A DNA stretch of 64,000 nucleotides. Origin: a virus. Of the stretch, positions 1-64,000 are shown piece by piece. The first letter of the stretch is position 1; the number at the start of each line of letters is the position of its first letter. The notes beneath the pieces are model-generated. The model made no database searches. It saw only the letters and a list, made by a program, of their open reading frames with translations, and was not told where the DNA came from. The DNA lies in IMG/VR virus record IMGVR_UViG_3300030085_004825, positions 58,392 through 122,391 of that record. One strand, written 5' to 3'. The position numbers and the translations under genes were made by a program.

Positions 1-156
1 TTTACAACATATACAGGACCATTAACATCTACAGATTATGATTTTGGATTAACTATACCTTTATTTAAAGGTGGAGGAACATCTAAAAAGATATATACTA
101 CAAATAAAGGTAATATCCTTATTAATCCTAATGATACTGTTCTTATAGAACTCTAG
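1..156 (+). CDS. 3' end of a hypothetical protein (partial)
   Basis: Frame 1 is open from base 1 to TAG at 154-156 (FTTYTGPLTS...DTVLIEL). Confidence 0.5.
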   Translation, partial: FTTYTGPLTSTDYDFGLTIPLFKGGGTSKKIYTTNKGNILINPNDTVLIEL

Positions 157-167
157 GTTTTTTTTAA

Positions 168-175
168 TATTTATA
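168..175 (+). promoter_or_regulatory. putative late promoter TATTTATA
   Basis: Recurrent motif just upstream of structural genes; ATG at 189. Confidence 0.6.
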
Positions 176-188
176 ACAAAATACTAAC

Positions 189-1343
189 ATGGCAAATATA
201 CCTATATGGCCAGGATCAAGTAGTTTCTTCCCAGGAGCTACACCTTTTGGCTTTTATGATAATGATTCTCAATTCCAACAAGATACTGATAGATTTGCTA
301 AGTTTGCAGCTCAACGTTTAGGATATCCTCTTGTAGAAGTTGAATTGCAAGATTTAAATTTTTATACAGCATTTGAAGAAGCGATTACAACTTATGGGAA
401 TGAGTTATATGCTTATCAAGTAGCAGATAATTTATTGTCTTTTCAAGGTGCTTCTTCCTCTATTGGTCCTGCTAATGAAGAATTACCTCAAGAAAATTTT
501 TCTGAAATAGTACGTCTTTCTAATCAATATGGAACTGAAGCAGGAGTAGGTGGAACTGTAACATACCATAAAGGAATATTACCTCTAGAACCAGGAAAAC
601 AAACTTATGATTTAAATGAATGGGCTATAAGTGAATCAATTGAAGGTAGGATTGAAGTTAAACGAGTTTACTATGAAATTTCTCCTGCAATTATGAGATA
701 CTTTGACCCATATGCAGGCACAGGTGTAGGAATGCAACAAATGATGGATTCATTTGGTTGGGGGTCATTTTCTCCTGCTATCAATTTTATGTTAATGCCT
801 ATTAATTATGATATGCAAAAAATCCAAGCAATTGAATTTAATGATCAAATTAGAAAATCTCAATATACTTTTGAATTAGTAAATAACCAATTAAAAGTTT
901 TTCCAATTCCAATACAAAGAAGTATAAAAGCATTATGTTTTCAATATGTTAAATTAAATGATACAAACCAACCTTATTACGATAGAGATGGTAGAGAAAT
1001 TATAACCAACGCTTCTAACGTACCATATGAAAATCCTAACTATACACGCATTAACTCAGTTGGTAGGCAATGGATATTTGAGTATGGTTTAGCAATTGTA
1101 AAAGAAATTTTAGGATATGTTAGAGGAAAATATTCACAAATACCCATCCCTGGATCTGAAGTAACTCTAAACCAATCAGATTTAATTTCTGCTGCAACAG
1201 CTGAAAAAGGAGCATTAATAGAAAGATTAAGAGCATATTTTGAAACAACCTCTCGTAAAACATTACTTGAGAAAAAAGCAGCAGAAGGTGAAGCACAAAA
1301 TAAAACTTTAGGGCAAGCCCCTATGACAATTTTTATAGGATAA
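189..1343 (+). CDS. neck protein (T4 gp13-like head-tail adaptor)
   Basis: RLGYPLVEVEL N-terminal motif and KEILGYVRGKY...IPGSEVTLN C-terminal motif resemble gp13-like neck proteins; first gene of the tail module. Confidence 0.6.
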   Translation: MANIPIWPGSSSFFPGATPFGFYDNDSQFQQDTDRFAKFAAQRLGYPLVEVELQDLNFYTAFEEAITTYGNELYAYQVADNLLSFQGASSSIGPANEELPQENFSEIVRLSNQYGTEAGVGGTVTYHKGILPLEPGKQTYDLNEWAISESIEGRIEVKRVYYEISPAIMRYFDPYAGTGVGMQQMMDSFGWGSFSPAINFMLMPINYDMQKIQAIEFNDQIRKSQYTFELVNNQLKVFPIPIQRSIKALCFQYVKLNDTNQPYYDRDGREIITNASNVPYENPNYTRINSVGRQWIFEYGLAIVKEILGYVRGKYSQIPIPGSEVTLNQSDLISAATAEKGALIERLRAYFETTSRKTLLEKKAAEGEAQNKTLGQAPMTIFIG

Positions 1344-1344
1344 T

Positions 1345-1854
1345 ATGGCACTATTTGGTACACAACGTGATGTTTCTTTAATAAAAAAAATAAACAGAGA
1401 GTTATTAGGAGATATAATAACTCAACAATGTGCTGTGTATAAACTAAATATTTCCGAAACTAAAGTAAACATATATGGTGAAGCATCAGGAGAAAAATAC
1501 TATCAAGATCCTGTATTATTTAATGTTTTAATTGAAAGAGGTGATCAAACTTATTCTACAGGAGATATGGGTGTTGATTATGGAAGAGAAATGGAGTTTA
1601 GGTTCTTTAGAGATGATTTAGTTGATGCTAGTGTAGTTATGGAACCTGGAGATATTATTATGTACTATGAAGCATATTTTGAAGTAGATAGTGTAGTAGA
1701 TAACCAACTATTTGTTGGTAAAGACCCAAGATATCCATATAATGAAAATCCACTAAACCCAGGACTAGAAAATTTTGGTGCTAATGAATCAATAATATGT
1801 AAAACTCATCATGTACCTGCTGATAAAGTACAAATTACTAGAGAAAGATTATAA
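1345..1854 (+). CDS. neck/head-closure protein (gp14-like)
   Basis: NIYGE and EPGDII motifs; lies between the neck and tail-completion genes. Confidence 0.5.
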   Translation: MALFGTQRDVSLIKKINRELLGDIITQQCAVYKLNISETKVNIYGEASGEKYYQDPVLFNVLIERGDQTYSTGDMGVDYGREMEFRFFRDDLVDASVVMEPGDIIMYYEAYFEVDSVVDNQLFVGKDPRYPYNENPLNPGLENFGANESIICKTHHVPADKVQITRERL

Positions 1855-1857
1855 AAT

Positions 1858-2760
1858 ATGCCCCAATCAAGAAAACCTAACCCCAAATCACAAAAAGAAA
1901 TATCTAATAACCAGATAGACCCTTATGTTTTTCCTGAAACAGGGCAAACTCTTGGGAATCCTAATACTCCCTTAGATTATAAACCATTCACTGATAAAAA
2001 TCAAAGTGGTTTAGATTTTAATAGATCTGAAAAATTATCTTTAAAAGGTGATAAAGTAAAAAAATTTTCAATAGGTTTACAAGATATAGATGAATCTATA
2101 ATGTATTATTTTAATAATGTAATACGTCCTTTTGTTTATCAAAACACAGACAGAATACCTGTACCTGTAATATATGGTTCCCCTGAAAAATGGAAATCAG
2201 TACAAAAAGATGGTTATTATAGAGATAAAAATGGAGCTATAATGTCTCCTTTAATAATGTTTAAAAGAGATACAATAGATAAAAATAGATCTTTAGCTAA
2301 TAAATTAGATGCCAATCACCCTCATGTATACACCACCCATAAATCAGTATACAATAAAAAAAATGCTTATTCTAATTTTAATGTTTTAAATAATCGTATA
2401 CCTACAGAACAATTTATAGTAAATGTTGTACCTGATTATGTTACTTTAACTTATTCATGTGTTGTACAAACTTATTATTTTGATCAACTAAATAAAATTT
2501 TAGAAGCTATTAATTATGCTTCAGATGCATATTGGGGTGACCCTGAACGTTTTAAATTTAAAGCTTCAATAGATAGTTATTCAACAACTGTAGAAGTTTC
2601 TGATAATACTGATAGAATTGTAAGAGGTAGTTTTTCTATAAAATTGTTTGGGTATATAGTTCCTGATAATATCCAAAAAGAATTAACAGCTATTAAAAAA
2701 TATAACAGTAAAAGTAAAATTGTAATAGGGATTGAGTCTGTTGATACTCTTCCTAAATAA
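1858..2760 (+). CDS. tail terminator / sheath stabiliser (gp15-like)
   Basis: IPVPVIYGSPEKW and VPDYVTLTY motifs; synteny. Confidence 0.5.
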   Translation: MPQSRKPNPKSQKEISNNQIDPYVFPETGQTLGNPNTPLDYKPFTDKNQSGLDFNRSEKLSLKGDKVKKFSIGLQDIDESIMYYFNNVIRPFVYQNTDRIPVPVIYGSPEKWKSVQKDGYYRDKNGAIMSPLIMFKRDTIDKNRSLANKLDANHPHVYTTHKSVYNKKNAYSNFNVLNNRIPTEQFIVNVVPDYVTLTYSCVVQTYYFDQLNKILEAINYASDAYWGDPERFKFKASIDSYSTTVEVSDNTDRIVRGSFSIKLFGYIVPDNIQKELTAIKKYNSKSKIVIGIESVDTLPK

Positions 2761-2772
2761 TTTTTATAAATT

Positions 2773-3255
2773 ATGGCTGAACCTAGTAAACCTACTTTAT
2801 ATAATCATAGATTTAGAGCTAGCAAATTAGATAGTTTTGCTTTAAAAGATACTCCTATACCAACTGCATCTAAAGCCATATTTGCTGAAAGTGGAGATGG
2901 CAATTTTAGTGGTAATTTTACAGGTAATGGGTCAGGTTTAACTAACTTACAAAGACCTATTTCAAATTCTATTTCAACCCATTTTACAGCAAGCAATTTA
3001 AATGCAGGGTTTTATTTTAGAGTAGGTGGAAATGTGACTTGTTCTATTCAATCTTCTTCATTAGTAACTTGTGATGTAGGAAATGAATTTAAACTTTTTC
3101 AAACCTCATCAGCAGGGCAAACTTTAATTTTAACAGGTAGTGGTGTAACTTTAAATTCTAAAAATGGTAATATTAATCTTAATGGTCAATTTTCTTTAGC
3201 AACTTTAAAAAAAGTTGGAAACGATGAGTGGGATTTAACAGGAGATATAAAATAG
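2773..3255 (+). CDS. small virion/fibre-like protein
   Basis: GNFTGNGSGLTNL fibre-type motif and C-terminal GVTLNS...ATLKKVGNDEWDLTGD domain. Confidence 0.4.
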   Translation: MAEPSKPTLYNHRFRASKLDSFALKDTPIPTASKAIFAESGDGNFSGNFTGNGSGLTNLQRPISNSISTHFTASNLNAGFYFRVGGNVTCSIQSSSLVTCDVGNEFKLFQTSSAGQTLILTGSGVTLNSKNGNINLNGQFSLATLKKVGNDEWDLTGDIK

Positions 3256-3259
3256 AAAA

Positions 3260-3288
3260 TTGGAATATCAAAAAATTTTACGTATTAT
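3260..3288 (+). promoter_or_regulatory. putative early/middle promoter TTGG-N19-TATTAT
   Basis: One of 12 sites with identical spacing. Confidence 0.5.
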
Positions 3289-3312
3289 AAAATAAACAAA
3301 TAAAAATAAATT

Positions 3313-3585
3313 ATGGCAATAGTTACAAATCAAAAAGAAAAAGTTTTTTTAACAGAGGAAGAACTTAAAACATTAAGAGATATTCAATCCCAAACTAAGG
3401 GAATAATTTTAGAATTAGGAGAAATCCAAGTAATGAAACTTCAATTAGAAACTAGAGAAAAAAATGCTAAATCTATTTTTGAACAAACTCTTAAAAAAGA
3501 AAATGATTTTACCCAACTCCTTTTAAAAACCTATGGTACTAGTGAATTAAACCCAGAAACTGGGGAAATTATTAAAAGTGTTTAA
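3313..3585 (+). CDS. small coiled-coil hypothetical protein
   Basis: Heptad E/K/L-rich sequence ending in LNPETGEI. Confidence 0.5.
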   Translation: MAIVTNQKEKVFLTEEELKTLRDIQSQTKGIILELGEIQVMKLQLETREKNAKSIFEQTLKKENDFTQLLLKTYGTSELNPETGEIIKSV

Positions 3586-3593
3586 TTTAATTA

Positions 3594-3601
3594 TATTTAT
3601 A
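3594..3601 (+). promoter_or_regulatory. putative late promoter TATTTATA
   Basis: Upstream of sheath 1. Confidence 0.6.
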
Positions 3602-3621
3602 ACAAAACTTAATAAAATAAT

Positions 3622-5820
3622 ATGTCTGAAATTATTATTTCTCCTGGAGTAGACGTAACAGAAAATGATCAAACTTTTAATTTTCAACAACCTGCTCAAG
3701 CTGATGTTGCTATTATAGGCCCTACAGTAAGGGGAAAAATTAATATTCCTACTATAGTTACTTCATATGAAGATTATATACAAAAATATGGTGATGATTT
3801 TTTAAGTGGGAGTAGTAATTATAACTATTTTACTTCTTTAGCAACGTATAACTTTTTTCAGAATTTAGGAGATGCACCTGGATCAGTCTTAATAACTCGT
3901 GTTGTAAGTGGTAGTACAGTAACAGATTGGACTCCTGCTACATCTTCTAGAATAGAAACTTCTTTTACAGAAATACAAGCTTCAGCAAGTGTTCCTTTTA
4001 CACCATTTTTTCCATCATCATCATTTTTTATTTCCCAAGGTGCTTCTTCTGATAATCTTACAGGAACTTTTTCAATAAATGGTATAACTTTAGTTATTAC
4101 AGGTAGTGCTCATAATTCTTCTTATAGTGGAAACTTTACTAATACTTCTACTTTAATATATGTCCCTTCAGGTTCAAATGTTGCTAATACGGTAATCTCA
4201 GCTTCAGAACATTTAGCTGCTAGTAGTTCTTTACCAGCTTATAGTTCTTCTTTAGGAAATATATCATCCTCAGCAGACACAAATAATTTATTATTAACAT
4301 ATATTGGACAAAACTCTGCAGGTATAGGAAATAACCAAGTATTTACTTCAGGAAGTACTGCTAGTGGTAACATTACATATACTTTTTCAGGTGGTGTAAA
4401 TACAGAAGCATTTGTGCTAGAAACTATATCTGAGGGAGAAATAATGAATAGTGAGGGTCCTACAGGACCAGATGGTACTTTATTAAGTGGGTCTGAAAAT
4501 AATTACAGATACCAAATAACATCTCCAAATGTAGAAGATGGGACTTTTAATTTACTTATTAGAAAAGGTAATGATACTACAACTTTTCCTTCTGTATTAC
4601 ACACAATAGGTCCTATTTCATTAGATCCTAATTCTTCAAATTATATTGAAAAAGTAATAGGAAACCAAATTCATACTTTAACCCAAGATAGTACAACAAG
4701 TGAGTATTTCATTCAAACCACAGGCAATTACCCTAACAGATACCCTACTATTAGAGTTAAACAAGTAAATGCTACTACTGTAGATTATTTTAATAATGAT
4801 GGAACTGTAAAATCTGAATATACAAGTTCAATGCCTCTTACTCAAAGTGGGGTATTTGGAGGAGCTTTAGGAAATAATATACCAACAAATGCTGCTGGTA
4901 ACTATTATGAAAATATTACTGATTCAAACATTCAAGGTCTTTCTCCTAGTAACTATTCTGAATCTATTTCTTTATTATCTAATAAAGATGCTTATAGATA
5001 TAACACTATAATCACTCCTGGATTAATAGCTGATCCTAATTTTTACCCTAATAGTAATATTATTGTTTCTCAATTAATATCTATGGTAGAAAATAGAGGA
5101 GATTGTATGGCTATAATAGATATTTCTAAATACAATGAAAACACTGGCCAGATAATAGCTAATGCTCAAACTAGAAATACTTCATATGCTGCTACTTATT
5201 GGCCTTGGGTGCAAACACCTCTTCCTAATAATCTTTCTACTTTAGTATGGGCTCCTACATCTACTTTTATCCCTGGAGTATATGCCTTTAATGACTCAAA
5301 TGGTTACCCTTGGCTTGCCCCTGCAGGCATAAATAGAGGAATTATTAGTAATGCTACTCAAACTGAAAAAGTATTAACTCAAGGTATTAGAGATACATTA
5401 TATCAAAATAGAATTAATCCTGTGACTACTTTTATAACTCCTCAAGGGAATTCTATTGTTGTATTTGGACAAAAAACTTTACAAAAACGTAATACTTCTT
5501 TAACACGTATTAATGTAAGACGTTTGTTAATTAATTTAAAAAATTACATATCTCGGGTAGCAAATGAATTTGTTTTTGAACAAAATACCCCTGAAACTAG
5601 AGAAGATTTTCTTTCTCAAATTAATCCTTATTTATCTCTTGTCCAACAACAAGAAGGTTTAACAGCTTTTGAAGTAATAATGGATGAAACAAACAATACC
5701 CCAGAAATTATAGATAACAATAAATTAGTAGGTCAAATTTACATTCAACCTACACGAACAGCTGAATTTATTTTATTAGATTTTAATATCTTACCAACAG
5801 GAGCAGAATTTCCTAGTTAA
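3622..5820 (+). CDS. contractile tail sheath protein 1
   Basis: SPGV N-terminus, AIIGPT, YWPW, WLAPAGINRG, FGQKTL, RINVRRL, QPTRTAEFI sheath motifs. Confidence 0.92.
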   Translation: MSEIIISPGVDVTENDQTFNFQQPAQADVAIIGPTVRGKINIPTIVTSYEDYIQKYGDDFLSGSSNYNYFTSLATYNFFQNLGDAPGSVLITRVVSGSTVTDWTPATSSRIETSFTEIQASASVPFTPFFPSSSFFISQGASSDNLTGTFSINGITLVITGSAHNSSYSGNFTNTSTLIYVPSGSNVANTVISASEHLAASSSLPAYSSSLGNISSSADTNNLLLTYIGQNSAGIGNNQVFTSGSTASGNITYTFSGGVNTEAFVLETISEGEIMNSEGPTGPDGTLLSGSENNYRYQITSPNVEDGTFNLLIRKGNDTTTFPSVLHTIGPISLDPNSSNYIEKVIGNQIHTLTQDSTTSEYFIQTTGNYPNRYPTIRVKQVNATTVDYFNNDGTVKSEYTSSMPLTQSGVFGGALGNNIPTNAAGNYYENITDSNIQGLSPSNYSESISLLSNKDAYRYNTIITPGLIADPNFYPNSNIIVSQLISMVENRGDCMAIIDISKYNENTGQIIANAQTRNTSYAATYWPWVQTPLPNNLSTLVWAPTSTFIPGVYAFNDSNGYPWLAPAGINRGIISNATQTEKVLTQGIRDTLYQNRINPVTTFITPQGNSIVVFGQKTLQKRNTSLTRINVRRLLINLKNYISRVANEFVFEQNTPETREDFLSQINPYLSLVQQQEGLTAFEVIMDETNNTPEIIDNNKLVGQIYIQPTRTAEFILLDFNILPTGAEFPS
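5723..5768 (+). repeat. 46-nt exact direct repeat, copy 1 (copy 2 at 7744-7789)
   Basis: aattagtaggtcaaatttacattcaacctacacgaacagctgaatt occurs in both sheath genes. Confidence 0.85.
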
Positions 5821-5846
5821 CTAGTAACTTTTAACAAAAAAACTAA

Positions 5847-5854
5847 TATTTATA
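5847..5854 (+). promoter_or_regulatory. putative late promoter TATTTATA
   Basis: Upstream of sheath 2. Confidence 0.6.
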
Positions 5855-5867
5855 ATAAAAATATAAA

Positions 5868-7841
5868 ATGGCAAATTTCACACCCTCACCAGGAGTAACC
5901 CTTAATGAACTAGACCAGACGTTTCTTACTAGCCAACCTATCCAAGCAGGTGCAGCTATTATAGGCCCTACAGTAAAAGGACCTAATGAATTACCTACTT
6001 TAGTAACCTCTTATTCAGAATATCAAACTACATTTGGAGATATTTTTATTAGTGGTGGTAATTCTCACTCATATTTAACATCTATAGCAGCTTATAATTA
6101 TTTTAATTATGGTGGTGAATCACTTTTAGTTACTCGAGTAACAAGTGGTTCTTTTTCTAGTGCTACATCAAATGTCCCCTCAGGTGCAGAATCTGGTATA
6201 TTATCTACAAATGCAGATGCTTTATTATCTTCATTTACTAGCGTAAGTGCCTCAGCAGGTACATATACTAGTTTAGGAACCACAGGTAGTATATCAGGTA
6301 CAGGAGCAGTATTATCTGTTACTTTAGATACTACTTCTTCGATAAGTTCAGTTACTGTAACCTCAGGAGGATCAGGATATGCAATTGGAGAAACTTTATC
6401 AGTAACAGGAAGTTTAATTACAGGAGGAGTAACAGATTTAATATTTACTTTAAATGCTGGTGATATTGTTAACCAAAATGTATTTACTTTAGAAACAATA
6501 AGTGAAGGTGTTATTATGAACAATGGAACCCTAGAAACAGGAGGCACACTATCTTCAGGATCAAAAGATAATATAAGATGGGAAGTTACTCAAGTAAATA
6601 CTGGGTCTGGTAATTTTAATTTAATTGTAAGAAGGGGGGATGATAATACTACTAACAAAGTTATTCTTGAATCATATAATGGAATTAATTTAGATCCTGA
6701 ATCTCCAAGATTTATTTCTAAAATAATAGGAGACCAGAAATTAGCCTATAATGCTACAACTAACCAAATGGAGACAACAGGTAACTACCCTAACAGGTCC
6801 CGATTTGTTCGTGTAAAAAGTGTAAATTCTTTAACCCCCAATTATCTAAACTCCCTTGGAGAAATTTCAGATTCTTCTTTTACTAGTAAGTTACCTTTAG
6901 TAGGTAGTGGATCTTTTGCTAATGGTGTAGGTGATGTAAATACTACAATAAATTTATATGATGCTATAAACACTAATACTCAAGGATTAGCAGGTAGTGA
7001 TTATGATAACATGATAAACTTACATGGAAATCGTGAAGCTTACCAATTTAATCTTTTATTTACTCCTGGATTATTAAATGATACTCATCCAACCCAAATA
7101 ACAAACATTATTTCTAAAACTCAAGAAAGGGGAGATAATATGTTTGTTTTAGATTTAACAAAATATGACGGTAATTTAGCTGATGCTATAGGAGAAGCCC
7201 AAGGAAAAGATACTTCATATGCTGCTACTTATTGGCCATGGGTTCGTATAATTGACCCCACAACTGGAAAACATATATGGTCACCAGCTTCAACTTTAAT
7301 TCCTGGTGTATATGCATTTAATGATAAAGTAGCTGCCCCATGGTTTGCCCCAGCAGGTATAAACAGAGGAGGATTATCTAGTGTTCTACAAGCTAAATTT
7401 AAATTAACTCAAGGTAACAAAAATGACTTGTATGAAAATAACATTAACCCAATTGCTACATTCCCTAAACAAGGAGTAGTTGTATTTGGACAAAAAACAC
7501 TTCAAAAACAAGCATCCGCTTTAGATAGAGTTAATGTGCGACGTTTAATGATTGAATTAAAAAATTATATCCGTCAAATAGCAGACACAGTAGTATTTGA
7601 ACAAAATACTTTAGAAACTAGAGGATCTTTTCTTTCTAGAGTAAATCCATATTTAGATGGTATCCAACAAAAACAAGGACTACATGCTTATAAAGTAGTA
7701 ATGGATGAAACAAATAATGGCCCTGCTGTTATTGATCAAAACCAATTAGTAGGTCAAATTTACATTCAACCTACACGAACAGCTGAATTCATTTCTTTAG
7801 ATTTTATTTTATTACCAACAGGAGCAGAATTCCCAGCATAA
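5868..7841 (+). CDS. contractile tail sheath protein 2
   Basis: Same sheath motifs (WFAPAGINRG, FGQKTL, RVNVRRL); paralogue of 3622-5820. Confidence 0.92.
   Translation: MANFTPSPGVTLNELDQTFLTSQPIQAGAAIIGPTVKGPNELPTLVTSYSEYQTTFGDIFISGGNSHSYLTSIAAYNYFNYGGESLLVTRVTSGSFSSATSNVPSGAESGILSTNADALLSSFTSVSASAGTYTSLGTTGSISGTGAVLSVTLDTTSSISSVTVTSGGSGYAIGETLSVTGSLITGGVTDLIFTLNAGDIVNQNVFTLETISEGVIMNNGTLETGGTLSSGSKDNIRWEVTQVNTGSGNFNLIVRRGDDNTTNKVILESYNGINLDPESPRFISKIIGDQKLAYNATTNQMETTGNYPNRSRFVRVKSVNSLTPNYLNSLGEISDSSFTSKLPLVGSGSFANGVGDVNTTINLYDAINTNTQGLAGSDYDNMINLHGNREAYQFNLLFTPGLLNDTHPTQITNIISKTQERGDNMFVLDLTKYDGNLADAIGEAQGKDTSYAATYWPWVRIIDPTTGKHIWSPASTLIPGVYAFNDKVAAPWFAPAGINRGGLSSVLQAKFKLTQGNKNDLYENNINPIATFPKQGVVVFGQKTLQKQASALDRVNVRRLMIELKNYIRQIADTVVFEQNTLETRGSFLSRVNPYLDGIQQKQGLHAYKVVMDETNNGPAVIDQNQLVGQIYIQPTRTAEFISLDFILLPTGAEFPA
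7744..7789 (+). repeat. 46-nt exact direct repeat, copy 2
   Basis: Identical to 5723-5768. Confidence 0.85.
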
Positions 7842-7857
7842 AAAAATAAAAAAATAA

Positions 7858-7865
7858 TATTTATA
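7858..7865 (+). promoter_or_regulatory. putative late promoter TATTTATA
   Basis: Upstream of the tail tube gene. Confidence 0.6.
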
Positions 7866-7889
7866 ATTAGAACATAAAACTAACCCAAA

Positions 7890-8381
7890 ATGCCCATTTT
7901 AGATAATAACCAAATATTTTATACAACGTTTGAACCTAAACAAACAAATCGTTTTTATTTAAGTTTAATACCTGGTATTCCTGCTTACTTAGTAAAAGGA
8001 GTAGGTGCCATATCTCTTACACAAAACGCTGTAGCACTTAACCATATTAACCTACAACGTTATGTAAAAGGTAAAACTATTTGGAATACTATTTCATTTA
8101 CTCTATATGATGCTATTACACCTTCAGGAGCTCAATCAGTAATGGAATGGGTTCGTTTAGGGCATGAATCAGTAACAGGTAGAGATGGTTATTCAGATTT
8201 TTATAAAAAAGATCTTACTTTTAACGTAGTAGGACCTGTAGGTGATTATGTTTCTGAATGGGTAATAAAAGGGGCTCAAATCACAGAAACTAGTTTTGGT
8301 GATTATAGTTGGGATGATGATGGAACTCCTGTAAATATAAACGTAACAGTTCAACCTGATTATTGTATATTAAATTACTAA
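7890..8381 (+). CDS. tail tube protein (gp19-like)
   Basis: FEPK..NRF, W..ISFTLYD, MEW, GRDGYSDFYKKD and W.IKGA motifs; follows the sheath genes. Confidence 0.88.
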   Translation: MPILDNNQIFYTTFEPKQTNRFYLSLIPGIPAYLVKGVGAISLTQNAVALNHINLQRYVKGKTIWNTISFTLYDAITPSGAQSVMEWVRLGHESVTGRDGYSDFYKKDLTFNVVGPVGDYVSEWVIKGAQITETSFGDYSWDDDGTPVNINVTVQPDYCILNY

Positions 8382-8400
8382 AAATTAAAAATTATTTTTA

Positions 8401-8430
8401 AAAGCTCCACTTATGTGGGGCTTTTTTTTT
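8401..8430 (+). terminator. intrinsic terminator
   Basis: AGCTCCAC-ttat-GTGGGGCT stem followed by a T-run after the tube gene. Confidence 0.75.
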
Positions 8431-8459
8431 GGAATCTAAAGAAAAAATTTGTATATTTA
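8429..8459 (+). promoter_or_regulatory. putative early/middle promoter TTGG-N19-TATATTTA
   Basis: Conserved spacing; upstream of ATG 8475. Confidence 0.6.
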
Positions 8460-8474
8460 AGAAAATTAAAGGTT

Positions 8475-9683
8475 ATGCAAAATACATTAAATTTATTCTT
8501 TTTATTAGTTTATAATATTATATGGTCTCAATGTCCTTATTTAGGACCTGATCAAGTATTACCAACAAATACACAATTAACAACATTATTTGCTGATACA
8601 AGCAATTGTATTGAATATCCTAAAAAAATCATTGATTATAATGTATATGAAATACCATATACACAAATAGAAAATAATGGAATTGAAGTTTACGTTTGGA
8701 ACCACACAGATGCTATAAATATAGGCTTTGATTTTACTTTTTATGAAAACACATATTCAGAATTTTACATATACCGAAAAGGTAGAATTGGATTTTCCCA
8801 ACCAAATAATTCAGGGTTTGAAACTGATGATCCCATTCCTTGGGCTAATATGTACTCTCCTAAAAATTCTATTTTAATAACTGGACGTTATGGTGATACT
8901 CAAGATGGGGGTTCTTTTAAATATGAAACTCAAGGTAGTGCCCCATATAGAAAATGTATTATTTCTTACGATGTACCCTATTATACTAATCAATGGTTAT
9001 GTCCCGAAATATTTAAATTTCATATTATATTATATGAAACAACAAACATAATAGAGCATTTTATAGATTCTAAACCCTTTGAATGTTCAAATTTAGGTAG
9101 TATACAAGGAATACAAAATATTAATGGAACTATAGCAACCACAGTACCAGGTAGAAATGGTGAATTATTTGAGGCATATGAAGAAGCATGGAGATTTGCA
9201 CCACAAGAAATAAAATATTATCCTGAACTAGAATGGTATGAAGTAGGTAACCCTAATATATTAGAAACAGGTGAAGAAATAGAAGTAACACCAACAATAA
9301 ATGGCACTTATTATACATGTCATCCTAAATATGAAAATGGATATATTACACCTAACCTTGATACTATATTTATACAATTAACTCCACCTCATAATATTGT
9401 TTCACCTATTGAAGAAGAATTAACTATTGAAAGTTATTATATACCTAATGCTTTTACACCTAATGGAGATGAATATAATAATTCATGGGGGCCTGTTTTT
9501 TCACCTAGATTTGAAATAAAAAACTATCATTTAGAAATTTATAATAAATGGGGAAATAAAATTTGGGAATCATATAATCCTAATATAAAATGGAGTGGTA
9601 CTAATTATTTAGAAAATATTTATATTTGGAAAATAGATTTAAACGAAAAAAGTTTTTACGGGCATGTAACACTTATTAAATAG
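8475..9683 (+). CDS. secreted protein with T9SS type-B (gliding-motility-associated, CHU_C-like) C-terminal sorting domain
   Basis: Signal peptide MQNTLNLFFLLVYNIIWS-Q; nidogen-like IGFDFTFY region; C-terminal YIPNAFTPNGD...IYNKWG...W.G...GHVTLIK. Start moved to ATG 8475. Confidence 0.85.
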   Translation: MQNTLNLFFLLVYNIIWSQCPYLGPDQVLPTNTQLTTLFADTSNCIEYPKKIIDYNVYEIPYTQIENNGIEVYVWNHTDAINIGFDFTFYENTYSEFYIYRKGRIGFSQPNNSGFETDDPIPWANMYSPKNSILITGRYGDTQDGGSFKYETQGSAPYRKCIISYDVPYYTNQWLCPEIFKFHIILYETTNIIEHFIDSKPFECSNLGSIQGIQNINGTIATTVPGRNGELFEAYEEAWRFAPQEIKYYPELEWYEVGNPNILETGEEIEVTPTINGTYYTCHPKYENGYITPNLDTIFIQLTPPHNIVSPIEEELTIESYYIPNAFTPNGDEYNNSWGPVFSPRFEIKNYHLEIYNKWGNKIWESYNPNIKWSGTNYLENIYIWKIDLNEKSFYGHVTLIK

Positions 9684-9688
9684 TAATA

Positions 9689-9696
9689 TATTTATA
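9689..9696 (+). promoter_or_regulatory. putative late promoter TATTTATA
   Basis: Upstream of ATG 9703. Confidence 0.55.
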
Positions 9697-9702
9697 ACAT
9701 AT

Positions 9703-10074
9703 ATGAAAATAGAAAATCTACGTACATTAGTAAAAGAAGAGTTAGAAAAAACTCTAAACGAAGACTATCAAGATAAATTTAAAATGGTAGGTACTTTAAT
9801 TACTAATATTAAAGAACGCCCCCAAAAAGAAATTTATTCTGATATTAGAGCCATCCCTGGTATAACAGTAATATCTTCCACAGAACCCTTAGAATATAGT
9901 GAACAAGATAAAACTAAATTTAAAACCATCCTTTCGGTTAAAGTAGATGGTTATCCTTGGATTACAAAAGGTGGATTTAATAGAGAAAAATTAAAAGATA
10001 TAGCCCAAGACATAAAACAAGTACCAGGAGTTAAAGCTTTCTTTACAAAGGATGAAAATATTTCTACCCTTTAA
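9703..10074 (+). CDS. hypothetical late protein, possible internal head protein
   Basis: N-terminal LRTLVKEELEKTLNE; internal repeat DIRAIPGI / DIKQVPGV. Confidence 0.5.
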   Translation: MKIENLRTLVKEELEKTLNEDYQDKFKMVGTLITNIKERPQKEIYSDIRAIPGITVISSTEPLEYSEQDKTKFKTILSVKVDGYPWITKGGFNREKLKDIAQDIKQVPGVKAFFTKDENISTL

Positions 10075-10076
10075 TA

Positions 10077-10084
10077 TATGTATA
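10077..10084 (+). promoter_or_regulatory. putative late promoter variant TATGTATA
   Basis: One mismatch to the late motif; upstream of 10117. Confidence 0.4.
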
Positions 10085-10116
10085 TAAAAACAAATAAAGT
10101 TATTTAAATAAAAATT

Positions 10117-10845
10117 ATGAGTGAATTTACAATCCCAACAGAAAAGGTTACCTTACCTTCAAAAGGTTTAATTTATCCAACTGATAGCGAATTATCAAAA
10201 GGTTATATTGAAATGAAATATATGACTGCTAAAGAAGAAGATATTCTTCTTAATCAAAGGTATATTAAAGAAGGAATTGCTATTGATAAATTATTACAAT
10301 CTTTAGTAGTAACCAAATTTGATTATAATGATTTAATTTTAGGAGATAAAAATGCTATTATGGTAGCTGCTCGTGTTTTAGGTTATGGTGGTGAGTATAA
10401 ATTTGATTATGGTGGTGAAGAACATAATATTGATTTATCTCAAATAGACCCTAAACCTATAGATGAATCATTGTTTGCTGCTGGTAATAATGAATTTGAA
10501 TATGTTCTTCCTTTTTCAAAAACTAATATTACTTTTAAAATTTTAACTCATAGAGATGAAACTAAATTGTTAAGAGAATTAGAAGGTCTTAAAAAGATTA
10601 ATAAAAATATCTCATCTGAAATTTCTACTAGAATGAAATATATTATTACATCTGTAGAAAATGATAGAGAAATTAAAACAATTAGAGATTTCGTTGATAA
10701 AAAATTATTAGCTAGAGACTCTCAAGCATTAAGAAAACACCTTAAAGAAATCCAACCAGACATAGATCTGACTTTTTTCCCCTCCTCAGATTCAGAAAGA
10801 GTTGCTATCCCAATCGGGGTTAACTTTTTTTGGCCTGACGTCTAA
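10117..10845 (+). CDS. baseplate hub assembly / tail assembly chaperone (gp26-like)
   Basis: LPSKG, MTAKEEDIL and DLILGD..AIMVAAR motifs; upstream of the tape measure gene. Confidence 0.65.
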   Translation: MSEFTIPTEKVTLPSKGLIYPTDSELSKGYIEMKYMTAKEEDILLNQRYIKEGIAIDKLLQSLVVTKFDYNDLILGDKNAIMVAARVLGYGGEYKFDYGGEEHNIDLSQIDPKPIDESLFAAGNNEFEYVLPFSKTNITFKILTHRDETKLLRELEGLKKINKNISSEISTRMKYIITSVENDREIKTIRDFVDKKLLARDSQALRKHLKEIQPDIDLTFFPSSDSERVAIPIGVNFFWPDV

Positions 10846-11116
10846 TCAACCGGAACAAATTAAAGAATACAGATTTGATTTGTATAGACAAATACATCAA
10901 ATCTGTTTTCATGGAAAAGGTGGGTATAGCTGGCCTATAGTATATGCTATGCCCTCTTATTTAAGAAAATTCATCTTTGATGAAATTAAAACTCATTATG
11001 AAGAAGAAAATAAAGCAAGTTCTTCTTCAAAATCATCTAACACTAAAACCCTCCACCCAGGTTCTAATTCTAAACCTACAAAGCCTATATCTACCCCTAA
11101 TTTTTCTAAAGGATAA
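10826..11116 (+). CDS. probable frameshift extension of the chaperone (gp51-like C-terminal part)
   Basis: +1 frame that overlaps the end of 10117-10845 across a T7 run; no ATG until about residue 50; MP..LRKF motif. Confidence 0.55.
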   Translation, partial: FFGLTSNQPEQIKEYRFDLYRQIHQICFHGKGGYSWPIVYAMPSYLRKFIFDEIKTHYEEENKASSSSKSSNTKTLHPGSNSKPTKPISTPNFSKG

Positions 11117-11143
11117 ATTATAAATAAACTTTTATATTTTTAA

Positions 11144-11151
11144 TATTTATA
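11144..11151 (+). promoter_or_regulatory. putative late promoter TATTTATA
   Basis: Upstream of the tape measure gene. Confidence 0.6.
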
Positions 11152-11164
11152 ATAAACCCATTCA

Positions 11165-13594
11165 ATGGCTAAAAATTTATACGGAAGACTAAAAGAATCT
11201 AAAATTGAAGCTCAAGAACTTCAAAGTTTAATTGAAAGGATCAATATTCAAGCTAACAGTATAGATTTTGATCCTGAAGGAAGTTTAAAAAATACAGTTG
11301 GTGACCTAAAAGAAATAAATTCTTTAGCTGATCAATTTTATAGTTACCAAAAAAGTATAGCACTTGGTGGTCAAAAGAATAAAAGTCTTACCGCTGATCA
11401 AGTAAAAGATTTATCTAAACAAGTTAGTTTAAAAAAAGCAGCTTTAAAAGCTGATCAAAAAGCATTTAATCAAAACCTAAAATCTTTACAAGCCCAAATA
11501 TCAGCTACACAGAAAAAAGGAGTTTTAGAAAAAGCTGAAATGGACAAGCTTAACCAACAGATAAAAACTAAAAACTACCTTGCTAGTAAACAAGAAGAAA
11601 TAAATAAAAGTCTTAAAAAAGGGGTTAAAGAAACTGAAAATTTAGAAAAGGAACTTAGAAAAGCAGCAAAACAAGCTACATATTTTGAACGATCAAATAA
11701 AGCTTTAGAAAAAATGAATAAACTCATGGAAGCTATTCCTTTTACTAGTATGCTTAATCCTCTAACAGCCTTTAATACTATAATATCATTTATAGTAAAA
11801 TCATTTGTAGAAATAGACACATCCACCGCTGCTGCAGCTAAAAGCTTAAATAGAAGCTACAGAGAAGTAGAGAATATAAGGTTAGGGATGAGAGAAATAG
11901 CTATGGATTCTGGTAACCAATTAGTTAATACTAGAGATATGTTAGAGGTTTTTGTTGCTATAAATGAAGATTTAGGAACAACATTAGATTTTACTAAAGG
12001 ACTGACTGAAGAACAACAAAAAGGAGTAGCATTTCTTGGAAAAATGTATAAATTTTCTGGTTTAACTCTTGATGAAGTTAAAGGTTTACAAAAGCTTTCT
12101 TTTTTTCAACGTAAAGATGTAGAAAAAATGTCTGGTGAACTAATGTCTCAATATAAATTATCCGGATTAAGATATAAAGTAGCTTTAAATGAGAAAAAAG
12201 TTTTAAAAGACATACAAAATACCTCAGCATTTTTTAAAATTAATATTGAAGGTGGAGCAGTTGGGTTAGCTGATGCATTAGCTGCTACCCAAGCATTAGC
12301 TGTATCTTTAGATCAAGTTAAAAATACTGCAGGGGGACTATTAAGTTTTGAACAATCAATAGAAAAAGAATTATCAGCCGAATTACTTTTAGGTAAAAAA
12401 ATAAATGGGGAGTACATGAGAACTCTTGCATTTAATAAGGATTATAAAGCATTAGCTGAAGAAATTAGAAATACTGTTGGTAGTTCTAGAGAAGAATTTG
12501 AAAGAAATGCTATTCAATCTCAAGCTTTAGCTGACTTTTTAGGAATGAGTGTTGAAAGTATGGCTCAAATGGTTTTTGATTCTGAAGCAGCACAAGAAGC
12601 TTCAAAAGAGACTGTTAATATTGAACAACAGAAAGTAAATTTACTTGGAAGTCAAACAGCAATAGCACAAGAACAATTAGAACTACAAAACCAACAAGTA
12701 GGTTTACTTGATACATTTGATGCTATACTCCAAAAATTCATAGACACTCAACTCCCTGGAATATTTGCAGGATTAGAGCTTATGAAAACTGCACTTAGTG
12801 ATGCTGGGGGATTTATGGAAAAAATATTAAGTACTTTTGACCTAATAAAAACCGCCATATCAGTAGCTGCAGGTCTTATAGCAGGAAAATTTATATTTCA
12901 AATAGCAAATGCTATTACTAAAGGGGTTATTCAATATAAACAAAATCAAGCAATAGAACAATCCTTAAATAGACAAAATTTATTAATAGCAGAACAAACT
13001 AGATTACAAGGATTATTATCATTAGAAAAAACTGAAGAAAGCCTTGTTACAGCAGCAACTTTACAGGCAGAAAGAGCAAAAGGAAATACTATATCACAAA
13101 ATATTATAAAACAATCAACTTTAACATCTGGAGCAGTAGTTGAAGCAGGAGCAAAATCTACAGCAGCTGTAGCAGGATCAGCTGGTCTTCTATTACCTGT
13201 TATATTAGGTGGTATTGCTGCAGTTGCATCAGCTATGGCTGTTTTTTCAGCAATGGATGATGGTGTTATAGGCCCGGGATATGGCAGTAGAGTACTTTTA
13301 ACTCCACAAGGGGGAATAGCATTTAATAATAAAGATACTATTGTAGCAGGTACTAATTTAACTAAAGGAAATGATGTAATATCTTCTCCTGAAGGTTCTA
13401 TTAGTTTAGGTGGTGGTAGTGATCCACGTTTACTTGAAGAAATAATGAAAATGAATAGAAACATAGAAAATCTAGCTAGTAGACCTGTAGATATAACAAC
13501 TAATATTGATGGAGAACCTTTAATAAACATAAAAGGTAATTTTCCTAATGAAGATGCTTTAGTTTCTGCTAAAGATAGTTTTAAAATATCATAA
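11165..13594 (+). CDS. tape measure protein
   Basis: Long helical A/L/K/E-rich protein with hydrophobic G/A segments; follows the chaperone genes. Confidence 0.75.
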   Translation: MAKNLYGRLKESKIEAQELQSLIERINIQANSIDFDPEGSLKNTVGDLKEINSLADQFYSYQKSIALGGQKNKSLTADQVKDLSKQVSLKKAALKADQKAFNQNLKSLQAQISATQKKGVLEKAEMDKLNQQIKTKNYLASKQEEINKSLKKGVKETENLEKELRKAAKQATYFERSNKALEKMNKLMEAIPFTSMLNPLTAFNTIISFIVKSFVEIDTSTAAAAKSLNRSYREVENIRLGMREIAMDSGNQLVNTRDMLEVFVAINEDLGTTLDFTKGLTEEQQKGVAFLGKMYKFSGLTLDEVKGLQKLSFFQRKDVEKMSGELMSQYKLSGLRYKVALNEKKVLKDIQNTSAFFKINIEGGAVGLADALAATQALAVSLDQVKNTAGGLLSFEQSIEKELSAELLLGKKINGEYMRTLAFNKDYKALAEEIRNTVGSSREEFERNAIQSQALADFLGMSVESMAQMVFDSEAAQEASKETVNIEQQKVNLLGSQTAIAQEQLELQNQQVGLLDTFDAILQKFIDTQLPGIFAGLELMKTALSDAGGFMEKILSTFDLIKTAISVAAGLIAGKFIFQIANAITKGVIQYKQNQAIEQSLNRQNLLIAEQTRLQGLLSLEKTEESLVTAATLQAERAKGNTISQNIIKQSTLTSGAVVEAGAKSTAAVAGSAGLLLPVILGGIAAVASAMAVFSAMDDGVIGPGYGSRVLLTPQGGIAFNNKDTIVAGTNLTKGNDVISSPEGSISLGGGSDPRLLEEIMKMNRNIENLASRPVDITTNIDGEPLINIKGNFPNEDALVSAKDSFKIS

Positions 13595-13601
13595 AATATA
13601 A

Positions 13602-13609
13602 TATTTATA
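13602..13609 (+). promoter_or_regulatory. putative late promoter TATTTATA
   Basis: Upstream of 13631. Confidence 0.6.
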
Positions 13610-13630
13610 ATAAAATAATAACTAAAAAAC

Positions 13631-13984
13631 ATGGGACTTAAAGAAAAATTAACTACTGATGGGTCAAAATTTACATACCCTGCTGATGGAGCTGTAGCTC
13701 AACCTTACAATGAAGATTTTACCCCTTCAACTAATGTATTAGCAACCAAAAATTCAGCTTTACATGCTACTAATAATGGTGAAGTAGGATACTCTCTTAC
13801 AGGAGCTAATCCTAGCATGGAAAACCCAGGAGGAGGTAGCTCTACAGTTACTAATGCTTCTGCTGAATATAAAGATGGAAATACTATATCTGATTTACCT
13901 AATGCTAGTACTTTAGATTTAAATGGTGGATTTGGACCTAATGGTAAATATGAAGATAATGCGCCTGAAGGAGCTAATTTTTAA
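13631..13984 (+). CDS. small structural hypothetical protein (paralogue of 13996-14367)
   Basis: Shares EDFTP..LATK.S.LH, GYS and LPN.S.L.L with the next gene. Confidence 0.55.
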   Translation: MGLKEKLTTDGSKFTYPADGAVAQPYNEDFTPSTNVLATKNSALHATNNGEVGYSLTGANPSMENPGGGSSTVTNASAEYKDGNTISDLPNASTLDLNGGFGPNGKYEDNAPEGANF

Positions 13985-13995
13985 TATAAACTCTA

Positions 13996-14367
13996 ATGGG
14001 AGACATTTTAAATACTTTAATAAGTACAGGCTCTTTATACACTTATAATGCTGTAAATGGTACTCCCCAAGTTTACCCTGAAGATTTTACTCCTCCAATT
14101 AGTCCATTAGCAACTAAAGATTCAACTTTACATTTTAACCCTAATGCTAAAAAAAATAAATTAGGTTATTCTACTATAGGCACAGCAATGAGTAACTATA
14201 ATACCTTTTTTCAAGATTGGGTTTCATCTAATAATAACACAGCTTACCTCCCTAACCCTTCAAATTTAGAACTTACAGATCCTGAAGGGTCAGACATTAA
14301 AAATAAACCTAAGTACAATTATATAAAAGGAAATAGATACCAAGACCAAAACTTTAAAATAGACTAA
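13996..14367 (+). CDS. small structural hypothetical protein (paralogue of 13631-13984)
   Basis: Same shared motifs as the preceding gene. Confidence 0.55.
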   Translation: MGDILNTLISTGSLYTYNAVNGTPQVYPEDFTPPISPLATKDSTLHFNPNAKKNKLGYSTIGTAMSNYNTFFQDWVSSNNNTAYLPNPSNLELTDPEGSDIKNKPKYNYIKGNRYQDQNFKID

Positions 14368-15912
14368 ATGGGATTATTTGAAATATTAACAAACCCCCCT
14401 GAAGGATTTACTTATTATTCTCAAACAGTATTTCCTAATCCTAATGCTGTATCTACACCTGATACATTTGGTCAAAGAAGCATAGATAGTAGTAATAAAC
14501 CTAAATATAAAGCCCCTAATAAAGTAGTAAAATTACCAAATGTAATAGGTAACAGTTATTCTAATCCTTTAGATAGAATAAGATATAATTCTAAATCATG
14601 GGGCCCTGATTTTATAACTCGAGGAAATCAATTTGGTACTGTAAGAACAGCAGATGATATAGAAAGATTTGTTAAATATTTTTTTCCTATTTCTGCTCAA
14701 CAAAATTCTGATCTTAGCACTACAATCTCATTAGAAGGATTTCAAAGAGGAGGAATATCAGGTTTATCTTTTATTTTAAAACAAAATTTACTGTCTCAAT
14801 TATTTGGTGATAAAACTATATATACTCCTTTATCTACTTTAACTCAAATTGGTATAAGTTTATCTGGTACATCTGTTAAAAAACAAGGATTTTTAAATAA
14901 AAAACTTAAAAAAGATGATTATGGTATTCAACCTGATTTTAGAAAAAAGATTTTAGGTCCTAACAAAAATGAAAAAACTGATTATCTTAGTGCATCACCT
15001 AATTATCAAGGAAATGGAAATATTGAAAAAAGAATTAATTTTAGAAGTGGAGGGACTAGAGGTAATGTATCTGATTATACCCAAGGAAAAAAGATATTTA
15101 AAGGAACTGAACCTCTTGGTCCATTAGATAAAATAAATGCTTCTCCAATATATGAATCTGAGCAAGCTTCAAATAATCCTATTTTTAAAGATTTATGCGA
15201 TTTTAGGATAGCTATTATTAATAATAATTCTATCCAAGAATCAACTTTAAAAAACTATTATTTACATTTTAGAGCTTATATAGAAAATTTTAGTGATTCT
15301 TTTGATGCTAAATGGAAAGGAATTGATTATATGGGTAGAGCAGAAGAGTTTTACAGGTATAGTGGATTTAAAAGAAAAATTAATTTATCATTTATGTTAG
15401 CTGCTTCTTCTAAAGAAGAATTATTACCTATGTATAAAAAATTAAATTTCCTTGCTTCCTCTTTAGCCCCTAGCTACTCAGAAAATGGCTATATGAGAGG
15501 TAATTTATCTAAAATAACAGTAGGAGATTATTTACATGAACAACCTGGCTTTATAGATAATATTAGTGTAACCATCCCAGATAATTCTCCTTGGGAAGTT
15601 AACTTAGGATTAGATGGTGAACCCTTATCTGATTTAAGACAATTGCCTCACCATTTAAAAGTTAAAATGAACTTCGTACCAATCCATGAATTTAGGCCTG
15701 AAATAATGAAATTAACTGAGCTAAAAAATCCTACAGATTTTACAGGAGACAACTTAAAAATAAAAGAACCTAGGTATGGTAAACAAAGATTTATATCTTT
15801 AAAAAACTCTACTGATGGCACTAAAGGAAGTTGGGGAACAGAAGACAATTCAGATTTAAATCTTAATAATTTTCAATCCCCTGGTAGTTTTATTAATGAT
15901 GAATTTGCTTAA
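14368..15912 (+). CDS. baseplate tube-initiator-like protein
   Basis: C-terminal tube-fold motifs FRAYI..FSDSF.AKW...YMGRAE.FY.Y.GF.R.I.LSF and ITVGD...PGFI...PWE. Confidence 0.6.
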   Translation: MGLFEILTNPPEGFTYYSQTVFPNPNAVSTPDTFGQRSIDSSNKPKYKAPNKVVKLPNVIGNSYSNPLDRIRYNSKSWGPDFITRGNQFGTVRTADDIERFVKYFFPISAQQNSDLSTTISLEGFQRGGISGLSFILKQNLLSQLFGDKTIYTPLSTLTQIGISLSGTSVKKQGFLNKKLKKDDYGIQPDFRKKILGPNKNEKTDYLSASPNYQGNGNIEKRINFRSGGTRGNVSDYTQGKKIFKGTEPLGPLDKINASPIYESEQASNNPIFKDLCDFRIAIINNNSIQESTLKNYYLHFRAYIENFSDSFDAKWKGIDYMGRAEEFYRYSGFKRKINLSFMLAASSKEELLPMYKKLNFLASSLAPSYSENGYMRGNLSKITVGDYLHEQPGFIDNISVTIPDNSPWEVNLGLDGEPLSDLRQLPHHLKVKMNFVPIHEFRPEIMKLTELKNPTDFTGDNLKIKEPRYGKQRFISLKNSTDGTKGSWGTEDNSDLNLNNFQSPGSFINDEFA

Positions 15913-15921
15913 TATAATTTT

Positions 15922-16233
15922 ATGAATAGATACTCTACAGCCAGAATATTACCTGCTACAGATGAAATAAAAAGAAGATATTCTAATATAAAATACCCTT
16001 CTATTTTACCTTCATCTAATGATATATATGTTCTTACTTCTTTAGGAGATAGGTATGATGTTTTAGCTTTAAATTATTATAGTGATACATCTTTATGGTG
16101 GATTATTTCTAAAGCTAATTCTTCTCAATCTACGGATTCATTATATCCAACAGTAGGTTCTCAAATTCGGATTCCATCACCTAGTAGGATTCCAACTATA
16201 TTAGCTGATTTTAAAAATTTAAATATATACTAA
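15922..16233 (+). CDS. LysM-like baseplate protein (gpX/gp53-like)
   Basis: GDRYDVLALNYYSDTSLWWII..AN...G.QIRIP motif. Confidence 0.75.
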   Translation: MNRYSTARILPATDEIKRRYSNIKYPSILPSSNDIYVLTSLGDRYDVLALNYYSDTSLWWIISKANSSQSTDSLYPTVGSQIRIPSPSRIPTILADFKNLNIY

Positions 16234-16247
16234 ATTTTAAATAAGTT

Positions 16248-19200
16248 ATGCCTAAAAAAATTCTTAAAAAAAATGTAGTAGGAGAAGAACTTCAATCTTA
16301 CGTCTCTAATCAAATTAAAAGAAGACAAAAAACTCATGGTAGTGGAGTACTTTCATCTAGAACAACAGAACAATTAGTTCAATTAAATTCTACTAATTCT
16401 TGGGTTAAACTTGCATCAGGAGTAGCAGTCACAGATAAAAAACTACAAGATTTAGGTATTTTTGCAGGTACTGGGTTAGAAGCTTTTAGAGGGATGGGTC
16501 TCGCTAAAAACCATATTTTATTTGGTGGAGTTTCTAATTTAACAAATAATGGTGATAATTACAAATTAAACCAGCAAAATGATTTTATAGGTACTTATGA
16601 ACCTGAACAAGATTTTGGGATAGTACCTATGCCTGGAATAAAAGATTTAACAATAAAAGCTTTAAATAGAGGTTCTTTAAAGAAAGCTATTATAAAAATT
16701 AAAGCCCAAAACAGAAATCAGTTAAATATTTTAGATGCACTTTATTTAAGATTAGGTTATACTGTATTATTAGAATGGGGAAATAGTAATTTTTTAACTA
16801 ATGAAGAAGGAAGACTAGAAAAAGTACAAGATACTATTTTAGAAAATAAAGAATTATTTTTTAATGAAGGTTGGCAAAACAAAGCCTATGATGATATTTT
16901 AAGAAAAGTTGAAGAATATAGAGTCCAATATCAAGGAAATTATGATGGAATGTTGGGTAAAGTATCTAACTTTGATTGGAAATTTAATAGTGATGGTTCT
17001 TATGATATAACATTAACTGTATTAAGTTATGGAGATATCATTGAATCTTTAAAAACCAATATAACAGCCCCTTCAAGTACATATACTTTTATTGATCAAA
17101 ATAGTATAGCATCACAAGAAGGAACTTCTGTAAATGATAATAGATCAAGTAACATTATCTTTACTTTATTACAAACTTTTAAAATAGTATCTAACTTAGA
17201 AAATGGCAAATACTTAACCCCTACAGTTACTATAAATAAAAATACTCCTAAAAAAATAGGAGATTTTATAGAACCTGGCCCTGAAACAATCATTACAGGT
17301 AAAAAAGAATTTTATTATAAAACAATAGCTAGACTTAAAAGAACCCTTAATAGTAAAGAAGTAACAAGTGATGAGCTTAAATATTATAAAATAACTCCTA
17401 ATTCAAGTGAATTAGATAAAAGATTTAAAGAATTAGCAACAGCAGATGTTGATGCTTTTAAAACTGTACCTTGGAATACTGTTGAAAAATTAGGAAATAA
17501 ACTAATAGTTAGAGAACCTAATGATGGGTGGGCACCTGCACAAGCTATCCCCTATAATGGTGGAAACTTACTTCGTTGGATAGTAAATGCAGGGACTGAA
17601 GAAATTGCAGATAAAGAATTTGAAATAAGAGCTTATGGGTTTGAATTAGAAGAATCAAGCACATTAAAAAATGATATCTGCAACCCCTCAGTACCAAATC
17701 ATACTCAAAAGTTTTTTATTCCTGAATTTGAAGATAACTTTAAAGAAACAGTACTTAATAAAAGCAATTTAGGCTCTCCTAACTCATTATTTAAAAAAAT
17801 TAGAAGAGACAATGTAGAATCACTTCTTAAAAATAAAAATACTATTTATGAACTTAATAGAACAGAACCTAACCAACCTAATAACAAAAATAAATTTATC
17901 TATGTAGAGGATGTTAGAGAAGAACCATGTGGGGATTGGAATAGTGATTTATTTGAAAGTTATGATAAGTTTAATGGTGTAGGTAAAGAACTAACATTAG
18001 ATTTAGAAAAAGTTAAAGAAAAAATAAGATCATTAACAAAATTTAGGGATGTAAAGGGTAATATAATTGATATAAAGATTAAACTTGATAGAACTATTAG
18101 AGTAAGCGGAGATACAATAATTAAAGACGATAATGTAAAAAATAAAGATATATTTCCTATCCAATTTAATCCAAAACAAAAAGCTGATTTTAGATTAACA
18201 GATCCTATAATAAATAAAAGAGTAATTGATATAAGAGTTAAATGGAAAAAAAGAGTAACTAATTTTGAATTTTTAAATTGGGAACTCCCTTCTCCTGGGT
18301 ATATAGGGTTAAAATCTTATACTGATATTAGTAATTCTAATTATAATGTTAATGATATAGGTAAAATATTTTATCCTGCTAATTTTCCTAATTTAGATAG
18401 AGAAGATATTGAATATTATTCATTAAAAAGTCTTTTAAGTAAAGAGGAAAAAAAGACTTATATAGCAGTAGATAGTGAAAAATTTAAACAAGGTAAAAGA
18501 GATAACTTATTAGTAAACGTAAAAAATGATTTTGATGTAATAGAATACCCTCAAGATTTTACAATACAAAAAGATAATTTAGGAGATTTTAATATTATAG
18601 ATGAAAATAGATATTTTACTTATCCTATTCAAAACTCTACTTTAACAACTAATTCATCCCCAAGATTAAAGCGCTATAAAAGTGAAACTACAGCTTCTTA
18701 CCCATCTGAATCTAATGATCTTAGAGACCCTAAAGTTAACTACCATTACCAACACCCTTATATAGTCTGGGGCCTATCAGGTTCTACAATTAATATAGAT
18801 AGTAACGGTTTTCAAATAGAAAGAGAAAAAGTTATATTTGATGGTTTAGAAAAAGGATATGGAGGAGAATCTAGAGGGGAAAGATTTACAGAGTTACCTA
18901 TTATAGAAAAAACACCTTTTGAGTTTACACCAGGTAGGGGACCTGCTTATTCTAGTGCAACTTTTAATGATCCTGCTTTTAAAGATAAATATAACGATGA
19001 TTTTGAAACTTATAAAAGTAACCAAGGAAATATTTTAGATAGTTACCCAAAACCCGAATACGATACAGAAGGTAACATAGTAAAAGATGGATATGAATTT
19101 TTTCATAGGTTTGTAGGAGAAACCCAAGAAAAAGCAAAATCAGATAAAAAGCCCTTTTATTGGGACTTATCATTTGAACAAGAAATAACCACTTTAAGTA

Positions 19201-21329
19201 CTGGAGAAGCAGAAAATCCTTTAAAATTTATAGAACCTTTTGATGAAAAAGGAGTAGTAGTATTTAATACTAGTCCTAGAAAATATTATATAAGATTTGG
19301 GTTTCTTTTACAACTTGTAAGAGATAAAACATTAATAAAAATAGACACTAAAAAATCTGATTATAAAGATAATCCTCCTATATTTGATATATCTTATCAA
19401 CAAGGAATTTCTGATATGTTATGTATGCCTAATCAAATGTCTTTTGATTTAAATAAATGCTTTGTAAGAAATGATAGTGTAAAATATTTTAAAGACGATA
19501 AAGAGGAAAACTACAGTTTATTTTCTGAAACTTACCCTTGGGACCATAAAAACATCTCTAACCCAGATAAATATTTTGAATCAGTAAAAACTAATTTAGA
19601 ATTATTTGACCCTGATATAAATTACACATCACCAGTAGCTAAAGGAAAAGATAAAAATGTAGCTGATACTATGAACATATATTTAGAATTTGATTTTGTA
19701 GGGAACTGTATGTTATCCTCTACAGATGAAAGAGGAAATATGTCAACATATGATTTTGTTAATAATATATGTATAGGTTTAAATAAAGCCTTAGGGGGTG
19801 TAAATAACCTTGAACCTGTTATAGATGAAATAGATAATATTTTATATGTTATAGATTCCTCACCTAAATATGATTCTAAAAAATTAGATTCCTCTGATAA
19901 CCAAACCTCAGATTATATTCTACAAGTATTAGGATACACCTCAGAAAATAATATTTTTGGTGTAGAATCTACTTTTTCACGAAAAATAGATTTAAAAACT
20001 GCTATTACTCCTGAATATGCTACTATGATAGCAGTTGGAGCAACTGCAGCAGGTTATGCTAAAGGTATTGAAGCAACTTCTTTTGCTACATGGAATAAGG
20101 GACTTATAGATAGATTTAAAGCTAATTTTTTACCCCCTGAAAAACCTAAATCAGGTAGTATTTCTGAAGAAGGAAGTATTGAAACATTTAAAGAAGAAGT
20201 TATACAAACTTATCAACAAATGATGTCTTTAGATATTAATAACAATAACTATAATAGTTTAGCTATAATACCTAATGGTAATAAAAGAGAATTTGATGTT
20301 TCTAAAGCAAGTGAGAATGTTTCTATAGCTACTGAATATTATAAATTTTTATTTGGTAATAGAGCTGCTAAAGAACCTAATAAATTTGTTGGTGGTGGAA
20401 CAGGATTTATACCTTTTAAACTAAATATAACCCTAGATGGAATTTCAGGTTTTAAAATATATCAAAAATTAAAAGTTGATACTGATTTTTTACCTGATGG
20501 GTATGCTGTAACTACCGAATTTATTATTACTGGAGTAGATCATGTTTTAAGAGATAACGATTGGGAAACTAATTTAAAATTAATTATGCTTCCTAAATTT
20601 GAAGATTATAAAGAAATTGTAACTTTAGATACTTTTAGATCAACTGCTGTAACATATAATACTGAAACTATTAGTAGCCAACAAAAAAACACAGTTAAAG
20701 ATGATTCAAGTTGGGCTGATTTAGTAGTTGAAGCAACAGAATGTGTTTTTAACAATAACCCAGTACCTACAATAGCTTTCTGTGCTAAATATTCTACTAT
20801 GATTGCTAAATCTATAGTAAGTAAAATTAATAATGGTGATTGTAATAATGTAACTGGTGGATGGGGTGATGCTAATAATCCAAATTATAAAGACAAAATA
20901 GAATCCACAGGAAAATATGTATTACAAAATAGTGGTATAATAAAAGGTCCTGATCTTGCAACTAAAATGGTAGATTTCTTTAATAACTCTAATTGGGAAT
21001 ATGGAGATGTAGTTCAATATTATTTACTCCCAAATCCTAACAGTAGTGATCCAAATGAAGTAAATGGTTATAATAAATATGTAACAGATGTTACACAATG
21101 GGAAGCAGGTAATGGTACTAAAGTAAAAAGAAATGGTAGTGCTGCTTACCATATCCAAGTCTATACAGGAAAATACTCTAAAAATAATAGCGGAACAGGA
21201 TGGACTACAGATAAGAAAAATAATTATGGAACTGCATTTGTATATAAATCAAAAACCTATCTTGAAGGAGACGAATACCAAATAAATGTATTCAAAGTAA
21301 AAGATAATATTGTAAATACTTATAACTAA
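16248..21329 (+). CDS. large baseplate hub protein with C-terminal Cys/His peptidoglycan-hydrolase-like domain
   Basis: PMPGI, GYTVLLEWG, YDGMLGKVSNF.W and IPFKLNITLDGISG...F.ITGVDH hub motifs; C-terminal CAKY..GDVV..HIQVY..W.TD. Confidence 0.6.
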   Translation: MPKKILKKNVVGEELQSYVSNQIKRRQKTHGSGVLSSRTTEQLVQLNSTNSWVKLASGVAVTDKKLQDLGIFAGTGLEAFRGMGLAKNHILFGGVSNLTNNGDNYKLNQQNDFIGTYEPEQDFGIVPMPGIKDLTIKALNRGSLKKAIIKIKAQNRNQLNILDALYLRLGYTVLLEWGNSNFLTNEEGRLEKVQDTILENKELFFNEGWQNKAYDDILRKVEEYRVQYQGNYDGMLGKVSNFDWKFNSDGSYDITLTVLSYGDIIESLKTNITAPSSTYTFIDQNSIASQEGTSVNDNRSSNIIFTLLQTFKIVSNLENGKYLTPTVTINKNTPKKIGDFIEPGPETIITGKKEFYYKTIARLKRTLNSKEVTSDELKYYKITPNSSELDKRFKELATADVDAFKTVPWNTVEKLGNKLIVREPNDGWAPAQAIPYNGGNLLRWIVNAGTEEIADKEFEIRAYGFELEESSTLKNDICNPSVPNHTQKFFIPEFEDNFKETVLNKSNLGSPNSLFKKIRRDNVESLLKNKNTIYELNRTEPNQPNNKNKFIYVEDVREEPCGDWNSDLFESYDKFNGVGKELTLDLEKVKEKIRSLTKFRDVKGNIIDIKIKLDRTIRVSGDTIIKDDNVKNKDIFPIQFNPKQKADFRLTDPIINKRVIDIRVKWKKRVTNFEFLNWELPSPGYIGLKSYTDISNSNYNVNDIGKIFYPANFPNLDREDIEYYSLKSLLSKEEKKTYIAVDSEKFKQGKRDNLLVNVKNDFDVIEYPQDFTIQKDNLGDFNIIDENRYFTYPIQNSTLTTNSSPRLKRYKSETTASYPSESNDLRDPKVNYHYQHPYIVWGLSGSTINIDSNGFQIEREKVIFDGLEKGYGGESRGERFTELPIIEKTPFEFTPGRGPAYSSATFNDPAFKDKYNDDFETYKSNQGNILDSYPKPEYDTEGNIVKDGYEFFHRFVGETQEKAKSDKKPFYWDLSFEQEITTLSTGEAENPLKFIEPFDEKGVVVFNTSPRKYYIRFGFLLQLVRDKTLIKIDTKKSDYKDNPPIFDISYQQGISDMLCMPNQMSFDLNKCFVRNDSVKYFKDDKEENYSLFSETYPWDHKNISNPDKYFESVKTNLELFDPDINYTSPVAKGKDKNVADTMNIYLEFDFVGNCMLSSTDERGNMSTYDFVNNICIGLNKALGGVNNLEPVIDEIDNILYVIDSSPKYDSKKLDSSDNQTSDYILQVLGYTSENNIFGVESTFSRKIDLKTAITPEYATMIAVGATAAGYAKGIEATSFATWNKGLIDRFKANFLPPEKPKSGSISEEGSIETFKEEVIQTYQQMMSLDINNNNYNSLAIIPNGNKREFDVSKASENVSIATEYYKFLFGNRAAKEPNKFVGGGTGFIPFKLNITLDGISGFKIYQKLKVDTDFLPDGYAVTTEFIITGVDHVLRDNDWETNLKLIMLPKFEDYKEIVTLDTFRSTAVTYNTETISSQQKNTVKDDSSWADLVVEATECVFNNNPVPTIAFCAKYSTMIAKSIVSKINNGDCNNVTGGWGDANNPNYKDKIESTGKYVLQNSGIIKGPDLATKMVDFFNNSNWEYGDVVQYYLLPNPNSSDPNEVNGYNKYVTDVTQWEAGNGTKVKRNGSAAYHIQVYTGKYSKNNSGTGWTTDKKNNYGTAFVYKSKTYLEGDEYQINVFKVKDNIVNTYN

Positions 21330-21333
21330 TAAA

Positions 21334-22011
21334 ATGTATTACCCTAAATCACAAATAAAAACTGGATTTATTACTAATGGTAATGAGTATATTTTATCTA
21401 CTACTTTAGAAAATTATAAAGGTTCTTATTTTAAAACCTCAACAGGAAAAGTATTTACTGGTAAAAACCCAAATAAGTCTTCAATTAAATTATTACCTTT
21501 TAATTCTAGATATAATACCGCAACAGATTCAAATTCTCCTACTTTATCTAATAAAACTAACCCCGAAAAAACAATTGCACCTGTTACAAAACAAGCTGCT
21601 ATTTTATCTCCTGAAGATTTTAAAAAATATGCTAAATATGATTCTAACTCTTCTGTATATAGTAATACTGTTGATATTAAAACAAGAGTTATACCCCAAT
21701 TTAGTCCTACCTACCCAACAGAACAAGAAAAAGAAAAAGGTATATTTACTAGATATTTTTGTAAAAAGAATAATGAACGTAAATATATTGAAATATCTAA
21801 AGCTTCTCATGATAAACTTACAAATAAGGATGATAGTATAGCTTGGGATTTATATACAAGTTTTTCTTTTTCTTGGAAAATAAAAGGAGATAGAAATAAA
21901 ACTTATATTAGAAACCAATCCTCAGTTTCTAAAATTGAATCCCAACTAAACTATATAGGATTTTCAAAATACTTTAAAGGTAAATTTTTACAATATTTCT
22001 TGGAAGATTAA
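21334..22011 (+). CDS. hypothetical baseplate-region protein
   Basis: Long ORF closing the structural operon; MYYPKSQI...RYFCKK..EI. Confidence 0.5.
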   Translation: MYYPKSQIKTGFITNGNEYILSTTLENYKGSYFKTSTGKVFTGKNPNKSSIKLLPFNSRYNTATDSNSPTLSNKTNPEKTIAPVTKQAAILSPEDFKKYAKYDSNSSVYSNTVDIKTRVIPQFSPTYPTEQEKEKGIFTRYFCKKNNERKYIEISKASHDKLTNKDDSIAWDLYTSFSFSWKIKGDRNKTYIRNQSSVSKIESQLNYIGFSKYFKGKFLQYFLED

Positions 22012-22028
22012 AGAAACCTTAGTATCTT
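22000..22028 (+). promoter_or_regulatory. putative early/middle promoter TTGG-N19-TATCTT
   Basis: Conserved spacing; marks the start of the replication module. Confidence 0.55.
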
Positions 22029-22034
22029 AATCTT

Positions 22035-23300
22035 ATGTATTGGCTTATAGAAAATCAAACTAAGATAGATCATCTTTGTCAAATAAAACACAAAGAAGCA
22101 TATGTTGAAGTAATCCCAACATCACCATTTCTACACCCTGTAGAAAATAGTATATGTGCTATTTACATTAGACCAATAACTGATACAAAAGGGTATATTA
22201 TCCCAATAAACCATAGTGAAACAATAAATTTTGATATAGAAGAGGGAATAAAAGTACTAAACAGCATAAAAAAAATCTATATAAGAGATAAAAAAGAATT
22301 CCTACATTACATAAAAGAAATACCACTTAGCAACTTACTACAACCAACCCCATCCCCTACTACGTATATACCAGAATTAACACCTGCCCACAACCATATT
22401 AACCAAAATAGTGGTGGACGTGTGCATACTAACCCGTTAATACCAATAGTTAAACACTATGAGGTATGTGAACAAAACTATAATGAGTTTAATATAGGGG
22501 AACCAAATTTATTTTACAATAATAGAGCATCAATTGTGTTTAATATGATAGAACAAGCGGGAATCAAAGCAGATAACACGCTATATCAACATTATTTTGA
22601 TAAAGACACCAACGATGGTTATGTATACACACAATATAATTTTAACACAACAACTACGAGACCCTCTAATAGATATGGAGGTGTAAATTACTCGGCATTA
22701 AATAAAGAAAATGGAGAAAGAAAATGTTTTAAACCGCGCAATGATTTATTTATCGAAATGGATATTAGTGCTTACCATCCTACCCTTTTGGCTAGTCTCT
22801 GTGATTATAACTTTTATACTATGGATATTCATGAGTCTTTTGCTGAAATGTATGGAGTTGACTACAAAAAAGCCAAAGAAATTACGTTTAAGCAAATCTA
22901 TGGAGGGATTTGGGAAAAATATGAACATCTTCCGTACTTTAAAAAAGTAAAAGTATATACAAATGAGTTATGGGAAGAGTTTCAAATAAAAGGGTATATT
23001 GAGTGCCCAACATCTAAATATAGATTTGAGAAAGATAAACTGGATAATATGAATCCACAAAAACTTTTAAATTATCTATTACAAAATTTGGAAACCTCAA
23101 CTAATGTTCTTATATTATGGGACATATTTAAACTTTTACGAGGAAAAAATACAAAACTTGTACTATATGTTTATGATTCGTTTTTATTAGATTATGATGA
23201 AACCGAAACAGAAATTTTAGAACAAATTAAAGAAATATTTAAACAAAGAAAATTACAAATTAAAACAAAAATAGGTAAAGATTATAGCTTTACAAAATAA
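22035..23300 (+). CDS. divergent family-A DNA polymerase-like protein (short)
   Basis: TTRPS..VN, motif A MDISAYHP, motif B KKAKEITFKQIYG, NYLLQ, motif C YVYDS. Confidence 0.7.
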   Translation: MYWLIENQTKIDHLCQIKHKEAYVEVIPTSPFLHPVENSICAIYIRPITDTKGYIIPINHSETINFDIEEGIKVLNSIKKIYIRDKKEFLHYIKEIPLSNLLQPTPSPTTYIPELTPAHNHINQNSGGRVHTNPLIPIVKHYEVCEQNYNEFNIGEPNLFYNNRASIVFNMIEQAGIKADNTLYQHYFDKDTNDGYVYTQYNFNTTTTRPSNRYGGVNYSALNKENGERKCFKPRNDLFIEMDISAYHPTLLASLCDYNFYTMDIHESFAEMYGVDYKKAKEITFKQIYGGIWEKYEHLPYFKKVKVYTNELWEEFQIKGYIECPTSKYRFEKDKLDNMNPQKLLNYLLQNLETSTNVLILWDIFKLLRGKNTKLVLYVYDSFLLDYDETETEILEQIKEIFKQRKLQIKTKIGKDYSFTK

Positions 23301-23304
23301 ACTT

Positions 23305-23766
23305 ATGCTTAATACTTTAAAAGAATCACCCAATACGTATAACATATATGACTTTAATAGTGCTGTAGACCTTACGTTGATGAATAATAGATTGTTTTGT
23401 ACTTTTACTACTTTAGAAGATTTAGATAATCTTATTGAACAACTATCTAGCAAATACGTTATAATGTATAATAAAATGTTTGTTTTAAAAGTACAAAGTA
23501 ACGAAGAGTATACAGTTACATATAACGTTGATCAAGGTAATGTTAATGATATACCTGAAAATACTATTCTTGTACATAGAAAAAAAGAATCAAACACTTT
23601 ATATACAATAAATGCTCTTAATGAGTTAATAAAAAAATTAAATGGGGGAGTAGTAGATACAAAGTTTCCAATTAGTTGGCAACATTATAAAAATTGTATT
23701 CTACTTACTCAACATAATGAAATTAAACAACTAAATACAAAAATTCATAAGATTATTGAATTATAA
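23305..23766 (+). CDS. hypothetical protein
   Basis: Intact ORF inside the replication operon (LFCTF, HRKKESNTLYTINALN). Confidence 0.55.
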   Translation: MLNTLKESPNTYNIYDFNSAVDLTLMNNRLFCTFTTLEDLDNLIEQLSSKYVIMYNKMFVLKVQSNEEYTVTYNVDQGNVNDIPENTILVHRKKESNTLYTINALNELIKKLNGGVVDTKFPISWQHYKNCILLTQHNEIKQLNTKIHKIIEL

Positions 23767-23767
23767 T

Positions 23768-23798
23768 TTGGTTATTTAAATAAAGGTTAATATATTTA
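23768..23798 (+). promoter_or_regulatory. putative early/middle promoter TTGG-N19-TATATTTA
   Basis: Conserved spacing; upstream of the SSB gene. Confidence 0.6.
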
Positions 23799-23828
23799 CA
23801 GTTATAAATTTTAAAATAAAGTTATATT

Positions 23829-24659
23829 ATGAATCTAGATGCAATCAAGAAAAAGCTTGACACACTACAAAAATCCTCTAATAATAATGGAGGTAACAAA
23901 AGCGATTATATTCCGCTAAACAAATTTAAACCTTCAGTAGGTAAACAAACAGTAAGAGTTGTACCTTTTAAGTACAATAAAGACTACCCTTTTACAGAAA
24001 TGCAATTTTACTATAATATTGGTAAATTTAGAACTCTTGCTTCTCCATTAAATTGGGGTGAAAAAGACCCAATTGCAGAATTTGCAAAACAACTTAGAGG
24101 TACTAATGATAAAGAAAATTGGAAGCTAGCTAAAAAACTAGACCCTAAAACTCGTATCTTTGTTCCTGTAATTGTTAGAGGGCAAGAAGCAGAAGGAGTT
24201 CAAATGTGGGAATTTGGTAAATTAGTTTACACAGAATTTTTAAATTTAGCTGCTGATGAAGAAGTTGGTGATTTTACAGATATTGTAAATGGTAGAGATA
24301 TTAAATTAGTTACTACTAGCCCTGATCAAAATGGTACTAAATACAATAGTACTTCTATTTCACCTTCTATGAAACAAACACCTTTATCATCTGATAAAGC
24401 ACAAGTTGAAGCATGGTTAGAAGATCAACAAAACCCTAAAGAAACATTTAAACCACTTCCGTTTGATACTCTTAAAGGTGCTCTTCAAGAATGGTTATCA
24501 CCTGAGGAAGATGAAGAAGGAGAAATTTCTTCTGAACCTGCTGTAGAATTTGATGATGAAAAAACTGATTCAAATTATAGCCTTTCTACTAAAAAGAAAC
24601 AAACTAAAGTAGATAAGTTTGATGAAATGTTTGATAAAGAAGACGGTTTACCATTTTAA
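23829..24659 (+). CDS. single-stranded DNA-binding protein (gp32-like)
   Basis: VRVVP, DPIAEF, WEFGK and DFTD...GRDI motifs; acidic tail ending DGLPF. Confidence 0.75.
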   Translation: MNLDAIKKKLDTLQKSSNNNGGNKSDYIPLNKFKPSVGKQTVRVVPFKYNKDYPFTEMQFYYNIGKFRTLASPLNWGEKDPIAEFAKQLRGTNDKENWKLAKKLDPKTRIFVPVIVRGQEAEGVQMWEFGKLVYTEFLNLAADEEVGDFTDIVNGRDIKLVTTSPDQNGTKYNSTSISPSMKQTPLSSDKAQVEAWLEDQQNPKETFKPLPFDTLKGALQEWLSPEEDEEGEISSEPAVEFDDEKTDSNYSLSTKKKQTKVDKFDEMFDKEDGLPF

Positions 24660-24669
24660 ATAAAGTTAT

Positions 24670-25749
24670 ATGCCAAGAAATAGAAAATCACTGTCAGAAG
24701 CAGTAGATAATGAATTAAAATCAGATTTTAATTTAAATAGTTTTAAAAATAAAAAAGGTTTAGCATCTAATGTTAAATTTAAAGCCCAAGATTGGGTTCC
24801 ACTCTCCCCAGCATTCCAAGAAGTAACATCAGTACCAGGAATACCTTTAGGTCATATTGTTTTACTTAGAGGCCACTCAGATACAGGAAAAACTACCGCG
24901 TTACTTGAGGCAGCAGTTGCTGCCCAAAAACGTGGTATACTACCTGTTTTTATCATTACAGAAATGAAATGGTCTTGGGAGCATGCTAAAATGATGGGTT
25001 TTGAAGTTAATGAAGTATTTGATAAAGAAACAGGTGAGTTAATTGATTATGAAGGTCAATTTCTTTATGTTGATAGAGAAACTATTAATACTATAGAAGA
25101 TGTTGCAGCATTTGTTTTAGATTTAATGGATGAACAGAAAAAAGGTAATTTACCTTATGATTTAATGTTTTTATGGGATTCAATTGGTTCAGTACCTTGT
25201 GAAATGTCTGTTAAATCAAATAAAAATAATAACGAATGGAATGCAGGTGCTATGTCAACCCAATTTGGGAATAATGTTAATCAACGTATTACATTATCCC
25301 GTAAAGAAAGTTCAAAATATACGAATACTTTAGTTTGTGTTAATAAAGTTTGGGCGGCTAAACCTGCTGTACCTATGGGACAGCCTAAATTAATGAATAA
25401 AGGTGGTTTTGCAATGTGGTTTGATGCAACTTTTGTAGTAACATTTGGAAACATTGCAGATTCTGGTACGTCTAAATTAAAAGCTATTAAAGATGGTAAA
25501 CAAGTAGAATTTGCTAAACGGACAAATTTACAAATTGATAAAAATCATATTAATGGTATACAATCTAGAGGAAAAATTGTTATGACACCTCATGGGTTTA
25601 TTTTAGATAATGATAAAGATCTAAAAGATTATAAAGATTCACAAAAAGAAGAATGGAAAAAAGTATTAGGAGGAGGAGATTTTAATATAATCGAAGAAAA
25701 TTCTGATACTTCACAGGTTGAATCTTTTATTACTGAACCTGAAATATGA
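24670..25749 (+). CDS. RecA/UvsX-like recombinase
   Basis: GIPLG, Walker A GHSDTGKT, WDSIGS and KGG motifs. Confidence 0.8.
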   Translation: MPRNRKSLSEAVDNELKSDFNLNSFKNKKGLASNVKFKAQDWVPLSPAFQEVTSVPGIPLGHIVLLRGHSDTGKTTALLEAAVAAQKRGILPVFIITEMKWSWEHAKMMGFEVNEVFDKETGELIDYEGQFLYVDRETINTIEDVAAFVLDLMDEQKKGNLPYDLMFLWDSIGSVPCEMSVKSNKNNNEWNAGAMSTQFGNNVNQRITLSRKESSKYTNTLVCVNKVWAAKPAVPMGQPKLMNKGGFAMWFDATFVVTFGNIADSGTSKLKAIKDGKQVEFAKRTNLQIDKNHINGIQSRGKIVMTPHGFILDNDKDLKDYKDSQKEEWKKVLGGGDFNIIEENSDTSQVESFITEPEI

Positions 25750-26774
25750 AAAAAGATCTTTTAAATCTTTTAGATAATATACAAGAAACAGAAAAAGAAT
25801 TACCTCAATTTGAACGTTATATATTAATTGATGGACTTAATTTATTTTTTAGAAGTTTTAGTGCTATAAATGCTGTTAACCCTAAAGGAGCTCATGTAGG
25901 TGGTTTAGGAGGGTTTTTCCGCTCATTAGGGTTTTTAATTCGTCAAATTCAACCAACTAAAGTATTTGTTATATTTGATGGAAAAGGTTCTTCTAATAAT
26001 AGAAAAAATTTAATACCTGAATATAAAGCGAATCGAAATACTTCTCGAATTACTAATTGGGAAGTATTTGAAAGTTTAGAAGAAGAAGATGATTCTAAAA
26101 TTGATCAAATTGTTAGAATTATTCAATATCTAAAAACACTACCTGTAAAAACTATATCAATTGATAAAGTAGAAGCTGATGATATAATTGCATACCTAAG
26201 CAAAACCCTACCAAATAACCCTAATGATAGAACTTTTATAGTATCAAGTGATAAAGACTATCTTCAATTAGTATCAGAACAAGTTATTGTTTATAGACCT
26301 ATAGAAAAAGAATTTTATACTGAACAAACAGTAAAAGATAAATTTAATGTTACCCCTAACAATTTTCTCTTATATAAACTACTAATGGGTGATAACTCAG
26401 ATGGAATCCCAGGTATTAAAGGTTTAGGCCTTAAAAAATTATATAAACTATTTCCTGAATTAACAGGAAAAAATATGGAGCTAGATGATTTATTAGATTT
26501 ATGTGAAAATAAATTAAAAGATCATGTAATATATGCTCGTGTTTTACATGATGTAGAATTATTAGAAAATAAACATAAAGTTATGGATTTATCAAACCCA
26601 ATGATAGATGATAAAGATAAAATGTTTATAGATAAATTTGTAAAAGATGAATCTCTTAATTATTTACCATCTCAATTTATTGAAATGTACAAACAAGATC
26701 AACTTGGAGGTATTATAAGAAATGTTGACATTTGGCTTAAAGATAATTTTGAAAATTTATTGGAAAACAAATAA
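25746..26774 (+). CDS. 5'-3' exonuclease / flap endonuclease (T4 RNase H-like)
   Basis: IDGLN, FDG, YKANR, EADD, SSDKD and GDNSDGIPGIKGLG motifs. Confidence 0.9.
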   Translation: MKKDLLNLLDNIQETEKELPQFERYILIDGLNLFFRSFSAINAVNPKGAHVGGLGGFFRSLGFLIRQIQPTKVFVIFDGKGSSNNRKNLIPEYKANRNTSRITNWEVFESLEEEDDSKIDQIVRIIQYLKTLPVKTISIDKVEADDIIAYLSKTLPNNPNDRTFIVSSDKDYLQLVSEQVIVYRPIEKEFYTEQTVKDKFNVTPNNFLLYKLLMGDNSDGIPGIKGLGLKKLYKLFPELTGKNMELDDLLDLCENKLKDHVIYARVLHDVELLENKHKVMDLSNPMIDDKDKMFIDKFVKDESLNYLPSQFIEMYKQDQLGGIIRNVDIWLKDNFENLLENK

Positions 26775-26790
26775 ATTATTGTTATATTTA
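26760..26790 (+). promoter_or_regulatory. putative early/middle promoter TTGG-N19-TATATTTA
   Basis: Conserved spacing; upstream of the helicase gene. Confidence 0.6.
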
Positions 26791-26807
26791 AATAAAAGTT
26801 ATAAAAA

Positions 26808-28166
26808 ATGACGTTAAAATCAATTGACGAATACGGCTCAATCTTTCAAATGAAGGTTATTTCTTCATTACTAACACATAAGAATTTTTTACAAAACATA
26901 AATGATGTTTTAGATAGTGAGTATTTTACTAACCCTGCACATAAATGGGTTATAAATGAAATATTAGATTACTACGAAAAATATCATACTACTATTTCAA
27001 TGGATATTTTAAAAGTTGAAATGAAAAAAGTAGAAAATGAAGTACTTCAAGTTTCAATTAGAGAACAACTTCGTGAAGCATATAAAGCAGATATAGATGA
27101 TTTAACTTATGTTCAAGAAGAATTTTCTGCATTTTGTAAAAATCAACAACTTAAAAAAGCATTATTAAATAGTGTAGATTTACTTAAAGCAGGTGATTAT
27201 GATTCTATAAAATATATGATTGAAGCTGCTATGAAAGCAGGCCAAGATAAGAATATAGGACATGAATATAGAAAAGATGTAGAATCTAGATATAGGGAAG
27301 ATCATAGAACAACTGTACCAACACCTTGGGAACCTATAAACCAATTAATACAAGGTGGTTTAGGTAATGGTGATTTAGGGTTAATATTTGGAAATCCTGG
27401 TGGAGGTAAATCTTGGACACTAGTTGCTTTAGGTGGGTTTGCTGTAAAAATGGGTTATAATGTAATCCATTATACTTTAGAACTAAGTGAATCATACACA
27501 GGTAGACGATATGATGCTTTTTTTACTAATGTTCCTGTAGATAATTTAGAAAAACATAAAACCAAAGTAGAAGAAATAATACCTGAACTTCCAGGTGAAT
27601 TAATAATCAAAGAATATCCTATGGGTAAAACTACTATGTCTACAATAGAAGCCCATATTAAAAAGGTTACAGATTTAGGAATAAAACCTGATTTAATTAT
27701 TATTGATTATATTGATCTTCTTTCAACAAAAAAGAAAACTGTTGACCGTAAGGGAGAAATAGATGATATTTATACTAGTACTAAAGGATTAGCAAGACAA
27801 CTTAACATACCAATATGGTCAGTTTCTCAAGTAAATCGTGCAGGCGCTAAAGATAATGTTATAGAAGGAGATAAAGCAGCTGGTAGTTACGATAAAATGA
27901 TGATCACAGATTTGTCTATATCCTTATCAAGAAAAAAAGAAGATAAAGTAAACGGAACAGGAAGATTTCACATTATGAAAAATCGATATGGGATGGATGG
28001 CCTTACTTACCAAGTTAATGTTGATACAACTATTGGTAAAATAGAAATTGGTGATGTATATGATGATGAAGCTGATACTGTTACCCCTAGTTCTCCAAAC
28101 AATGAAAATTTTGACAATTTAGATCGTAAAATGTTAAAAAAGAAGTTTTTTGAATTAAATTCATAA
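26808..28166 (+). CDS. replicative DnaB/gp41-like helicase
   Basis: GNPGGGKS Walker A, TLE, IIIDYIDL, SQVNR and KNRYG motifs. Confidence 0.9.
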   Translation: MTLKSIDEYGSIFQMKVISSLLTHKNFLQNINDVLDSEYFTNPAHKWVINEILDYYEKYHTTISMDILKVEMKKVENEVLQVSIREQLREAYKADIDDLTYVQEEFSAFCKNQQLKKALLNSVDLLKAGDYDSIKYMIEAAMKAGQDKNIGHEYRKDVESRYREDHRTTVPTPWEPINQLIQGGLGNGDLGLIFGNPGGGKSWTLVALGGFAVKMGYNVIHYTLELSESYTGRRYDAFFTNVPVDNLEKHKTKVEEIIPELPGELIIKEYPMGKTTMSTIEAHIKKVTDLGIKPDLIIIDYIDLLSTKKKTVDRKGEIDDIYTSTKGLARQLNIPIWSVSQVNRAGAKDNVIEGDKAAGSYDKMMITDLSISLSRKKEDKVNGTGRFHIMKNRYGMDGLTYQVNVDTTIGKIEIGDVYDDEADTVTPSSPNNENFDNLDRKMLKKKFFELNS

Positions 28167-28184
28167 CCCTAAATTTTTATTAAA

Positions 28185-29174
28185 ATGCCAAAAAAAACAA
28201 ACCTATTAGAAGAAAGAATAGTCTATAAACCTTTTGAATATCCTCAAGCTTTTGACTATTGGATGAAACAACAACAAGCACATTGGTTACACACAGAAGT
28301 CCCAATGATGTCAGATATTAATGATTGGAAACAAAACCTAAACGAAACAGAAAAAAATATAATAGGTTCTATTTTAAAAGGATTTGCACAAACAGAAACT
28401 GTTGTAAATGATTATTGGACAGGGTTAGTAACAAAATGGTTTAGGAAACCCGAAGTTATAGCAATGGCTACTACTTTTGGGGCTATGGAAACAATACATG
28501 CAGAAGCTTATTCATTATTAAATGAAGAATTAGGTTTAGATGATTTTAGTGAGTTTTTAGAAGATGAAACTACAATGGCTAAAATAGAAACATTAATGAA
28601 TGTTAGAGATAGTTTTGATGGTGAAGTAGATTGGCATGAAAGAGCCAAATCATTAGCTATATTTTCAGCATTTACAGAAGGTGTAAATTTATTTTCTTCA
28701 TTTGCTGTTTTACTTTCATTTAAAATGAGAAATAAATTAAAAGGAGTAGGGCAAATTGTAGAATGGAGTATTAGAGATGAATCAATGCACTCAGAAGCTG
28801 GATGTTGGTTATTTAGAACATTATTAGAAGAAAACCCACATTTAAAAACACCTGAATTAGAAGCATCTATTAATGAAGCAGCTTTACTTTCTCTTCAACT
28901 TGAATTAGATTTTATAGAGAAAGTTTATGAATTAGGTGATCTTGAAGGGTGTTCAAAATATGACCTACAAAACTTTATTAAAAATAGAGTAAATACAAAA
29001 TTAGCAGATTTAGGATATAACCCTATCATTTTAGATGTTGATATGACAGCAGTTAAAAATATGAAATGGTTTGATTCATTAAGTGCTGGAAAACAACACA
29101 CAGACTTTTTTGCAAATAGAGTAACAAATTATAGTAAAGGACATTTAGAGTGGGATTCCACTTCAATATTTTAA
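28185..29174 (+). CDS. nrdB: ribonucleotide reductase class I beta subunit
   Basis: ETIHAEAY, EGVNLFSSF, RDESMH and DFFA motifs. Confidence 0.93.
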   Translation: MPKKTNLLEERIVYKPFEYPQAFDYWMKQQQAHWLHTEVPMMSDINDWKQNLNETEKNIIGSILKGFAQTETVVNDYWTGLVTKWFRKPEVIAMATTFGAMETIHAEAYSLLNEELGLDDFSEFLEDETTMAKIETLMNVRDSFDGEVDWHERAKSLAIFSAFTEGVNLFSSFAVLLSFKMRNKLKGVGQIVEWSIRDESMHSEAGCWLFRTLLEENPHLKTPELEASINEAALLSLQLELDFIEKVYELGDLEGCSKYDLQNFIKNRVNTKLADLGYNPIILDVDMTAVKNMKWFDSLSAGKQHTDFFANRVTNYSKGHLEWDSTSIF

Positions 29175-29179
29175 AAGTT

Positions 29180-30889
29180 ATGGATAACAATTTAATTGCA
29201 GATTACACACAATGGGAAAGAGGTAAAGATTACCCTGAGTTTTTAGATGAAGTAGCTTTATCAACAATTTCAAAAGGATATCTCCTTCCAGGTGAAACAC
29301 CTAAAAAAGCATATAGAAGAGTAGCTAATGCAGTAGCAGATAGATTAAATAGACCTGATTTAGCAAATAAATTTTTTAAGTATATTTGGAATGGGTGGAT
29401 TGGTTTAGCTTCACCTGTACTATCTAATACAGGAACTGATAGAGGTTTACCTATTTCATGTTTTGGAATTGATACACCTGACTCAATTAGAGGTATTGGT
29501 TTAACAAATGCTGAATTAATGAGATTAACTTCTTATGGTGGTGGAGTTGGTATTTCTTTATCTAAAATTAGAGGAAGAGGAGAACCTATTAGGGGAAATG
29601 GTAAAAGTGAAGGTGTAGTGCCTTGGGCTAAAATTTATGATTCAACTATTATAGCAACCAATCAAGGATCTGTAAGAAGAGGAGCAGCATCTGTTAATCT
29701 AAACATCAACCACCCAGACATAAAAGAATTTTTGCAAATTCGTAGACCTAAAGGTGACCCAAATAGACAATGTTTAAATTTACATCAATGTATAATTGTC
29801 GATGATGCTTTTATGAGACGATTAAATGATCGAGATCAAGAAGCAATGGATTTATGGTTAGAAATTTTAAAATCACGAGTTGAAACAGGTGAACCATATA
29901 TTATGTTTGAAGATAATGTTAATAAAGATAACCCTATGGCATATTTAATGAATAACCTAAATGTGTCTATGACTAATATTTGCTCTGAAATAACACTACA
30001 TACAGATGAAGAACATTCATTTATATGTTGTTTATCTTCATTAAATTTAGCAAAGTATGATGAATGGAAAGACACAGATGTAGTTGAAACTGCTATTTAT
30101 TTCTTAGATGGTGTAATGCAAGAATTTATAGATAAAACTAGTGGTCAAGAATCTATGAAACGTACTCATAGGCATGCTTCAAAAGGTAGAGCATTAGGAT
30201 TAGGAGTAATGGGTTGGCATACATTTTTACAAAAGAAAAATTTACCATTTAACTCTATTGCTTCCACAGCTTGGACACATACCATTTTTAGTAATATAAA
30301 ACTTAAAGCAGAAGCAGCAAGTAGACAATTAGCCCAAGAATATGGTGAACCTTTATGGTGTAGAGGAACAGGTATGAGAAACACTCATTTACTTGCAATT
30401 GCCCCTACCGTTTCAAATTCTAGAATTAGTAATTGTTCAGCTGGTATTGAACCTTACCCTGCTAATATGTACACATTTAACGGAGCTAAAGGTACATTTA
30501 TTGTTAAAAACCCAGATCTACAGAATATTCTAAAAGAAAAAGGATATGATACAGATAAAGTATGGGACCAAATTTTAGCTGATGATGGATCTGTTCAAAA
30601 TTTACCAAGTGAGGTATTAAGTGAAGATGATAAAGAAGTATTTTTAACTTTTGCAGAAATTAATCAATTAGGTTTAGTTCAACAAGCCGCTATTAGACAA
30701 AAATATATAGACCAAACTCAATCTCTTAATTTATGTTTTTCACCTACTGATTCACCAAGGTGGATAAACCAAGTTCATATAGAAGCATGGAAACTAGGAG
30801 TAAAAACTCTTTATTACTTAAGAACAGACTCAGTAATTAAAGGAGATCTAGGTTCCCGTACAGTAGATTGTATAAGTTGTGATGGGTGA
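29180..30889 (+). CDS. nrdA: ribonucleotide reductase class I alpha subunit (short, no evident ATP cone)
   Basis: PISCF, RRGA, TNICSEI, CCLSS, APT and C-terminal CISC motifs; start moved to ATG 29180. Confidence 0.93.
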   Translation: MDNNLIADYTQWERGKDYPEFLDEVALSTISKGYLLPGETPKKAYRRVANAVADRLNRPDLANKFFKYIWNGWIGLASPVLSNTGTDRGLPISCFGIDTPDSIRGIGLTNAELMRLTSYGGGVGISLSKIRGRGEPIRGNGKSEGVVPWAKIYDSTIIATNQGSVRRGAASVNLNINHPDIKEFLQIRRPKGDPNRQCLNLHQCIIVDDAFMRRLNDRDQEAMDLWLEILKSRVETGEPYIMFEDNVNKDNPMAYLMNNLNVSMTNICSEITLHTDEEHSFICCLSSLNLAKYDEWKDTDVVETAIYFLDGVMQEFIDKTSGQESMKRTHRHASKGRALGLGVMGWHTFLQKKNLPFNSIASTAWTHTIFSNIKLKAEAASRQLAQEYGEPLWCRGTGMRNTHLLAIAPTVSNSRISNCSAGIEPYPANMYTFNGAKGTFIVKNPDLQNILKEKGYDTDKVWDQILADDGSVQNLPSEVLSEDDKEVFLTFAEINQLGLVQQAAIRQKYIDQTQSLNLCFSPTDSPRWINQVHIEAWKLGVKTLYYLRTDSVIKGDLGSRTVDCISCDG

Positions 30890-30891
30890 TA

Positions 30892-30899
30892 TATGTATA
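30892..30899 (+). promoter_or_regulatory. putative late promoter variant TATGTATA
   Basis: Upstream of 30916. Confidence 0.4.
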
Positions 30900-30915
30900 A
30901 TTAAAAATAATAAGT

Positions 30916-31200
30916 ATGGAAAATGTAAAAATTGCTTTATTAATAGTTTTATCATATATTAAAAAAGCTTTTAAATGGGTTGGAAGAAAAATTAAAAGTT
31001 TCTTTGTATGGGTATTTAGTAAAACAACTATTGACGAAAAAGTTATAGAAGTTGCAGAAGAAATATCTGATCGAGCAAAAGTTGTAAAAGAAGAATTAAA
31101 AGATGTAAAAAAGGCTCTTGGTAATGTTGTAGACCAAACAAAAGATGTAGCAGGAGCAGTAAAAGGTAAAAAAAGAAGAGGCAGACCTAAAAAATCCTAA
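30916..31200 (+). CDS. small amphipathic/coiled-coil protein with C-terminal RGRP motif
   Basis: Hydrophobic/basic N-terminus, coiled coil, KKRRGRPKKS. Confidence 0.5.
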   Translation: MENVKIALLIVLSYIKKAFKWVGRKIKSFFVWVFSKTTIDEKVIEVAEEISDRAKVVKEELKDVKKALGNVVDQTKDVAGAVKGKKRRGRPKKS

Positions 31201-31221
31201 TAAACTTAAATATTTTTATTC

Positions 31222-31249
31222 AAAAGGTGTACATTTGTATACCTTTTTT
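31222..31249 (+). terminator. intrinsic terminator-like hairpin
   Basis: AAAAGGTGTACA-ttt-GTATACCTTTTT. Confidence 0.6.
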
Positions 31250-31250
31250 A

Positions 31251-31258
31251 TATTTATA
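31251..31258 (+). promoter_or_regulatory. putative late promoter TATTTATA
   Basis: Heads the 31291-36977 operon. Confidence 0.55.
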
Positions 31259-31290
31259 CTCAACACACGTTTTATTTTAAATAGTTTTTT

Positions 31291-31560
31291 ATGAAAATTT
31301 ACAAATATATAAAAAGTAGAATTATGGCTTTTAAAGACATGTTTAAAGACAATAATGATGTAAATGAAAAAAACGTAATAGGATTTTTATCATTTGCAGT
31401 AATGGTATTATTTGCTCTTGCTGATTTAATAACAGGATATTTAGGTAAAGATTTAGTAGTTCAAGAATTTATTTATAATTCTTTTCTAGTAATTACTTTA
31501 GGATGTTTTGGGATAGCAGGAATTGAAAAAATATTTTCTAAAAAAGATAACGAAGAATAA
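31291..31560 (+). CDS. two-TM membrane protein, holin-like (alternative start 31324)
   Basis: Two hydrophobic helices and a charged C-terminus; same operon as the endolysin. Confidence 0.45.
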   Translation: MKIYKYIKSRIMAFKDMFKDNNDVNEKNVIGFLSFAVMVLFALADLITGYLGKDLVVQEFIYNSFLVITLGCFGIAGIEKIFSKKDNEE

Positions 31561-31562
31561 AT

Positions 31563-34361
31563 ATGAAAAAGTTTTTATTATTATTATTGTGTTTAACTAC
31601 ATTTTTTAGTTTTTCACAAGAAGTAGCACCAGTTACTTTTAGATTAGATTTAAATGAGGTTATAGATAATGTACCTAATTACGGAGAAGCTCAAGTATTT
31701 ATACAAACTAATGTTGCTAATTGGGTTGATATACCAATGGAAGATATAGGTGGAAATGGCATATATAGAAAAAATATTAATATAACCCACCCAGAAGATG
31801 AAAATATAGATGTATTTTATAGATTTAAAGTAACATCTTTTGGAACTAATGGTTTACCCTATACTTTATGGGAAGGAGGAGTAAATTCAGACCCAACCTG
31901 TCTTTTTGATCCTAGTACTCAAGGTTTAGCCGGGGGAGATATAAGGAAAGTAGTAGTACCACAAGAACTAATTGATAATGGTACCTATGTTAACCCAACT
32001 GGAGAATTTAAATTAACGCATTGTTTTAATGTATGTGGTAATGCATCATGCCCACCAGAACCTTGTATAAATGGTTTAACTTCAACTAATGCTTATCAAC
32101 AATGCATTAATGGAGGATCCCAAGCTCTTATAGTTTTTGAATGGCAAACTGAATGTGAAATACAATCTGTTGAATATACTAATGCTGAAGGAGTAGGCCC
32201 ATTTACATACCCAGTTAACCCTGATGCTTTAAATTTTGGAGTATATGCAGGAACACCGAATATGCCACCAAATTGGTCTGTAGAACACCAATTAACAGTT
32301 AATTTTGCTGATGGAACCCAATCTGCTCCTATTTTTTATACCCCACAACCATGCATCCCAGGTTGTACTGATCCTAATTCAGTATCATATAATCCATGGG
32401 CTAATCAAGATGATGGTACATGTTTAAATGCCGGTGGGGGAGAAAATTGTGACCCAGGAGATTATGAAATAACAATATCGGTAACTTTAGATAATTGGCC
32501 AGGAGAAACATCATGGACATTAGTGTCGTTGTCTGATGGAGGAATTCCTATACAAATGCCACAAGGAGAATATGATTATTCAGATGTAGGTCAAACATAT
32601 GATTATACAGTTTGTATTGATGGTCAAGGAGTTGAACTCATTATAAATGATTCATATGGTGATGGATTAGTAGGTGGTAATACTCCTGGAAATGTTGTTA
32701 TAACAGACTGTGATGGTAATATTTTATGGACTTTAACTGATGTTGCACCAAATCTTGATTTTGACTATGTAGCATATTCAGGACCTGTATTTGGAAATGC
32801 GTGCAGTGGAATAACACCTGTTCTAGGATGCACAAACCCAGCATATCAAGAGTATGACCCTACAGCAACAATAGATGATGGTAGTTGTGCAAATTTACAT
32901 GTATATGGATGTATAGATACTACGGCTTATAATTACAATCCTAATGCTACTATGCAAGAAATAATTCCTACTTGCGATTATGAGTTGTGGATTGGAGATG
33001 CCGCTGCTGATGGTTGGGGTAATTCATACATTGGTATAACCCAAGGAACAAACCAATGGACATTTACAATGGGGCCAGGTTCTTACAGTCAAACATTCCC
33101 TTTAACATTAGACACAGATAAACCTGTCGAAGTTTATTATTTTGAAATAGCGGCTCCACAACAACAAGCACAAGAAGTTGAATTTCAAACATGGCAAAAT
33201 TCATTTAAACTAACTAACGCAGATGGAGTAGTATTAATGCATGAAGGTTCTAATCCTTTTGCAAATAATGGACTAGGAGCTCTACAGCCATTTGAAGGTC
33301 CATTTTATGAAAAATATCAAGCAATACCTTTTTGTGGTGATTTATGTGTTCCTGTCATACTTGGATGTACTGATTCAACATCACTAAATTACAACCCAAA
33401 CGCAAACACAGATGATGGTTCTTGTATTCCAATTATATATGGTTGTACTAATGAATTAGCATTTAATTACAACCCTGATGCTACAGTAGATGATGGTAGT
33501 TGTATACCAACTATTTATGGATGCACCGACCCATCTTCTTGGAATTACAACCCAGATGCAAATGTTGATGATGGTTCATGTATATATTTTGGTTGTACTG
33601 ACTCTACAGCTTTAAATTATAATCCTGCTGCAAATGTAGATAATGGAACTTGTATATACCCAATATATGGCTGCACAGATCCTGAAGCATTTAATTACAA
33701 CCCTGAAGCAAATGTTGATGATGGTTCATGTATACCTGTAATTTATGGTTGTATGGATCCTACAATGTTTAATTTTAACCCTATAGCAAACACTGATAAT
33801 GGTTCATGTATACCTGTAATATTTGGTTGTACTGACTCTACAGCTTTAAATTATGACCCAATGGCTAATACAGATAATGGAACTTGTATATTACCACTTA
33901 CAGGGTGTACAGACCCAAATGCTTATAATTACGACCCAACAGCAAATGTACCAGATTCAACAGCATGTTTATATGATGCAGGTTGTATTGGGGGGCCTGG
34001 TGAACCTTATTGGTTAAATAATCCATGTTTTGCTTGGGTAATAGATGTTGATATTTATTGTTGTGAAGTAGAATGGGATGCTTCATGTCAATCAATGTAT
34101 AATTACTGTGTTGATGGTTGGCCTGTAGGAATAGATGAAATGGATATAAATGGAATTATAGTTTACCCAAACCCAACAGATAATATTTTAAACATTGAAA
34201 CTCATTTATCATTTAAATATGAATTAAGAGATGCAATGGGTAAATTAGTATTAACAGGAGAAGATAAACGTTTAGAATTAGGAAAATATGATGATGGAGT
34301 TTATTTTTTAACTATAATTCATAACGAGAAAAAATTTAATAAAAGAATCATAAAACAATGA
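31563..34361 (+). CDS. secreted Cys-repeat adhesin-like protein with T9SS type-A C-terminal sorting domain
   Basis: Signal peptide MKKFLLLLLCLTTFFSFS-Q; CBM20/48-like VTFRLD...MED.GGNGIY domain; 11 GCTD-type repeats; CTD VYPNPT..ILNI...DAMGKLV...GVYFL.....KRIIKQ. Confidence 0.88.
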   Translation: MKKFLLLLLCLTTFFSFSQEVAPVTFRLDLNEVIDNVPNYGEAQVFIQTNVANWVDIPMEDIGGNGIYRKNINITHPEDENIDVFYRFKVTSFGTNGLPYTLWEGGVNSDPTCLFDPSTQGLAGGDIRKVVVPQELIDNGTYVNPTGEFKLTHCFNVCGNASCPPEPCINGLTSTNAYQQCINGGSQALIVFEWQTECEIQSVEYTNAEGVGPFTYPVNPDALNFGVYAGTPNMPPNWSVEHQLTVNFADGTQSAPIFYTPQPCIPGCTDPNSVSYNPWANQDDGTCLNAGGGENCDPGDYEITISVTLDNWPGETSWTLVSLSDGGIPIQMPQGEYDYSDVGQTYDYTVCIDGQGVELIINDSYGDGLVGGNTPGNVVITDCDGNILWTLTDVAPNLDFDYVAYSGPVFGNACSGITPVLGCTNPAYQEYDPTATIDDGSCANLHVYGCIDTTAYNYNPNATMQEIIPTCDYELWIGDAAADGWGNSYIGITQGTNQWTFTMGPGSYSQTFPLTLDTDKPVEVYYFEIAAPQQQAQEVEFQTWQNSFKLTNADGVVLMHEGSNPFANNGLGALQPFEGPFYEKYQAIPFCGDLCVPVILGCTDSTSLNYNPNANTDDGSCIPIIYGCTNELAFNYNPDATVDDGSCIPTIYGCTDPSSWNYNPDANVDDGSCIYFGCTDSTALNYNPAANVDNGTCIYPIYGCTDPEAFNYNPEANVDDGSCIPVIYGCMDPTMFNFNPIANTDNGSCIPVIFGCTDSTALNYDPMANTDNGTCILPLTGCTDPNAYNYDPTANVPDSTACLYDAGCIGGPGEPYWLNNPCFAWVIDVDIYCCEVEWDASCQSMYNYCVDGWPVGIDEMDINGIIVYPNPTDNILNIETHLSFKYELRDAMGKLVLTGEDKRLELGKYDDGVYFLTIIHNEKKFNKRIIKQ
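33363..33968 (+). repeat. 8 tandem ~26-aa GCTDxxAxNYNPxANxDDGSC repeats
   Basis: Visible in the protein and partly in the DNA (tttggttgtactgactctacagctttaaattat occurs twice). Confidence 0.9.
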
Positions 34362-35419
34362 AAAAACTTTTAATTTTATTTCTATTATTACCTGTAATTA
34401 CATTTAGTCAAACAGAATCTAAATTTAAAAAAACAGTTAAAAAGATTTTTAAGTATTCTACTTTTTATGGTGCTGTTACTGGTGGTAATTCTATATCTGA
34501 TGTTAATGTTTATTCTGTAACAAATGGTTTAGAAACTTCAATTGTTAAAACCCCTTTTGATTATTCAATTGCATTAGGAGTTAGAAAAATAGCTAGATTT
34601 GGTTATGAAAATAGAGCTAATGTATTTTTTGATGGAACAGAAAAAACATATGGTGATGCTGCTACAATTGGTAAGATAAATGGATTTGAATATTTATTTG
34701 AAGCAGATTGGACAAGACAACAAGGTACATCATTTTTAAATCAAGACTATTTTTTAAGATATGTAGCAAAAAATTGGATTGCTAAAGCAGAATATTTAGA
34801 AGATGGATTTGCTGACATTAGATACTTTGAATCCTCAGAAAGATATAGACAAAAAATAGGAAATAAACTATCTTTTAATATAGGTGCAGTACAGCGTATA
34901 GCAGAACCTTATGGTTATAATCCATTAGATCAATGGTTATTATCAAATGGTAGTTTGCATTACACTGACTTAGCACTACAAGAAGGGTATTCTATTGAAT
35001 TTGATGGTAATGGAGGTGTAAATTATTTTAACCCTAATGGAGAATTAGTAGCAGAAAACACCCAAGTATGGGAAGCAGTAACTATACCAGAAGTATTAGC
35101 TGAATACACAGAAAGAGAAAGAAAAGCATTAAAATATCAATGGAATCATTCATTAGTAATAGGTTTTGATTTTTATCACTATACTAAAGATTTTTGGGTG
35201 CATTCATGGGGTAATGTAATGCCTTTACATTTAGAAACTAAAAGTGATTACTCATACCATAAATTTAATGGTGGGCAATGGATAGATTACTCAGGTGGTT
35301 TAATATTTGGATATAAAATTACTAAAAATTTAGGAGTATTTTTAGAAGGTAAATATAACAAATATTGGAATAGAAAATGGCACGATTTTAGTGTTGGAGT
35401 AAATTATATAATTTTATAA
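34358..35419 (+). CDS. putative outer-membrane beta-barrel protein
   Basis: Signal peptide ending FS-Q; aromatic-rich alternating strands; C-terminal strand FSVGVNY. Confidence 0.6.
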   Translation: MKKLLILFLLLPVITFSQTESKFKKTVKKIFKYSTFYGAVTGGNSISDVNVYSVTNGLETSIVKTPFDYSIALGVRKIARFGYENRANVFFDGTEKTYGDAATIGKINGFEYLFEADWTRQQGTSFLNQDYFLRYVAKNWIAKAEYLEDGFADIRYFESSERYRQKIGNKLSFNIGAVQRIAEPYGYNPLDQWLLSNGSLHYTDLALQEGYSIEFDGNGGVNYFNPNGELVAENTQVWEAVTIPEVLAEYTERERKALKYQWNHSLVIGFDFYHYTKDFWVHSWGNVMPLHLETKSDYSYHKFNGGQWIDYSGGLIFGYKITKNLGVFLEGKYNKYWNRKWHDFSVGVNYIIL

Positions 35420-35420
35420 A

Positions 35421-35705
35421 ATGGCAAAAGAATTAAACGAAGACACAGGTTTTAAAGTAAGTATAAAAACTTTAATAGGTATTGCATTTGCAATAGCAAC
35501 AGTAGTAGCAATGTGGTATGCGTTACAAGCTGATATACAAGAAGCAAAAGAATTACCCAAACCCCCTGAACCAGAAGTAACTAGAATGGAATTTGACATG
35601 AAAGATCAAATAGTTAGACAAACTATTATGACAACTCAAGAAGATGTCAAAGAACTTAAAGAAGATATGGATCGCATAGAAGAAAAAATTGATAACCTAA
35701 AGTAA
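35421..35705 (+). CDS. single-TM protein with C-terminal coiled coil
   Basis: TM LIGIAFAIATVVAMWY, Pro-rich linker, heptad tail. Confidence 0.55.
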   Translation: MAKELNEDTGFKVSIKTLIGIAFAIATVVAMWYALQADIQEAKELPKPPEPEVTRMEFDMKDQIVRQTIMTTQEDVKELKEDMDRIEEKIDNLK

Positions 35706-35711
35706 ATTATT

Positions 35712-36041
35712 ATGAAAAAGGTATTTTTGCTATTATTTAGCATATTTTTTACAATAAGTTGTTATACTCAGATTACTATTAAACATTTTAATGCTTCATG
35801 GAATGCTACAAATAATGTTACATGGCTTAAAAGCTTAACTGATTGTAGTGTAAAATACTATGACATAACTAAATCTCCTGAACTACAGAAAAAATATAAA
35901 GTAGTTGTTGTTCCAACTATTATAGTATTTCAAGATGGAGAAGAAATAGAGAGATATCAAGCAGATATCTCTTTTAAAATGCCCGCTACAAAAGATGAAG
36001 TACAAGAAGCTATTGATGAAGCTATAATGGGTGGATTTTAA
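35712..36041 (+). CDS. exported thioredoxin-fold protein lacking CxxC
   Basis: Signal peptide; HFNASWN in place of F.A.WCxxC; KYKV..VPTIIVFQDGEE cis-Pro motif. Confidence 0.7.
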   Translation: MKKVFLLLFSIFFTISCYTQITIKHFNASWNATNNVTWLKSLTDCSVKYYDITKSPELQKKYKVVVVPTIIVFQDGEEIERYQADISFKMPATKDEVQEAIDEAIMGGF

Positions 36042-36059
36042 AATTTATAAATATAAAAT

Positions 36060-36977
36060 ATGTTACTAAAAAAAGGATCAAAAGGTAAAGAAGTAAAAGA
36101 ACTTCAAAAAGCTCTAGAAATAGGAGCAGATGGTATATTTGGCTCTGGAACAGAATCAGCAGTTAAAAAATTCCAAAAAGATAATGGATTAATAGCTGAT
36201 GGAATAGTAGGCCCTGCTACCTGGGAAGCTATAGGAATAGATACAGATACAGATACTACAGCTGAAGAAACAGAGTATACAACTAAAGACGGTTTAATAA
36301 TTGAACGTCAATATTTAGATAAAAATGAGTATGTAAGAGATTATGGTAAAATAGAACCACTAGGTTTTTTCCTTCACCATACTGCTGGTTGGGATAACCC
36401 ATTCGCATGTGTAAATAGTTGGAATAAAGATAAAAGAGGTAGAGTTGCTACTCAATATGTTATAGGAGGAACTAATGTAAAAGGTAAAGAAGCTAAGTAT
36501 GATGGTGTAGTAGTAGAATGTTTCCCAAATAATTATCTAGGATGGCACTTAGGAAAAGTAGGAAATTTTAAAATATCAAAATTATCAGGTGGCGTAGAAC
36601 TTAATAATTTTGGTTACTTAACTAAAAAAGGAGATAAATATTATACTTATGTTAATACAGAAGTTAAACCTGAATTTGTTTGTGACTTAGGATATAAATT
36701 TAGAGGACACCAATACTGGCACGCATACTCAGATAAACAAATTGAATCACTTCGATTATTAATTTTACACTTAAAAGATATTTATCCAAAAATGGATTTA
36801 GAAAATGGACTTCCAAAATTATTAAAAGAAGGAGTTCATCCAAAAGATGCGTTTGAATTTAATTTAGATGCTTATAATGCAAAACAATTTGGTTTATGGA
36901 CACACACAAATGTTCGTAAAGATAAATTTGATTGCTTCCCTCAACATGAATTAGTTGAGATGCTTAAAGGTTTGTAA
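36060..36977 (+). CDS. endolysin: peptidoglycan-binding domain plus amidase_2-like domain
   Basis: LKKGSKG..V.ELQ...DGIFG..T..AV..FQ...GL.ADGIVGPATW binding domain; LHHTAG, H, RKDKFDC amidase motifs. Confidence 0.85.
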   Translation: MLLKKGSKGKEVKELQKALEIGADGIFGSGTESAVKKFQKDNGLIADGIVGPATWEAIGIDTDTDTTAEETEYTTKDGLIIERQYLDKNEYVRDYGKIEPLGFFLHHTAGWDNPFACVNSWNKDKRGRVATQYVIGGTNVKGKEAKYDGVVVECFPNNYLGWHLGKVGNFKISKLSGGVELNNFGYLTKKGDKYYTYVNTEVKPEFVCDLGYKFRGHQYWHAYSDKQIESLRLLILHLKDIYPKMDLENGLPKLLKEGVHPKDAFEFNLDAYNAKQFGLWTHTNVRKDKFDCFPQHELVEMLKGL

Positions 36978-36998
36978 AATTACATTTTTTAAAAATAC

Positions 36999-37027
36999 TT
37001 GGAGTCCCAAAAGGGACTCCTTATTTT
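36999..37027 (+). promoter_or_regulatory. putative promoter TTGG-N19-TATTTT containing a perfect inverted repeat (also a possible terminator)
   Basis: GGAGTCCC-aaaa-GGGACTCC at 37001-37020. Confidence 0.5.
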
Positions 37028-37034
37028 ACATGCT

Positions 37035-38081
37035 ATGAAACGATTTTTTCCAATATTAATTTTAATAGCAGCTTTAAGTTTAGCAACTGTAGCTGCTTAC
37101 TATAGTGTTTTTGGTATTAGTAAACTATTTTCTTCTCAAGCTAGTGCTGTGATATTAATGGCTGCTATACTTGAGGCCTCTAAACTTATTACTGCTTCTT
37201 ATTTAGAAAGATTTTGGCAAACTATTCATTGGGTAAGAAAAACTTATTTAATTTCTGCTTTAATAGCATTAATGGCTATAACTTCACTTGGAATTTATGG
37301 GTTTTTAGTTTCTGCTTATCAAGAAACTGCATATAAAATGCAAGCAATAGATAAACAAGTTGAAGTAAAAGCTAAAAAACGTGATAGATACCAACAACAA
37401 ATAAAAGATATATCTAAAGAACAAAAAGATATAAACACACAAATAATTGAATTAAGTGAAAGTCTAGGTAATAATGTTATTCAATATACTAATAGTGAAG
37501 GACAACTTATAACCACACAATCCTCAGCAACACGTAAAATTATCCAACAACAATTAGATGTTCAAACATCTAGAAGAGATAGCTTAACTATTAAACAAGA
37601 TATTTTAAATGATAGTATTACAAAATTTGATTTAGATATACTAGATTTAGAAACTAATTCAGAAGTTGCAGCAGAAATTGGACCCTTAAAATATGTTGCT
37701 AGTATTACAGGAAAAGATACTGATCAAGTAGTGAATTGGTTTATATTAGTTTTTATATTTGTTTTTGATCCTTTAGCTGTTATGTTACTTATTTCTGCAA
37801 ATAAAATATTCTATGAAAATTCTAAAAAGAATATTTATGGAGAAAAAAAAACTAAAGTTTTAAAAGAAGAAAAAGTAGAGGTAAAACAGGAGGAGAGTAA
37901 AGCCGAGCGGGTTAAAGCCCCAACTCCCCCCTCTACTATTTCTTCTGAAAAGCAAAAACTTCAAGATGAAATAGCTAAAATTCAAAGATCTGGAGCTTCA
38001 AGTAAAAGAGCAGGACAAGCTATAGAAAATTTACAATCTCAAATAAAAAAAATAGATAATGATAATACTAAAACTTATTAA
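37035..38081 (+). CDS. multi-TM membrane protein with long coiled coil
   Basis: Three N-terminal TMs, coiled coil, EIGPLKY, further TM (FVFDPLA); start moved to ATG 37035. Confidence 0.6.
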   Translation: MKRFFPILILIAALSLATVAAYYSVFGISKLFSSQASAVILMAAILEASKLITASYLERFWQTIHWVRKTYLISALIALMAITSLGIYGFLVSAYQETAYKMQAIDKQVEVKAKKRDRYQQQIKDISKEQKDINTQIIELSESLGNNVIQYTNSEGQLITTQSSATRKIIQQQLDVQTSRRDSLTIKQDILNDSITKFDLDILDLETNSEVAAEIGPLKYVASITGKDTDQVVNWFILVFIFVFDPLAVMLLISANKIFYENSKKNIYGEKKTKVLKEEKVEVKQEESKAERVKAPTPPSTISSEKQKLQDEIAKIQRSGASSKRAGQAIENLQSQIKKIDNDNTKTY

Positions 38082-38087
38082 AATTGT

Positions 38088-38118
38088 TTGTTTTTTTAAA
38101 GGTTATTTATTATATTTA
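38088..38118 (+). promoter_or_regulatory. putative early/middle promoter TTGT-N19-TATATTTA
   Basis: Conserved spacing; upstream of the DpdA-like gene. Confidence 0.55.
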
Positions 38119-38122
38119 GGTT

Positions 38123-38917
38123 ATGAAAAAGGTAAAAATATCTCATGAAGTTCCATTCTGTCTTTTAGAAAAAAGTAAGGAATTTAATGATTATGATTAT
38201 TGTCTTCCTCATTTAATGGATCAAAATGAAGAATATAAAAATTTCTTTTATGAATCTAAAAAACAAGGTAGATATATTGTAATGGATAATTCGTTACATG
38301 AACTAGGTGAAGCATATAACACAGATCGTTTATTACATTGGATTAAAGAAATTCAACCTGATGAATTTATAGTACCTGATGTTTGGGAAAATTATAGTGA
38401 ATCAGTTAGAAATGCTAAATTATGGTCTCAAATTGAATTACCTGAAGGGGTTACAAAAGTAGCAGTAATACAAGCTAAAACAAAACACTATGCGGCATTA
38501 TGTACTCAAGTGTATAAAGATTTAGGATATAAGAAAATAGCATATTCATACGGTGCTTCATATTATAATGATATTTGCCCTCACCCAAATAAAGATTTTG
38601 GTAAAGCAATTGGTAGATATATGGTTATAAATGACTTAATGAAAGATAGAATATTATCTTCAACAGATAGAGTACATTTATTAGGTACTGCTTCCCCAAT
38701 TGAATTTGGATTATATAAAAATATAGAATGTATTGAATCAATAGACACATCAAATCCTATTATGGCATCACTTGAAGGAATTAAGTACCATGACTTAGGG
38801 CTAGATTATAAACCAACAGCTAATATGAATAACTTTCAAGATATTGATATTAAAAATATAAATATGGAATTAGTTAATTTTAATACTAAAGCATTTAAAA
38901 GTATAAATGAACTATAA
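38123..38917 (+). CDS. divergent TGT/DpdA-like transglycosylase (7-deazaguanine insertion into DNA)
   Basis: TGT-barrel-like motifs MDNS, VPD, AVIQ, VHLLG and SIDTS; leads the queC/D/E operon. Confidence 0.6.
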   Translation: MKKVKISHEVPFCLLEKSKEFNDYDYCLPHLMDQNEEYKNFFYESKKQGRYIVMDNSLHELGEAYNTDRLLHWIKEIQPDEFIVPDVWENYSESVRNAKLWSQIELPEGVTKVAVIQAKTKHYAALCTQVYKDLGYKKIAYSYGASYYNDICPHPNKDFGKAIGRYMVINDLMKDRILSSTDRVHLLGTASPIEFGLYKNIECIESIDTSNPIMASLEGIKYHDLGLDYKPTANMNNFQDIDIKNINMELVNFNTKAFKSINEL

Positions 38918-39161
38918 AATAAAACAAATGAAAGAATTTATAAAAAAGAATTCAATTAAAGTATGTACATGGATAGCACTACTATATTTTATTACCTTAT
39001 CCTACTCTGATGCATATATAACAAATGTATATAAACGTGAAAAAATACAACTAGAAGCAGAGTATAATCATCTTTTAGAAAAACAAAAAGAGGCATATGA
39101 AACTATTGTTATGATGAGTGAAAAAATTAATAAACTTGAAAAACAAAACCCAGATGAATAA
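38907..39161 (+). CDS. hypothetical single-TM coiled-coil protein
   Basis: Hydrophobic segment followed by heptads. Confidence 0.45.
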   Translation: MNYKIKQMKEFIKKNSIKVCTWIALLYFITLSYSDAYITNVYKREKIQLEAEYNHLLEKQKEAYETIVMMSEKINKLEKQNPDE

Positions 39162-39315
39162 AACAGCTATAGAACAAGTAAAAGAATATGTTTATAAAAA
39201 TTACCCAGCATATAAAGATAAACAATTAACTATAAAGGAACTTGATAGTCATTTTAGAGTATATAAACACTTAGATGGGTCTCCTTTAATATTAGGTAAA
39301 CAAATAATAAAATAA
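39118..39315 (+). CDS. hypothetical protein (true start probably the internal MNK)
   Basis: Short ORF filling the operon. Confidence 0.4.
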   Translation: MKKLINLKNKTQMNKTAIEQVKEYVYKNYPAYKDKQLTIKELDSHFRVYKHLDGSPLILGKQIIK

Positions 39316-39326
39316 AAATAAAAGTT

Positions 39327-39683
39327 ATGAGTAAAGGTAACATTAAAGTAAGATTTCCTAATGAATCTTTTTATGATGAAATAAACGTAAAAAATGTTAT
39401 AGATTTTAAAATATCTAAAGAATTTGATGATGAAATTTTTGGTTATTTAAACTCTTCCTTTGTAGCTATTAAAAAAGAAGATTATAAAAAACTTAAAACA
39501 AAAGAAATGAATTTAGATAAAAAAATAGAATTTGAAAAATTCCGTGAAGAATGGAAAAAGAATTGGTATGATTACTATCGTTTATTAGATATAGATTTTG
39601 AAGCATTTATGAGAATGAAAGGATTAACAATAGAAGAATATAAACACTTAAATAACGAAGAATTATGGAAAGGCATGTTGTAG
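39327..39683 (+). CDS. hypothetical protein
   Basis: ORF with aaagttATG start context. Confidence 0.45.
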   Translation: MSKGNIKVRFPNESFYDEINVKNVIDFKISKEFDDEIFGYLNSSFVAIKKEDYKKLKTKEMNLDKKIEFEKFREEWKKNWYDYYRLLDIDFEAFMRMKGLTIEEYKHLNNEELWKGML

Positions 39684-40543
39684 TTTCCCTATCTGGAGGA
39701 ATGGACTCCAGTACATTGTTGTTACGTTGTCTAAAAGAATATGACACGGTAACAGCTATTTCATTTGATTATGGACAAAAACATCGAGTTGAATTAGAAC
39801 GCGCTCAATCATTGGTAGATTATCTTAACAGAGAACAAGATTATCAATTATCATATATTGAACCTAAATTTAGTAATATTAAATATCGTCAAATTAAATT
39901 AGATGGTTTAGTTGATTTACTTGATTCTGCATTAGTAGATGGTGGAGATGATGTACCTGAAGGTCATTATGCTGAAGATAATATGAAAGCAACAGTTGTT
40001 CCAAATAGAAACAAAATATTTGCCTCTATTACACAAGCAGTAGCACTGTCTAGAGCAAACCAAACAGGCGAAAATTGTGATATTGCACTTGGTATTCATG
40101 CAGGTGATCATGCTATTTATCCTGATTGTAGACAAGAATTTAGAGATGCAGATGATGCAGCATTTAGAATAGGTAATTGGGATGCTGATAAAGTAGGTTA
40201 TTTTACACCCTATCTTGAAGGTGATAAATTTACTATTCTACAAGATGGAGAAAATTTATGTGATTATTTAGGTCTTGATTTTAATGAAGTTTATAAACGT
40301 ACAAATACAAGTTATAAACCAATCCCAATTAAACAATTTCACCCTATGATAGATTCTATAAAATGGTACTCAGACTATAAATCAGCTTCATCTGTAGAAA
40401 GAGTAGAAGCATTTATTAAATTAGGAAGACCTGACCCTGTAGAATATGCAGATGAAACAGGCCCCGTAGAGTGGGAAACAGCAAGAATATATGTTGAACA
40501 AGTACTCTCAGAGTATGAAAAAGAACAATTTAACGTAAAATAA
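39665..40543 (+). CDS. queC: 7-cyano-7-deazaguanine synthase
   Basis: SGGMDS PP-loop, FDYGQKH, VPNRN and YPDCR motifs. Confidence 0.92.
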   Translation: MERHVVVSLSGGMDSSTLLLRCLKEYDTVTAISFDYGQKHRVELERAQSLVDYLNREQDYQLSYIEPKFSNIKYRQIKLDGLVDLLDSALVDGGDDVPEGHYAEDNMKATVVPNRNKIFASITQAVALSRANQTGENCDIALGIHAGDHAIYPDCRQEFRDADDAAFRIGNWDADKVGYFTPYLEGDKFTILQDGENLCDYLGLDFNEVYKRTNTSYKPIPIKQFHPMIDSIKWYSDYKSASSVERVEAFIKLGRPDPVEYADETGPVEWETARIYVEQVLSEYEKEQFNVK

Positions 40544-41004
40544 TGAAACATCAATCAACTAAAATATTTGATGGATTTAGTACAGTATTCCGTCAATGGA
40601 GAGCAAAAGAAACACATTGTAGTTATTTACATGGATATGGAGTATCATTTAAAGTAACATTTGAAGGTCAACTTGATCATAGGAATTGGGTTTGGGATTT
40701 TGGTGGTATGAAAAGAGCTAAAACCCAAATTGATGGTATGTCCCCTAAAGCTTGGATGGACTATATGTTTGATCATACATTAATTGCAGCAAATGATGAC
40801 CCAGAATTAGATTCATTTAGAATGATGGATGCACAAGGATTAATTCAATTAAGAATAATAGATGATACTGGTGCAGAAAAATTTGCTGAGTATATTTATA
40901 ATAAGTTAAATAGTTTTGTTGAAGAAGAAACAGATGGTAGAGTAAGAGTTACACAAGTTGAATTTATGGAACATGGAAAAAATACAGCAATTTATGGAGA
41001 ATAA
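40543..41004 (+). CDS. queD: 6-carboxytetrahydropterin synthase
   Basis: HC..LHGY, DFG, FDH and GAE motifs. Confidence 0.88.
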   Translation: MKHQSTKIFDGFSTVFRQWRAKETHCSYLHGYGVSFKVTFEGQLDHRNWVWDFGGMKRAKTQIDGMSPKAWMDYMFDHTLIAANDDPELDSFRMMDAQGLIQLRIIDDTGAEKFAEYIYNKLNSFVEEETDGRVRVTQVEFMEHGKNTAIYGE

Positions 41005-41066
41005 TTACTGGTATGTAACAACAACCTATAATAATTTTAAATTTAAATACGTTTTAGTAAAATAAT

Positions 41067-41852
41067 ATGGAAAAACCTTTAGGAAGAATAAAAGACTATG
41101 ATAAAAGATTACCTGTACTAGAACTATACAGATGTGTTCAATCTGAAGGGAGTAGATTTGGTAGACCAACTATAGCAGTTAGAACAACTGGATGCACACA
41201 TAGGTGTTATTTTGGAGAAGAAGGAGGATGGTGTGATAGTTGGTATACTAGTATACACCCAGAAAAAGGAACATTTAATTTTAATGATATTATTAAAATA
41301 TATGATGAAAATCCTCATGTAAAAGAAATGATGTTAACAGGTGGTTCACCTACAATGCATCCTGCATTAGTAAATGAATTAACTCATTTTGCAAATCAAA
41401 GAGGTATTCTTATTACTATTGAAACTGAAGGTTCTCATTTTCTTAAAACTGATTTTCCATTAGGTCTAATTTCTTTATCCCCTAAATTTTCTAATTCTGT
41501 TCCTAAAATAGGTGCTTTAACACCTAATGGAAAAGAAACAGATGAAAGAATGATTAAGCAACATAATAAATTAAGATTAAATTATAGTGCTATTAGAAAA
41601 ACATTAGACTATCACACTGATTATCATTATAAACCAGTTTGGGATGGTACTGATGAATGTTTAAAAGAAATAGAAGATTTTAGAATTAAAATGGAAATTC
41701 CAAAGCATAAAACTTTTATAATGCCTGCAGGTGATACAAGAAAAGAATTAATTAAAATGTACCCTTTAGTATTTGATTTATGTGCTGAACATGGTTATAA
41801 TTTAACAGGTAGAGACCATATAATAGCCTTTGATACAGAACGAGGAGTATAA
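41067..41852 (+). CDS. queE: 7-carboxy-7-deazaguanine synthase (radical SAM)
   Basis: QSEG..G, GCTHRC...WCDS, LTGGSP, IETEG and SPK motifs. Confidence 0.88.
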   Translation: MEKPLGRIKDYDKRLPVLELYRCVQSEGSRFGRPTIAVRTTGCTHRCYFGEEGGWCDSWYTSIHPEKGTFNFNDIIKIYDENPHVKEMMLTGGSPTMHPALVNELTHFANQRGILITIETEGSHFLKTDFPLGLISLSPKFSNSVPKIGALTPNGKETDERMIKQHNKLRLNYSAIRKTLDYHTDYHYKPVWDGTDECLKEIEDFRIKMEIPKHKTFIMPAGDTRKELIKMYPLVFDLCAEHGYNLTGRDHIIAFDTERGV

Positions 41853-41863
41853 AAATATAAAAA

Positions 41864-42211
41864 ATGTTTGAATATAATGCAACAGTAATAAAAGTAGTTG
41901 ATGGTGATACTATTGACGCTATGGTAGATTTAGGATTTAGTACTTTTAAAAAAGTAAGAATTAGAATGCATGGTATAAATGCACCTGAATCTCGTACTAG
42001 AGACTTAGAAGAAAAGAAAAAAGGATTAGCTGCAAAAGCTAGACTAATCGAACTTCTCGAAAATAATGATAACGAATTTATATTGATATCACATGGAGTT
42101 GGTAAATTTGGAAGATGTTTAGGAGATATCCGTAATGTTAACAACGAATCAATCAATAAGCAATTAATAACTGAAGGCCATGGAACAGAATACTATGGTG
42201 GTAAAAGGTAA
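41864..42211 (+). CDS. thermonuclease (SNase-like)
   Basis: VVDGDTID, RIRMHGINAPE and KFGRCLG motifs. Confidence 0.85.
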   Translation: MFEYNATVIKVVDGDTIDAMVDLGFSTFKKVRIRMHGINAPESRTRDLEEKKKGLAAKARLIELLENNDNEFILISHGVGKFGRCLGDIRNVNNESINKQLITEGHGTEYYGGKR

Positions 42212-42254
42212 CTAAATATCTTTAAAACTTTATAGCATATTAGTTTTTTTTTCA

Positions 42255-42262
42255 TATTTATA
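42255..42262 (+). promoter_or_regulatory. putative late promoter TATTTATA
   Basis: Heads the 42276-51112 island. Confidence 0.6.
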
Positions 42263-42275
42263 ATAAAAAAGACTA

Positions 42276-43259
42276 ATGGCTTATACTTTTAAAACTAGAG
42301 CTTTTGGACCTAACGCTAAAGGTGATACTTTATCTTTTGAAGAATTAGACGACAGTTTACTCTTCCTTTCAGAATCCATAGCTAATAACCTTACTTCTTC
42401 TATTAATAGAGGTAAAAATTTTATATTAGTAGATTCTGATAACTCTCCTGAACTTAATGCTTTAAACCTTTCATCTTCTTATGTTGAAGCTAAATCTCTT
42501 TCCCCTTCTATTAATAATAGAGTTTCTGTTTTAATAACCCCTGGTAAATATTCTTTTTCTTCTGAATTTAAAGTTGATACACAATATATTGATTTAGTTT
42601 CTTTAACTGGAGATTGTGATGTTTTTATAACTGGGAGTAATACTTTAAATGTTACTGCTAATGATGTTTATCTAAGAGGAATTGATGTTTACACTAAAAA
42701 TTTTACTATAGGAGATAATTTAAATTCTCTTAAAATGAAAAGTTGTAAAGGAGGAGCTAACAGTTTTGGTGGAGCTACTGATCCCATTATAGGAGCTACT
42801 GCTTCTATAGGTACTTTAGTAACAGGAAAATTTATTGATTGTGAAGGAGGAGATAATAGCTTTGGTGGTAATGGTTTAGCTTATGGAACTTTTTTAGATT
42901 GTATAGGAGGAGATGGTTCATTTGGATTTGATTGTAATGGTACTTTTGAAAATTGCACAGGAGGAAATTGGAGTTTTGCTGGAGAACATAATATTGAAGG
43001 AGGAAGTTTTAAAAATTGTACTGGAAAAGAAAACAGTTTTGCTTCTATAGGAGATATAAAAGTTGGTTCTACTTTAGAAGATTGTACTGGAGAAAAAGAT
43101 AGTTTTGCATCTAGCCCTACTTCTAACATTGAAGGTAACCTTATTAAATGTATTTTAACCTCAGGCAGCTTTAGTGAAGTTAATATTATAAATTCTGGTA
43201 GTTTTACTTTATGTATTAATGAAGAAAATAAAGTCCAAACAACTAATACAACAACATAA
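42276..43259 (+). CDS. virion fibre/spike-like beta-helix protein
   Basis: N-terminal KG..LS.EELD anchor-type motif; repeated F.xC.GG..SF[GA] units. Confidence 0.55.
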   Translation: MAYTFKTRAFGPNAKGDTLSFEELDDSLLFLSESIANNLTSSINRGKNFILVDSDNSPELNALNLSSSYVEAKSLSPSINNRVSVLITPGKYSFSSEFKVDTQYIDLVSLTGDCDVFITGSNTLNVTANDVYLRGIDVYTKNFTIGDNLNSLKMKSCKGGANSFGGATDPIIGATASIGTLVTGKFIDCEGGDNSFGGNGLAYGTFLDCIGGDGSFGFDCNGTFENCTGGNWSFAGEHNIEGGSFKNCTGKENSFASIGDIKVGSTLEDCTGEKDSFASSPTSNIEGNLIKCILTSGSFSEVNIINSGSFTLCINEENKVQTTNTTT

Positions 43260-43271
43260 TAAAATAAAAAC

Positions 43272-46200
43272 ATGATAAATTATTCATTTGTAGGATACGA
43301 CATTGTAAATGATAGAATATTTTTTAAAGGCACCCCCACACCAGGCACAAAAGATCTATTCCAAGGAGAAAATCTTCAAACTTCTGTAGCTGCTGATATT
43401 CTTTTTAATTATGAAGATCAAGAAAATGAAACAATAGAAGATTCTACAACTATATCTTTTCTTAAGAGTCTTTTAACTGATTTTAGTATAACAGCTACAA
43501 AATCTGTTGATTTTAGAATAGAAATAGAAGACTTAACTTCTATCTCAAATATATCTATAATAGCTGAAAATTTAGATAAAACTAAGTCTTATGTTAACAC
43601 AGGAACTGTTACATTTGCTAAAATTTCACAATTAATTGATATTCTTAAACCAAAACCTAAATGGAAAACAATGGGCAAATGCCGAAATTGTTTAGTTGTA
43701 AATTTCCTTTCAGGATCAAATAATTATAATTTAGAAGGAAGTATAAATGGAGAACATATAGGAGATTATAATTTTAACCAAAAAAGATATGAATTTGATT
43801 TAATTGATTATACTAACCCATCTCTCCCAACTATTACACCTTATTATATTTATTGGCGCCCTAATATTACTACTTCTTTTACAGATTATGCAGGCACTAG
43901 TAGAAGTATTAGTAATGAACATAAATGGATAGCTATACCCCAAGCAGATTTTCCTACTAATATAAATACTACTAGTAGTTTTTATCATGTTCAATCTATG
44001 TTTTCTGCTTCTTGTCCTTATAGCACAGAAGTACCTAATTCAACATGGTATAACTTTTTTGGTGAAAAAGGATTTTTTAGGTTAAGTTTAGCAGCCCCAA
44101 CTTCTCCTATCCTTGGCCCAAATGATTCTAAAGAATGCCCTGAATACAGTCCTTCACCTGCTGGAGGATGGGGATTTAATTGTGGTGGTGATGGAAATTG
44201 TGTTGGAGCCCCTTCAGGATCTGTAGGAACATATGCTACTTTAGCTGAATGTGAAGTTAGCTGTAGTGTAGAAAGTACTGGAAGTTTTGGTTTTAATTGT
44301 ACACCTAATGGATGTGTTGAAGGATCAGCTGGCAATACTGGTAGTTTTGCAACTTTACAAGAATGTTTAGATAGTAATTGTAATACCCCAACTATACTTT
44401 TCCCTACCACATGTTCTGAATGTGTTGAAGGAGAAAATACAATATTAAATGGAGACTTTTCAGATGGGCTTAATAACTGGGTAATCCCACCTATGCCATC
44501 ACCAGCAGGAAACATAACTTCTGCTGGGCAAACTTTATCTGCTGCTCCTAACACTACTTTTACAGGATCTACTCCTAATATAAGTTCTTCTCTTTTTGCA
44601 CAACAAGAAGGATTATTCTCAGAAAAATGTAATTATACTGTATGTCTAGAAGCTTGGAACCCAGTAGGAGAATGTGAAATTGTAGTAGATGTAGGAGGTT
44701 CTACTCAATATCTAATATCAGATATGTTTACTACTCCTCAAGCTTATACTTTTACTTTTCAAGCAGGTGGTGATTTCCCTCTTACTTTATATATGGCAGG
44801 TTCAGGTAGATTGAATGTAGATAATGTGTCAGTATGTTTGGATTATTGCCCTCCTGGATTTGAACCACCAGGAGAAAGTTGTATTATATCTGCTTCTGCA
44901 GATTGCTATGTAGACATAGATTATGGATGTATTTGTCCTGATGGGTTTATACCTGATGTAAATAGTCCTGGTAATTGTATACAAAGTGGATCTTTTACTG
45001 TTCCTAAACTTGTAACAGGTATAGAAGTAACTGCTCCTCTAGAAGGAGACCACCGATGGGGGCCTCTTAAACCTAGTCTTTATTATAATTTTAGAATAGG
45101 GGGAGATGCAGGAAGTGTAACTGGTTCTACTTCACCATTTCAAGGAAATAGTAGAGTATACAACACACAGTTTGATTTTGATATCCTTTCAGCTAGTTTT
45201 TGGAATGAAAATGCATGGTCTGAAGATTCTTTCATGAATCAGTTTATGAGAAATATTGGTGCTCTTCCCATTGGTTACTATGGAGGAGGTAATTTTATAA
45301 ACTTAGCAACTTCAGGTACTTATCATGTAGCTTTAGCAGCAGATGATACTTTTAGAGTAAAAGTAGATGATGTTACTGTAGTTGATTTATCTCAATCCCC
45401 TGGTAATTTTAGTCTCTACCAAAAACAGCAATTTAATGCTAGAACTCCTTTAGGTCCAAATGCAAATATACCTGTACAATCCGCAGAAGATTATGATGGT
45501 AATATTATTTATCTCCCTACAGAAAATAGTAATCTAATTGATATTAATCTAGGTGCTGGTAATGGTTATGAAAATACTTATGGTTATAGATCTTTTAATA
45601 TCTACCCTATAACAATGTCAGCTGGATGCCATAAAATAACAATAGAAGGATCAGATATAGGAGGTACAGCTGCTGGATTTGGTGGAGTTATATTTAATAA
45701 CACAGCACAAGAAATTGTAGATGCTGAAAGTTTAGATGATTTAAATGATATATTTAATACACGAGATAATTTAATTTTTGATCTTGCCCTTACCTCATCT
45801 ATTACAGCTTCTTGCCCTGAAGGGACTATTGCTTTAGGTACAGGATCTTGTGATTTATGTGTTACATCAGGTTCTATGTCTACCCCATGTGGTGATTGTA
45901 TAGAATGCCCTCATGGAATACTATATAATGGCTATGTAGTAGATGAAGGAGGACCTACTTTATTAGGAAGAGGAACAGGAGGAGTAGTAAATACAGATAG
46001 CTCAGGGTCTTGGACTATTCCTGATGAAACAGCTTGGGAAACACTTATAACTTTTTTAAATGATAATACTGCTCCTACCCAAACAAATGGTGCTTTAGAT
46101 GTAATATCAGGAGGAAAAATGAAAGACTATACTCGAGATTTAGATGCTTCCTGTTGGGCTTTTCCAAATGTAGGAGCTCAAACTGATAATAATAGTAGTG

Positions 46201-46967
46201 GATGGGCTGGAGTTGCTGGTGGTCAACGTACACCTTTAGGTGTTTTTGATGAATTAGGATTTAGTGGATATTGGTGGAGTGCAAATTCAATTACTCCTTC
46301 TTCTACTACAATGAAAGCTATACAATTAAAATATTATTCTGATGATGTATTTAAAGAAACTTACACTAAAAATGCAGGATTCTCTATTAGATTAGTAAGA
46401 CCTTCCCAATCAGGAGAACTTAATGGAGACTACATCCCAGACGCATATACAGGAAATAATGGTCTTATATATGATGGTATTGTTATAGGTAGTCAAGTTT
46501 GGATAGATAGAAATCTAACAGAAACTTTATATAATTCAGGTAGTGCTCCTATTCTGAATCAAAATGATCAAGGACTTTGGAATTTAGCTACTAATGGGTC
46601 AAACGATTATAGATGCTTTTACAATAATGATTCTAGTTTTACTAGTAGTATTGTAGGTAATGTTGATCCACAAACAAATTTATGTTACCAATATCCTATT
46701 AATTATATATACCAAGAATGTAATAATAATAATATATTAATCCAAACAGAATCTGGCTCTTCTACAGCATTAAATAGTATACAAAAATCCCCAATTGATG
46801 GAAAATGTTGGAAATTAATCCAATCAGGATCAGATAATTCTTCTATAGCTGCTAATATTTTCTACCAAGGAAACTATTTCTCAGGTAGTAATCATATTTA
46901 TAGTGATTGTGATGAATGTAATGCTATACATACTATATACATGAGCTTTGAAACTAAAAACTGTTAA
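43272..46967 (+). CDS. large Cys-rich multidomain protein (CBM-like, PA14-like and FISUMP-like domains)
   Basis: ILNGDFS..L.NW; AADD.FRV.VDD..GCHKI; FISUMP motifs; duplicated GFNC...ATL.EC unit. Confidence 0.6.
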   Translation: MINYSFVGYDIVNDRIFFKGTPTPGTKDLFQGENLQTSVAADILFNYEDQENETIEDSTTISFLKSLLTDFSITATKSVDFRIEIEDLTSISNISIIAENLDKTKSYVNTGTVTFAKISQLIDILKPKPKWKTMGKCRNCLVVNFLSGSNNYNLEGSINGEHIGDYNFNQKRYEFDLIDYTNPSLPTITPYYIYWRPNITTSFTDYAGTSRSISNEHKWIAIPQADFPTNINTTSSFYHVQSMFSASCPYSTEVPNSTWYNFFGEKGFFRLSLAAPTSPILGPNDSKECPEYSPSPAGGWGFNCGGDGNCVGAPSGSVGTYATLAECEVSCSVESTGSFGFNCTPNGCVEGSAGNTGSFATLQECLDSNCNTPTILFPTTCSECVEGENTILNGDFSDGLNNWVIPPMPSPAGNITSAGQTLSAAPNTTFTGSTPNISSSLFAQQEGLFSEKCNYTVCLEAWNPVGECEIVVDVGGSTQYLISDMFTTPQAYTFTFQAGGDFPLTLYMAGSGRLNVDNVSVCLDYCPPGFEPPGESCIISASADCYVDIDYGCICPDGFIPDVNSPGNCIQSGSFTVPKLVTGIEVTAPLEGDHRWGPLKPSLYYNFRIGGDAGSVTGSTSPFQGNSRVYNTQFDFDILSASFWNENAWSEDSFMNQFMRNIGALPIGYYGGGNFINLATSGTYHVALAADDTFRVKVDDVTVVDLSQSPGNFSLYQKQQFNARTPLGPNANIPVQSAEDYDGNIIYLPTENSNLIDINLGAGNGYENTYGYRSFNIYPITMSAGCHKITIEGSDIGGTAAGFGGVIFNNTAQEIVDAESLDDLNDIFNTRDNLIFDLALTSSITASCPEGTIALGTGSCDLCVTSGSMSTPCGDCIECPHGILYNGYVVDEGGPTLLGRGTGGVVNTDSSGSWTIPDETAWETLITFLNDNTAPTQTNGALDVISGGKMKDYTRDLDASCWAFPNVGAQTDNNSSGWAGVAGGQRTPLGVFDELGFSGYWWSANSITPSSTTMKAIQLKYYSDDVFKETYTKNAGFSIRLVRPSQSGELNGDYIPDAYTGNNGLIYDGIVIGSQVWIDRNLTETLYNSGSAPILNQNDQGLWNLATNGSNDYRCFYNNDSSFTSSIVGNVDPQTNLCYQYPINYIYQECNNNNILIQTESGSSTALNSIQKSPIDGKCWKLIQSGSDNSSIAANIFYQGNYFSGSNHIYSDCDECNAIHTIYMSFETKNC

Positions 46968-46984
46968 TAAAAAAATAAAAATAA

Positions 46985-48583
46985 ATGCCAATTTTAAATT
47001 ATACAACCGAAGTAAAAGAACTAATGCTTTCTATGTCATTAGACGTATTTTCGTCTTCAATTTCTAATGTAAATATAGGATTTGGTCATAGACAAGGTTA
47101 TAGTGGATCTATTTATCCTAGTAGTTCTTTTAGTGGGTCTGTAATATTACCATATGACAGTAATACTATAATTCCTTCTTTAACTCCTGCTATTAAAATT
47201 TTATTACCTTCTTCCTCTTATTTAGATACTGGATCTAAAGTTTCAGCTTCTTTAGGTGCTTTAACTACTAAATATGAAGTAGGAGGAACACATAACCCAA
47301 ACCGTTATGAATTACAATTTGTAGAAAATGCAACTGGTTATTCATCTTTTCCTTGTAATACAACAGATTGTTATCCTGGAGAGGTATTTTGGACGTTTGA
47401 TTTTGTTAGTGTTAATAGCCCAACTTCTTTTAGCCCTAGTAATAGAAATTTACATAGACCTTTAAAAGGGGGTATATCTATTTCTTCTACATCTAACACA
47501 ACTCCTTTCGCTTCCCAAGGAAGTATGGGAACAATGGGAGGAATAACTCAAGACTCAGCTTCTAATGCTTTAGTAGGATTAACTAATAACCACGTAGTAA
47601 TTAGAGATGCTTTTTATACAAATCAAAGAACATTAACAAACCCACAAAATGAATATGATCTTTTAGATCCTAGTGGTAATAGTTTTGGAACTAATACTCC
47701 CCCTACTTCATATACACAATTAGTATATCAAGATGCTGAAACAGGAGCTGCAAATAGTGCTAAAGAAATAGGTAGAGTTATTAGATATGTACCTTTATAC
47801 ACATCAGCTTCTACTGTAACCTCAAATGGTGCTCTTACTAATAAAGTAGATGGAGCGATATTTTCACTATATTGTTCTTCAAGTACATCAACTATTATAG
47901 ATTTTACTTCTTCATACCAACAATTAGGATTTACTAGTGCTTCTCTTTTTACCTCCTCTTTACCATTTGCAACTACTAATGAAATAGATGGTATGATTAA
48001 CCCTACAAGTTCATATTATAACCCACCATTATACTCCTCAGGAAGAACAACTGGCCCTAAAGGAGAAGACCCTTGCCCATTACGAATTTCAGGATTTACT
48101 AATGCTATAGTAGGATATAATTTACAAGGAAATACAGTACCTGCATTTTTTGAAGATTTAATTGAATTTGTTAAACCTGAAGATAGTGGGTCTTATGCCG
48201 TTACTTCAAGTACAACTTCTACAGTATGCCCTTGGCCAGGTTGGAAGGGGGATTCAGGGTCTACTTTAATAGCAGATTTTAGTGGAAGTTATAAAATAAT
48301 AGGCTTAGTATTTGCAGGAAATGGAGGTATAGTAGGTTCTGTTAGTGTTGGTAGCCAAACTTTCCCATTATATCAGGCTTCTAGTCATGGATTAGCTTGT
48401 AGAATAGATCATGTAGCTTCTGAATTAGGAATAAAAGCATGGACTGGTAGTGTTGCCCCTGTAGTTGATCATGATACAATAGATTATAGAACAGTATCAG
48501 GAAGTAATGATACAAAAATATTAAATTGTAGTGGTTCTAATTTTTATCAAGTAGGATTAACTACAAACCATAAATTTTGTTAA
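46985..48583 (+). CDS. trypsin-like serine protease domain protein
   Basis: GTMG, LTNNHV (His), VDGA (Asp), GRTTG, GDSGS (Ser) and GLVFAG motifs. Confidence 0.8.
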   Translation: MPILNYTTEVKELMLSMSLDVFSSSISNVNIGFGHRQGYSGSIYPSSSFSGSVILPYDSNTIIPSLTPAIKILLPSSSYLDTGSKVSASLGALTTKYEVGGTHNPNRYELQFVENATGYSSFPCNTTDCYPGEVFWTFDFVSVNSPTSFSPSNRNLHRPLKGGISISSTSNTTPFASQGSMGTMGGITQDSASNALVGLTNNHVVIRDAFYTNQRTLTNPQNEYDLLDPSGNSFGTNTPPTSYTQLVYQDAETGAANSAKEIGRVIRYVPLYTSASTVTSNGALTNKVDGAIFSLYCSSSTSTIIDFTSSYQQLGFTSASLFTSSLPFATTNEIDGMINPTSSYYNPPLYSSGRTTGPKGEDPCPLRISGFTNAIVGYNLQGNTVPAFFEDLIEFVKPEDSGSYAVTSSTTSTVCPWPGWKGDSGSTLIADFSGSYKIIGLVFAGNGGIVGSVSVGSQTFPLYQASSHGLACRIDHVASELGIKAWTGSVAPVVDHDTIDYRTVSGSNDTKILNCSGSNFYQVGLTTNHKFC

Positions 48584-48604
48584 TTAAATAAAAAATAAAA
48601 AAAT

Positions 48605-51112
48605 ATGAATTATACTGTATGCTTAGATGCAACCACTATAGGATTTGATATTAATAACTTATCAGGTAATGGGTTTAGCATATATACTAATATTGATGGG
48701 TTTATTACTCCTATAGCACAAAATGTTCCTTCTAGTGAACTATTTGCACCACCTTTAGGAGAGTGTCCCTTTACTATTACTAATGTTCCTTCTGGGTCTA
48801 CCCAATTATTAATAATAGACCAGTGTAATTCTACTGTTTCTTCTAGTGTATCTATTAATTTTTCTGCTAGTATATCTTCTGCAACTTCTAGTCTTATAGA
48901 TACTACTTGTTGTTATTCTTTAATAGATATTGAATCTTGTGGTACTGGAAGTAATAGTTGGTGTAATGAATGTAATATAGGATTTGATACTATATCAACT
49001 TCCCCAGTAGGAAGAATTATAGCAGGAGATTTACAAAGTTCTTGTGGTACTGTTACTGATTATGTTATTGGGTGGTATAGAAATAATGATTACTCATCCC
49101 CTGAAATATTAACAGGAGTAGGTACTAGTTTTTCTTATGAATTTACACATCCCTTAGATTCAAGTACAGGACCTTTAGTACTTGATGGTAACTATGAAGG
49201 TATAATCCATGATATAATAATTGACGGAGTTCAATATAGTAATTATGAGAGTGGATCAGGTGTAGGACAACCTATACCTTTTGAAAGTTGTTTTGAGACT
49301 GTAGTTGTAGCTCCATTTAATTGTGCTAATGGAACTTTTCCTTTACCTTATACACATCAAATTTCTCTCACTGCAGCAGGAAATAATCTTGTATCACCTC
49401 CTGTAGCAGCCACATATACTTTATCTTCAAGTACAGATTATTTTGCTTATAGGTTTGATCCTTTTGAACAAGTAGCAGATGAACTTGAAATTAAATTTAT
49501 TTCTGGAGATCCTAGTTCTACTTCTAACCCAACTTTATATTCTGAGCCTATATATTTAGAAAAAATACAAGCAGGAAATGGTGCAGGTGATAATTTAACT
49601 TCTGAAGCTAATGTTAATAATAATACTTATCCTAAAGCACGAAGCAAAACTATTAAAAGAGTACTTACATTAACAGGATCTTTAGAAAGAACAAATGGTG
49701 ATAAATTAGAAATAAAAGTATCCCCTTTAGGGGCTCAAACATCTTGGCAATTAAAAATGCAATGTTTAGATGAATTTGATTGTAATCATTGTTATTTTGA
49801 TGATAGCCCTCCTAGAAAAATTCAAACTATTACTTTAAATAGAAATACATCATCTCTAGATGACCCTGGCTGCCCCAACAGTACAGGATCATGTGCTACC
49901 CAAAAAATTCAACTCCAAGTAAGTGGATGCTTTACAGATGATACTGGTTTATTTGGAACTGGTAGTTATATATTTGATGGTCCTTCTTACGGGGTAGTAA
50001 GTAGCCCAACTACAGTAAATCTTCCTGTTAATGGGGTAGATATGTCTAATAAATTTACTGTTAGTGGTTTTGTGCCAATCCAACCTATAATGGCAAATAC
50101 AAATTGTGATACAATTGAACCTGGTTGGTCTGGAAGTATTGAAAAGTATAATTCTGTTGAAAATGGAGTATCTACCACTGGTTTGCCTCTAGGTGCTATT
50201 AGTATGTCTTTTAATAATTCTGATTTTTATAATCATTATAAAGATTCTTTAACAACTGTAGAAGAAACATACATTACTACTTATGGTAATATTACTACAG
50301 ATTGTAATGACATTAATTATTATCTTTTTTATGAACTAAAAATCCCTAACCCAGGAGACCCTAATATACCTTGTGGTGATGGAGTTGCTACTAAAACATA
50401 TCAAATACATAGAACAGCTTATCCTGATATAGAATTTGATGATACAAATTACAAAATTCATATCCCTATGCCAGAGGTTGAAAATTGCTATACTTGTTCT
50501 TCTGATATAACTTGTTGTAATCTTACACAACTTTGTAATTATGTTGATGTAGTTAATAATAATAACTTTAACAGTGTTACAAACCAAGCATTTATAGAAA
50601 CTTATCAAGGTTCTAGATTTACTATTCCTTTTGGAACAAAAAAGCCTAAGGTTGAAACTGGTGATATTACACCTAATTTTACTAGTTCCCAATGGCATGG
50701 AATAAGAGTTATAAGTATCCCTAAGTATTCTATGGAAACTTTACCATTCCAACCTACCCCAGGAGGAGATTGGGTAAATTACCCTAATTTATCAGCTTCA
50801 GTTTGTCCTAATTATACCTCATCTAGTTTCCCTAATGGAGTAAATAATGGAAACTTCTTTAGTTATGAAGGAGTACTTTATGGTTACCAAATAATATTTC
50901 CTAATTTAACATCTAGTCTTTCTAATGCTATGAATAATGATTTTGAAATATATGCTAGAGTAGGAAGTAATAGTGGTATTCTTTCCCAATCAATCCAAGA
51001 CAACCCTAGTGCACCCTTACTAATTTATGAATATAGCTCATCTACAGCTACAGTTCATAATGCAGCATTTTTTGAAGGAGGAAGTCCTACATTAGTTATA
51101 GAACCTTTCTAA
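48605..51112 (+). CDS. large Cys/Ser-rich hypothetical virion-associated protein
   Basis: 835-aa intact ORF in the late island. Confidence 0.55.
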   Translation: MNYTVCLDATTIGFDINNLSGNGFSIYTNIDGFITPIAQNVPSSELFAPPLGECPFTITNVPSGSTQLLIIDQCNSTVSSSVSINFSASISSATSSLIDTTCCYSLIDIESCGTGSNSWCNECNIGFDTISTSPVGRIIAGDLQSSCGTVTDYVIGWYRNNDYSSPEILTGVGTSFSYEFTHPLDSSTGPLVLDGNYEGIIHDIIIDGVQYSNYESGSGVGQPIPFESCFETVVVAPFNCANGTFPLPYTHQISLTAAGNNLVSPPVAATYTLSSSTDYFAYRFDPFEQVADELEIKFISGDPSSTSNPTLYSEPIYLEKIQAGNGAGDNLTSEANVNNNTYPKARSKTIKRVLTLTGSLERTNGDKLEIKVSPLGAQTSWQLKMQCLDEFDCNHCYFDDSPPRKIQTITLNRNTSSLDDPGCPNSTGSCATQKIQLQVSGCFTDDTGLFGTGSYIFDGPSYGVVSSPTTVNLPVNGVDMSNKFTVSGFVPIQPIMANTNCDTIEPGWSGSIEKYNSVENGVSTTGLPLGAISMSFNNSDFYNHYKDSLTTVEETYITTYGNITTDCNDINYYLFYELKIPNPGDPNIPCGDGVATKTYQIHRTAYPDIEFDDTNYKIHIPMPEVENCYTCSSDITCCNLTQLCNYVDVVNNNNFNSVTNQAFIETYQGSRFTIPFGTKKPKVETGDITPNFTSSQWHGIRVISIPKYSMETLPFQPTPGGDWVNYPNLSASVCPNYTSSSFPNGVNNGNFFSYEGVLYGYQIIFPNLTSSLSNAMNNDFEIYARVGSNSGILSQSIQDNPSAPLLIYEYSSSTATVHNAAFFEGGSPTLVIEPF

Positions 51113-51118
51113 AATAAT

Positions 51119-51149
51119 TTGGTATACTAATTTTGTCTTCATACATTTA
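51119..51149 (+). promoter_or_regulatory. putative early/middle promoter TTGG-N19-TACATTTA
   Basis: Conserved spacing; upstream of folE2. Confidence 0.6.
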
Positions 51150-51169
51150 ATAAAACTAAAAAAAAATGT

Positions 51170-52192
51170 ATGGGAAAGAAATTTGTTAAAAAGTATGAAT
51201 GGGTAGGTGATGTTAAATCATATAAAGAACCCGAAGAAAATGAAAACTCTATGTTCTACACAGAACCAAATAGAGATTATGATTCTAACTATAAACCTAC
51301 TAAAGAGGATATTGAAACGTTTCCTGATTTACAAAATGGCCCTTCATCACTAATTCAAGGGTCTCCTGTAGAAATTCAACAAGTAGGAATTCATAATTTT
51401 AGATTACCTTTAAGATATAAAACTCGAGATAATGGTATTATAGAATTAGAGACTAAAGTAACAGGAACTGTATCACTTGAAGCTCATAAAAAAGGTATTA
51501 ATATGTCTCGTATTATGAGATCATTTTATGAATTTAAAAATGATACTTTTAGTATAGACAAATTAGAAACTGTATTGTCTGCTTATCAAGATAAATTAAA
51601 AACTTTTGATTCTAAAATAGCACTTAAATTTTCATATCCTATTATTCAAAAATCATTAAGATCTGATAATGAAGGATACCAATATTATGATGTTACTTTA
51701 GAGGGTGATTTAAACAAACAAGGTGAATTAAGAAAAATTATTCATTTTGATTTTGTATACTCCTCAGCTTGTCCTTGTTCTTATGAATTAGCTGAATACG
51801 CTAGAAAATATAGAAATAAAGCAACAGTATCTCATTCACAAAGATCTGTAACTAGAATATCAATTGAATTTGATGATATGGTTTGGATAGAAGAATTACA
51901 AGAAATGTGTGCTAAAGCATTGCAAACTGAAACACAAGTAGTAGTAAAAAGAGAAGATGAAATGGCATTTGCTGAGTTAAATGGATCATATTTAAAATTT
52001 GTAGAAGATGCTGCTAGATTATTGTATGAGCAACTAATTAATGATAAAAGAATAAAAGACTTTAGAATCATATGTTCCCACCAAGAATCACTCCACTCTC
52101 ATGATGCTGTTTCAGTTATATTAGCTCCTAACAGTAAATTTTCTAGAGATATTCCACATGAGTTATGGTCAAGTTTAATCCATATCTCTTAA
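51170..52192 (+). CDS. folE2: GTP cyclohydrolase I type IB
   Basis: PDLQ, VGI, KGINMSR, SACPCS, HSQRS, VKREDE, FVEDAAR and ESLHSHDA motifs. Confidence 0.92.
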   Translation: MGKKFVKKYEWVGDVKSYKEPEENENSMFYTEPNRDYDSNYKPTKEDIETFPDLQNGPSSLIQGSPVEIQQVGIHNFRLPLRYKTRDNGIIELETKVTGTVSLEAHKKGINMSRIMRSFYEFKNDTFSIDKLETVLSAYQDKLKTFDSKIALKFSYPIIQKSLRSDNEGYQYYDVTLEGDLNKQGELRKIIHFDFVYSSACPCSYELAEYARKYRNKATVSHSQRSVTRISIEFDDMVWIEELQEMCAKALQTETQVVVKREDEMAFAELNGSYLKFVEDAARLLYEQLINDKRIKDFRIICSHQESLHSHDAVSVILAPNSKFSRDIPHELWSSLIHIS

Positions 52193-52201
52193 ATAAAAAT
52201 T

Positions 52202-52798
52202 ATGAAAAAAGAAATACCAACTCACGACCCACAAACAGGTGAATTAAATCCTCATTATGAAGAATTAACTGGAAGGAGAAATCCTTTACAAACTGTTCTT
52301 TCAAATTTTAATAAATCAAATAACCCATTTAAATATGTCCCATTTGTAAGTGAAGTAGAGGAATTTAACCATACAATGGGTAAACCAAACAACTATGAAC
52401 CAACAATCCCAGAAAAAAAGGAATGGCAGTTTGTATATGACTTCATCCTTGAAGAGCTCGAAGAGTATAAAGAAGCATGCGAAACAGGAAACATTACTGA
52501 AGTTCTTGATGCTTTATGTGACATTGCCTATGTTTCGTTGGGCAACGGCACTATGTTACATGGTCTTAAGGATCAAATATGGCCCGCGTATCAAGAAGTA
52601 CAAGCATCGAATATGTCAAAAGCTTGTTCTAGTGAAGAAGAGGCACAAGAGACCGTTAGAGTACGTTCCGAAGAGCAAAAGGAAGCATGTCACTATGAAA
52701 AGGTTGGAAAGTATTATATCGTCTATAGAACACGTGATAGAAAAGTAATGAAAAATATAAATTATTTTAGACCAAATCTAAAACAATTTTTAAAGTAA
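52202..52798 (+). CDS. MazG-like (all-alpha) nucleotide pyrophosphohydrolase
   Basis: EELEEY...EVLDALCD..YV and EVQASNMSK motifs. Confidence 0.8.
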   Translation: MKKEIPTHDPQTGELNPHYEELTGRRNPLQTVLSNFNKSNNPFKYVPFVSEVEEFNHTMGKPNNYEPTIPEKKEWQFVYDFILEELEEYKEACETGNITEVLDALCDIAYVSLGNGTMLHGLKDQIWPAYQEVQASNMSKACSSEEEAQETVRVRSEEQKEACHYEKVGKYYIVYRTRDRKVMKNINYFRPNLKQFLK

Positions 52799-54562
52799 AT
52801 GTATAAAAAGTGTTTTGCTGAATATAAAAGTTATAATAAATACCTGATCCATTTATGGACGGATGAGGGCTATTCTACCACTGAATGGTCCTCTCCTGCT
52901 TATATTGAATGTGATGAAAGTGAAGCAAAATATAAAGGTTTAAATGGTGAACCATTAAAAAAGATATATAAATGGAAAAGAGATATGGATGGTCTTCATT
53001 TTCATGATATGTCACCTTATCAAAATTTTTTAATTGATAAGTATGGAATTAATGATGAACCATCAACCACTCATAAGGAAATATTTTTTGATATAGAGAT
53101 TGAAATGGGAGATGCTTTAACTCCTGAATATATTCAATCTGCACCTAAAAAAGTTACTTCAATTGCTTGGTATTTTAAACAAGAGGATGAATGGAAAATT
53201 ATAATACTAGATCCTAAACAACAAATTCAACCAACAGTAAATAAAAATAAAGAAATAATCCCTGTTTACAATGAAGAAGTGTTACTATCTAAATTTCTTA
53301 CCTACATGAGAGAACTAGACCCAGACATTCTTATAGGTTATAATAGTGATTACTTTGATATCCCTTACTTATATTATAGAATTAAAAATGTATTAGGTGA
53401 AGAAATGGTAGAGTATTTATCTCCAATTCAACAAGTTAAAGAAAAACGTAGTTTTAGAACAGGTGAAATTTATGATTCTAAACAACCAATTGAAATAGCA
53501 GGGGTTGAGTCACTTGATTATATGCGTTTACATAAAAAATATAGTTGGGAAGATGAACCAAGTTGGAAATTAGATGCATTAGGTGAAAAGTATGCTGGTT
53601 TAAATAAAATAGAATATAATGGTTCTTTGGATAGATTATTTGAAGAAGATATTGAAACATTTATAGAATATAATTTTCGTGATGTTGAAATTTTAGTTGA
53701 ATTAGATAAAAAATTAGAATATTTAGCACTAACTAAAAACTTATCTCATAAAGGTAAACATAACTATGGAGAAGTATACCACAATACAGTTACACAAGAT
53801 GGTGCTATTTCAGCTTACTTATTATCTGAAGGTATAATTCCTCCTCCTAAAGAAAAACATCAAGAAAAGAAAAAAGGTTATGCGGGTGGCTATCTATTTT
53901 GTCCTAAAGCAGGTATTTACAAGTATATGTTTGATGAAGATTTAACTTCACTATACCCTTGTATTATTATGTCTTTAAATATAGGTAAAGAAACAATGGT
54001 AGGTAGAATTGTAAGTGATACTTTACCTGAAAATTTAAGGTATAGACCTTATATGAATGCTGAAACAGGTTTACCTATACCTTCTAGAAATAATTATTTA
54101 GGATTAAATGATTTAAAGAAAAAAGACCCTAAAGAAAAACTTACAATTGAAAACGCTAAAGGTAAACGTACTCAAATTGAAATAGATGCTTTAATTAATT
54201 TAATTGAAGATATGGAAATGGCCGTATCTGCAAATGGTACATTTTTTAGAACAGATAAACAATCAGTACTATCAATTATTTTAGATAAATGGTTTAATGA
54301 AAGGGTAAAGTATAAAAACCAAATGAAAAAAGCTTATAAAGCAGGTAATACTGAATTAGGTGCTTCGTTTCATTTAAAGCAGTATACAATGAAAATTTTG
54401 CTAAATAGTTTGTATGGTGCAACTGCTTTACCTTCATTTAGATACGCAATGAATAAAGCAATATTAAGTGAAGCAATTACATTAAGTGGATGGAGAATCA
54501 TCCAAGAATCAGCTTTAGCAGCAAATAGACATATTAATAAATTAATGAAAACAAAAACATAA
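52799..54562 (+). CDS. family-B DNA polymerase, N-terminal part (3'-5' exonuclease, motifs A and B)
   Basis: FDIEIE, GYNSDYFDIPY, YNFRDV, DLTSLYP and KILLNSLYG motifs. Confidence 0.9.
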   Translation: MYKKCFAEYKSYNKYLIHLWTDEGYSTTEWSSPAYIECDESEAKYKGLNGEPLKKIYKWKRDMDGLHFHDMSPYQNFLIDKYGINDEPSTTHKEIFFDIEIEMGDALTPEYIQSAPKKVTSIAWYFKQEDEWKIIILDPKQQIQPTVNKNKEIIPVYNEEVLLSKFLTYMRELDPDILIGYNSDYFDIPYLYYRIKNVLGEEMVEYLSPIQQVKEKRSFRTGEIYDSKQPIEIAGVESLDYMRLHKKYSWEDEPSWKLDALGEKYAGLNKIEYNGSLDRLFEEDIETFIEYNFRDVEILVELDKKLEYLALTKNLSHKGKHNYGEVYHNTVTQDGAISAYLLSEGIIPPPKEKHQEKKKGYAGGYLFCPKAGIYKYMFDEDLTSLYPCIIMSLNIGKETMVGRIVSDTLPENLRYRPYMNAETGLPIPSRNNYLGLNDLKKKDPKEKLTIENAKGKRTQIEIDALINLIEDMEMAVSANGTFFRTDKQSVLSIILDKWFNERVKYKNQMKKAYKAGNTELGASFHLKQYTMKILLNSLYGATALPSFRYAMNKAILSEAITLSGWRIIQESALAANRHINKLMKTKT

Positions 54563-54825
54563 TGGCACTATCCCCACAATCAATTAGAAAAGGTGTTCAA
54601 GTTAAATTTGATGATGTTATAGTAGATAAACAAACTATAATAGAAAGAAGTGAATCTTGGACAGAAAAACAAGAAATATTGTTTAGAAAATTTCTTAAAC
54701 AAGGAGGTAAATGTAAAATACAAGGTTTAAAAGTTGAGGTAACACCTCAACATGAAGTACTTACCTCAAAAGGAGAAAAACCAAGTGGGAAAATGGTAGC
54801 ACCTGGAATTGATCAAAGATTTTAA
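54562..54825 (+). CDS. 87-aa hypothetical protein between the two PolB halves
   Basis: TAATG overlap with the upstream stop; ends just before the next ATG. Confidence 0.55.
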   Translation: MALSPQSIRKGVQVKFDDVIVDKQTIIERSESWTEKQEILFRKFLKQGGKCKIQGLKVEVTPQHEVLTSKGEKPSGKMVAPGIDQRF

Positions 54826-54826
54826 A

Positions 54827-55759
54827 ATGAAACATATAGAAGACGTACCGTGGATGATTTGTGATGAAGGTGATGTAAACTACTGTGCCTATGTAGACAC
54901 AGATAGTAATTATTTTCATGCTGAACCTATCCTAAAGCACTTCTATCCTGATTTTGATAAAATGTCTGATGAAGATAAAGATGAAAAACTTGAAAAAGTA
55001 GCTCTTAAATATCAAGACATTATCACAGATTCTTATAATACACTAGCTAAAGAATGTTTTAATGTACCTACACATAGACTTGAAATGAAAACCGAATGTG
55101 TAATCAGATCAGCTTATTTTAGGAAAACTAGAAGATATGCTCAATGGATCACTAAACAGGAAGGTATAGTAAAGGAATCACTTGATATAAAAGGTCTTGA
55201 GTTTAAAAAAGCAAATTTTCCACCTGTATTAGGTAAGTTTTTTAAAGAGATTTTAATTGATGTTTTGAAAGGCTCTACACAAACTGATGTAGATCAAAAA
55301 GTTAAAGAATTTAAAAAACAAATACTAAATGGAGAGATACCTTTAACTAAATTAGGTAACCCAACAGGAGTAAAAACATTAAACAAATATATGGGACGCA
55401 AACCTAAAGCGGGTGAAATGTTTACTCAAATGATTAAAGGTGCTCCTGTAAGTGCTAAAGCAGCTGCTGTGTATAATGATTTAATTAGGTTTTGGAAATT
55501 AAACCAAAAACATTCCTACATAGCACAAGGTGATAAAATTAAATATATCTATTTAAAACCAAACCCATACCAGATAGACACATTAGGGTTTTTAGATTTT
55601 GATTTACCACCTAAAATAGAAGAGTTTATGGAAAAATATGCTGATAGACAAAAAATATTTGATGCTATATTACTTAATAAATTAGAAGGTTTTTATGATG
55701 ATTTAGGTTGGTCATTAAATTTAAACCCATATAAAGACAAGTTTTTTAATTTTAGTTAG
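54827..55759 (+). CDS. family-B DNA polymerase, C-terminal part (motif C and thumb)
   Basis: YVDTDS, RRYA and IKGLE motifs; start moved to ATG 54827. Confidence 0.88.
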   Translation: MKHIEDVPWMICDEGDVNYCAYVDTDSNYFHAEPILKHFYPDFDKMSDEDKDEKLEKVALKYQDIITDSYNTLAKECFNVPTHRLEMKTECVIRSAYFRKTRRYAQWITKQEGIVKESLDIKGLEFKKANFPPVLGKFFKEILIDVLKGSTQTDVDQKVKEFKKQILNGEIPLTKLGNPTGVKTLNKYMGRKPKAGEMFTQMIKGAPVSAKAAAVYNDLIRFWKLNQKHSYIAQGDKIKYIYLKPNPYQIDTLGFLDFDLPPKIEEFMEKYADRQKIFDAILLNKLEGFYDDLGWSLNLNPYKDKFFNFS

Positions 55760-55787
55760 GTTATTTAATAAAAAGTTATTATATTTA
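55757..55787 (+). promoter_or_regulatory. putative early/middle promoter TAGG-N19-TATATTTA
   Basis: Conserved spacing; upstream of the clamp gene. Confidence 0.5.
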
Positions 55788-55790
55788 AAT

Positions 55791-56525
55791 ATGGTTAATA
55801 AATTAGTTTTACAAAGTGTTATAAACAAATACTACCTTGGTGAGGTAGAATCTGTTAAATGGAAAATACAAGATAAAGTTTTAACAATAGACTTTATGTC
55901 TATAAATAAAGAAGTAATAGGAAATATTACTCACACTGATATTGATATTGAAGATAGCAGTTTAGCTATTTTTGATACTAAAAAACTACTTAACCTAGTA
56001 AATATTACCTCAGGTGATCTATTAATTAATTTAGAAAAAACTAAAGCAGTTTATACTAAATTATACCTTGCAGATAGTGATTTTAATTTAACTTATGCTT
56101 TATCTGATCCATTACTAATTGGGAAAGTAGGCACAGTAGATGAACCTAAATGGGATATGGTTTTACCTTTAGAAAAAGAACAAGTAGATAATTTAATTAA
56201 AGCAAAATCTGCTTTAGCAGGTGTAGGTAATATGACTTTATCCCCTGATAAAGATTTAGATGGGGGTGATTTATGTGTTGTTACTTTTGGGGATGAACAA
56301 GGACATAATAATAAAATTATTTATAATTTAATAGGTGAGATAAGACAAGCAGATGTAAGTATCCCTTTTAATTCAGATATGTTTAAAACTATTTTAAATG
56401 CAAATAAAGATCTAGAAGAAGGTACACTTTATCTTAGTTACCAAGGTTTAATGAAATTAGAATTTAGATCTGAAAATACTATAAGTACTTATTATGTAAT
56501 TCGTAAAGAAGAAAGTGCTTTTTAA
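55791..56525 (+). CDS. DNA sliding clamp (gp45/PCNA-like)
   Basis: About 245 aa, acidic, two-domain pattern, C-terminal GLMKLEF...TYYV; follows PolB. Confidence 0.65.
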   Translation: MVNKLVLQSVINKYYLGEVESVKWKIQDKVLTIDFMSINKEVIGNITHTDIDIEDSSLAIFDTKKLLNLVNITSGDLLINLEKTKAVYTKLYLADSDFNLTYALSDPLLIGKVGTVDEPKWDMVLPLEKEQVDNLIKAKSALAGVGNMTLSPDKDLDGGDLCVVTFGDEQGHNNKIIYNLIGEIRQADVSIPFNSDMFKTILNANKDLEEGTLYLSYQGLMKLEFRSENTISTYYVIRKEESAF

Positions 56526-56570
56526 TATTTATATAAAAATTTGGAAATCCAAATAAGTTTTAATATATTA
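56526..56570 (+). promoter_or_regulatory. tandem late (TATTTATA 56526-56533) and early/middle (TTGG 56541-N19-TATATT) promoter motifs
   Basis: Both motifs lie upstream of the groES/groEL operon. Confidence 0.5.
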
Positions 56571-56596
56571 TAGTTATAAACAATTTAAATGTAGTT

Positions 56597-56949
56597 ATGC
56601 CAAAAATTCAAAGCCGAGGACGCCCCTCTAAAGACAATGATTCTCCAAAATCAAATTATTGTATTATTAAAGACCCATTAATAGAACCTTTTTACATTTC
56701 TAAAGATGCTACAAATTTTACAGTTTTAGAAAAAACAATTTCAACAAGAGGTTTTGCTGGTAAAAAAGCAACGGGTAAAGAAATAGAAAAAACTGTAGGG
56801 TATTATTCAAGCTTTAAAAATGCTTTAAATAGAATAGCAAAGGAAAAATTTTACAAAAATAAAAGTGAATATGACTCAATTCAAGATTATATTGGATCTT
56901 GGAATAAAGTAAAAGATGGATTAGAAACATTATTAAATAAAATAGAATT

Positions 56950-56953
<4 letters not shown>
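56597..56953 (+). CDS. hypothetical protein
   Basis: N-terminal RGRP; GYYSSF..AL motif. Confidence 0.5.
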
Positions 56954-58878
<1,925 letters not shown>

Positions 58879-58879
<1 letters not shown>

Positions 58880-59142
58880 TGGAGATAGAAAAAATTGAGT
58901 ATAATGAACTTATCGCTACACGAGTACCCCCTGGAGATCAGTGGGTGCTCGTAAACGATAAGAAAAAAATTGTTCATAAAACAATAACTGATGCTTTAGA
59001 GGCATGGTTTGATAAAAATCAAGAACAAGTTGAGTTTCGTTTAGCGCCTCTAGATAGTAAACTTTATGTTATAAGAAGTGAAGAAAAAGAAATCACCCCT
59101 GAACCAACTAAAAGGTATAATATTTATGGAGACCCTACTTAA
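58879..59142 (+). CDS. hypothetical protein
   Basis: TAATG-coupled to groEL. Confidence 0.5.
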
Positions 59143-59158
59143 CGGGTCTCTTTTTTTT
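59129..59158 (+). terminator. intrinsic terminator
   Basis: GAGACCC / GGGTCTC stem followed by T8. Confidence 0.75.
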
Positions 59159-59160
59159 AA

Positions 59161-59168
59161 TATTTATA
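59161..59168 (+). promoter_or_regulatory. putative late promoter TATTTATA
   Basis: Directly after the terminator, upstream of 59182. Confidence 0.6.
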
Positions 59169-59181
59169 ACAAAATAATAAA

Positions 59182-59445
59182 ATGGACAATTTTAACTTAA
59201 AAAAGTATTTAGCTGAAAATAAGCTAGAAACCACAAAAGAAAACAGTGGACCTCATGTTGATCTAGGTTTCGACCCAGAACAAAAAGACCCAGCAGAACA
59301 TATCAGAGTCTTAGCAAAAGAATTAGAAACTGCTTTAAAAACAAAAGATTGGGGTATGGTATCAGGAGTTTTAGATGACTTAGAATATTTAACATATCCA
59401 GATAAATTTCCTTCTACTTGGCTTAAAAAACATAAACAAAAATAA
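59182..59445 (+). CDS. putative internal head protein (MDNFxLKKYLxE leader)
   Basis: Leader shared with 63364; late promoter. Confidence 0.5.
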   Translation: MDNFNLKKYLAENKLETTKENSGPHVDLGFDPEQKDPAEHIRVLAKELETALKTKDWGMVSGVLDDLEYLTYPDKFPSTWLKKHKQK

Positions 59446-59450
59446 AATAA

Positions 59451-60404
59451 ATGAGGTTTATAGACATTTTAAGAGAAGAAGAAGAAGAAGGTGTAGGATC
59501 TGCAAGAGCCAAATATGATATAGCAATTCAAACAAGTGATACTGATAGTGTAGTTAAAGCTTTAAGTAATATAAATAATTATGGTGTTTATGCTCAAAGT
59601 TTAAGAGACCCTAAAGCTATAGAAAAAGTATTTGGTCCTAGAAATCCTAATCAAAGGTATAAAGCCGCTTCACAAAACTGGGGGGAAATAATTCTTCCTA
59701 GAAAAAAACTTAAAATTGAAGATGCTATAGAACGCAACCCAGAATGGGAAAACATTAAAAAAGAATTAGAAGTAGATTCAAATGAAGAAGCTGTTAATAA
59801 ATTATCATCTATAGAAGATTTTCAAGAATTAGTAGCTACGGGTATATTTAGTGTAAAAAAAGCAGGTAAAACAAATCAAATTGATTATTATTATCCTCTT
59901 AAAACACCTGATAATATTAAAAAATATGGAGGGGTATTAGAAAAAGATAATCATTTTTATGTAAAAGATGATAAAATAATTTTTCCATTTGATAAAAGTC
60001 CCTATTCATCTAAACCCTATTTACAAAAAGTTTTAAATACTATAATGGATAAAGCTGATGTTAAATATAAATTAGTTGATGTTGAAAGATTAGATACTGA
60101 TGAGGAAGGTGAAGTACTTGAAAAACCTAAAAAAGAAAAAGTTCCACCATTAACAGTAACAGCTGATTCTTTAGATAAAGTTGAAAAAATACGTAACCAA
60201 TTTAAAAAAGAAATTGGAGATGTTGCCACAGCAAAATATGAAACAGAACCTGTTGATGTAGACGGTGAAAGAAAATATAAACTCATTATAACAGGCATCT
60301 CAGCTGACCAACGAAAAAAACTATTTATTAAAAAAGCAATGTTAAAAGAAGAAATGGAATTTGATCTTGATTTACATTTAATGCAAAAAAGAGCAGGATT
60401 ATAA
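59451..60404 (+). CDS. charged hypothetical protein, putative internal head protein
   Basis: N-terminal ILRE; C-terminal MLKEE...MQKRAGL. Confidence 0.45.
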   Translation: MRFIDILREEEEEGVGSARAKYDIAIQTSDTDSVVKALSNINNYGVYAQSLRDPKAIEKVFGPRNPNQRYKAASQNWGEIILPRKKLKIEDAIERNPEWENIKKELEVDSNEEAVNKLSSIEDFQELVATGIFSVKKAGKTNQIDYYYPLKTPDNIKKYGGVLEKDNHFYVKDDKIIFPFDKSPYSSKPYLQKVLNTIMDKADVKYKLVDVERLDTDEEGEVLEKPKKEKVPPLTVTADSLDKVEKIRNQFKKEIGDVATAKYETEPVDVDGERKYKLIITGISADQRKKLFIKKAMLKEEMEFDLDLHLMQKRAGL

Positions 60405-60412
60405 GATAAAGT

Positions 60413-60441
60413 TTGTTTTTTAATAAAAGTTTTCGTATAAT
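60413..60441 (+). promoter_or_regulatory. putative early/middle promoter TTGT-N19-TATAAT
   Basis: Conserved spacing; upstream of the clamp loader gene. Confidence 0.55.
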
Positions 60442-60458
60442 TAGTTATAAAATAAGTT

Positions 60459-61382
60459 ATGAAAGACAACACTTTGTTAGTTGAAAAATACCGTCCTACT
60501 GATTTAAAATATTATATAGGAAATGAACAAGTTAAAGAAACAATCCAAAAATATCTAGATCAAAACGATATCCAAAACTTTATATTCTATGGACCTGCTG
60601 GAACAGGTAAAACAACACTAGCTAAACTTATAGTTAAAAATCTAAACTGCGATCATCTTTACATCAATGCAAGTGATGAAAATGGAATTGACACAATCAG
60701 AGAAAAAGTCAAAGGTTTTGCTTCTGCTGCCTCTTGGAATGGTATAAAAGTAGTTATTTTAGATGAAGCAGATTTTATCACTATAAATGGACAAGCAGCA
60801 CTTAGAAATGTAATTGAAACATTTTCTCGTTCAACTCGCTTTATATTAACGTGTAATTTTATTGAGAGAATAATTGATCCAATACAATCACGTTGTCAAG
60901 TACTTAAAATTGTTCCCCCATCAAAATCTACTATTGCAAAACGTTTAACAAGTATAATGGGGTTAGAAAATATTTCACATGATATTAAAGAGGTAGCTAC
61001 TATAGTAAATAAAAACTATCCTGATGTTAGAAAAATGCTTAATACAATTCAGTTATCTACTGTTGATGGTGGACAAAATGATTTATACCTTAAAATAGAT
61101 GAATCTGTTTTAGCTTCAAATAATTATACTAAAGAAGTATTAAGAGAACTTACTCAAACAAAAAATTGGATTAAAATAAGACAAATTATAGCAGATAGTG
61201 GTATAAAAGACTTTGAAGAGTTATATAGAGCATTATTTGAACATGTTTCAATTTATGCTAAAGATAAGGAAGGATTAATAACAATAATTTTAAATGACCA
61301 TCTCCACCAATCAAACTTCCGGATTGATAAAGAGATTAATATAATGTCGGCAATAGCCAAAATAATAGAAACAATTAAATAA
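60459..61382 (+). CDS. clamp loader AAA+ subunit (gp44/RFC-like)
   Basis: EKYRP, GPAGTGKTT, NASDE, LDEAD and SRC motifs. Confidence 0.92.
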   Translation: MKDNTLLVEKYRPTDLKYYIGNEQVKETIQKYLDQNDIQNFIFYGPAGTGKTTLAKLIVKNLNCDHLYINASDENGIDTIREKVKGFASAASWNGIKVVILDEADFITINGQAALRNVIETFSRSTRFILTCNFIERIIDPIQSRCQVLKIVPPSKSTIAKRLTSIMGLENISHDIKEVATIVNKNYPDVRKMLNTIQLSTVDGGQNDLYLKIDESVLASNNYTKEVLRELTQTKNWIKIRQIIADSGIKDFEELYRALFEHVSIYAKDKEGLITIILNDHLHQSNFRIDKEINIMSAIAKIIETIK

Positions 61383-61390
61383 ATATAAAA

Positions 61391-61648
61391 ATGCAAAATC
61401 AAGCACCCCCACAACAACCAAATATTGATCTAACAAACACTACAGCAGTAGAAGGATTTAATGGAGGTAAATTATTTGGACAAGCAGTAGTAATTCGTAA
61501 AGTATCTAAATTTGTAACAGGAACAGATGAAGATATGCTTATGCCTATTCCTGTATTTTATGATTTAGAATCAAAGAAAGTTTTACCTGATTCTCTCCCT
61601 AAAGAAATTAGAGAAGAGTATAAAGATATCATCATTGAGCAATCTTAA
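61391..61648 (+). CDS. hypothetical protein
   Basis: RKVSKF...PIPVF; lies between the clamp loader genes. Confidence 0.5.
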   Translation: MQNQAPPQQPNIDLTNTTAVEGFNGGKLFGQAVVIRKVSKFVTGTDEDMLMPIPVFYDLESKKVLPDSLPKEIREEYKDIIIEQS

Positions 61649-62093
61649 ATATCCTAGACCAGGCAGAAAGCAGATAAAAAATATATGGGGGTGGTTAAAC
61701 GAAATTACCCTTTATAAAACTCCTGCTGACTGTTTTACTGATGAATCATGGGATTGTTTTAATTCTTATATGATTCATCGGTTTGTGTCTATGAATATAA
61801 ATTACGTTGAGTTGACTAATTATGCTCAAACTATACCTTATGATAATAAGATTCAAACCTATAATATTTATAGAGAAATGATCCCGAAAAAGAAAGTATT
61901 TTTAAAATACATAAAAAGTAAAAAGAAATCTCCTCAACCAAAACTTGTAGAATATTTAAGTGAATATTTTCAATGTGGTAAATTTACAGCTGCTAGATAC
62001 TTAGAGGTAATGAAGAAAAAAGAAAAACTAACAATACTTCAAAATATGGGTATTAATGAAAAAGAATCTAAAAAGTTATTAAAAAGTGGGTAA
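61635..62093 (+). CDS. clamp loader small subunit (gp62-like)
   Basis: FNSYMIHRFVSM...PKKK.FLKYIK....LSEYF pattern; synteny. Confidence 0.55.
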   Translation: MSNLKYPRPGRKQIKNIWGWLNEITLYKTPADCFTDESWDCFNSYMIHRFVSMNINYVELTNYAQTIPYDNKIQTYNIYREMIPKKKVFLKYIKSKKKSPQPKLVEYLSEYFQCGKFTAARYLEVMKKKEKLTILQNMGINEKESKKLLKSG

Positions 62094-62295
62094 AAAATTA
62101 AAAGTAGGAGATAAAGTACATTGTACCTTTTTAGGTGAAGGCCATAAAGGTGAAATAGTAGAAATTCAATCTCCTAAAACTTATAAAGTAAAATTAGTAA
62201 ATTTTAATAATACTATTCTTCCAAGTGTAGGTTGGTATGAAAAACCTAAAAAGAAAAAAGATACTCTACCTTGGTATATACATGAAAAAATTTAA
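62086..62295 (+). CDS. small SH3/KOW-like hypothetical protein
   Basis: LKVGDKV...GEIVEI...YKV; GTG start. Confidence 0.4.
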   Translation: MGKKLKVGDKVHCTFLGEGHKGEIVEIQSPKTYKVKLVNFNNTILPSVGWYEKPKKKKDTLPWYIHEKI

Positions 62296-62308
62296 ATAAT
62301 AAAAAAAG

Positions 62309-62539
62309 ATGAATCCACCAATAACTAAAATAAATAAAGAGTTATACAAAAAAGGGTGGTGGCTACAAGTAAGCCCACTAGCAAGAATTAACCCAGAAGA
62401 ATGGATAGTAGGTGTTTTAAGAAAAGGCAAAGCATCTTGGATAACAGAGGTATGTAAGAGTGGACATCTTGACCCATACTCAGCTATTGAATGGGGTAAG
62501 CAATGGATAGAAGAATATGAAGAAAAAAAGAAAAATTGA
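62309..62539 (+). CDS. hypothetical protein
   Basis: Trp-rich short ORF in the operon. Confidence 0.45.
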   Translation: MNPPITKINKELYKKGWWLQVSPLARINPEEWIVGVLRKGKASWITEVCKSGHLDPYSAIEWGKQWIEEYEEKKKN

Positions 62540-62729
62540 ACAAACAGACTCAATAGTTGATTCAATTATTGATCAATTTGTTGAAAGAGCCAAATTTGGA
62601 AAAGAAAAATACAATACAGATCTAGATAGAATTGATTTAAGTTTATTAGATTGGATAGAGCATGCTAAACAAGAACATATGGATGCTATACTTTATCTTG
62701 AAAAAATTGAAAGAACAATAAAGGGCTAA
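62517..62729 (+). CDS. small all-alpha hypothetical protein (possibly NTP-PPase-like)
   Basis: G.EKY..DLDR...WIEHAKQEHMDAILY motif. Confidence 0.45.
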   Translation: MKKKRKIEQTDSIVDSIIDQFVERAKFGKEKYNTDLDRIDLSLLDWIEHAKQEHMDAILYLEKIERTIKG

Positions 62730-62737
62730 TATTTATA
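62730..62737 (+). promoter_or_regulatory. putative late promoter TATTTATA
   Basis: Upstream of 62753. Confidence 0.6.
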
Positions 62738-62752
62738 ATAAAATACTATAAA

Positions 62753-63124
62753 ATGTCAAACGAATTAAAACGAATGCAAGAATTAGCAGGAGTGCCTGTT
62801 AATGAAAAAAAAGAAAATATAAACGAAGTTTATGTAGCTGGTGGTATTGTAGGTGTAGGAGCAATTACACAAATCCCACCTCGTGAAAAATCAGATTATG
62901 AAATGGCTTTTGAACATTTTATAGGTGAAGGATATGGTGTAGATATTGAAGAAGAAAAAAAAGAAGAACCAGTAGAAGAAGGATTAAAATTAGATCCTAA
63001 CATGACTGTTGAAGAGTTTATGGAAAAACTACTTGGACCTGATTATAAAAGAAAACCTCAAGAAAAACGAGATATGGTTTCTAAAGTATATGATGAATTA
63101 AAACGAGCTAATTCTATCAAATGA
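62753..63124 (+). CDS. putative internal head protein
   Basis: N-terminal RMQELAG and VNE/INE sites; acidic. Confidence 0.45.
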   Translation: MSNELKRMQELAGVPVNEKKENINEVYVAGGIVGVGAITQIPPREKSDYEMAFEHFIGEGYGVDIEEEKKEEPVEEGLKLDPNMTVEEFMEKLLGPDYKRKPQEKRDMVSKVYDELKRANSIK

Positions 63125-63357
63125 GAAACTCAAAATCTACCGTTGAATTATCAATCCCTTTACTTCTTAAAGTACTAGAATTTGCTAAAGATGGTGCTAC
63201 ATCTGATGAAGAACTTCGTAAAGTAGCAAATAATATGATTGAATTAAGCAAATATGCTGGGGAATTAGGAATGATAGACTATGAAGCTATAATGGGTGGA
63301 GAAGAGCAATTAGCTGAAAGAAAATTAATGATGGTGAGAGCCGGAATTTTAAAATAA
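63121..63357 (+). CDS. hypothetical late protein
   Basis: C-terminal LAE...MMVRAGILK. Confidence 0.45.
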   Translation: MRNSKSTVELSIPLLLKVLEFAKDGATSDEELRKVANNMIELSKYAGELGMIDYEAIMGGEEQLAERKLMMVRAGILK

Positions 63358-63363
63358 AATAAA

Positions 63364-63741
63364 ATGGATAACTTTGATTTAAAAAAATACTTAACAGAAA
63401 GTAGACTATTAAAAGAAGAAGCAATATTTGCAGATTTTAGATCTGGAGTTGAAGGGGGATCCTTATTAGAAAAATTTGCTAGAACTCTGAGTGAAGAATT
63501 GCACACTTTTGGAGCTCAATCTAATATGACTATAGATGATCTATACAGAACAGGAGAAATGGAAATATTTAAAGATGGAGATCCTGAAGGGTTTTATGCA
63601 TCAAAAGTAGAATCTTTAGAAGCTTACCAAAGTCTTCCTCCTGTATTTACTGTTAATAATAATATTGAAGGAAACGAAACATTTACTATTACTAAAAATA
63701 AAGATGGAAGTTTCTCAGCTACTAAAGTAGAAAAAGAATAA
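63364..63741 (+). CDS. putative internal head protein (MDNFxLKKYLxE leader)
   Basis: Leader MDNFDLKKYLTESRLLKE. Confidence 0.5.
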   Translation: MDNFDLKKYLTESRLLKEEAIFADFRSGVEGGSLLEKFARTLSEELHTFGAQSNMTIDDLYRTGEMEIFKDGDPEGFYASKVESLEAYQSLPPVFTVNNNIEGNETFTITKNKDGSFSATKVEKE

Positions 63742-63767
63742 AATAAACTCTTATATAAAATTATATT

Positions 63768-63793
63768 AAGCTTGGCCTAGCCAGGCTTTTTTT
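63768..63793 (+). terminator. intrinsic terminator overlapping a TTGG(63772)-N19-TATCTT promoter motif
   Basis: AAGCTTGGC-cta-GCCAGGCTT followed by a T-run. Confidence 0.65.
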
Positions 63794-63806
63794 GTATCTT
63801 GGTAAT

Positions 63807-64000
63807 ATGCCAAAGAAAAAACCCTCTATTCTTAAAGAGATTAGAGAAAAACAATTGCCTGAGATAAATTTTGCTTATCAAAAGGCAATTTCTTATTCTC
63901 AACTATCTATGTTTAATGAATGCCCTAAAAAATGGTCATTACAATATAGAGAAGGTCATAAACAATTCACCTCAAACATCCATACTGTATTTGGAACTGC
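63807..64000 (+). CDS. PD-(D/E)XK RecB/Cas4-like nuclease, N-terminal fragment (partial)
   Basis: Hand translation gives ISYSQLSMFNECPKKW.L.Y...TVFGT, a typical N-terminus of this family. Confidence 0.6.
   Translation, partial: MPKKKPSILKEIREKQLPEINFAYQKAISYSQLSMFNECPKKWSLQYREGHKQFTSNIHTVFGT

Follow-up and report, generated by a model that had tools for sequence, protein, structure and literature searches.

A T9SS-tagged variable protein and three predicted envelope proteins form a conserved unit beside lysis genes in a phage genome

The window analysed here is a stretch of 64,000 nucleotides from the IMG/VR virus record IMGVR_UViG_3300030085_004825 (positions 58,392 to 122,391 of that record). 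Within it, six open reading frames (ORFs), g1 to g6, lie on the + strand at 31291-36977, separated by -4 to +18 nt and flanked by two terminator-like hairpins. The first hairpin (31222..31247, + strand; 11 pairs, loop of 4, then a T run) ends an upstream ribonucleotide reductase unit and is kept in the relative L001 with one base different. The second, GC-rich and also followed by a T run (37001..37020, + strand; 8 pairs, 6 of them G-C), stands directly 3' of the endolysin gene g6. A late-promoter-like motif, TATTTATA (31251..31258, + strand), is found 33 nt 5' of g1, and the layout of six tightly packed + strand genes behind this motif, as described in an earlier note on this DNA, was confirmed.

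The overall frequency of TATTTATA in the window is not enriched, with 29 matches against 24.4 expected. Its placement is non-random: 12 of the 21 copies on the + strand are intergenic, where intergenic sequence makes up 4% of the window, and these stand 7-64 nt 5' of start codons, preceding a head-tail adaptor-like gene, both tail sheath genes and the tail tube gene, among others. Reading motif positions against gene coordinates puts 2 of the 8 copies on the - strand in intergenic sequence. The motif is retained 5' of g1 in the relatives L001, L002, L010, L012, L039 and L087. Because a promoter-like motif is common to the operon and the tail genes, the late expression claimed in the earlier note is plausible. 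An uncultivated myovirus of marine origin is proposed to transcribe the region as a single late unit, with "late" taken from the motif alone; the host of this phage is most likely a flavobacterium.

The second gene, g2 (31563..34361, + strand), encodes a predicted exported, disulfide-rich, multi-domain protein of 932 aa with a type-A C-terminal domain (CTD) of the T9SS (type IX secretion system). Signal peptides were read from sequence together with a crude hydrophobicity script. That of g2 (residues 1-19; 31563..31619, + strand) is a hydrophobic leader with the final residues ...FSFSQ, and in 79 of 85 g2 homologues the script found a hydrophobic stretch at the N-terminus with Q after it; a "Bacteroidetes Q rule" for signal peptides is described in the available text of PMC10367356. 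The CTD (residues 867-932; 34161..34358, + strand) was recognised by both models that the earlier note had named for an HMM check, with 34.7 bits for Por_Secre_tail PF18962 (cut-off 27; residues 867-930) and 35.9 bits for TIGR04183, "T9SS type A sorting domain" (cut-off 23). Its structure model also matches 8glk_D, the substrate chain in a solved T9SS-substrate complex (TM 0.83, rmsd 1.6 A, 75 columns, 24% identity). The CTD of g2 is genuine, and it is widespread in the family: PF18962 was matched at E <= 0.001 in 42 of 51 g2 homologues, 40 of them exceeding the cut-off, and at that threshold 9 of the 51 had no match. A second T9SS-tagged protein, with a CHU_C type-B CTD (39.3 bits), is encoded by the ORF at 8415-9683.

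The model of g2 is a string of beta-sandwich domains. Ahead of the CTD are eight tandem Cys repeats (CTDxxAxNYNPxAxxDDGSC; 33366..33968, + strand), which, with the leader and the CTD, bear out the earlier description of this protein. Only this repeat of g2 has counterparts in records of cultured phages (Synechococcus phage "virion structural protein"); in the search of 50,697 phage records, from which the window's own genome records were possibly excluded, g2 was matched via this repeat only. It also occurs in 3000-aa proteins of the related contigs L120 and L122, without a signal-peptide-like start. At the N-terminus is a variable cassette (residues 20-171; 31620..32075, + strand) that is missing from the closest relative: the alignment with g2 of L001 is interrupted exactly after the signal peptide, and the two proteins are 74% identical over the aligned part, with a cassette of 150 aa additional in the window's g2. 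The other five genes, g1 and g3-g6, are 93-97% identical to their L001 counterparts, and by such sequence comparison g2 is the variable member of the group. Atlas feature matches of 0.95-0.96 link the cassette to clusters with CBM_48, AMPK1_CBM or CBM_20 in 10-36% of members; the cassette model is weak (pLDDT about 50-66, linker <50), and the window's g2 has no Pfam carbohydrate-binding match at E <= 0.1. Among the 51 homologues, MAM domains were present in 4 and AMPK1_CBM in 3. The resemblance of the N-terminal module to CBM20/48 carbohydrate-binding modules is a lead, and the carbohydrate-binding adhesin of the earlier note stands at that level only.

The third gene, g3 (34358..35419, + strand; 353 aa), encodes a predicted exported outer-membrane (OM) beta-barrel. 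It has no family match in HMM and PHROG searches; its structure model shows about 14 long strands arranged as a barrel (pLDDT 78, pTM 0.72), in agreement with the putative barrel noted earlier, and the hydrophobicity script found a hydrophobic N-terminus in 92 of 93 g3 sequences. More than 4000 metagenomic homologues were found, and the 120 listed are all without Pfam domains and without informative names; the Atlas clusters nearest to g3 are 100% viral. In reference genomes, g3 occurs in 7 metagenome-assembled genome (MAG) contigs only, six with additional genes of the module and phage genes and the seventh with a 40-residue g3 fragment at the contig edge. It is absent from the isolate genomes among 185,579 species representatives, and no homologue was found in the 50,697 phage records, where the window's own genome records were possibly excluded from the search. 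The g3 family is phage-only, being found in viral or metagenomic sequence alone. It has no specific resemblance to PorV or PorP/SprF, which are barrels of the T9SS: HMMs gave no match to either, with no PorP_SprF at E <= 0.1, and in a Foldseek search with the g3 model 8gl6_F, a chain from a solved complex of T9SS and substrate, ranked 17 with TM 0.28 amid generic porins.

Two small proteins follow. In g4 (35421..35705, + strand; 94 aa), one N-terminal hydrophobic segment, the membrane segment recognised earlier, is followed by a short run rich in Pro and then by a charged, conserved C-terminal part whose sequence reads like a helix; the part beyond the membrane is about 50 residues long. No informative family was found for it in profile searches. 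With a mean column identity of 70% in a 68-member alignment, g4 is the most conserved of the four genes g2 to g5. The next gene, g5 (35712..36041, + strand; 109 aa), matches Thioredoxin PF00085 with 23.5 bits, exactly at the cut-off; the match recurs at E <= 0.01 in 65 of 68 family members, and a weak match to TrbC_Ftype was seen in 5 of the 68. None of the 68 has CxxC in its mature part, and 82 of 84 g5 sequences have a hydrophobic N-terminus according to the script, as expected from the earlier description of an exported thioredoxin fold without this motif.

The outermost genes have the features of lysis genes. A Kyte-Doolittle scan of g1 (31291..31560, + strand; 89 aa) gave two hydrophobic 19-mers, at residues 26-44 and 60-78, so the earlier description as a two-transmembrane, holin-like protein is upheld; no family was found at cut-off in profile searches. 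In the relatives L038, L087 and L128, g1 lies immediately 5' of an endolysin or a lipoprotein-endolysin pair. The endolysin assignment of g6 (36060..36977, + strand; 305 aa) was likewise confirmed by PG_binding_1 (59 bits), Amidase_2 (27.2 bits, cut-off 26) and endolysin PHROGs, and g6 has no signal peptide and no transmembrane segment. A lysis-category PHROG was found in none of the 54 ORFs elsewhere in the window plus two flanking ORFs, and in none of the 68 ORFs of the other 58 kb of the record. Therefore g6 is the sole recognisable endolysin of the 122-kb record.

Of the five- to six-gene order whose conservation the earlier note had raised, only the joint presence of the inner genes was borne out. 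When loci were retrieved with g3 alone, g2, g4 and g5 were each present in 36 of 36, these being the unique viral contigs with >=5 kb on both sides of g3. The order of g2-g5 is permuted in some relatives, and the g1 family and the g6 endolysin family were found in 27 and 16 of 122 loci, some of which are the same contig twice. Four genes rather than six make up the conserved unit: the CTD protein, the barrel, the anchored helix and the thioredoxin fold, with g1 and g6 as variable neighbours. The block g2-g5 recurs in >100 viral contigs with g3 identities of 53-97%, and the unit is proposed to spread as one piece among marine phages of a large group. Computation shows the arrangement of the genes, their domains and localisation signals, the conservation of the block, its restriction to phage sequence and the common promoter-like motif.

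With moderate confidence, we favour the reading that the cassette acts late, shortly before lysis, and uses the host T9SS to export a hypervariable surface protein that binds glycans and has three dedicated envelope partners; here the export route, the timing, the physical contacts inside the unit and the purpose are what we infer. Late in infection, g2 would be exported by Sec, with a signal peptide ending in Q as in Bacteroidota, and would fold in the periplasm with formation of its many disulfides. The host T9SS, whose presence is assumed, would then recognise the type-A CTD and move g2 across the OM, so that it would be displayed on the infected cell or shed from it. Its exchangeable N-terminal modules, CBM20/48-like here and MAM or others in relatives, would bind glycans. 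The dedicated partners of g2 would be the OM barrel g3 as anchor or receptor, the redox-dead periplasmic thioredoxin fold g5 as holdase for Cys-rich cargo, and the inner-membrane-anchored helix g4 as membrane tether. Finally, the holin candidate g1 would let the signal-less endolysin g6 reach the wall, followed by lysis. Nothing in known T9SS biology requires g3-g5 as cargo partners, because type-A cargo is not, to our knowledge, known to need a dedicated barrel. As a whole, the earlier interpretation is partly supported.

Phage genes with type-A T9SS sorting domains, as in g2, are already in print for "Cryophage" (PMC7468147) and for gut contigs with BACON repeats (PMC6949934). As far as the available text of these papers goes, their cargo is highly variable between phage variants, is presumed to use the host T9SS and, in the gut contigs, lies near head genes; unlike the g2-g5 unit, it is treated as single genes (endoglucanase, GH39, PA14, BACON), with no mention there of a barrel, anchored helix, thioredoxin-fold partner or link to lysis genes. 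This corrects the earlier note as regards such proteins; the four-gene unit was not found described in any paper. Cellular type-A cargo (F. johnsoniae, 8glk) resembles g2 in its Sec signal peptide, folded passengers and C-terminal beta-sandwich CTD of about 70-75 residues. Unlike that cargo, g2 comes from a phage of lytic type, its gene stands behind a promoter motif like that of the tail genes, and three phage-only envelope proteins accompany it in every case. Type-B CTD cargo can be encoded adjacent to a cognate PorP/SprF-like OM barrel, as in SprB/SprF, and here too the cargo gene is directly followed by an OM-barrel gene of about 300-350 residues; however, the CTD of g2 is type A, and the phage's type-B protein lies 25 kb away. 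The F-plasmid protein TraF, a periplasmic thioredoxin fold without CxxC that works in envelope assembly, is comparable to g5 as an exported fold lacking the redox motif, but g5 is much smaller, has no significant sequence relation to it and has no conjugation genes nearby.

The main rival, which the earlier note does not raise and which we consider possible though doubtful, is that g3-g4-g5, with or without g2, supply the missing third lysis step as a spanin replacement without lipoprotein, in which inner-membrane helix, periplasmic adaptor and OM barrel would break or fuse the OM after the endolysin cuts the wall. The predicted locations of g4, g5 and g3 suit such a chain, as does co-transcription with the holin candidate and the sole endolysin. 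Among 102 unique related loci, a recognised holin or endolysin lies <=2.5 kb away in 50 (and in 30 of the 64 with both flanks), with labels taken from one representative per BLAST cluster, which weakens the count. The adjoining endolysins belong to three unrelated families (Amidase_2 in 12 loci, Peptidase_M15_3 in 10, phrog_3000/33083 in 8) and the holins to two (phrog_3427 in 23, Phage_holin_4_1 in 8); neighbours are thus swapped for unrelated genes with the same job, which suggests a functional link between the unit and lysis. This presence of lysis genes in half of the related loci suits the lysis role at least as well as T9SS export. Two-component spanins are known from lambda (Rz/Rz1) and T4 (PseT.3/PseT.2), and g4, in a cassette with holin candidate and endolysin, has the topology of an i-spanin. 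No classical pair is visible here: g4 contains no embedded + strand ORF, and a Cys in the g5 leader occurs in few of the relatives listed. Unlike in spanins, an OM lipoprotein partner is missing, the OM member would be an integral barrel, and nothing corresponds to the thioredoxin-fold protein; beyond its membrane segment, g4 is very short for a protein that would have to span the periplasm. We know of no OM barrel that acts in phage lysis. Moreover, in about 20 of the 102 loci the unit is flanked by portal and head genes and lysis genes are lacking within 2.5 kb, and the constant company of a hypervariable T9SS cargo would be left unexplained.

It is unlikely, in our estimate, that the unit instead remodels the cell surface against phage adsorption, by masking or competing for T9SS-delivered receptors, with superinfection exclusion or the keeping of progeny off debris as the result. 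Superinfection effects are suggested for variable phage T9SS cargo in the available text of PMC7468147. The diversification of g2 resembles that of a receptor-binding protein, and its Cys repeat is common to cyanophage virion structural proteins and the large proteins of L120 and L122. The exclusion genes known to us, T4 imm and sp and T5 llp, are early genes, whereas a tail-gene motif precedes this operon, and no likeness to exclusion families was found in Pfam, NCBIfam or PHROGs. Lambda Lom and Bor and T5 Llp are comparable as phage-encoded proteins that end up in the host OM. They are lipoproteins or small barrels with 8 strands, temperate or early in expression, but g3, with about 14 strands, belongs to an unrelated phage-only family.

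A role of g2 in the virion, as fibre or decoration protein with g3-g5 as assembly factors, is very improbable: its Cys repeats in annotated virion proteins, its fibre- or adhesin-like beta-sandwich chain and the position of the unit beside portal, head or tail-fibre genes in some relatives would fit, but tailed-phage virions are assembled in the cytoplasm, whereas the signal peptides of g2, g3 and g5 and the T9SS CTD of g2 are kept across the family, and g3 is modelled as a membrane barrel. A recent host-derived insertion or assembly chimera without a phage-specific role, which the earlier note had named as refuting its reading, can practically be dismissed given the recurrence of the block in viral contigs, the MAG-only occurrence of g3 in reference genomes and the operon signals common to tail genes; the raised G+C that would speak for it (0.36 at 32-34 kb, in g2, against about 0.29 elsewhere) falls where the Cys/Gly/Asp-rich repeats lie, and G+C rises similarly at 44-46 kb in another large ORF, at 43272-46967.

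The conserved unit of the region consists of four genes and is widespread. It comprises g2, which encodes a protein with the C-terminal domain (CTD) that serves as address tag for secretion by the type IX system (T9SS), together with g3 (a barrel), g4 (an anchored helix) and g5 (a thioredoxin fold). In the window the unit stands between a holin candidate (g1) and an endolysin (g6), and the six + strand ORFs that the earlier note had placed at 31291-36977 were confirmed, with spacings of -4 to +18 nt. The scan of IMG/VR with g3 gave 111 relatives (80 loci retained), and the scan with g2 gave 44. When the window proteins were compared by tblastn with 122 loci, some of which are one contig fetched twice, g2 and g3 were each matched in 116 loci, g4 in 107 and g5 in 104, whereas g1 was matched in 27 and the g6 family in 16. 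Among the 73 unique loci found with g3 alone, 36 have at least 5 kb on either side, and g2, g4 and g5 are present in all 36. Of the gene order expected to be conserved over five or six genes, the four-gene block therefore stands, and the attachment of g1 and g6 does not. The order g2-g3-g4-g5 occurs in 24 of these 36 loci; g3-g4-g5-g2 and g4-g5-g2-g3 were also seen, and the tightest pair is g4 and g5. Since the barrel gene has more than 4000 metagenomic homologues at E <= 0.001, the unit is a common piece of marine phage biology.

The phage is a large myovirus from marine metagenomes. Its viral record is 122 kb long with a completeness estimate of 75%, and the window covers bases 58392-122391, with a G+C content of ~0.29 and all long ORFs on the + strand. 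According to the PHROG scan, two tail sheath paralogues, the tail tube and baseplate proteins are encoded at 3.6-16 kb (+); a single-strand DNA-binding protein, a UvsX-like recombinase, an exonuclease, a DnaB-like helicase and both ribonucleotide reductase subunits at 23.8-30.9 kb (+); and QueC/D/E-like genes, DNA polymerase, GroES/GroEL and clamp-loader subunits downstream of 30.9 kb (+). The remaining 58 kb of the record hold terminase, portal, protease, major head protein and baseplate genes. The sheath paralogues are adjacent (3622-5820, 732 aa, and 5868-7841, 657 aa, both +), and each has its own TATTTATA motif. The DNA polymerase is found in two ORFs (52799-54562 and 54809-55759, +) matching successive parts of phrog_262, with an 87-aa ORF between them (54562-54825, +), and may be a split gene or carry an insertion. 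The QueC-, QueD- and QueE-like genes and a type I GTP cyclohydrolase (folE2), at 39665-41852 and 51170-52192 (+), suggest 7-deazaguanine modification of DNA, and the GroES/GroEL homologues lie at 56950-58879. Outside the window and upstream of it, about 2.5 kb (G000:C1, ~15500-18100) hold no ORF of at least 60 aa that passed the filter. Metatranscriptome contigs from two marine runs of one study were 85-95% like all 30 bins of the window; being contigs of relatives from an RNA library that possibly contains DNA, they were not counted as transcription evidence.

Directly 5' of the TATTTATA copy at 31251, upstream of g1, a terminator-like hairpin and its T run occupy 31222-31247; past the stop codon of the endolysin comes a second hairpin, GC-rich and likewise with a T run (37001-37020). 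Across the window, TATTTATA is not over-represented (29 matches against 24.4 expected). On the + strand, however, 12 of 21 copies (at 168, 3594, 5847, 7858, 9689, 11144, 13602, 31251, 42255, 56526, 59161 and 62730) fall within the intergenic 4% of the window, 7-64 nt 5' of start codons, and their extended form is close to aaTATTTATAAyAAAA; of the 8 copies on the - strand, 2 are intergenic. The genes behind the motif include an adaptor-like gene, both sheath genes and the tube gene. The late promoter element of T4 is TATAAATA, and by analogy TATTTATA is probably the late promoter element of this phage. The nearest relative, L001, keeps the hairpin and the motif 5' of the same gene. Of 102 unique loci, only 10 show the motif ahead of g1 or g2, and these belong to fairly close relatives or to one other clade, so that the timing of the unit elsewhere cannot be read from the motif. 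A sigma-70 promoter scan was uninformative, with fewer sites in the window (70) than in shuffles (93). The gene after g6 (36999-38081, +) has a listed TTG start that overlaps the hairpin at 37001-37020, and its true start is possibly the in-frame ATG at 37035 (residue 13, MKRFF...). Its product has four hydrophobic segments, and only close relatives keep it next to the cassette (9 of 122 loci).

The T9SS address of g2 is seen in both profile and structure comparisons. The protein had been described as a 932-aa product with a leader, Cys repeats and a type-A CTD, and the proposed HMM check for TIGR04183/Por_Secre_tail gave matches above both cut-offs: 34.7 bits to PF18962 (cut-off 27) and 35.9 bits to TIGR04183 (cut-off 23). 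In a six-frame search of the record the CTD scored 40.2 bits. The modelled CTD, a beta-sandwich (pLDDT ~88), superposes on the substrate (chain 8glk_D) in a solved T9SS complex, with TM 0.83, rmsd 1.6 A and 24% identity over 75 columns. At the N-terminus there is a signal-peptide-like leader, MKKFLLLLLCLTTFFSFSQ, and a hydrophobic N-terminus followed by Q is present in 79 of 85 g2 homologues, signal peptides being called here by a crude hydrophobicity script and not by a trained predictor. The Q fits the 'Q rule' of Bacteroidetes signal peptidase I substrates, described in passages of PMC10367356. Among 51 g2 homologues, 42 match PF18962 at E <= 0.001 and 40 exceed the cut-off; the 9 homologues with no match at E <= 0.001 include a group ending ...LLGRP...LFYIYDDGSVEKK, which we take to be a putative divergent CTD. 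Evidence on the host is weak: 3 of the 7 contigs of metagenome-assembled genomes (MAGs) with the unit are binned to Bacteroidota.

In other respects g2 is the variable member of the unit, with 23% mean column identity over 61 sequences; its conserved part is the C-terminal third. Compared with L001, g2 is 74% identical over residues 172-932, whereas g1 and g3-g6 are 93-97% identical, and residues 20-171 form an extra cassette whose alignment break lies exactly after the signal peptide. No Pfam model matches this cassette, and its structural model is weak (pLDDT ~50-66, linker <50). Language-model features (Atlas) score 0.95-0.96 to the nearest clusters, in which CBM_48, AMPK1_CBM or CBM_20 occurs in 10-36% of members; a CBM20/48-like, carbohydrate-binding cassette is thus a lead, not a result. 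The N-terminal modules also vary among the 51 homologues, with MAM in 4 and AMPK1_CBM in 3 (2 above cut-off). The remainder of the g2 model is a string of beta-sandwich domains with eight tandem Cys repeats; ahead of the CTD stands a small domain that is helical and rich in Cys. In a fold search with the whole 932-aa model, chains of FnIII/Ig-like domains dominated at TM ~0.1, which says nothing useful about the middle domains. Cyanophage proteins with a virion structural annotation share the Cys repeat, as do, on related contigs, 3000-aa proteins whose start does not resemble a signal peptide.

The putative beta-barrel of the earlier note was recovered in the 353-aa g3 model, which AlphaFold2 built from 63 homologues as a barrel of ~14 long strands (pLDDT 78, pTM 0.72). 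With its signal peptide and a closed antiparallel barrel, g3 is a predicted outer-membrane protein; identity within the family is 53-97%. The top fold matches (Foldseek, VIA-align) are all outer-membrane barrels and are generic: the TamA barrel at Z 10.5, Omp33 at Z 10.3 and OmpG at Z 9.5. A chain of the solved T9SS complex, 8gl6_F, reached rank 17 at best with TM 0.28, and therefore g3 is not assignable to PorV or PorP/SprF. No match, whether to these families, to PorQ or to any other, was obtained in Pfam or NCBIfam at E <= 0.1, nor between the family profile and PDB sequences at E <= 10. Among the metagenomic homologues, none of the 120 matches listed carries a Pfam domain or an informative name, and viral members make up 100% of the nearest Atlas clusters. 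Out of 1.84 billion representatives searched by profile, 428 matched at E <= 0.001, mostly fragments; with the best 150 of the 428 listed, a remote link to a bacterial family may have gone unseen. In 185,579 species, each represented by one genome, g3 was found on 7 contigs only, all from MAGs. Six of these hold further genes of the module together with phage genes, and the seventh holds only a 40-residue fragment; a Flavobacteriales MAG shows the same order RNR-g1-g2-g3-g4-g5-g6-g7-g8-QueC. Nucleotide and protein searches of cultured phages, from which records of the window's own genome were possibly left out, gave no g3 match, and for the rest of the region only the Cys repeat and short stretches of the endolysin or g1 were matched. 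As far as can be seen, the g3 barrel family is phage-only.

Conservation is remarkably high in g4, where mean column identity is 70% over 68 sequences, and high also in the barrel, with 57% over 63. In g4 (94 aa) the transmembrane segment reported earlier is one N-terminal anchor, a topology that would fit an i-spanin, with a periplasmic part of only ~50 residues. Searches of Pfam, NCBIfam and PHROGs returned no spanin family and nothing informative for g4; its top PHROGs are of unknown function, phrog_1009 being matched by 28 of 68 members. No embedded + strand ORF of at least 25 aa lies in the gene. The 109-aa g5 scores 23.5 bits against PF00085, equal to the cut-off, and matches at E <= 0.01 were obtained for 65 of 68 members. 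CxxC is absent from the mature part of all 68, where the site reads FNAx(W/F)NxxN. This agrees with the thioredoxin fold lacking CxxC that had been noted, and g5 is accordingly to be described by its fold only and not filed as an oxidoreductase. As an o-spanin g5 was rejected, since few of the 28 relatives listed have a lipobox Cys in the leader.

The flanking genes connect the unit to lysis. The 89-aa g1 does have the two hydrophobic segments ascribed to it, and a charged C-terminus, and it adjoins endolysins in three relatives (L038, L087 and L128), where the order is g5-g1-(lipoprotein)-endolysin; no holin family in Pfam, NCBIfam or PHROGs matches it. The endolysin call for g6 was upheld by PG_binding_1 (59 bits) and Amidase_2 (27.2 bits, cut-off 26), with endolysin PHROGs down to 3e-17 and no export signal. 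It is the only recognisable endolysin in the record, which is incomplete, and no other lysis-category PHROG was found in the 54 other window ORFs, the flanking ORFs or the 68 ORFs of the other 58 kb. For the neighbours in the relatives, every ORF lying up to 2.5 kb from the unit was clustered across 102 unique loci, and each cluster was labelled from one representative. They include the holin phrog_3427 (23 loci) and Phage_holin_4_1 (8), endolysins of the Amidase_2 (12), Peptidase_M15_3 (10) and phrog_3000/33083 (8) types, DUF5675 (13) and a DUF2279-like lipoprotein (4). A recognised holin or endolysin stands by the unit in 50 of the 102 loci, and in 30 of the 64 with both flanks. In about 20 of the 102, the unit lies between portal and head genes with no lysis genes nearby. 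Taken together, these placements indicate that the unit belongs to late regions, often but not always to a lysis cassette. The small DUF2279-like lipoprotein (phrog_26616) occurs in or beside the unit in a few relatives (L087:14915-15277, L093:13605-13907, L060:4164-4466), between g4 and g5 in L093 and between g1 and the endolysin in L087, and could be an o-spanin-like partner there.

Since g2-g5 are always found together, the four genes must act together; export signals on three of the products and an N-terminal anchor on the fourth place their action in the envelope. In the reading that we prefer, the phage would make the variable binding protein g2 late in infection, and g2 would be sent through Sec and then the host T9SS to the cell surface. 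The phage would supply its own partners, g3 in the outer membrane, the redox-dead g5 in the periplasm and the anchored helix g4 in the inner membrane, and lysis by the holin candidate and the endolysin would come after g2 export. We judge late export with three dedicated partners, followed by lysis, to be about evenly poised between right and wrong, its weak point being that nothing known in T9SS biology demands partners for type-A cargo.

The main rival holds that the trio g3-g4-g5 itself performs the outer-membrane lysis step, replacing spanins. The predicted locations of the trio span the envelope, the unit appears to be co-transcribed with lysis genes, and the neighbouring lysis genes are swapped among relatives for unrelated families doing the same job. 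A lipoprotein partner is also lacking here, as there is no embedded ORF and a leader Cys of g5 is seen in few relatives. However, the periplasmic part of g4 is very short, one clade has the unit among head genes, and the obligate T9SS cargo would be left unexplained. This rival has to be taken seriously, as possible in our estimate but with the balance clearly against it, and the adhesin purpose proposed earlier is a candidate one only. Somewhat more tentatively, the unit may be a Bacteroidota-specific egress machine, in which T9SS-delivered g2, coupled through g3, g5 and g4, would do the outer-membrane lysis step instead of spanins and determine to what a lysing cell, or its debris, adheres. 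Surface masking or exclusion would be a possible purpose within either the preferred reading or the main rival, and is more doubtful again. Membership of g2 in the virion is highly improbable and a host insertion or assembly chimera even more so, as the export signals and the conservation of the unit across relatives speak against them. The proposed coupling of host-T9SS cargo with envelope and lysis genes in one late phage operon survives the refutation tests that were run.

If g2 is exported as predicted, a lytic-type phage hijacks host secretion to place its own variable binding protein on the surface just before lysis, and the three partners offer a ready handle for genetics. If the trio is instead the outer-membrane lysis step, it would address the passage of these phages through the outer membrane, no classical spanin pair being seen in the operon. 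The egress machine, if true, would explain how phages of Bacteroidota cross the outer membrane and would be the first secretion-system-dependent lysis step. A large share of ocean algal polysaccharide is processed by flavobacteria and their relatives, and the phages of these bacteria are mostly uncultured.

Phage genes with T9SS sorting domains are already in print in two reports (PMC7468147, PMC6949934), and the accessible parts of both make no mention of partner genes or lysis genes. In the portion available, PMC6949934 places sorting-domain proteins of gut phage contigs upstream of head genes, and the T9SS passage of PMC10013915 concerns the host only. In the openly searchable full texts of papers, the four-gene unit was not found.

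Two further proteins of the window were noted. A second T9SS-tagged protein is encoded at 8415-9683 (+), with the tail tube gene on one side and the following tail gene on the other, and scores 39.3 bits with CHU_C (type-B CTD, PF13585; cut-off 27). Its signal-peptide-like stretch, with Q at the end, begins at an internal Met (residue 21), and among 102 related loci there are 8 with a CHU_C protein immediately next to the four-gene unit. Additionally, a 1231-aa protein at 43272-46967 (+), in a stretch of raised G+C (0.36) downstream of a TATTTATA-led gene at 42276, has a Fib_succ_major domain (47.5 bits) with a weak PA14 match, and may be a fibre or another binding protein.
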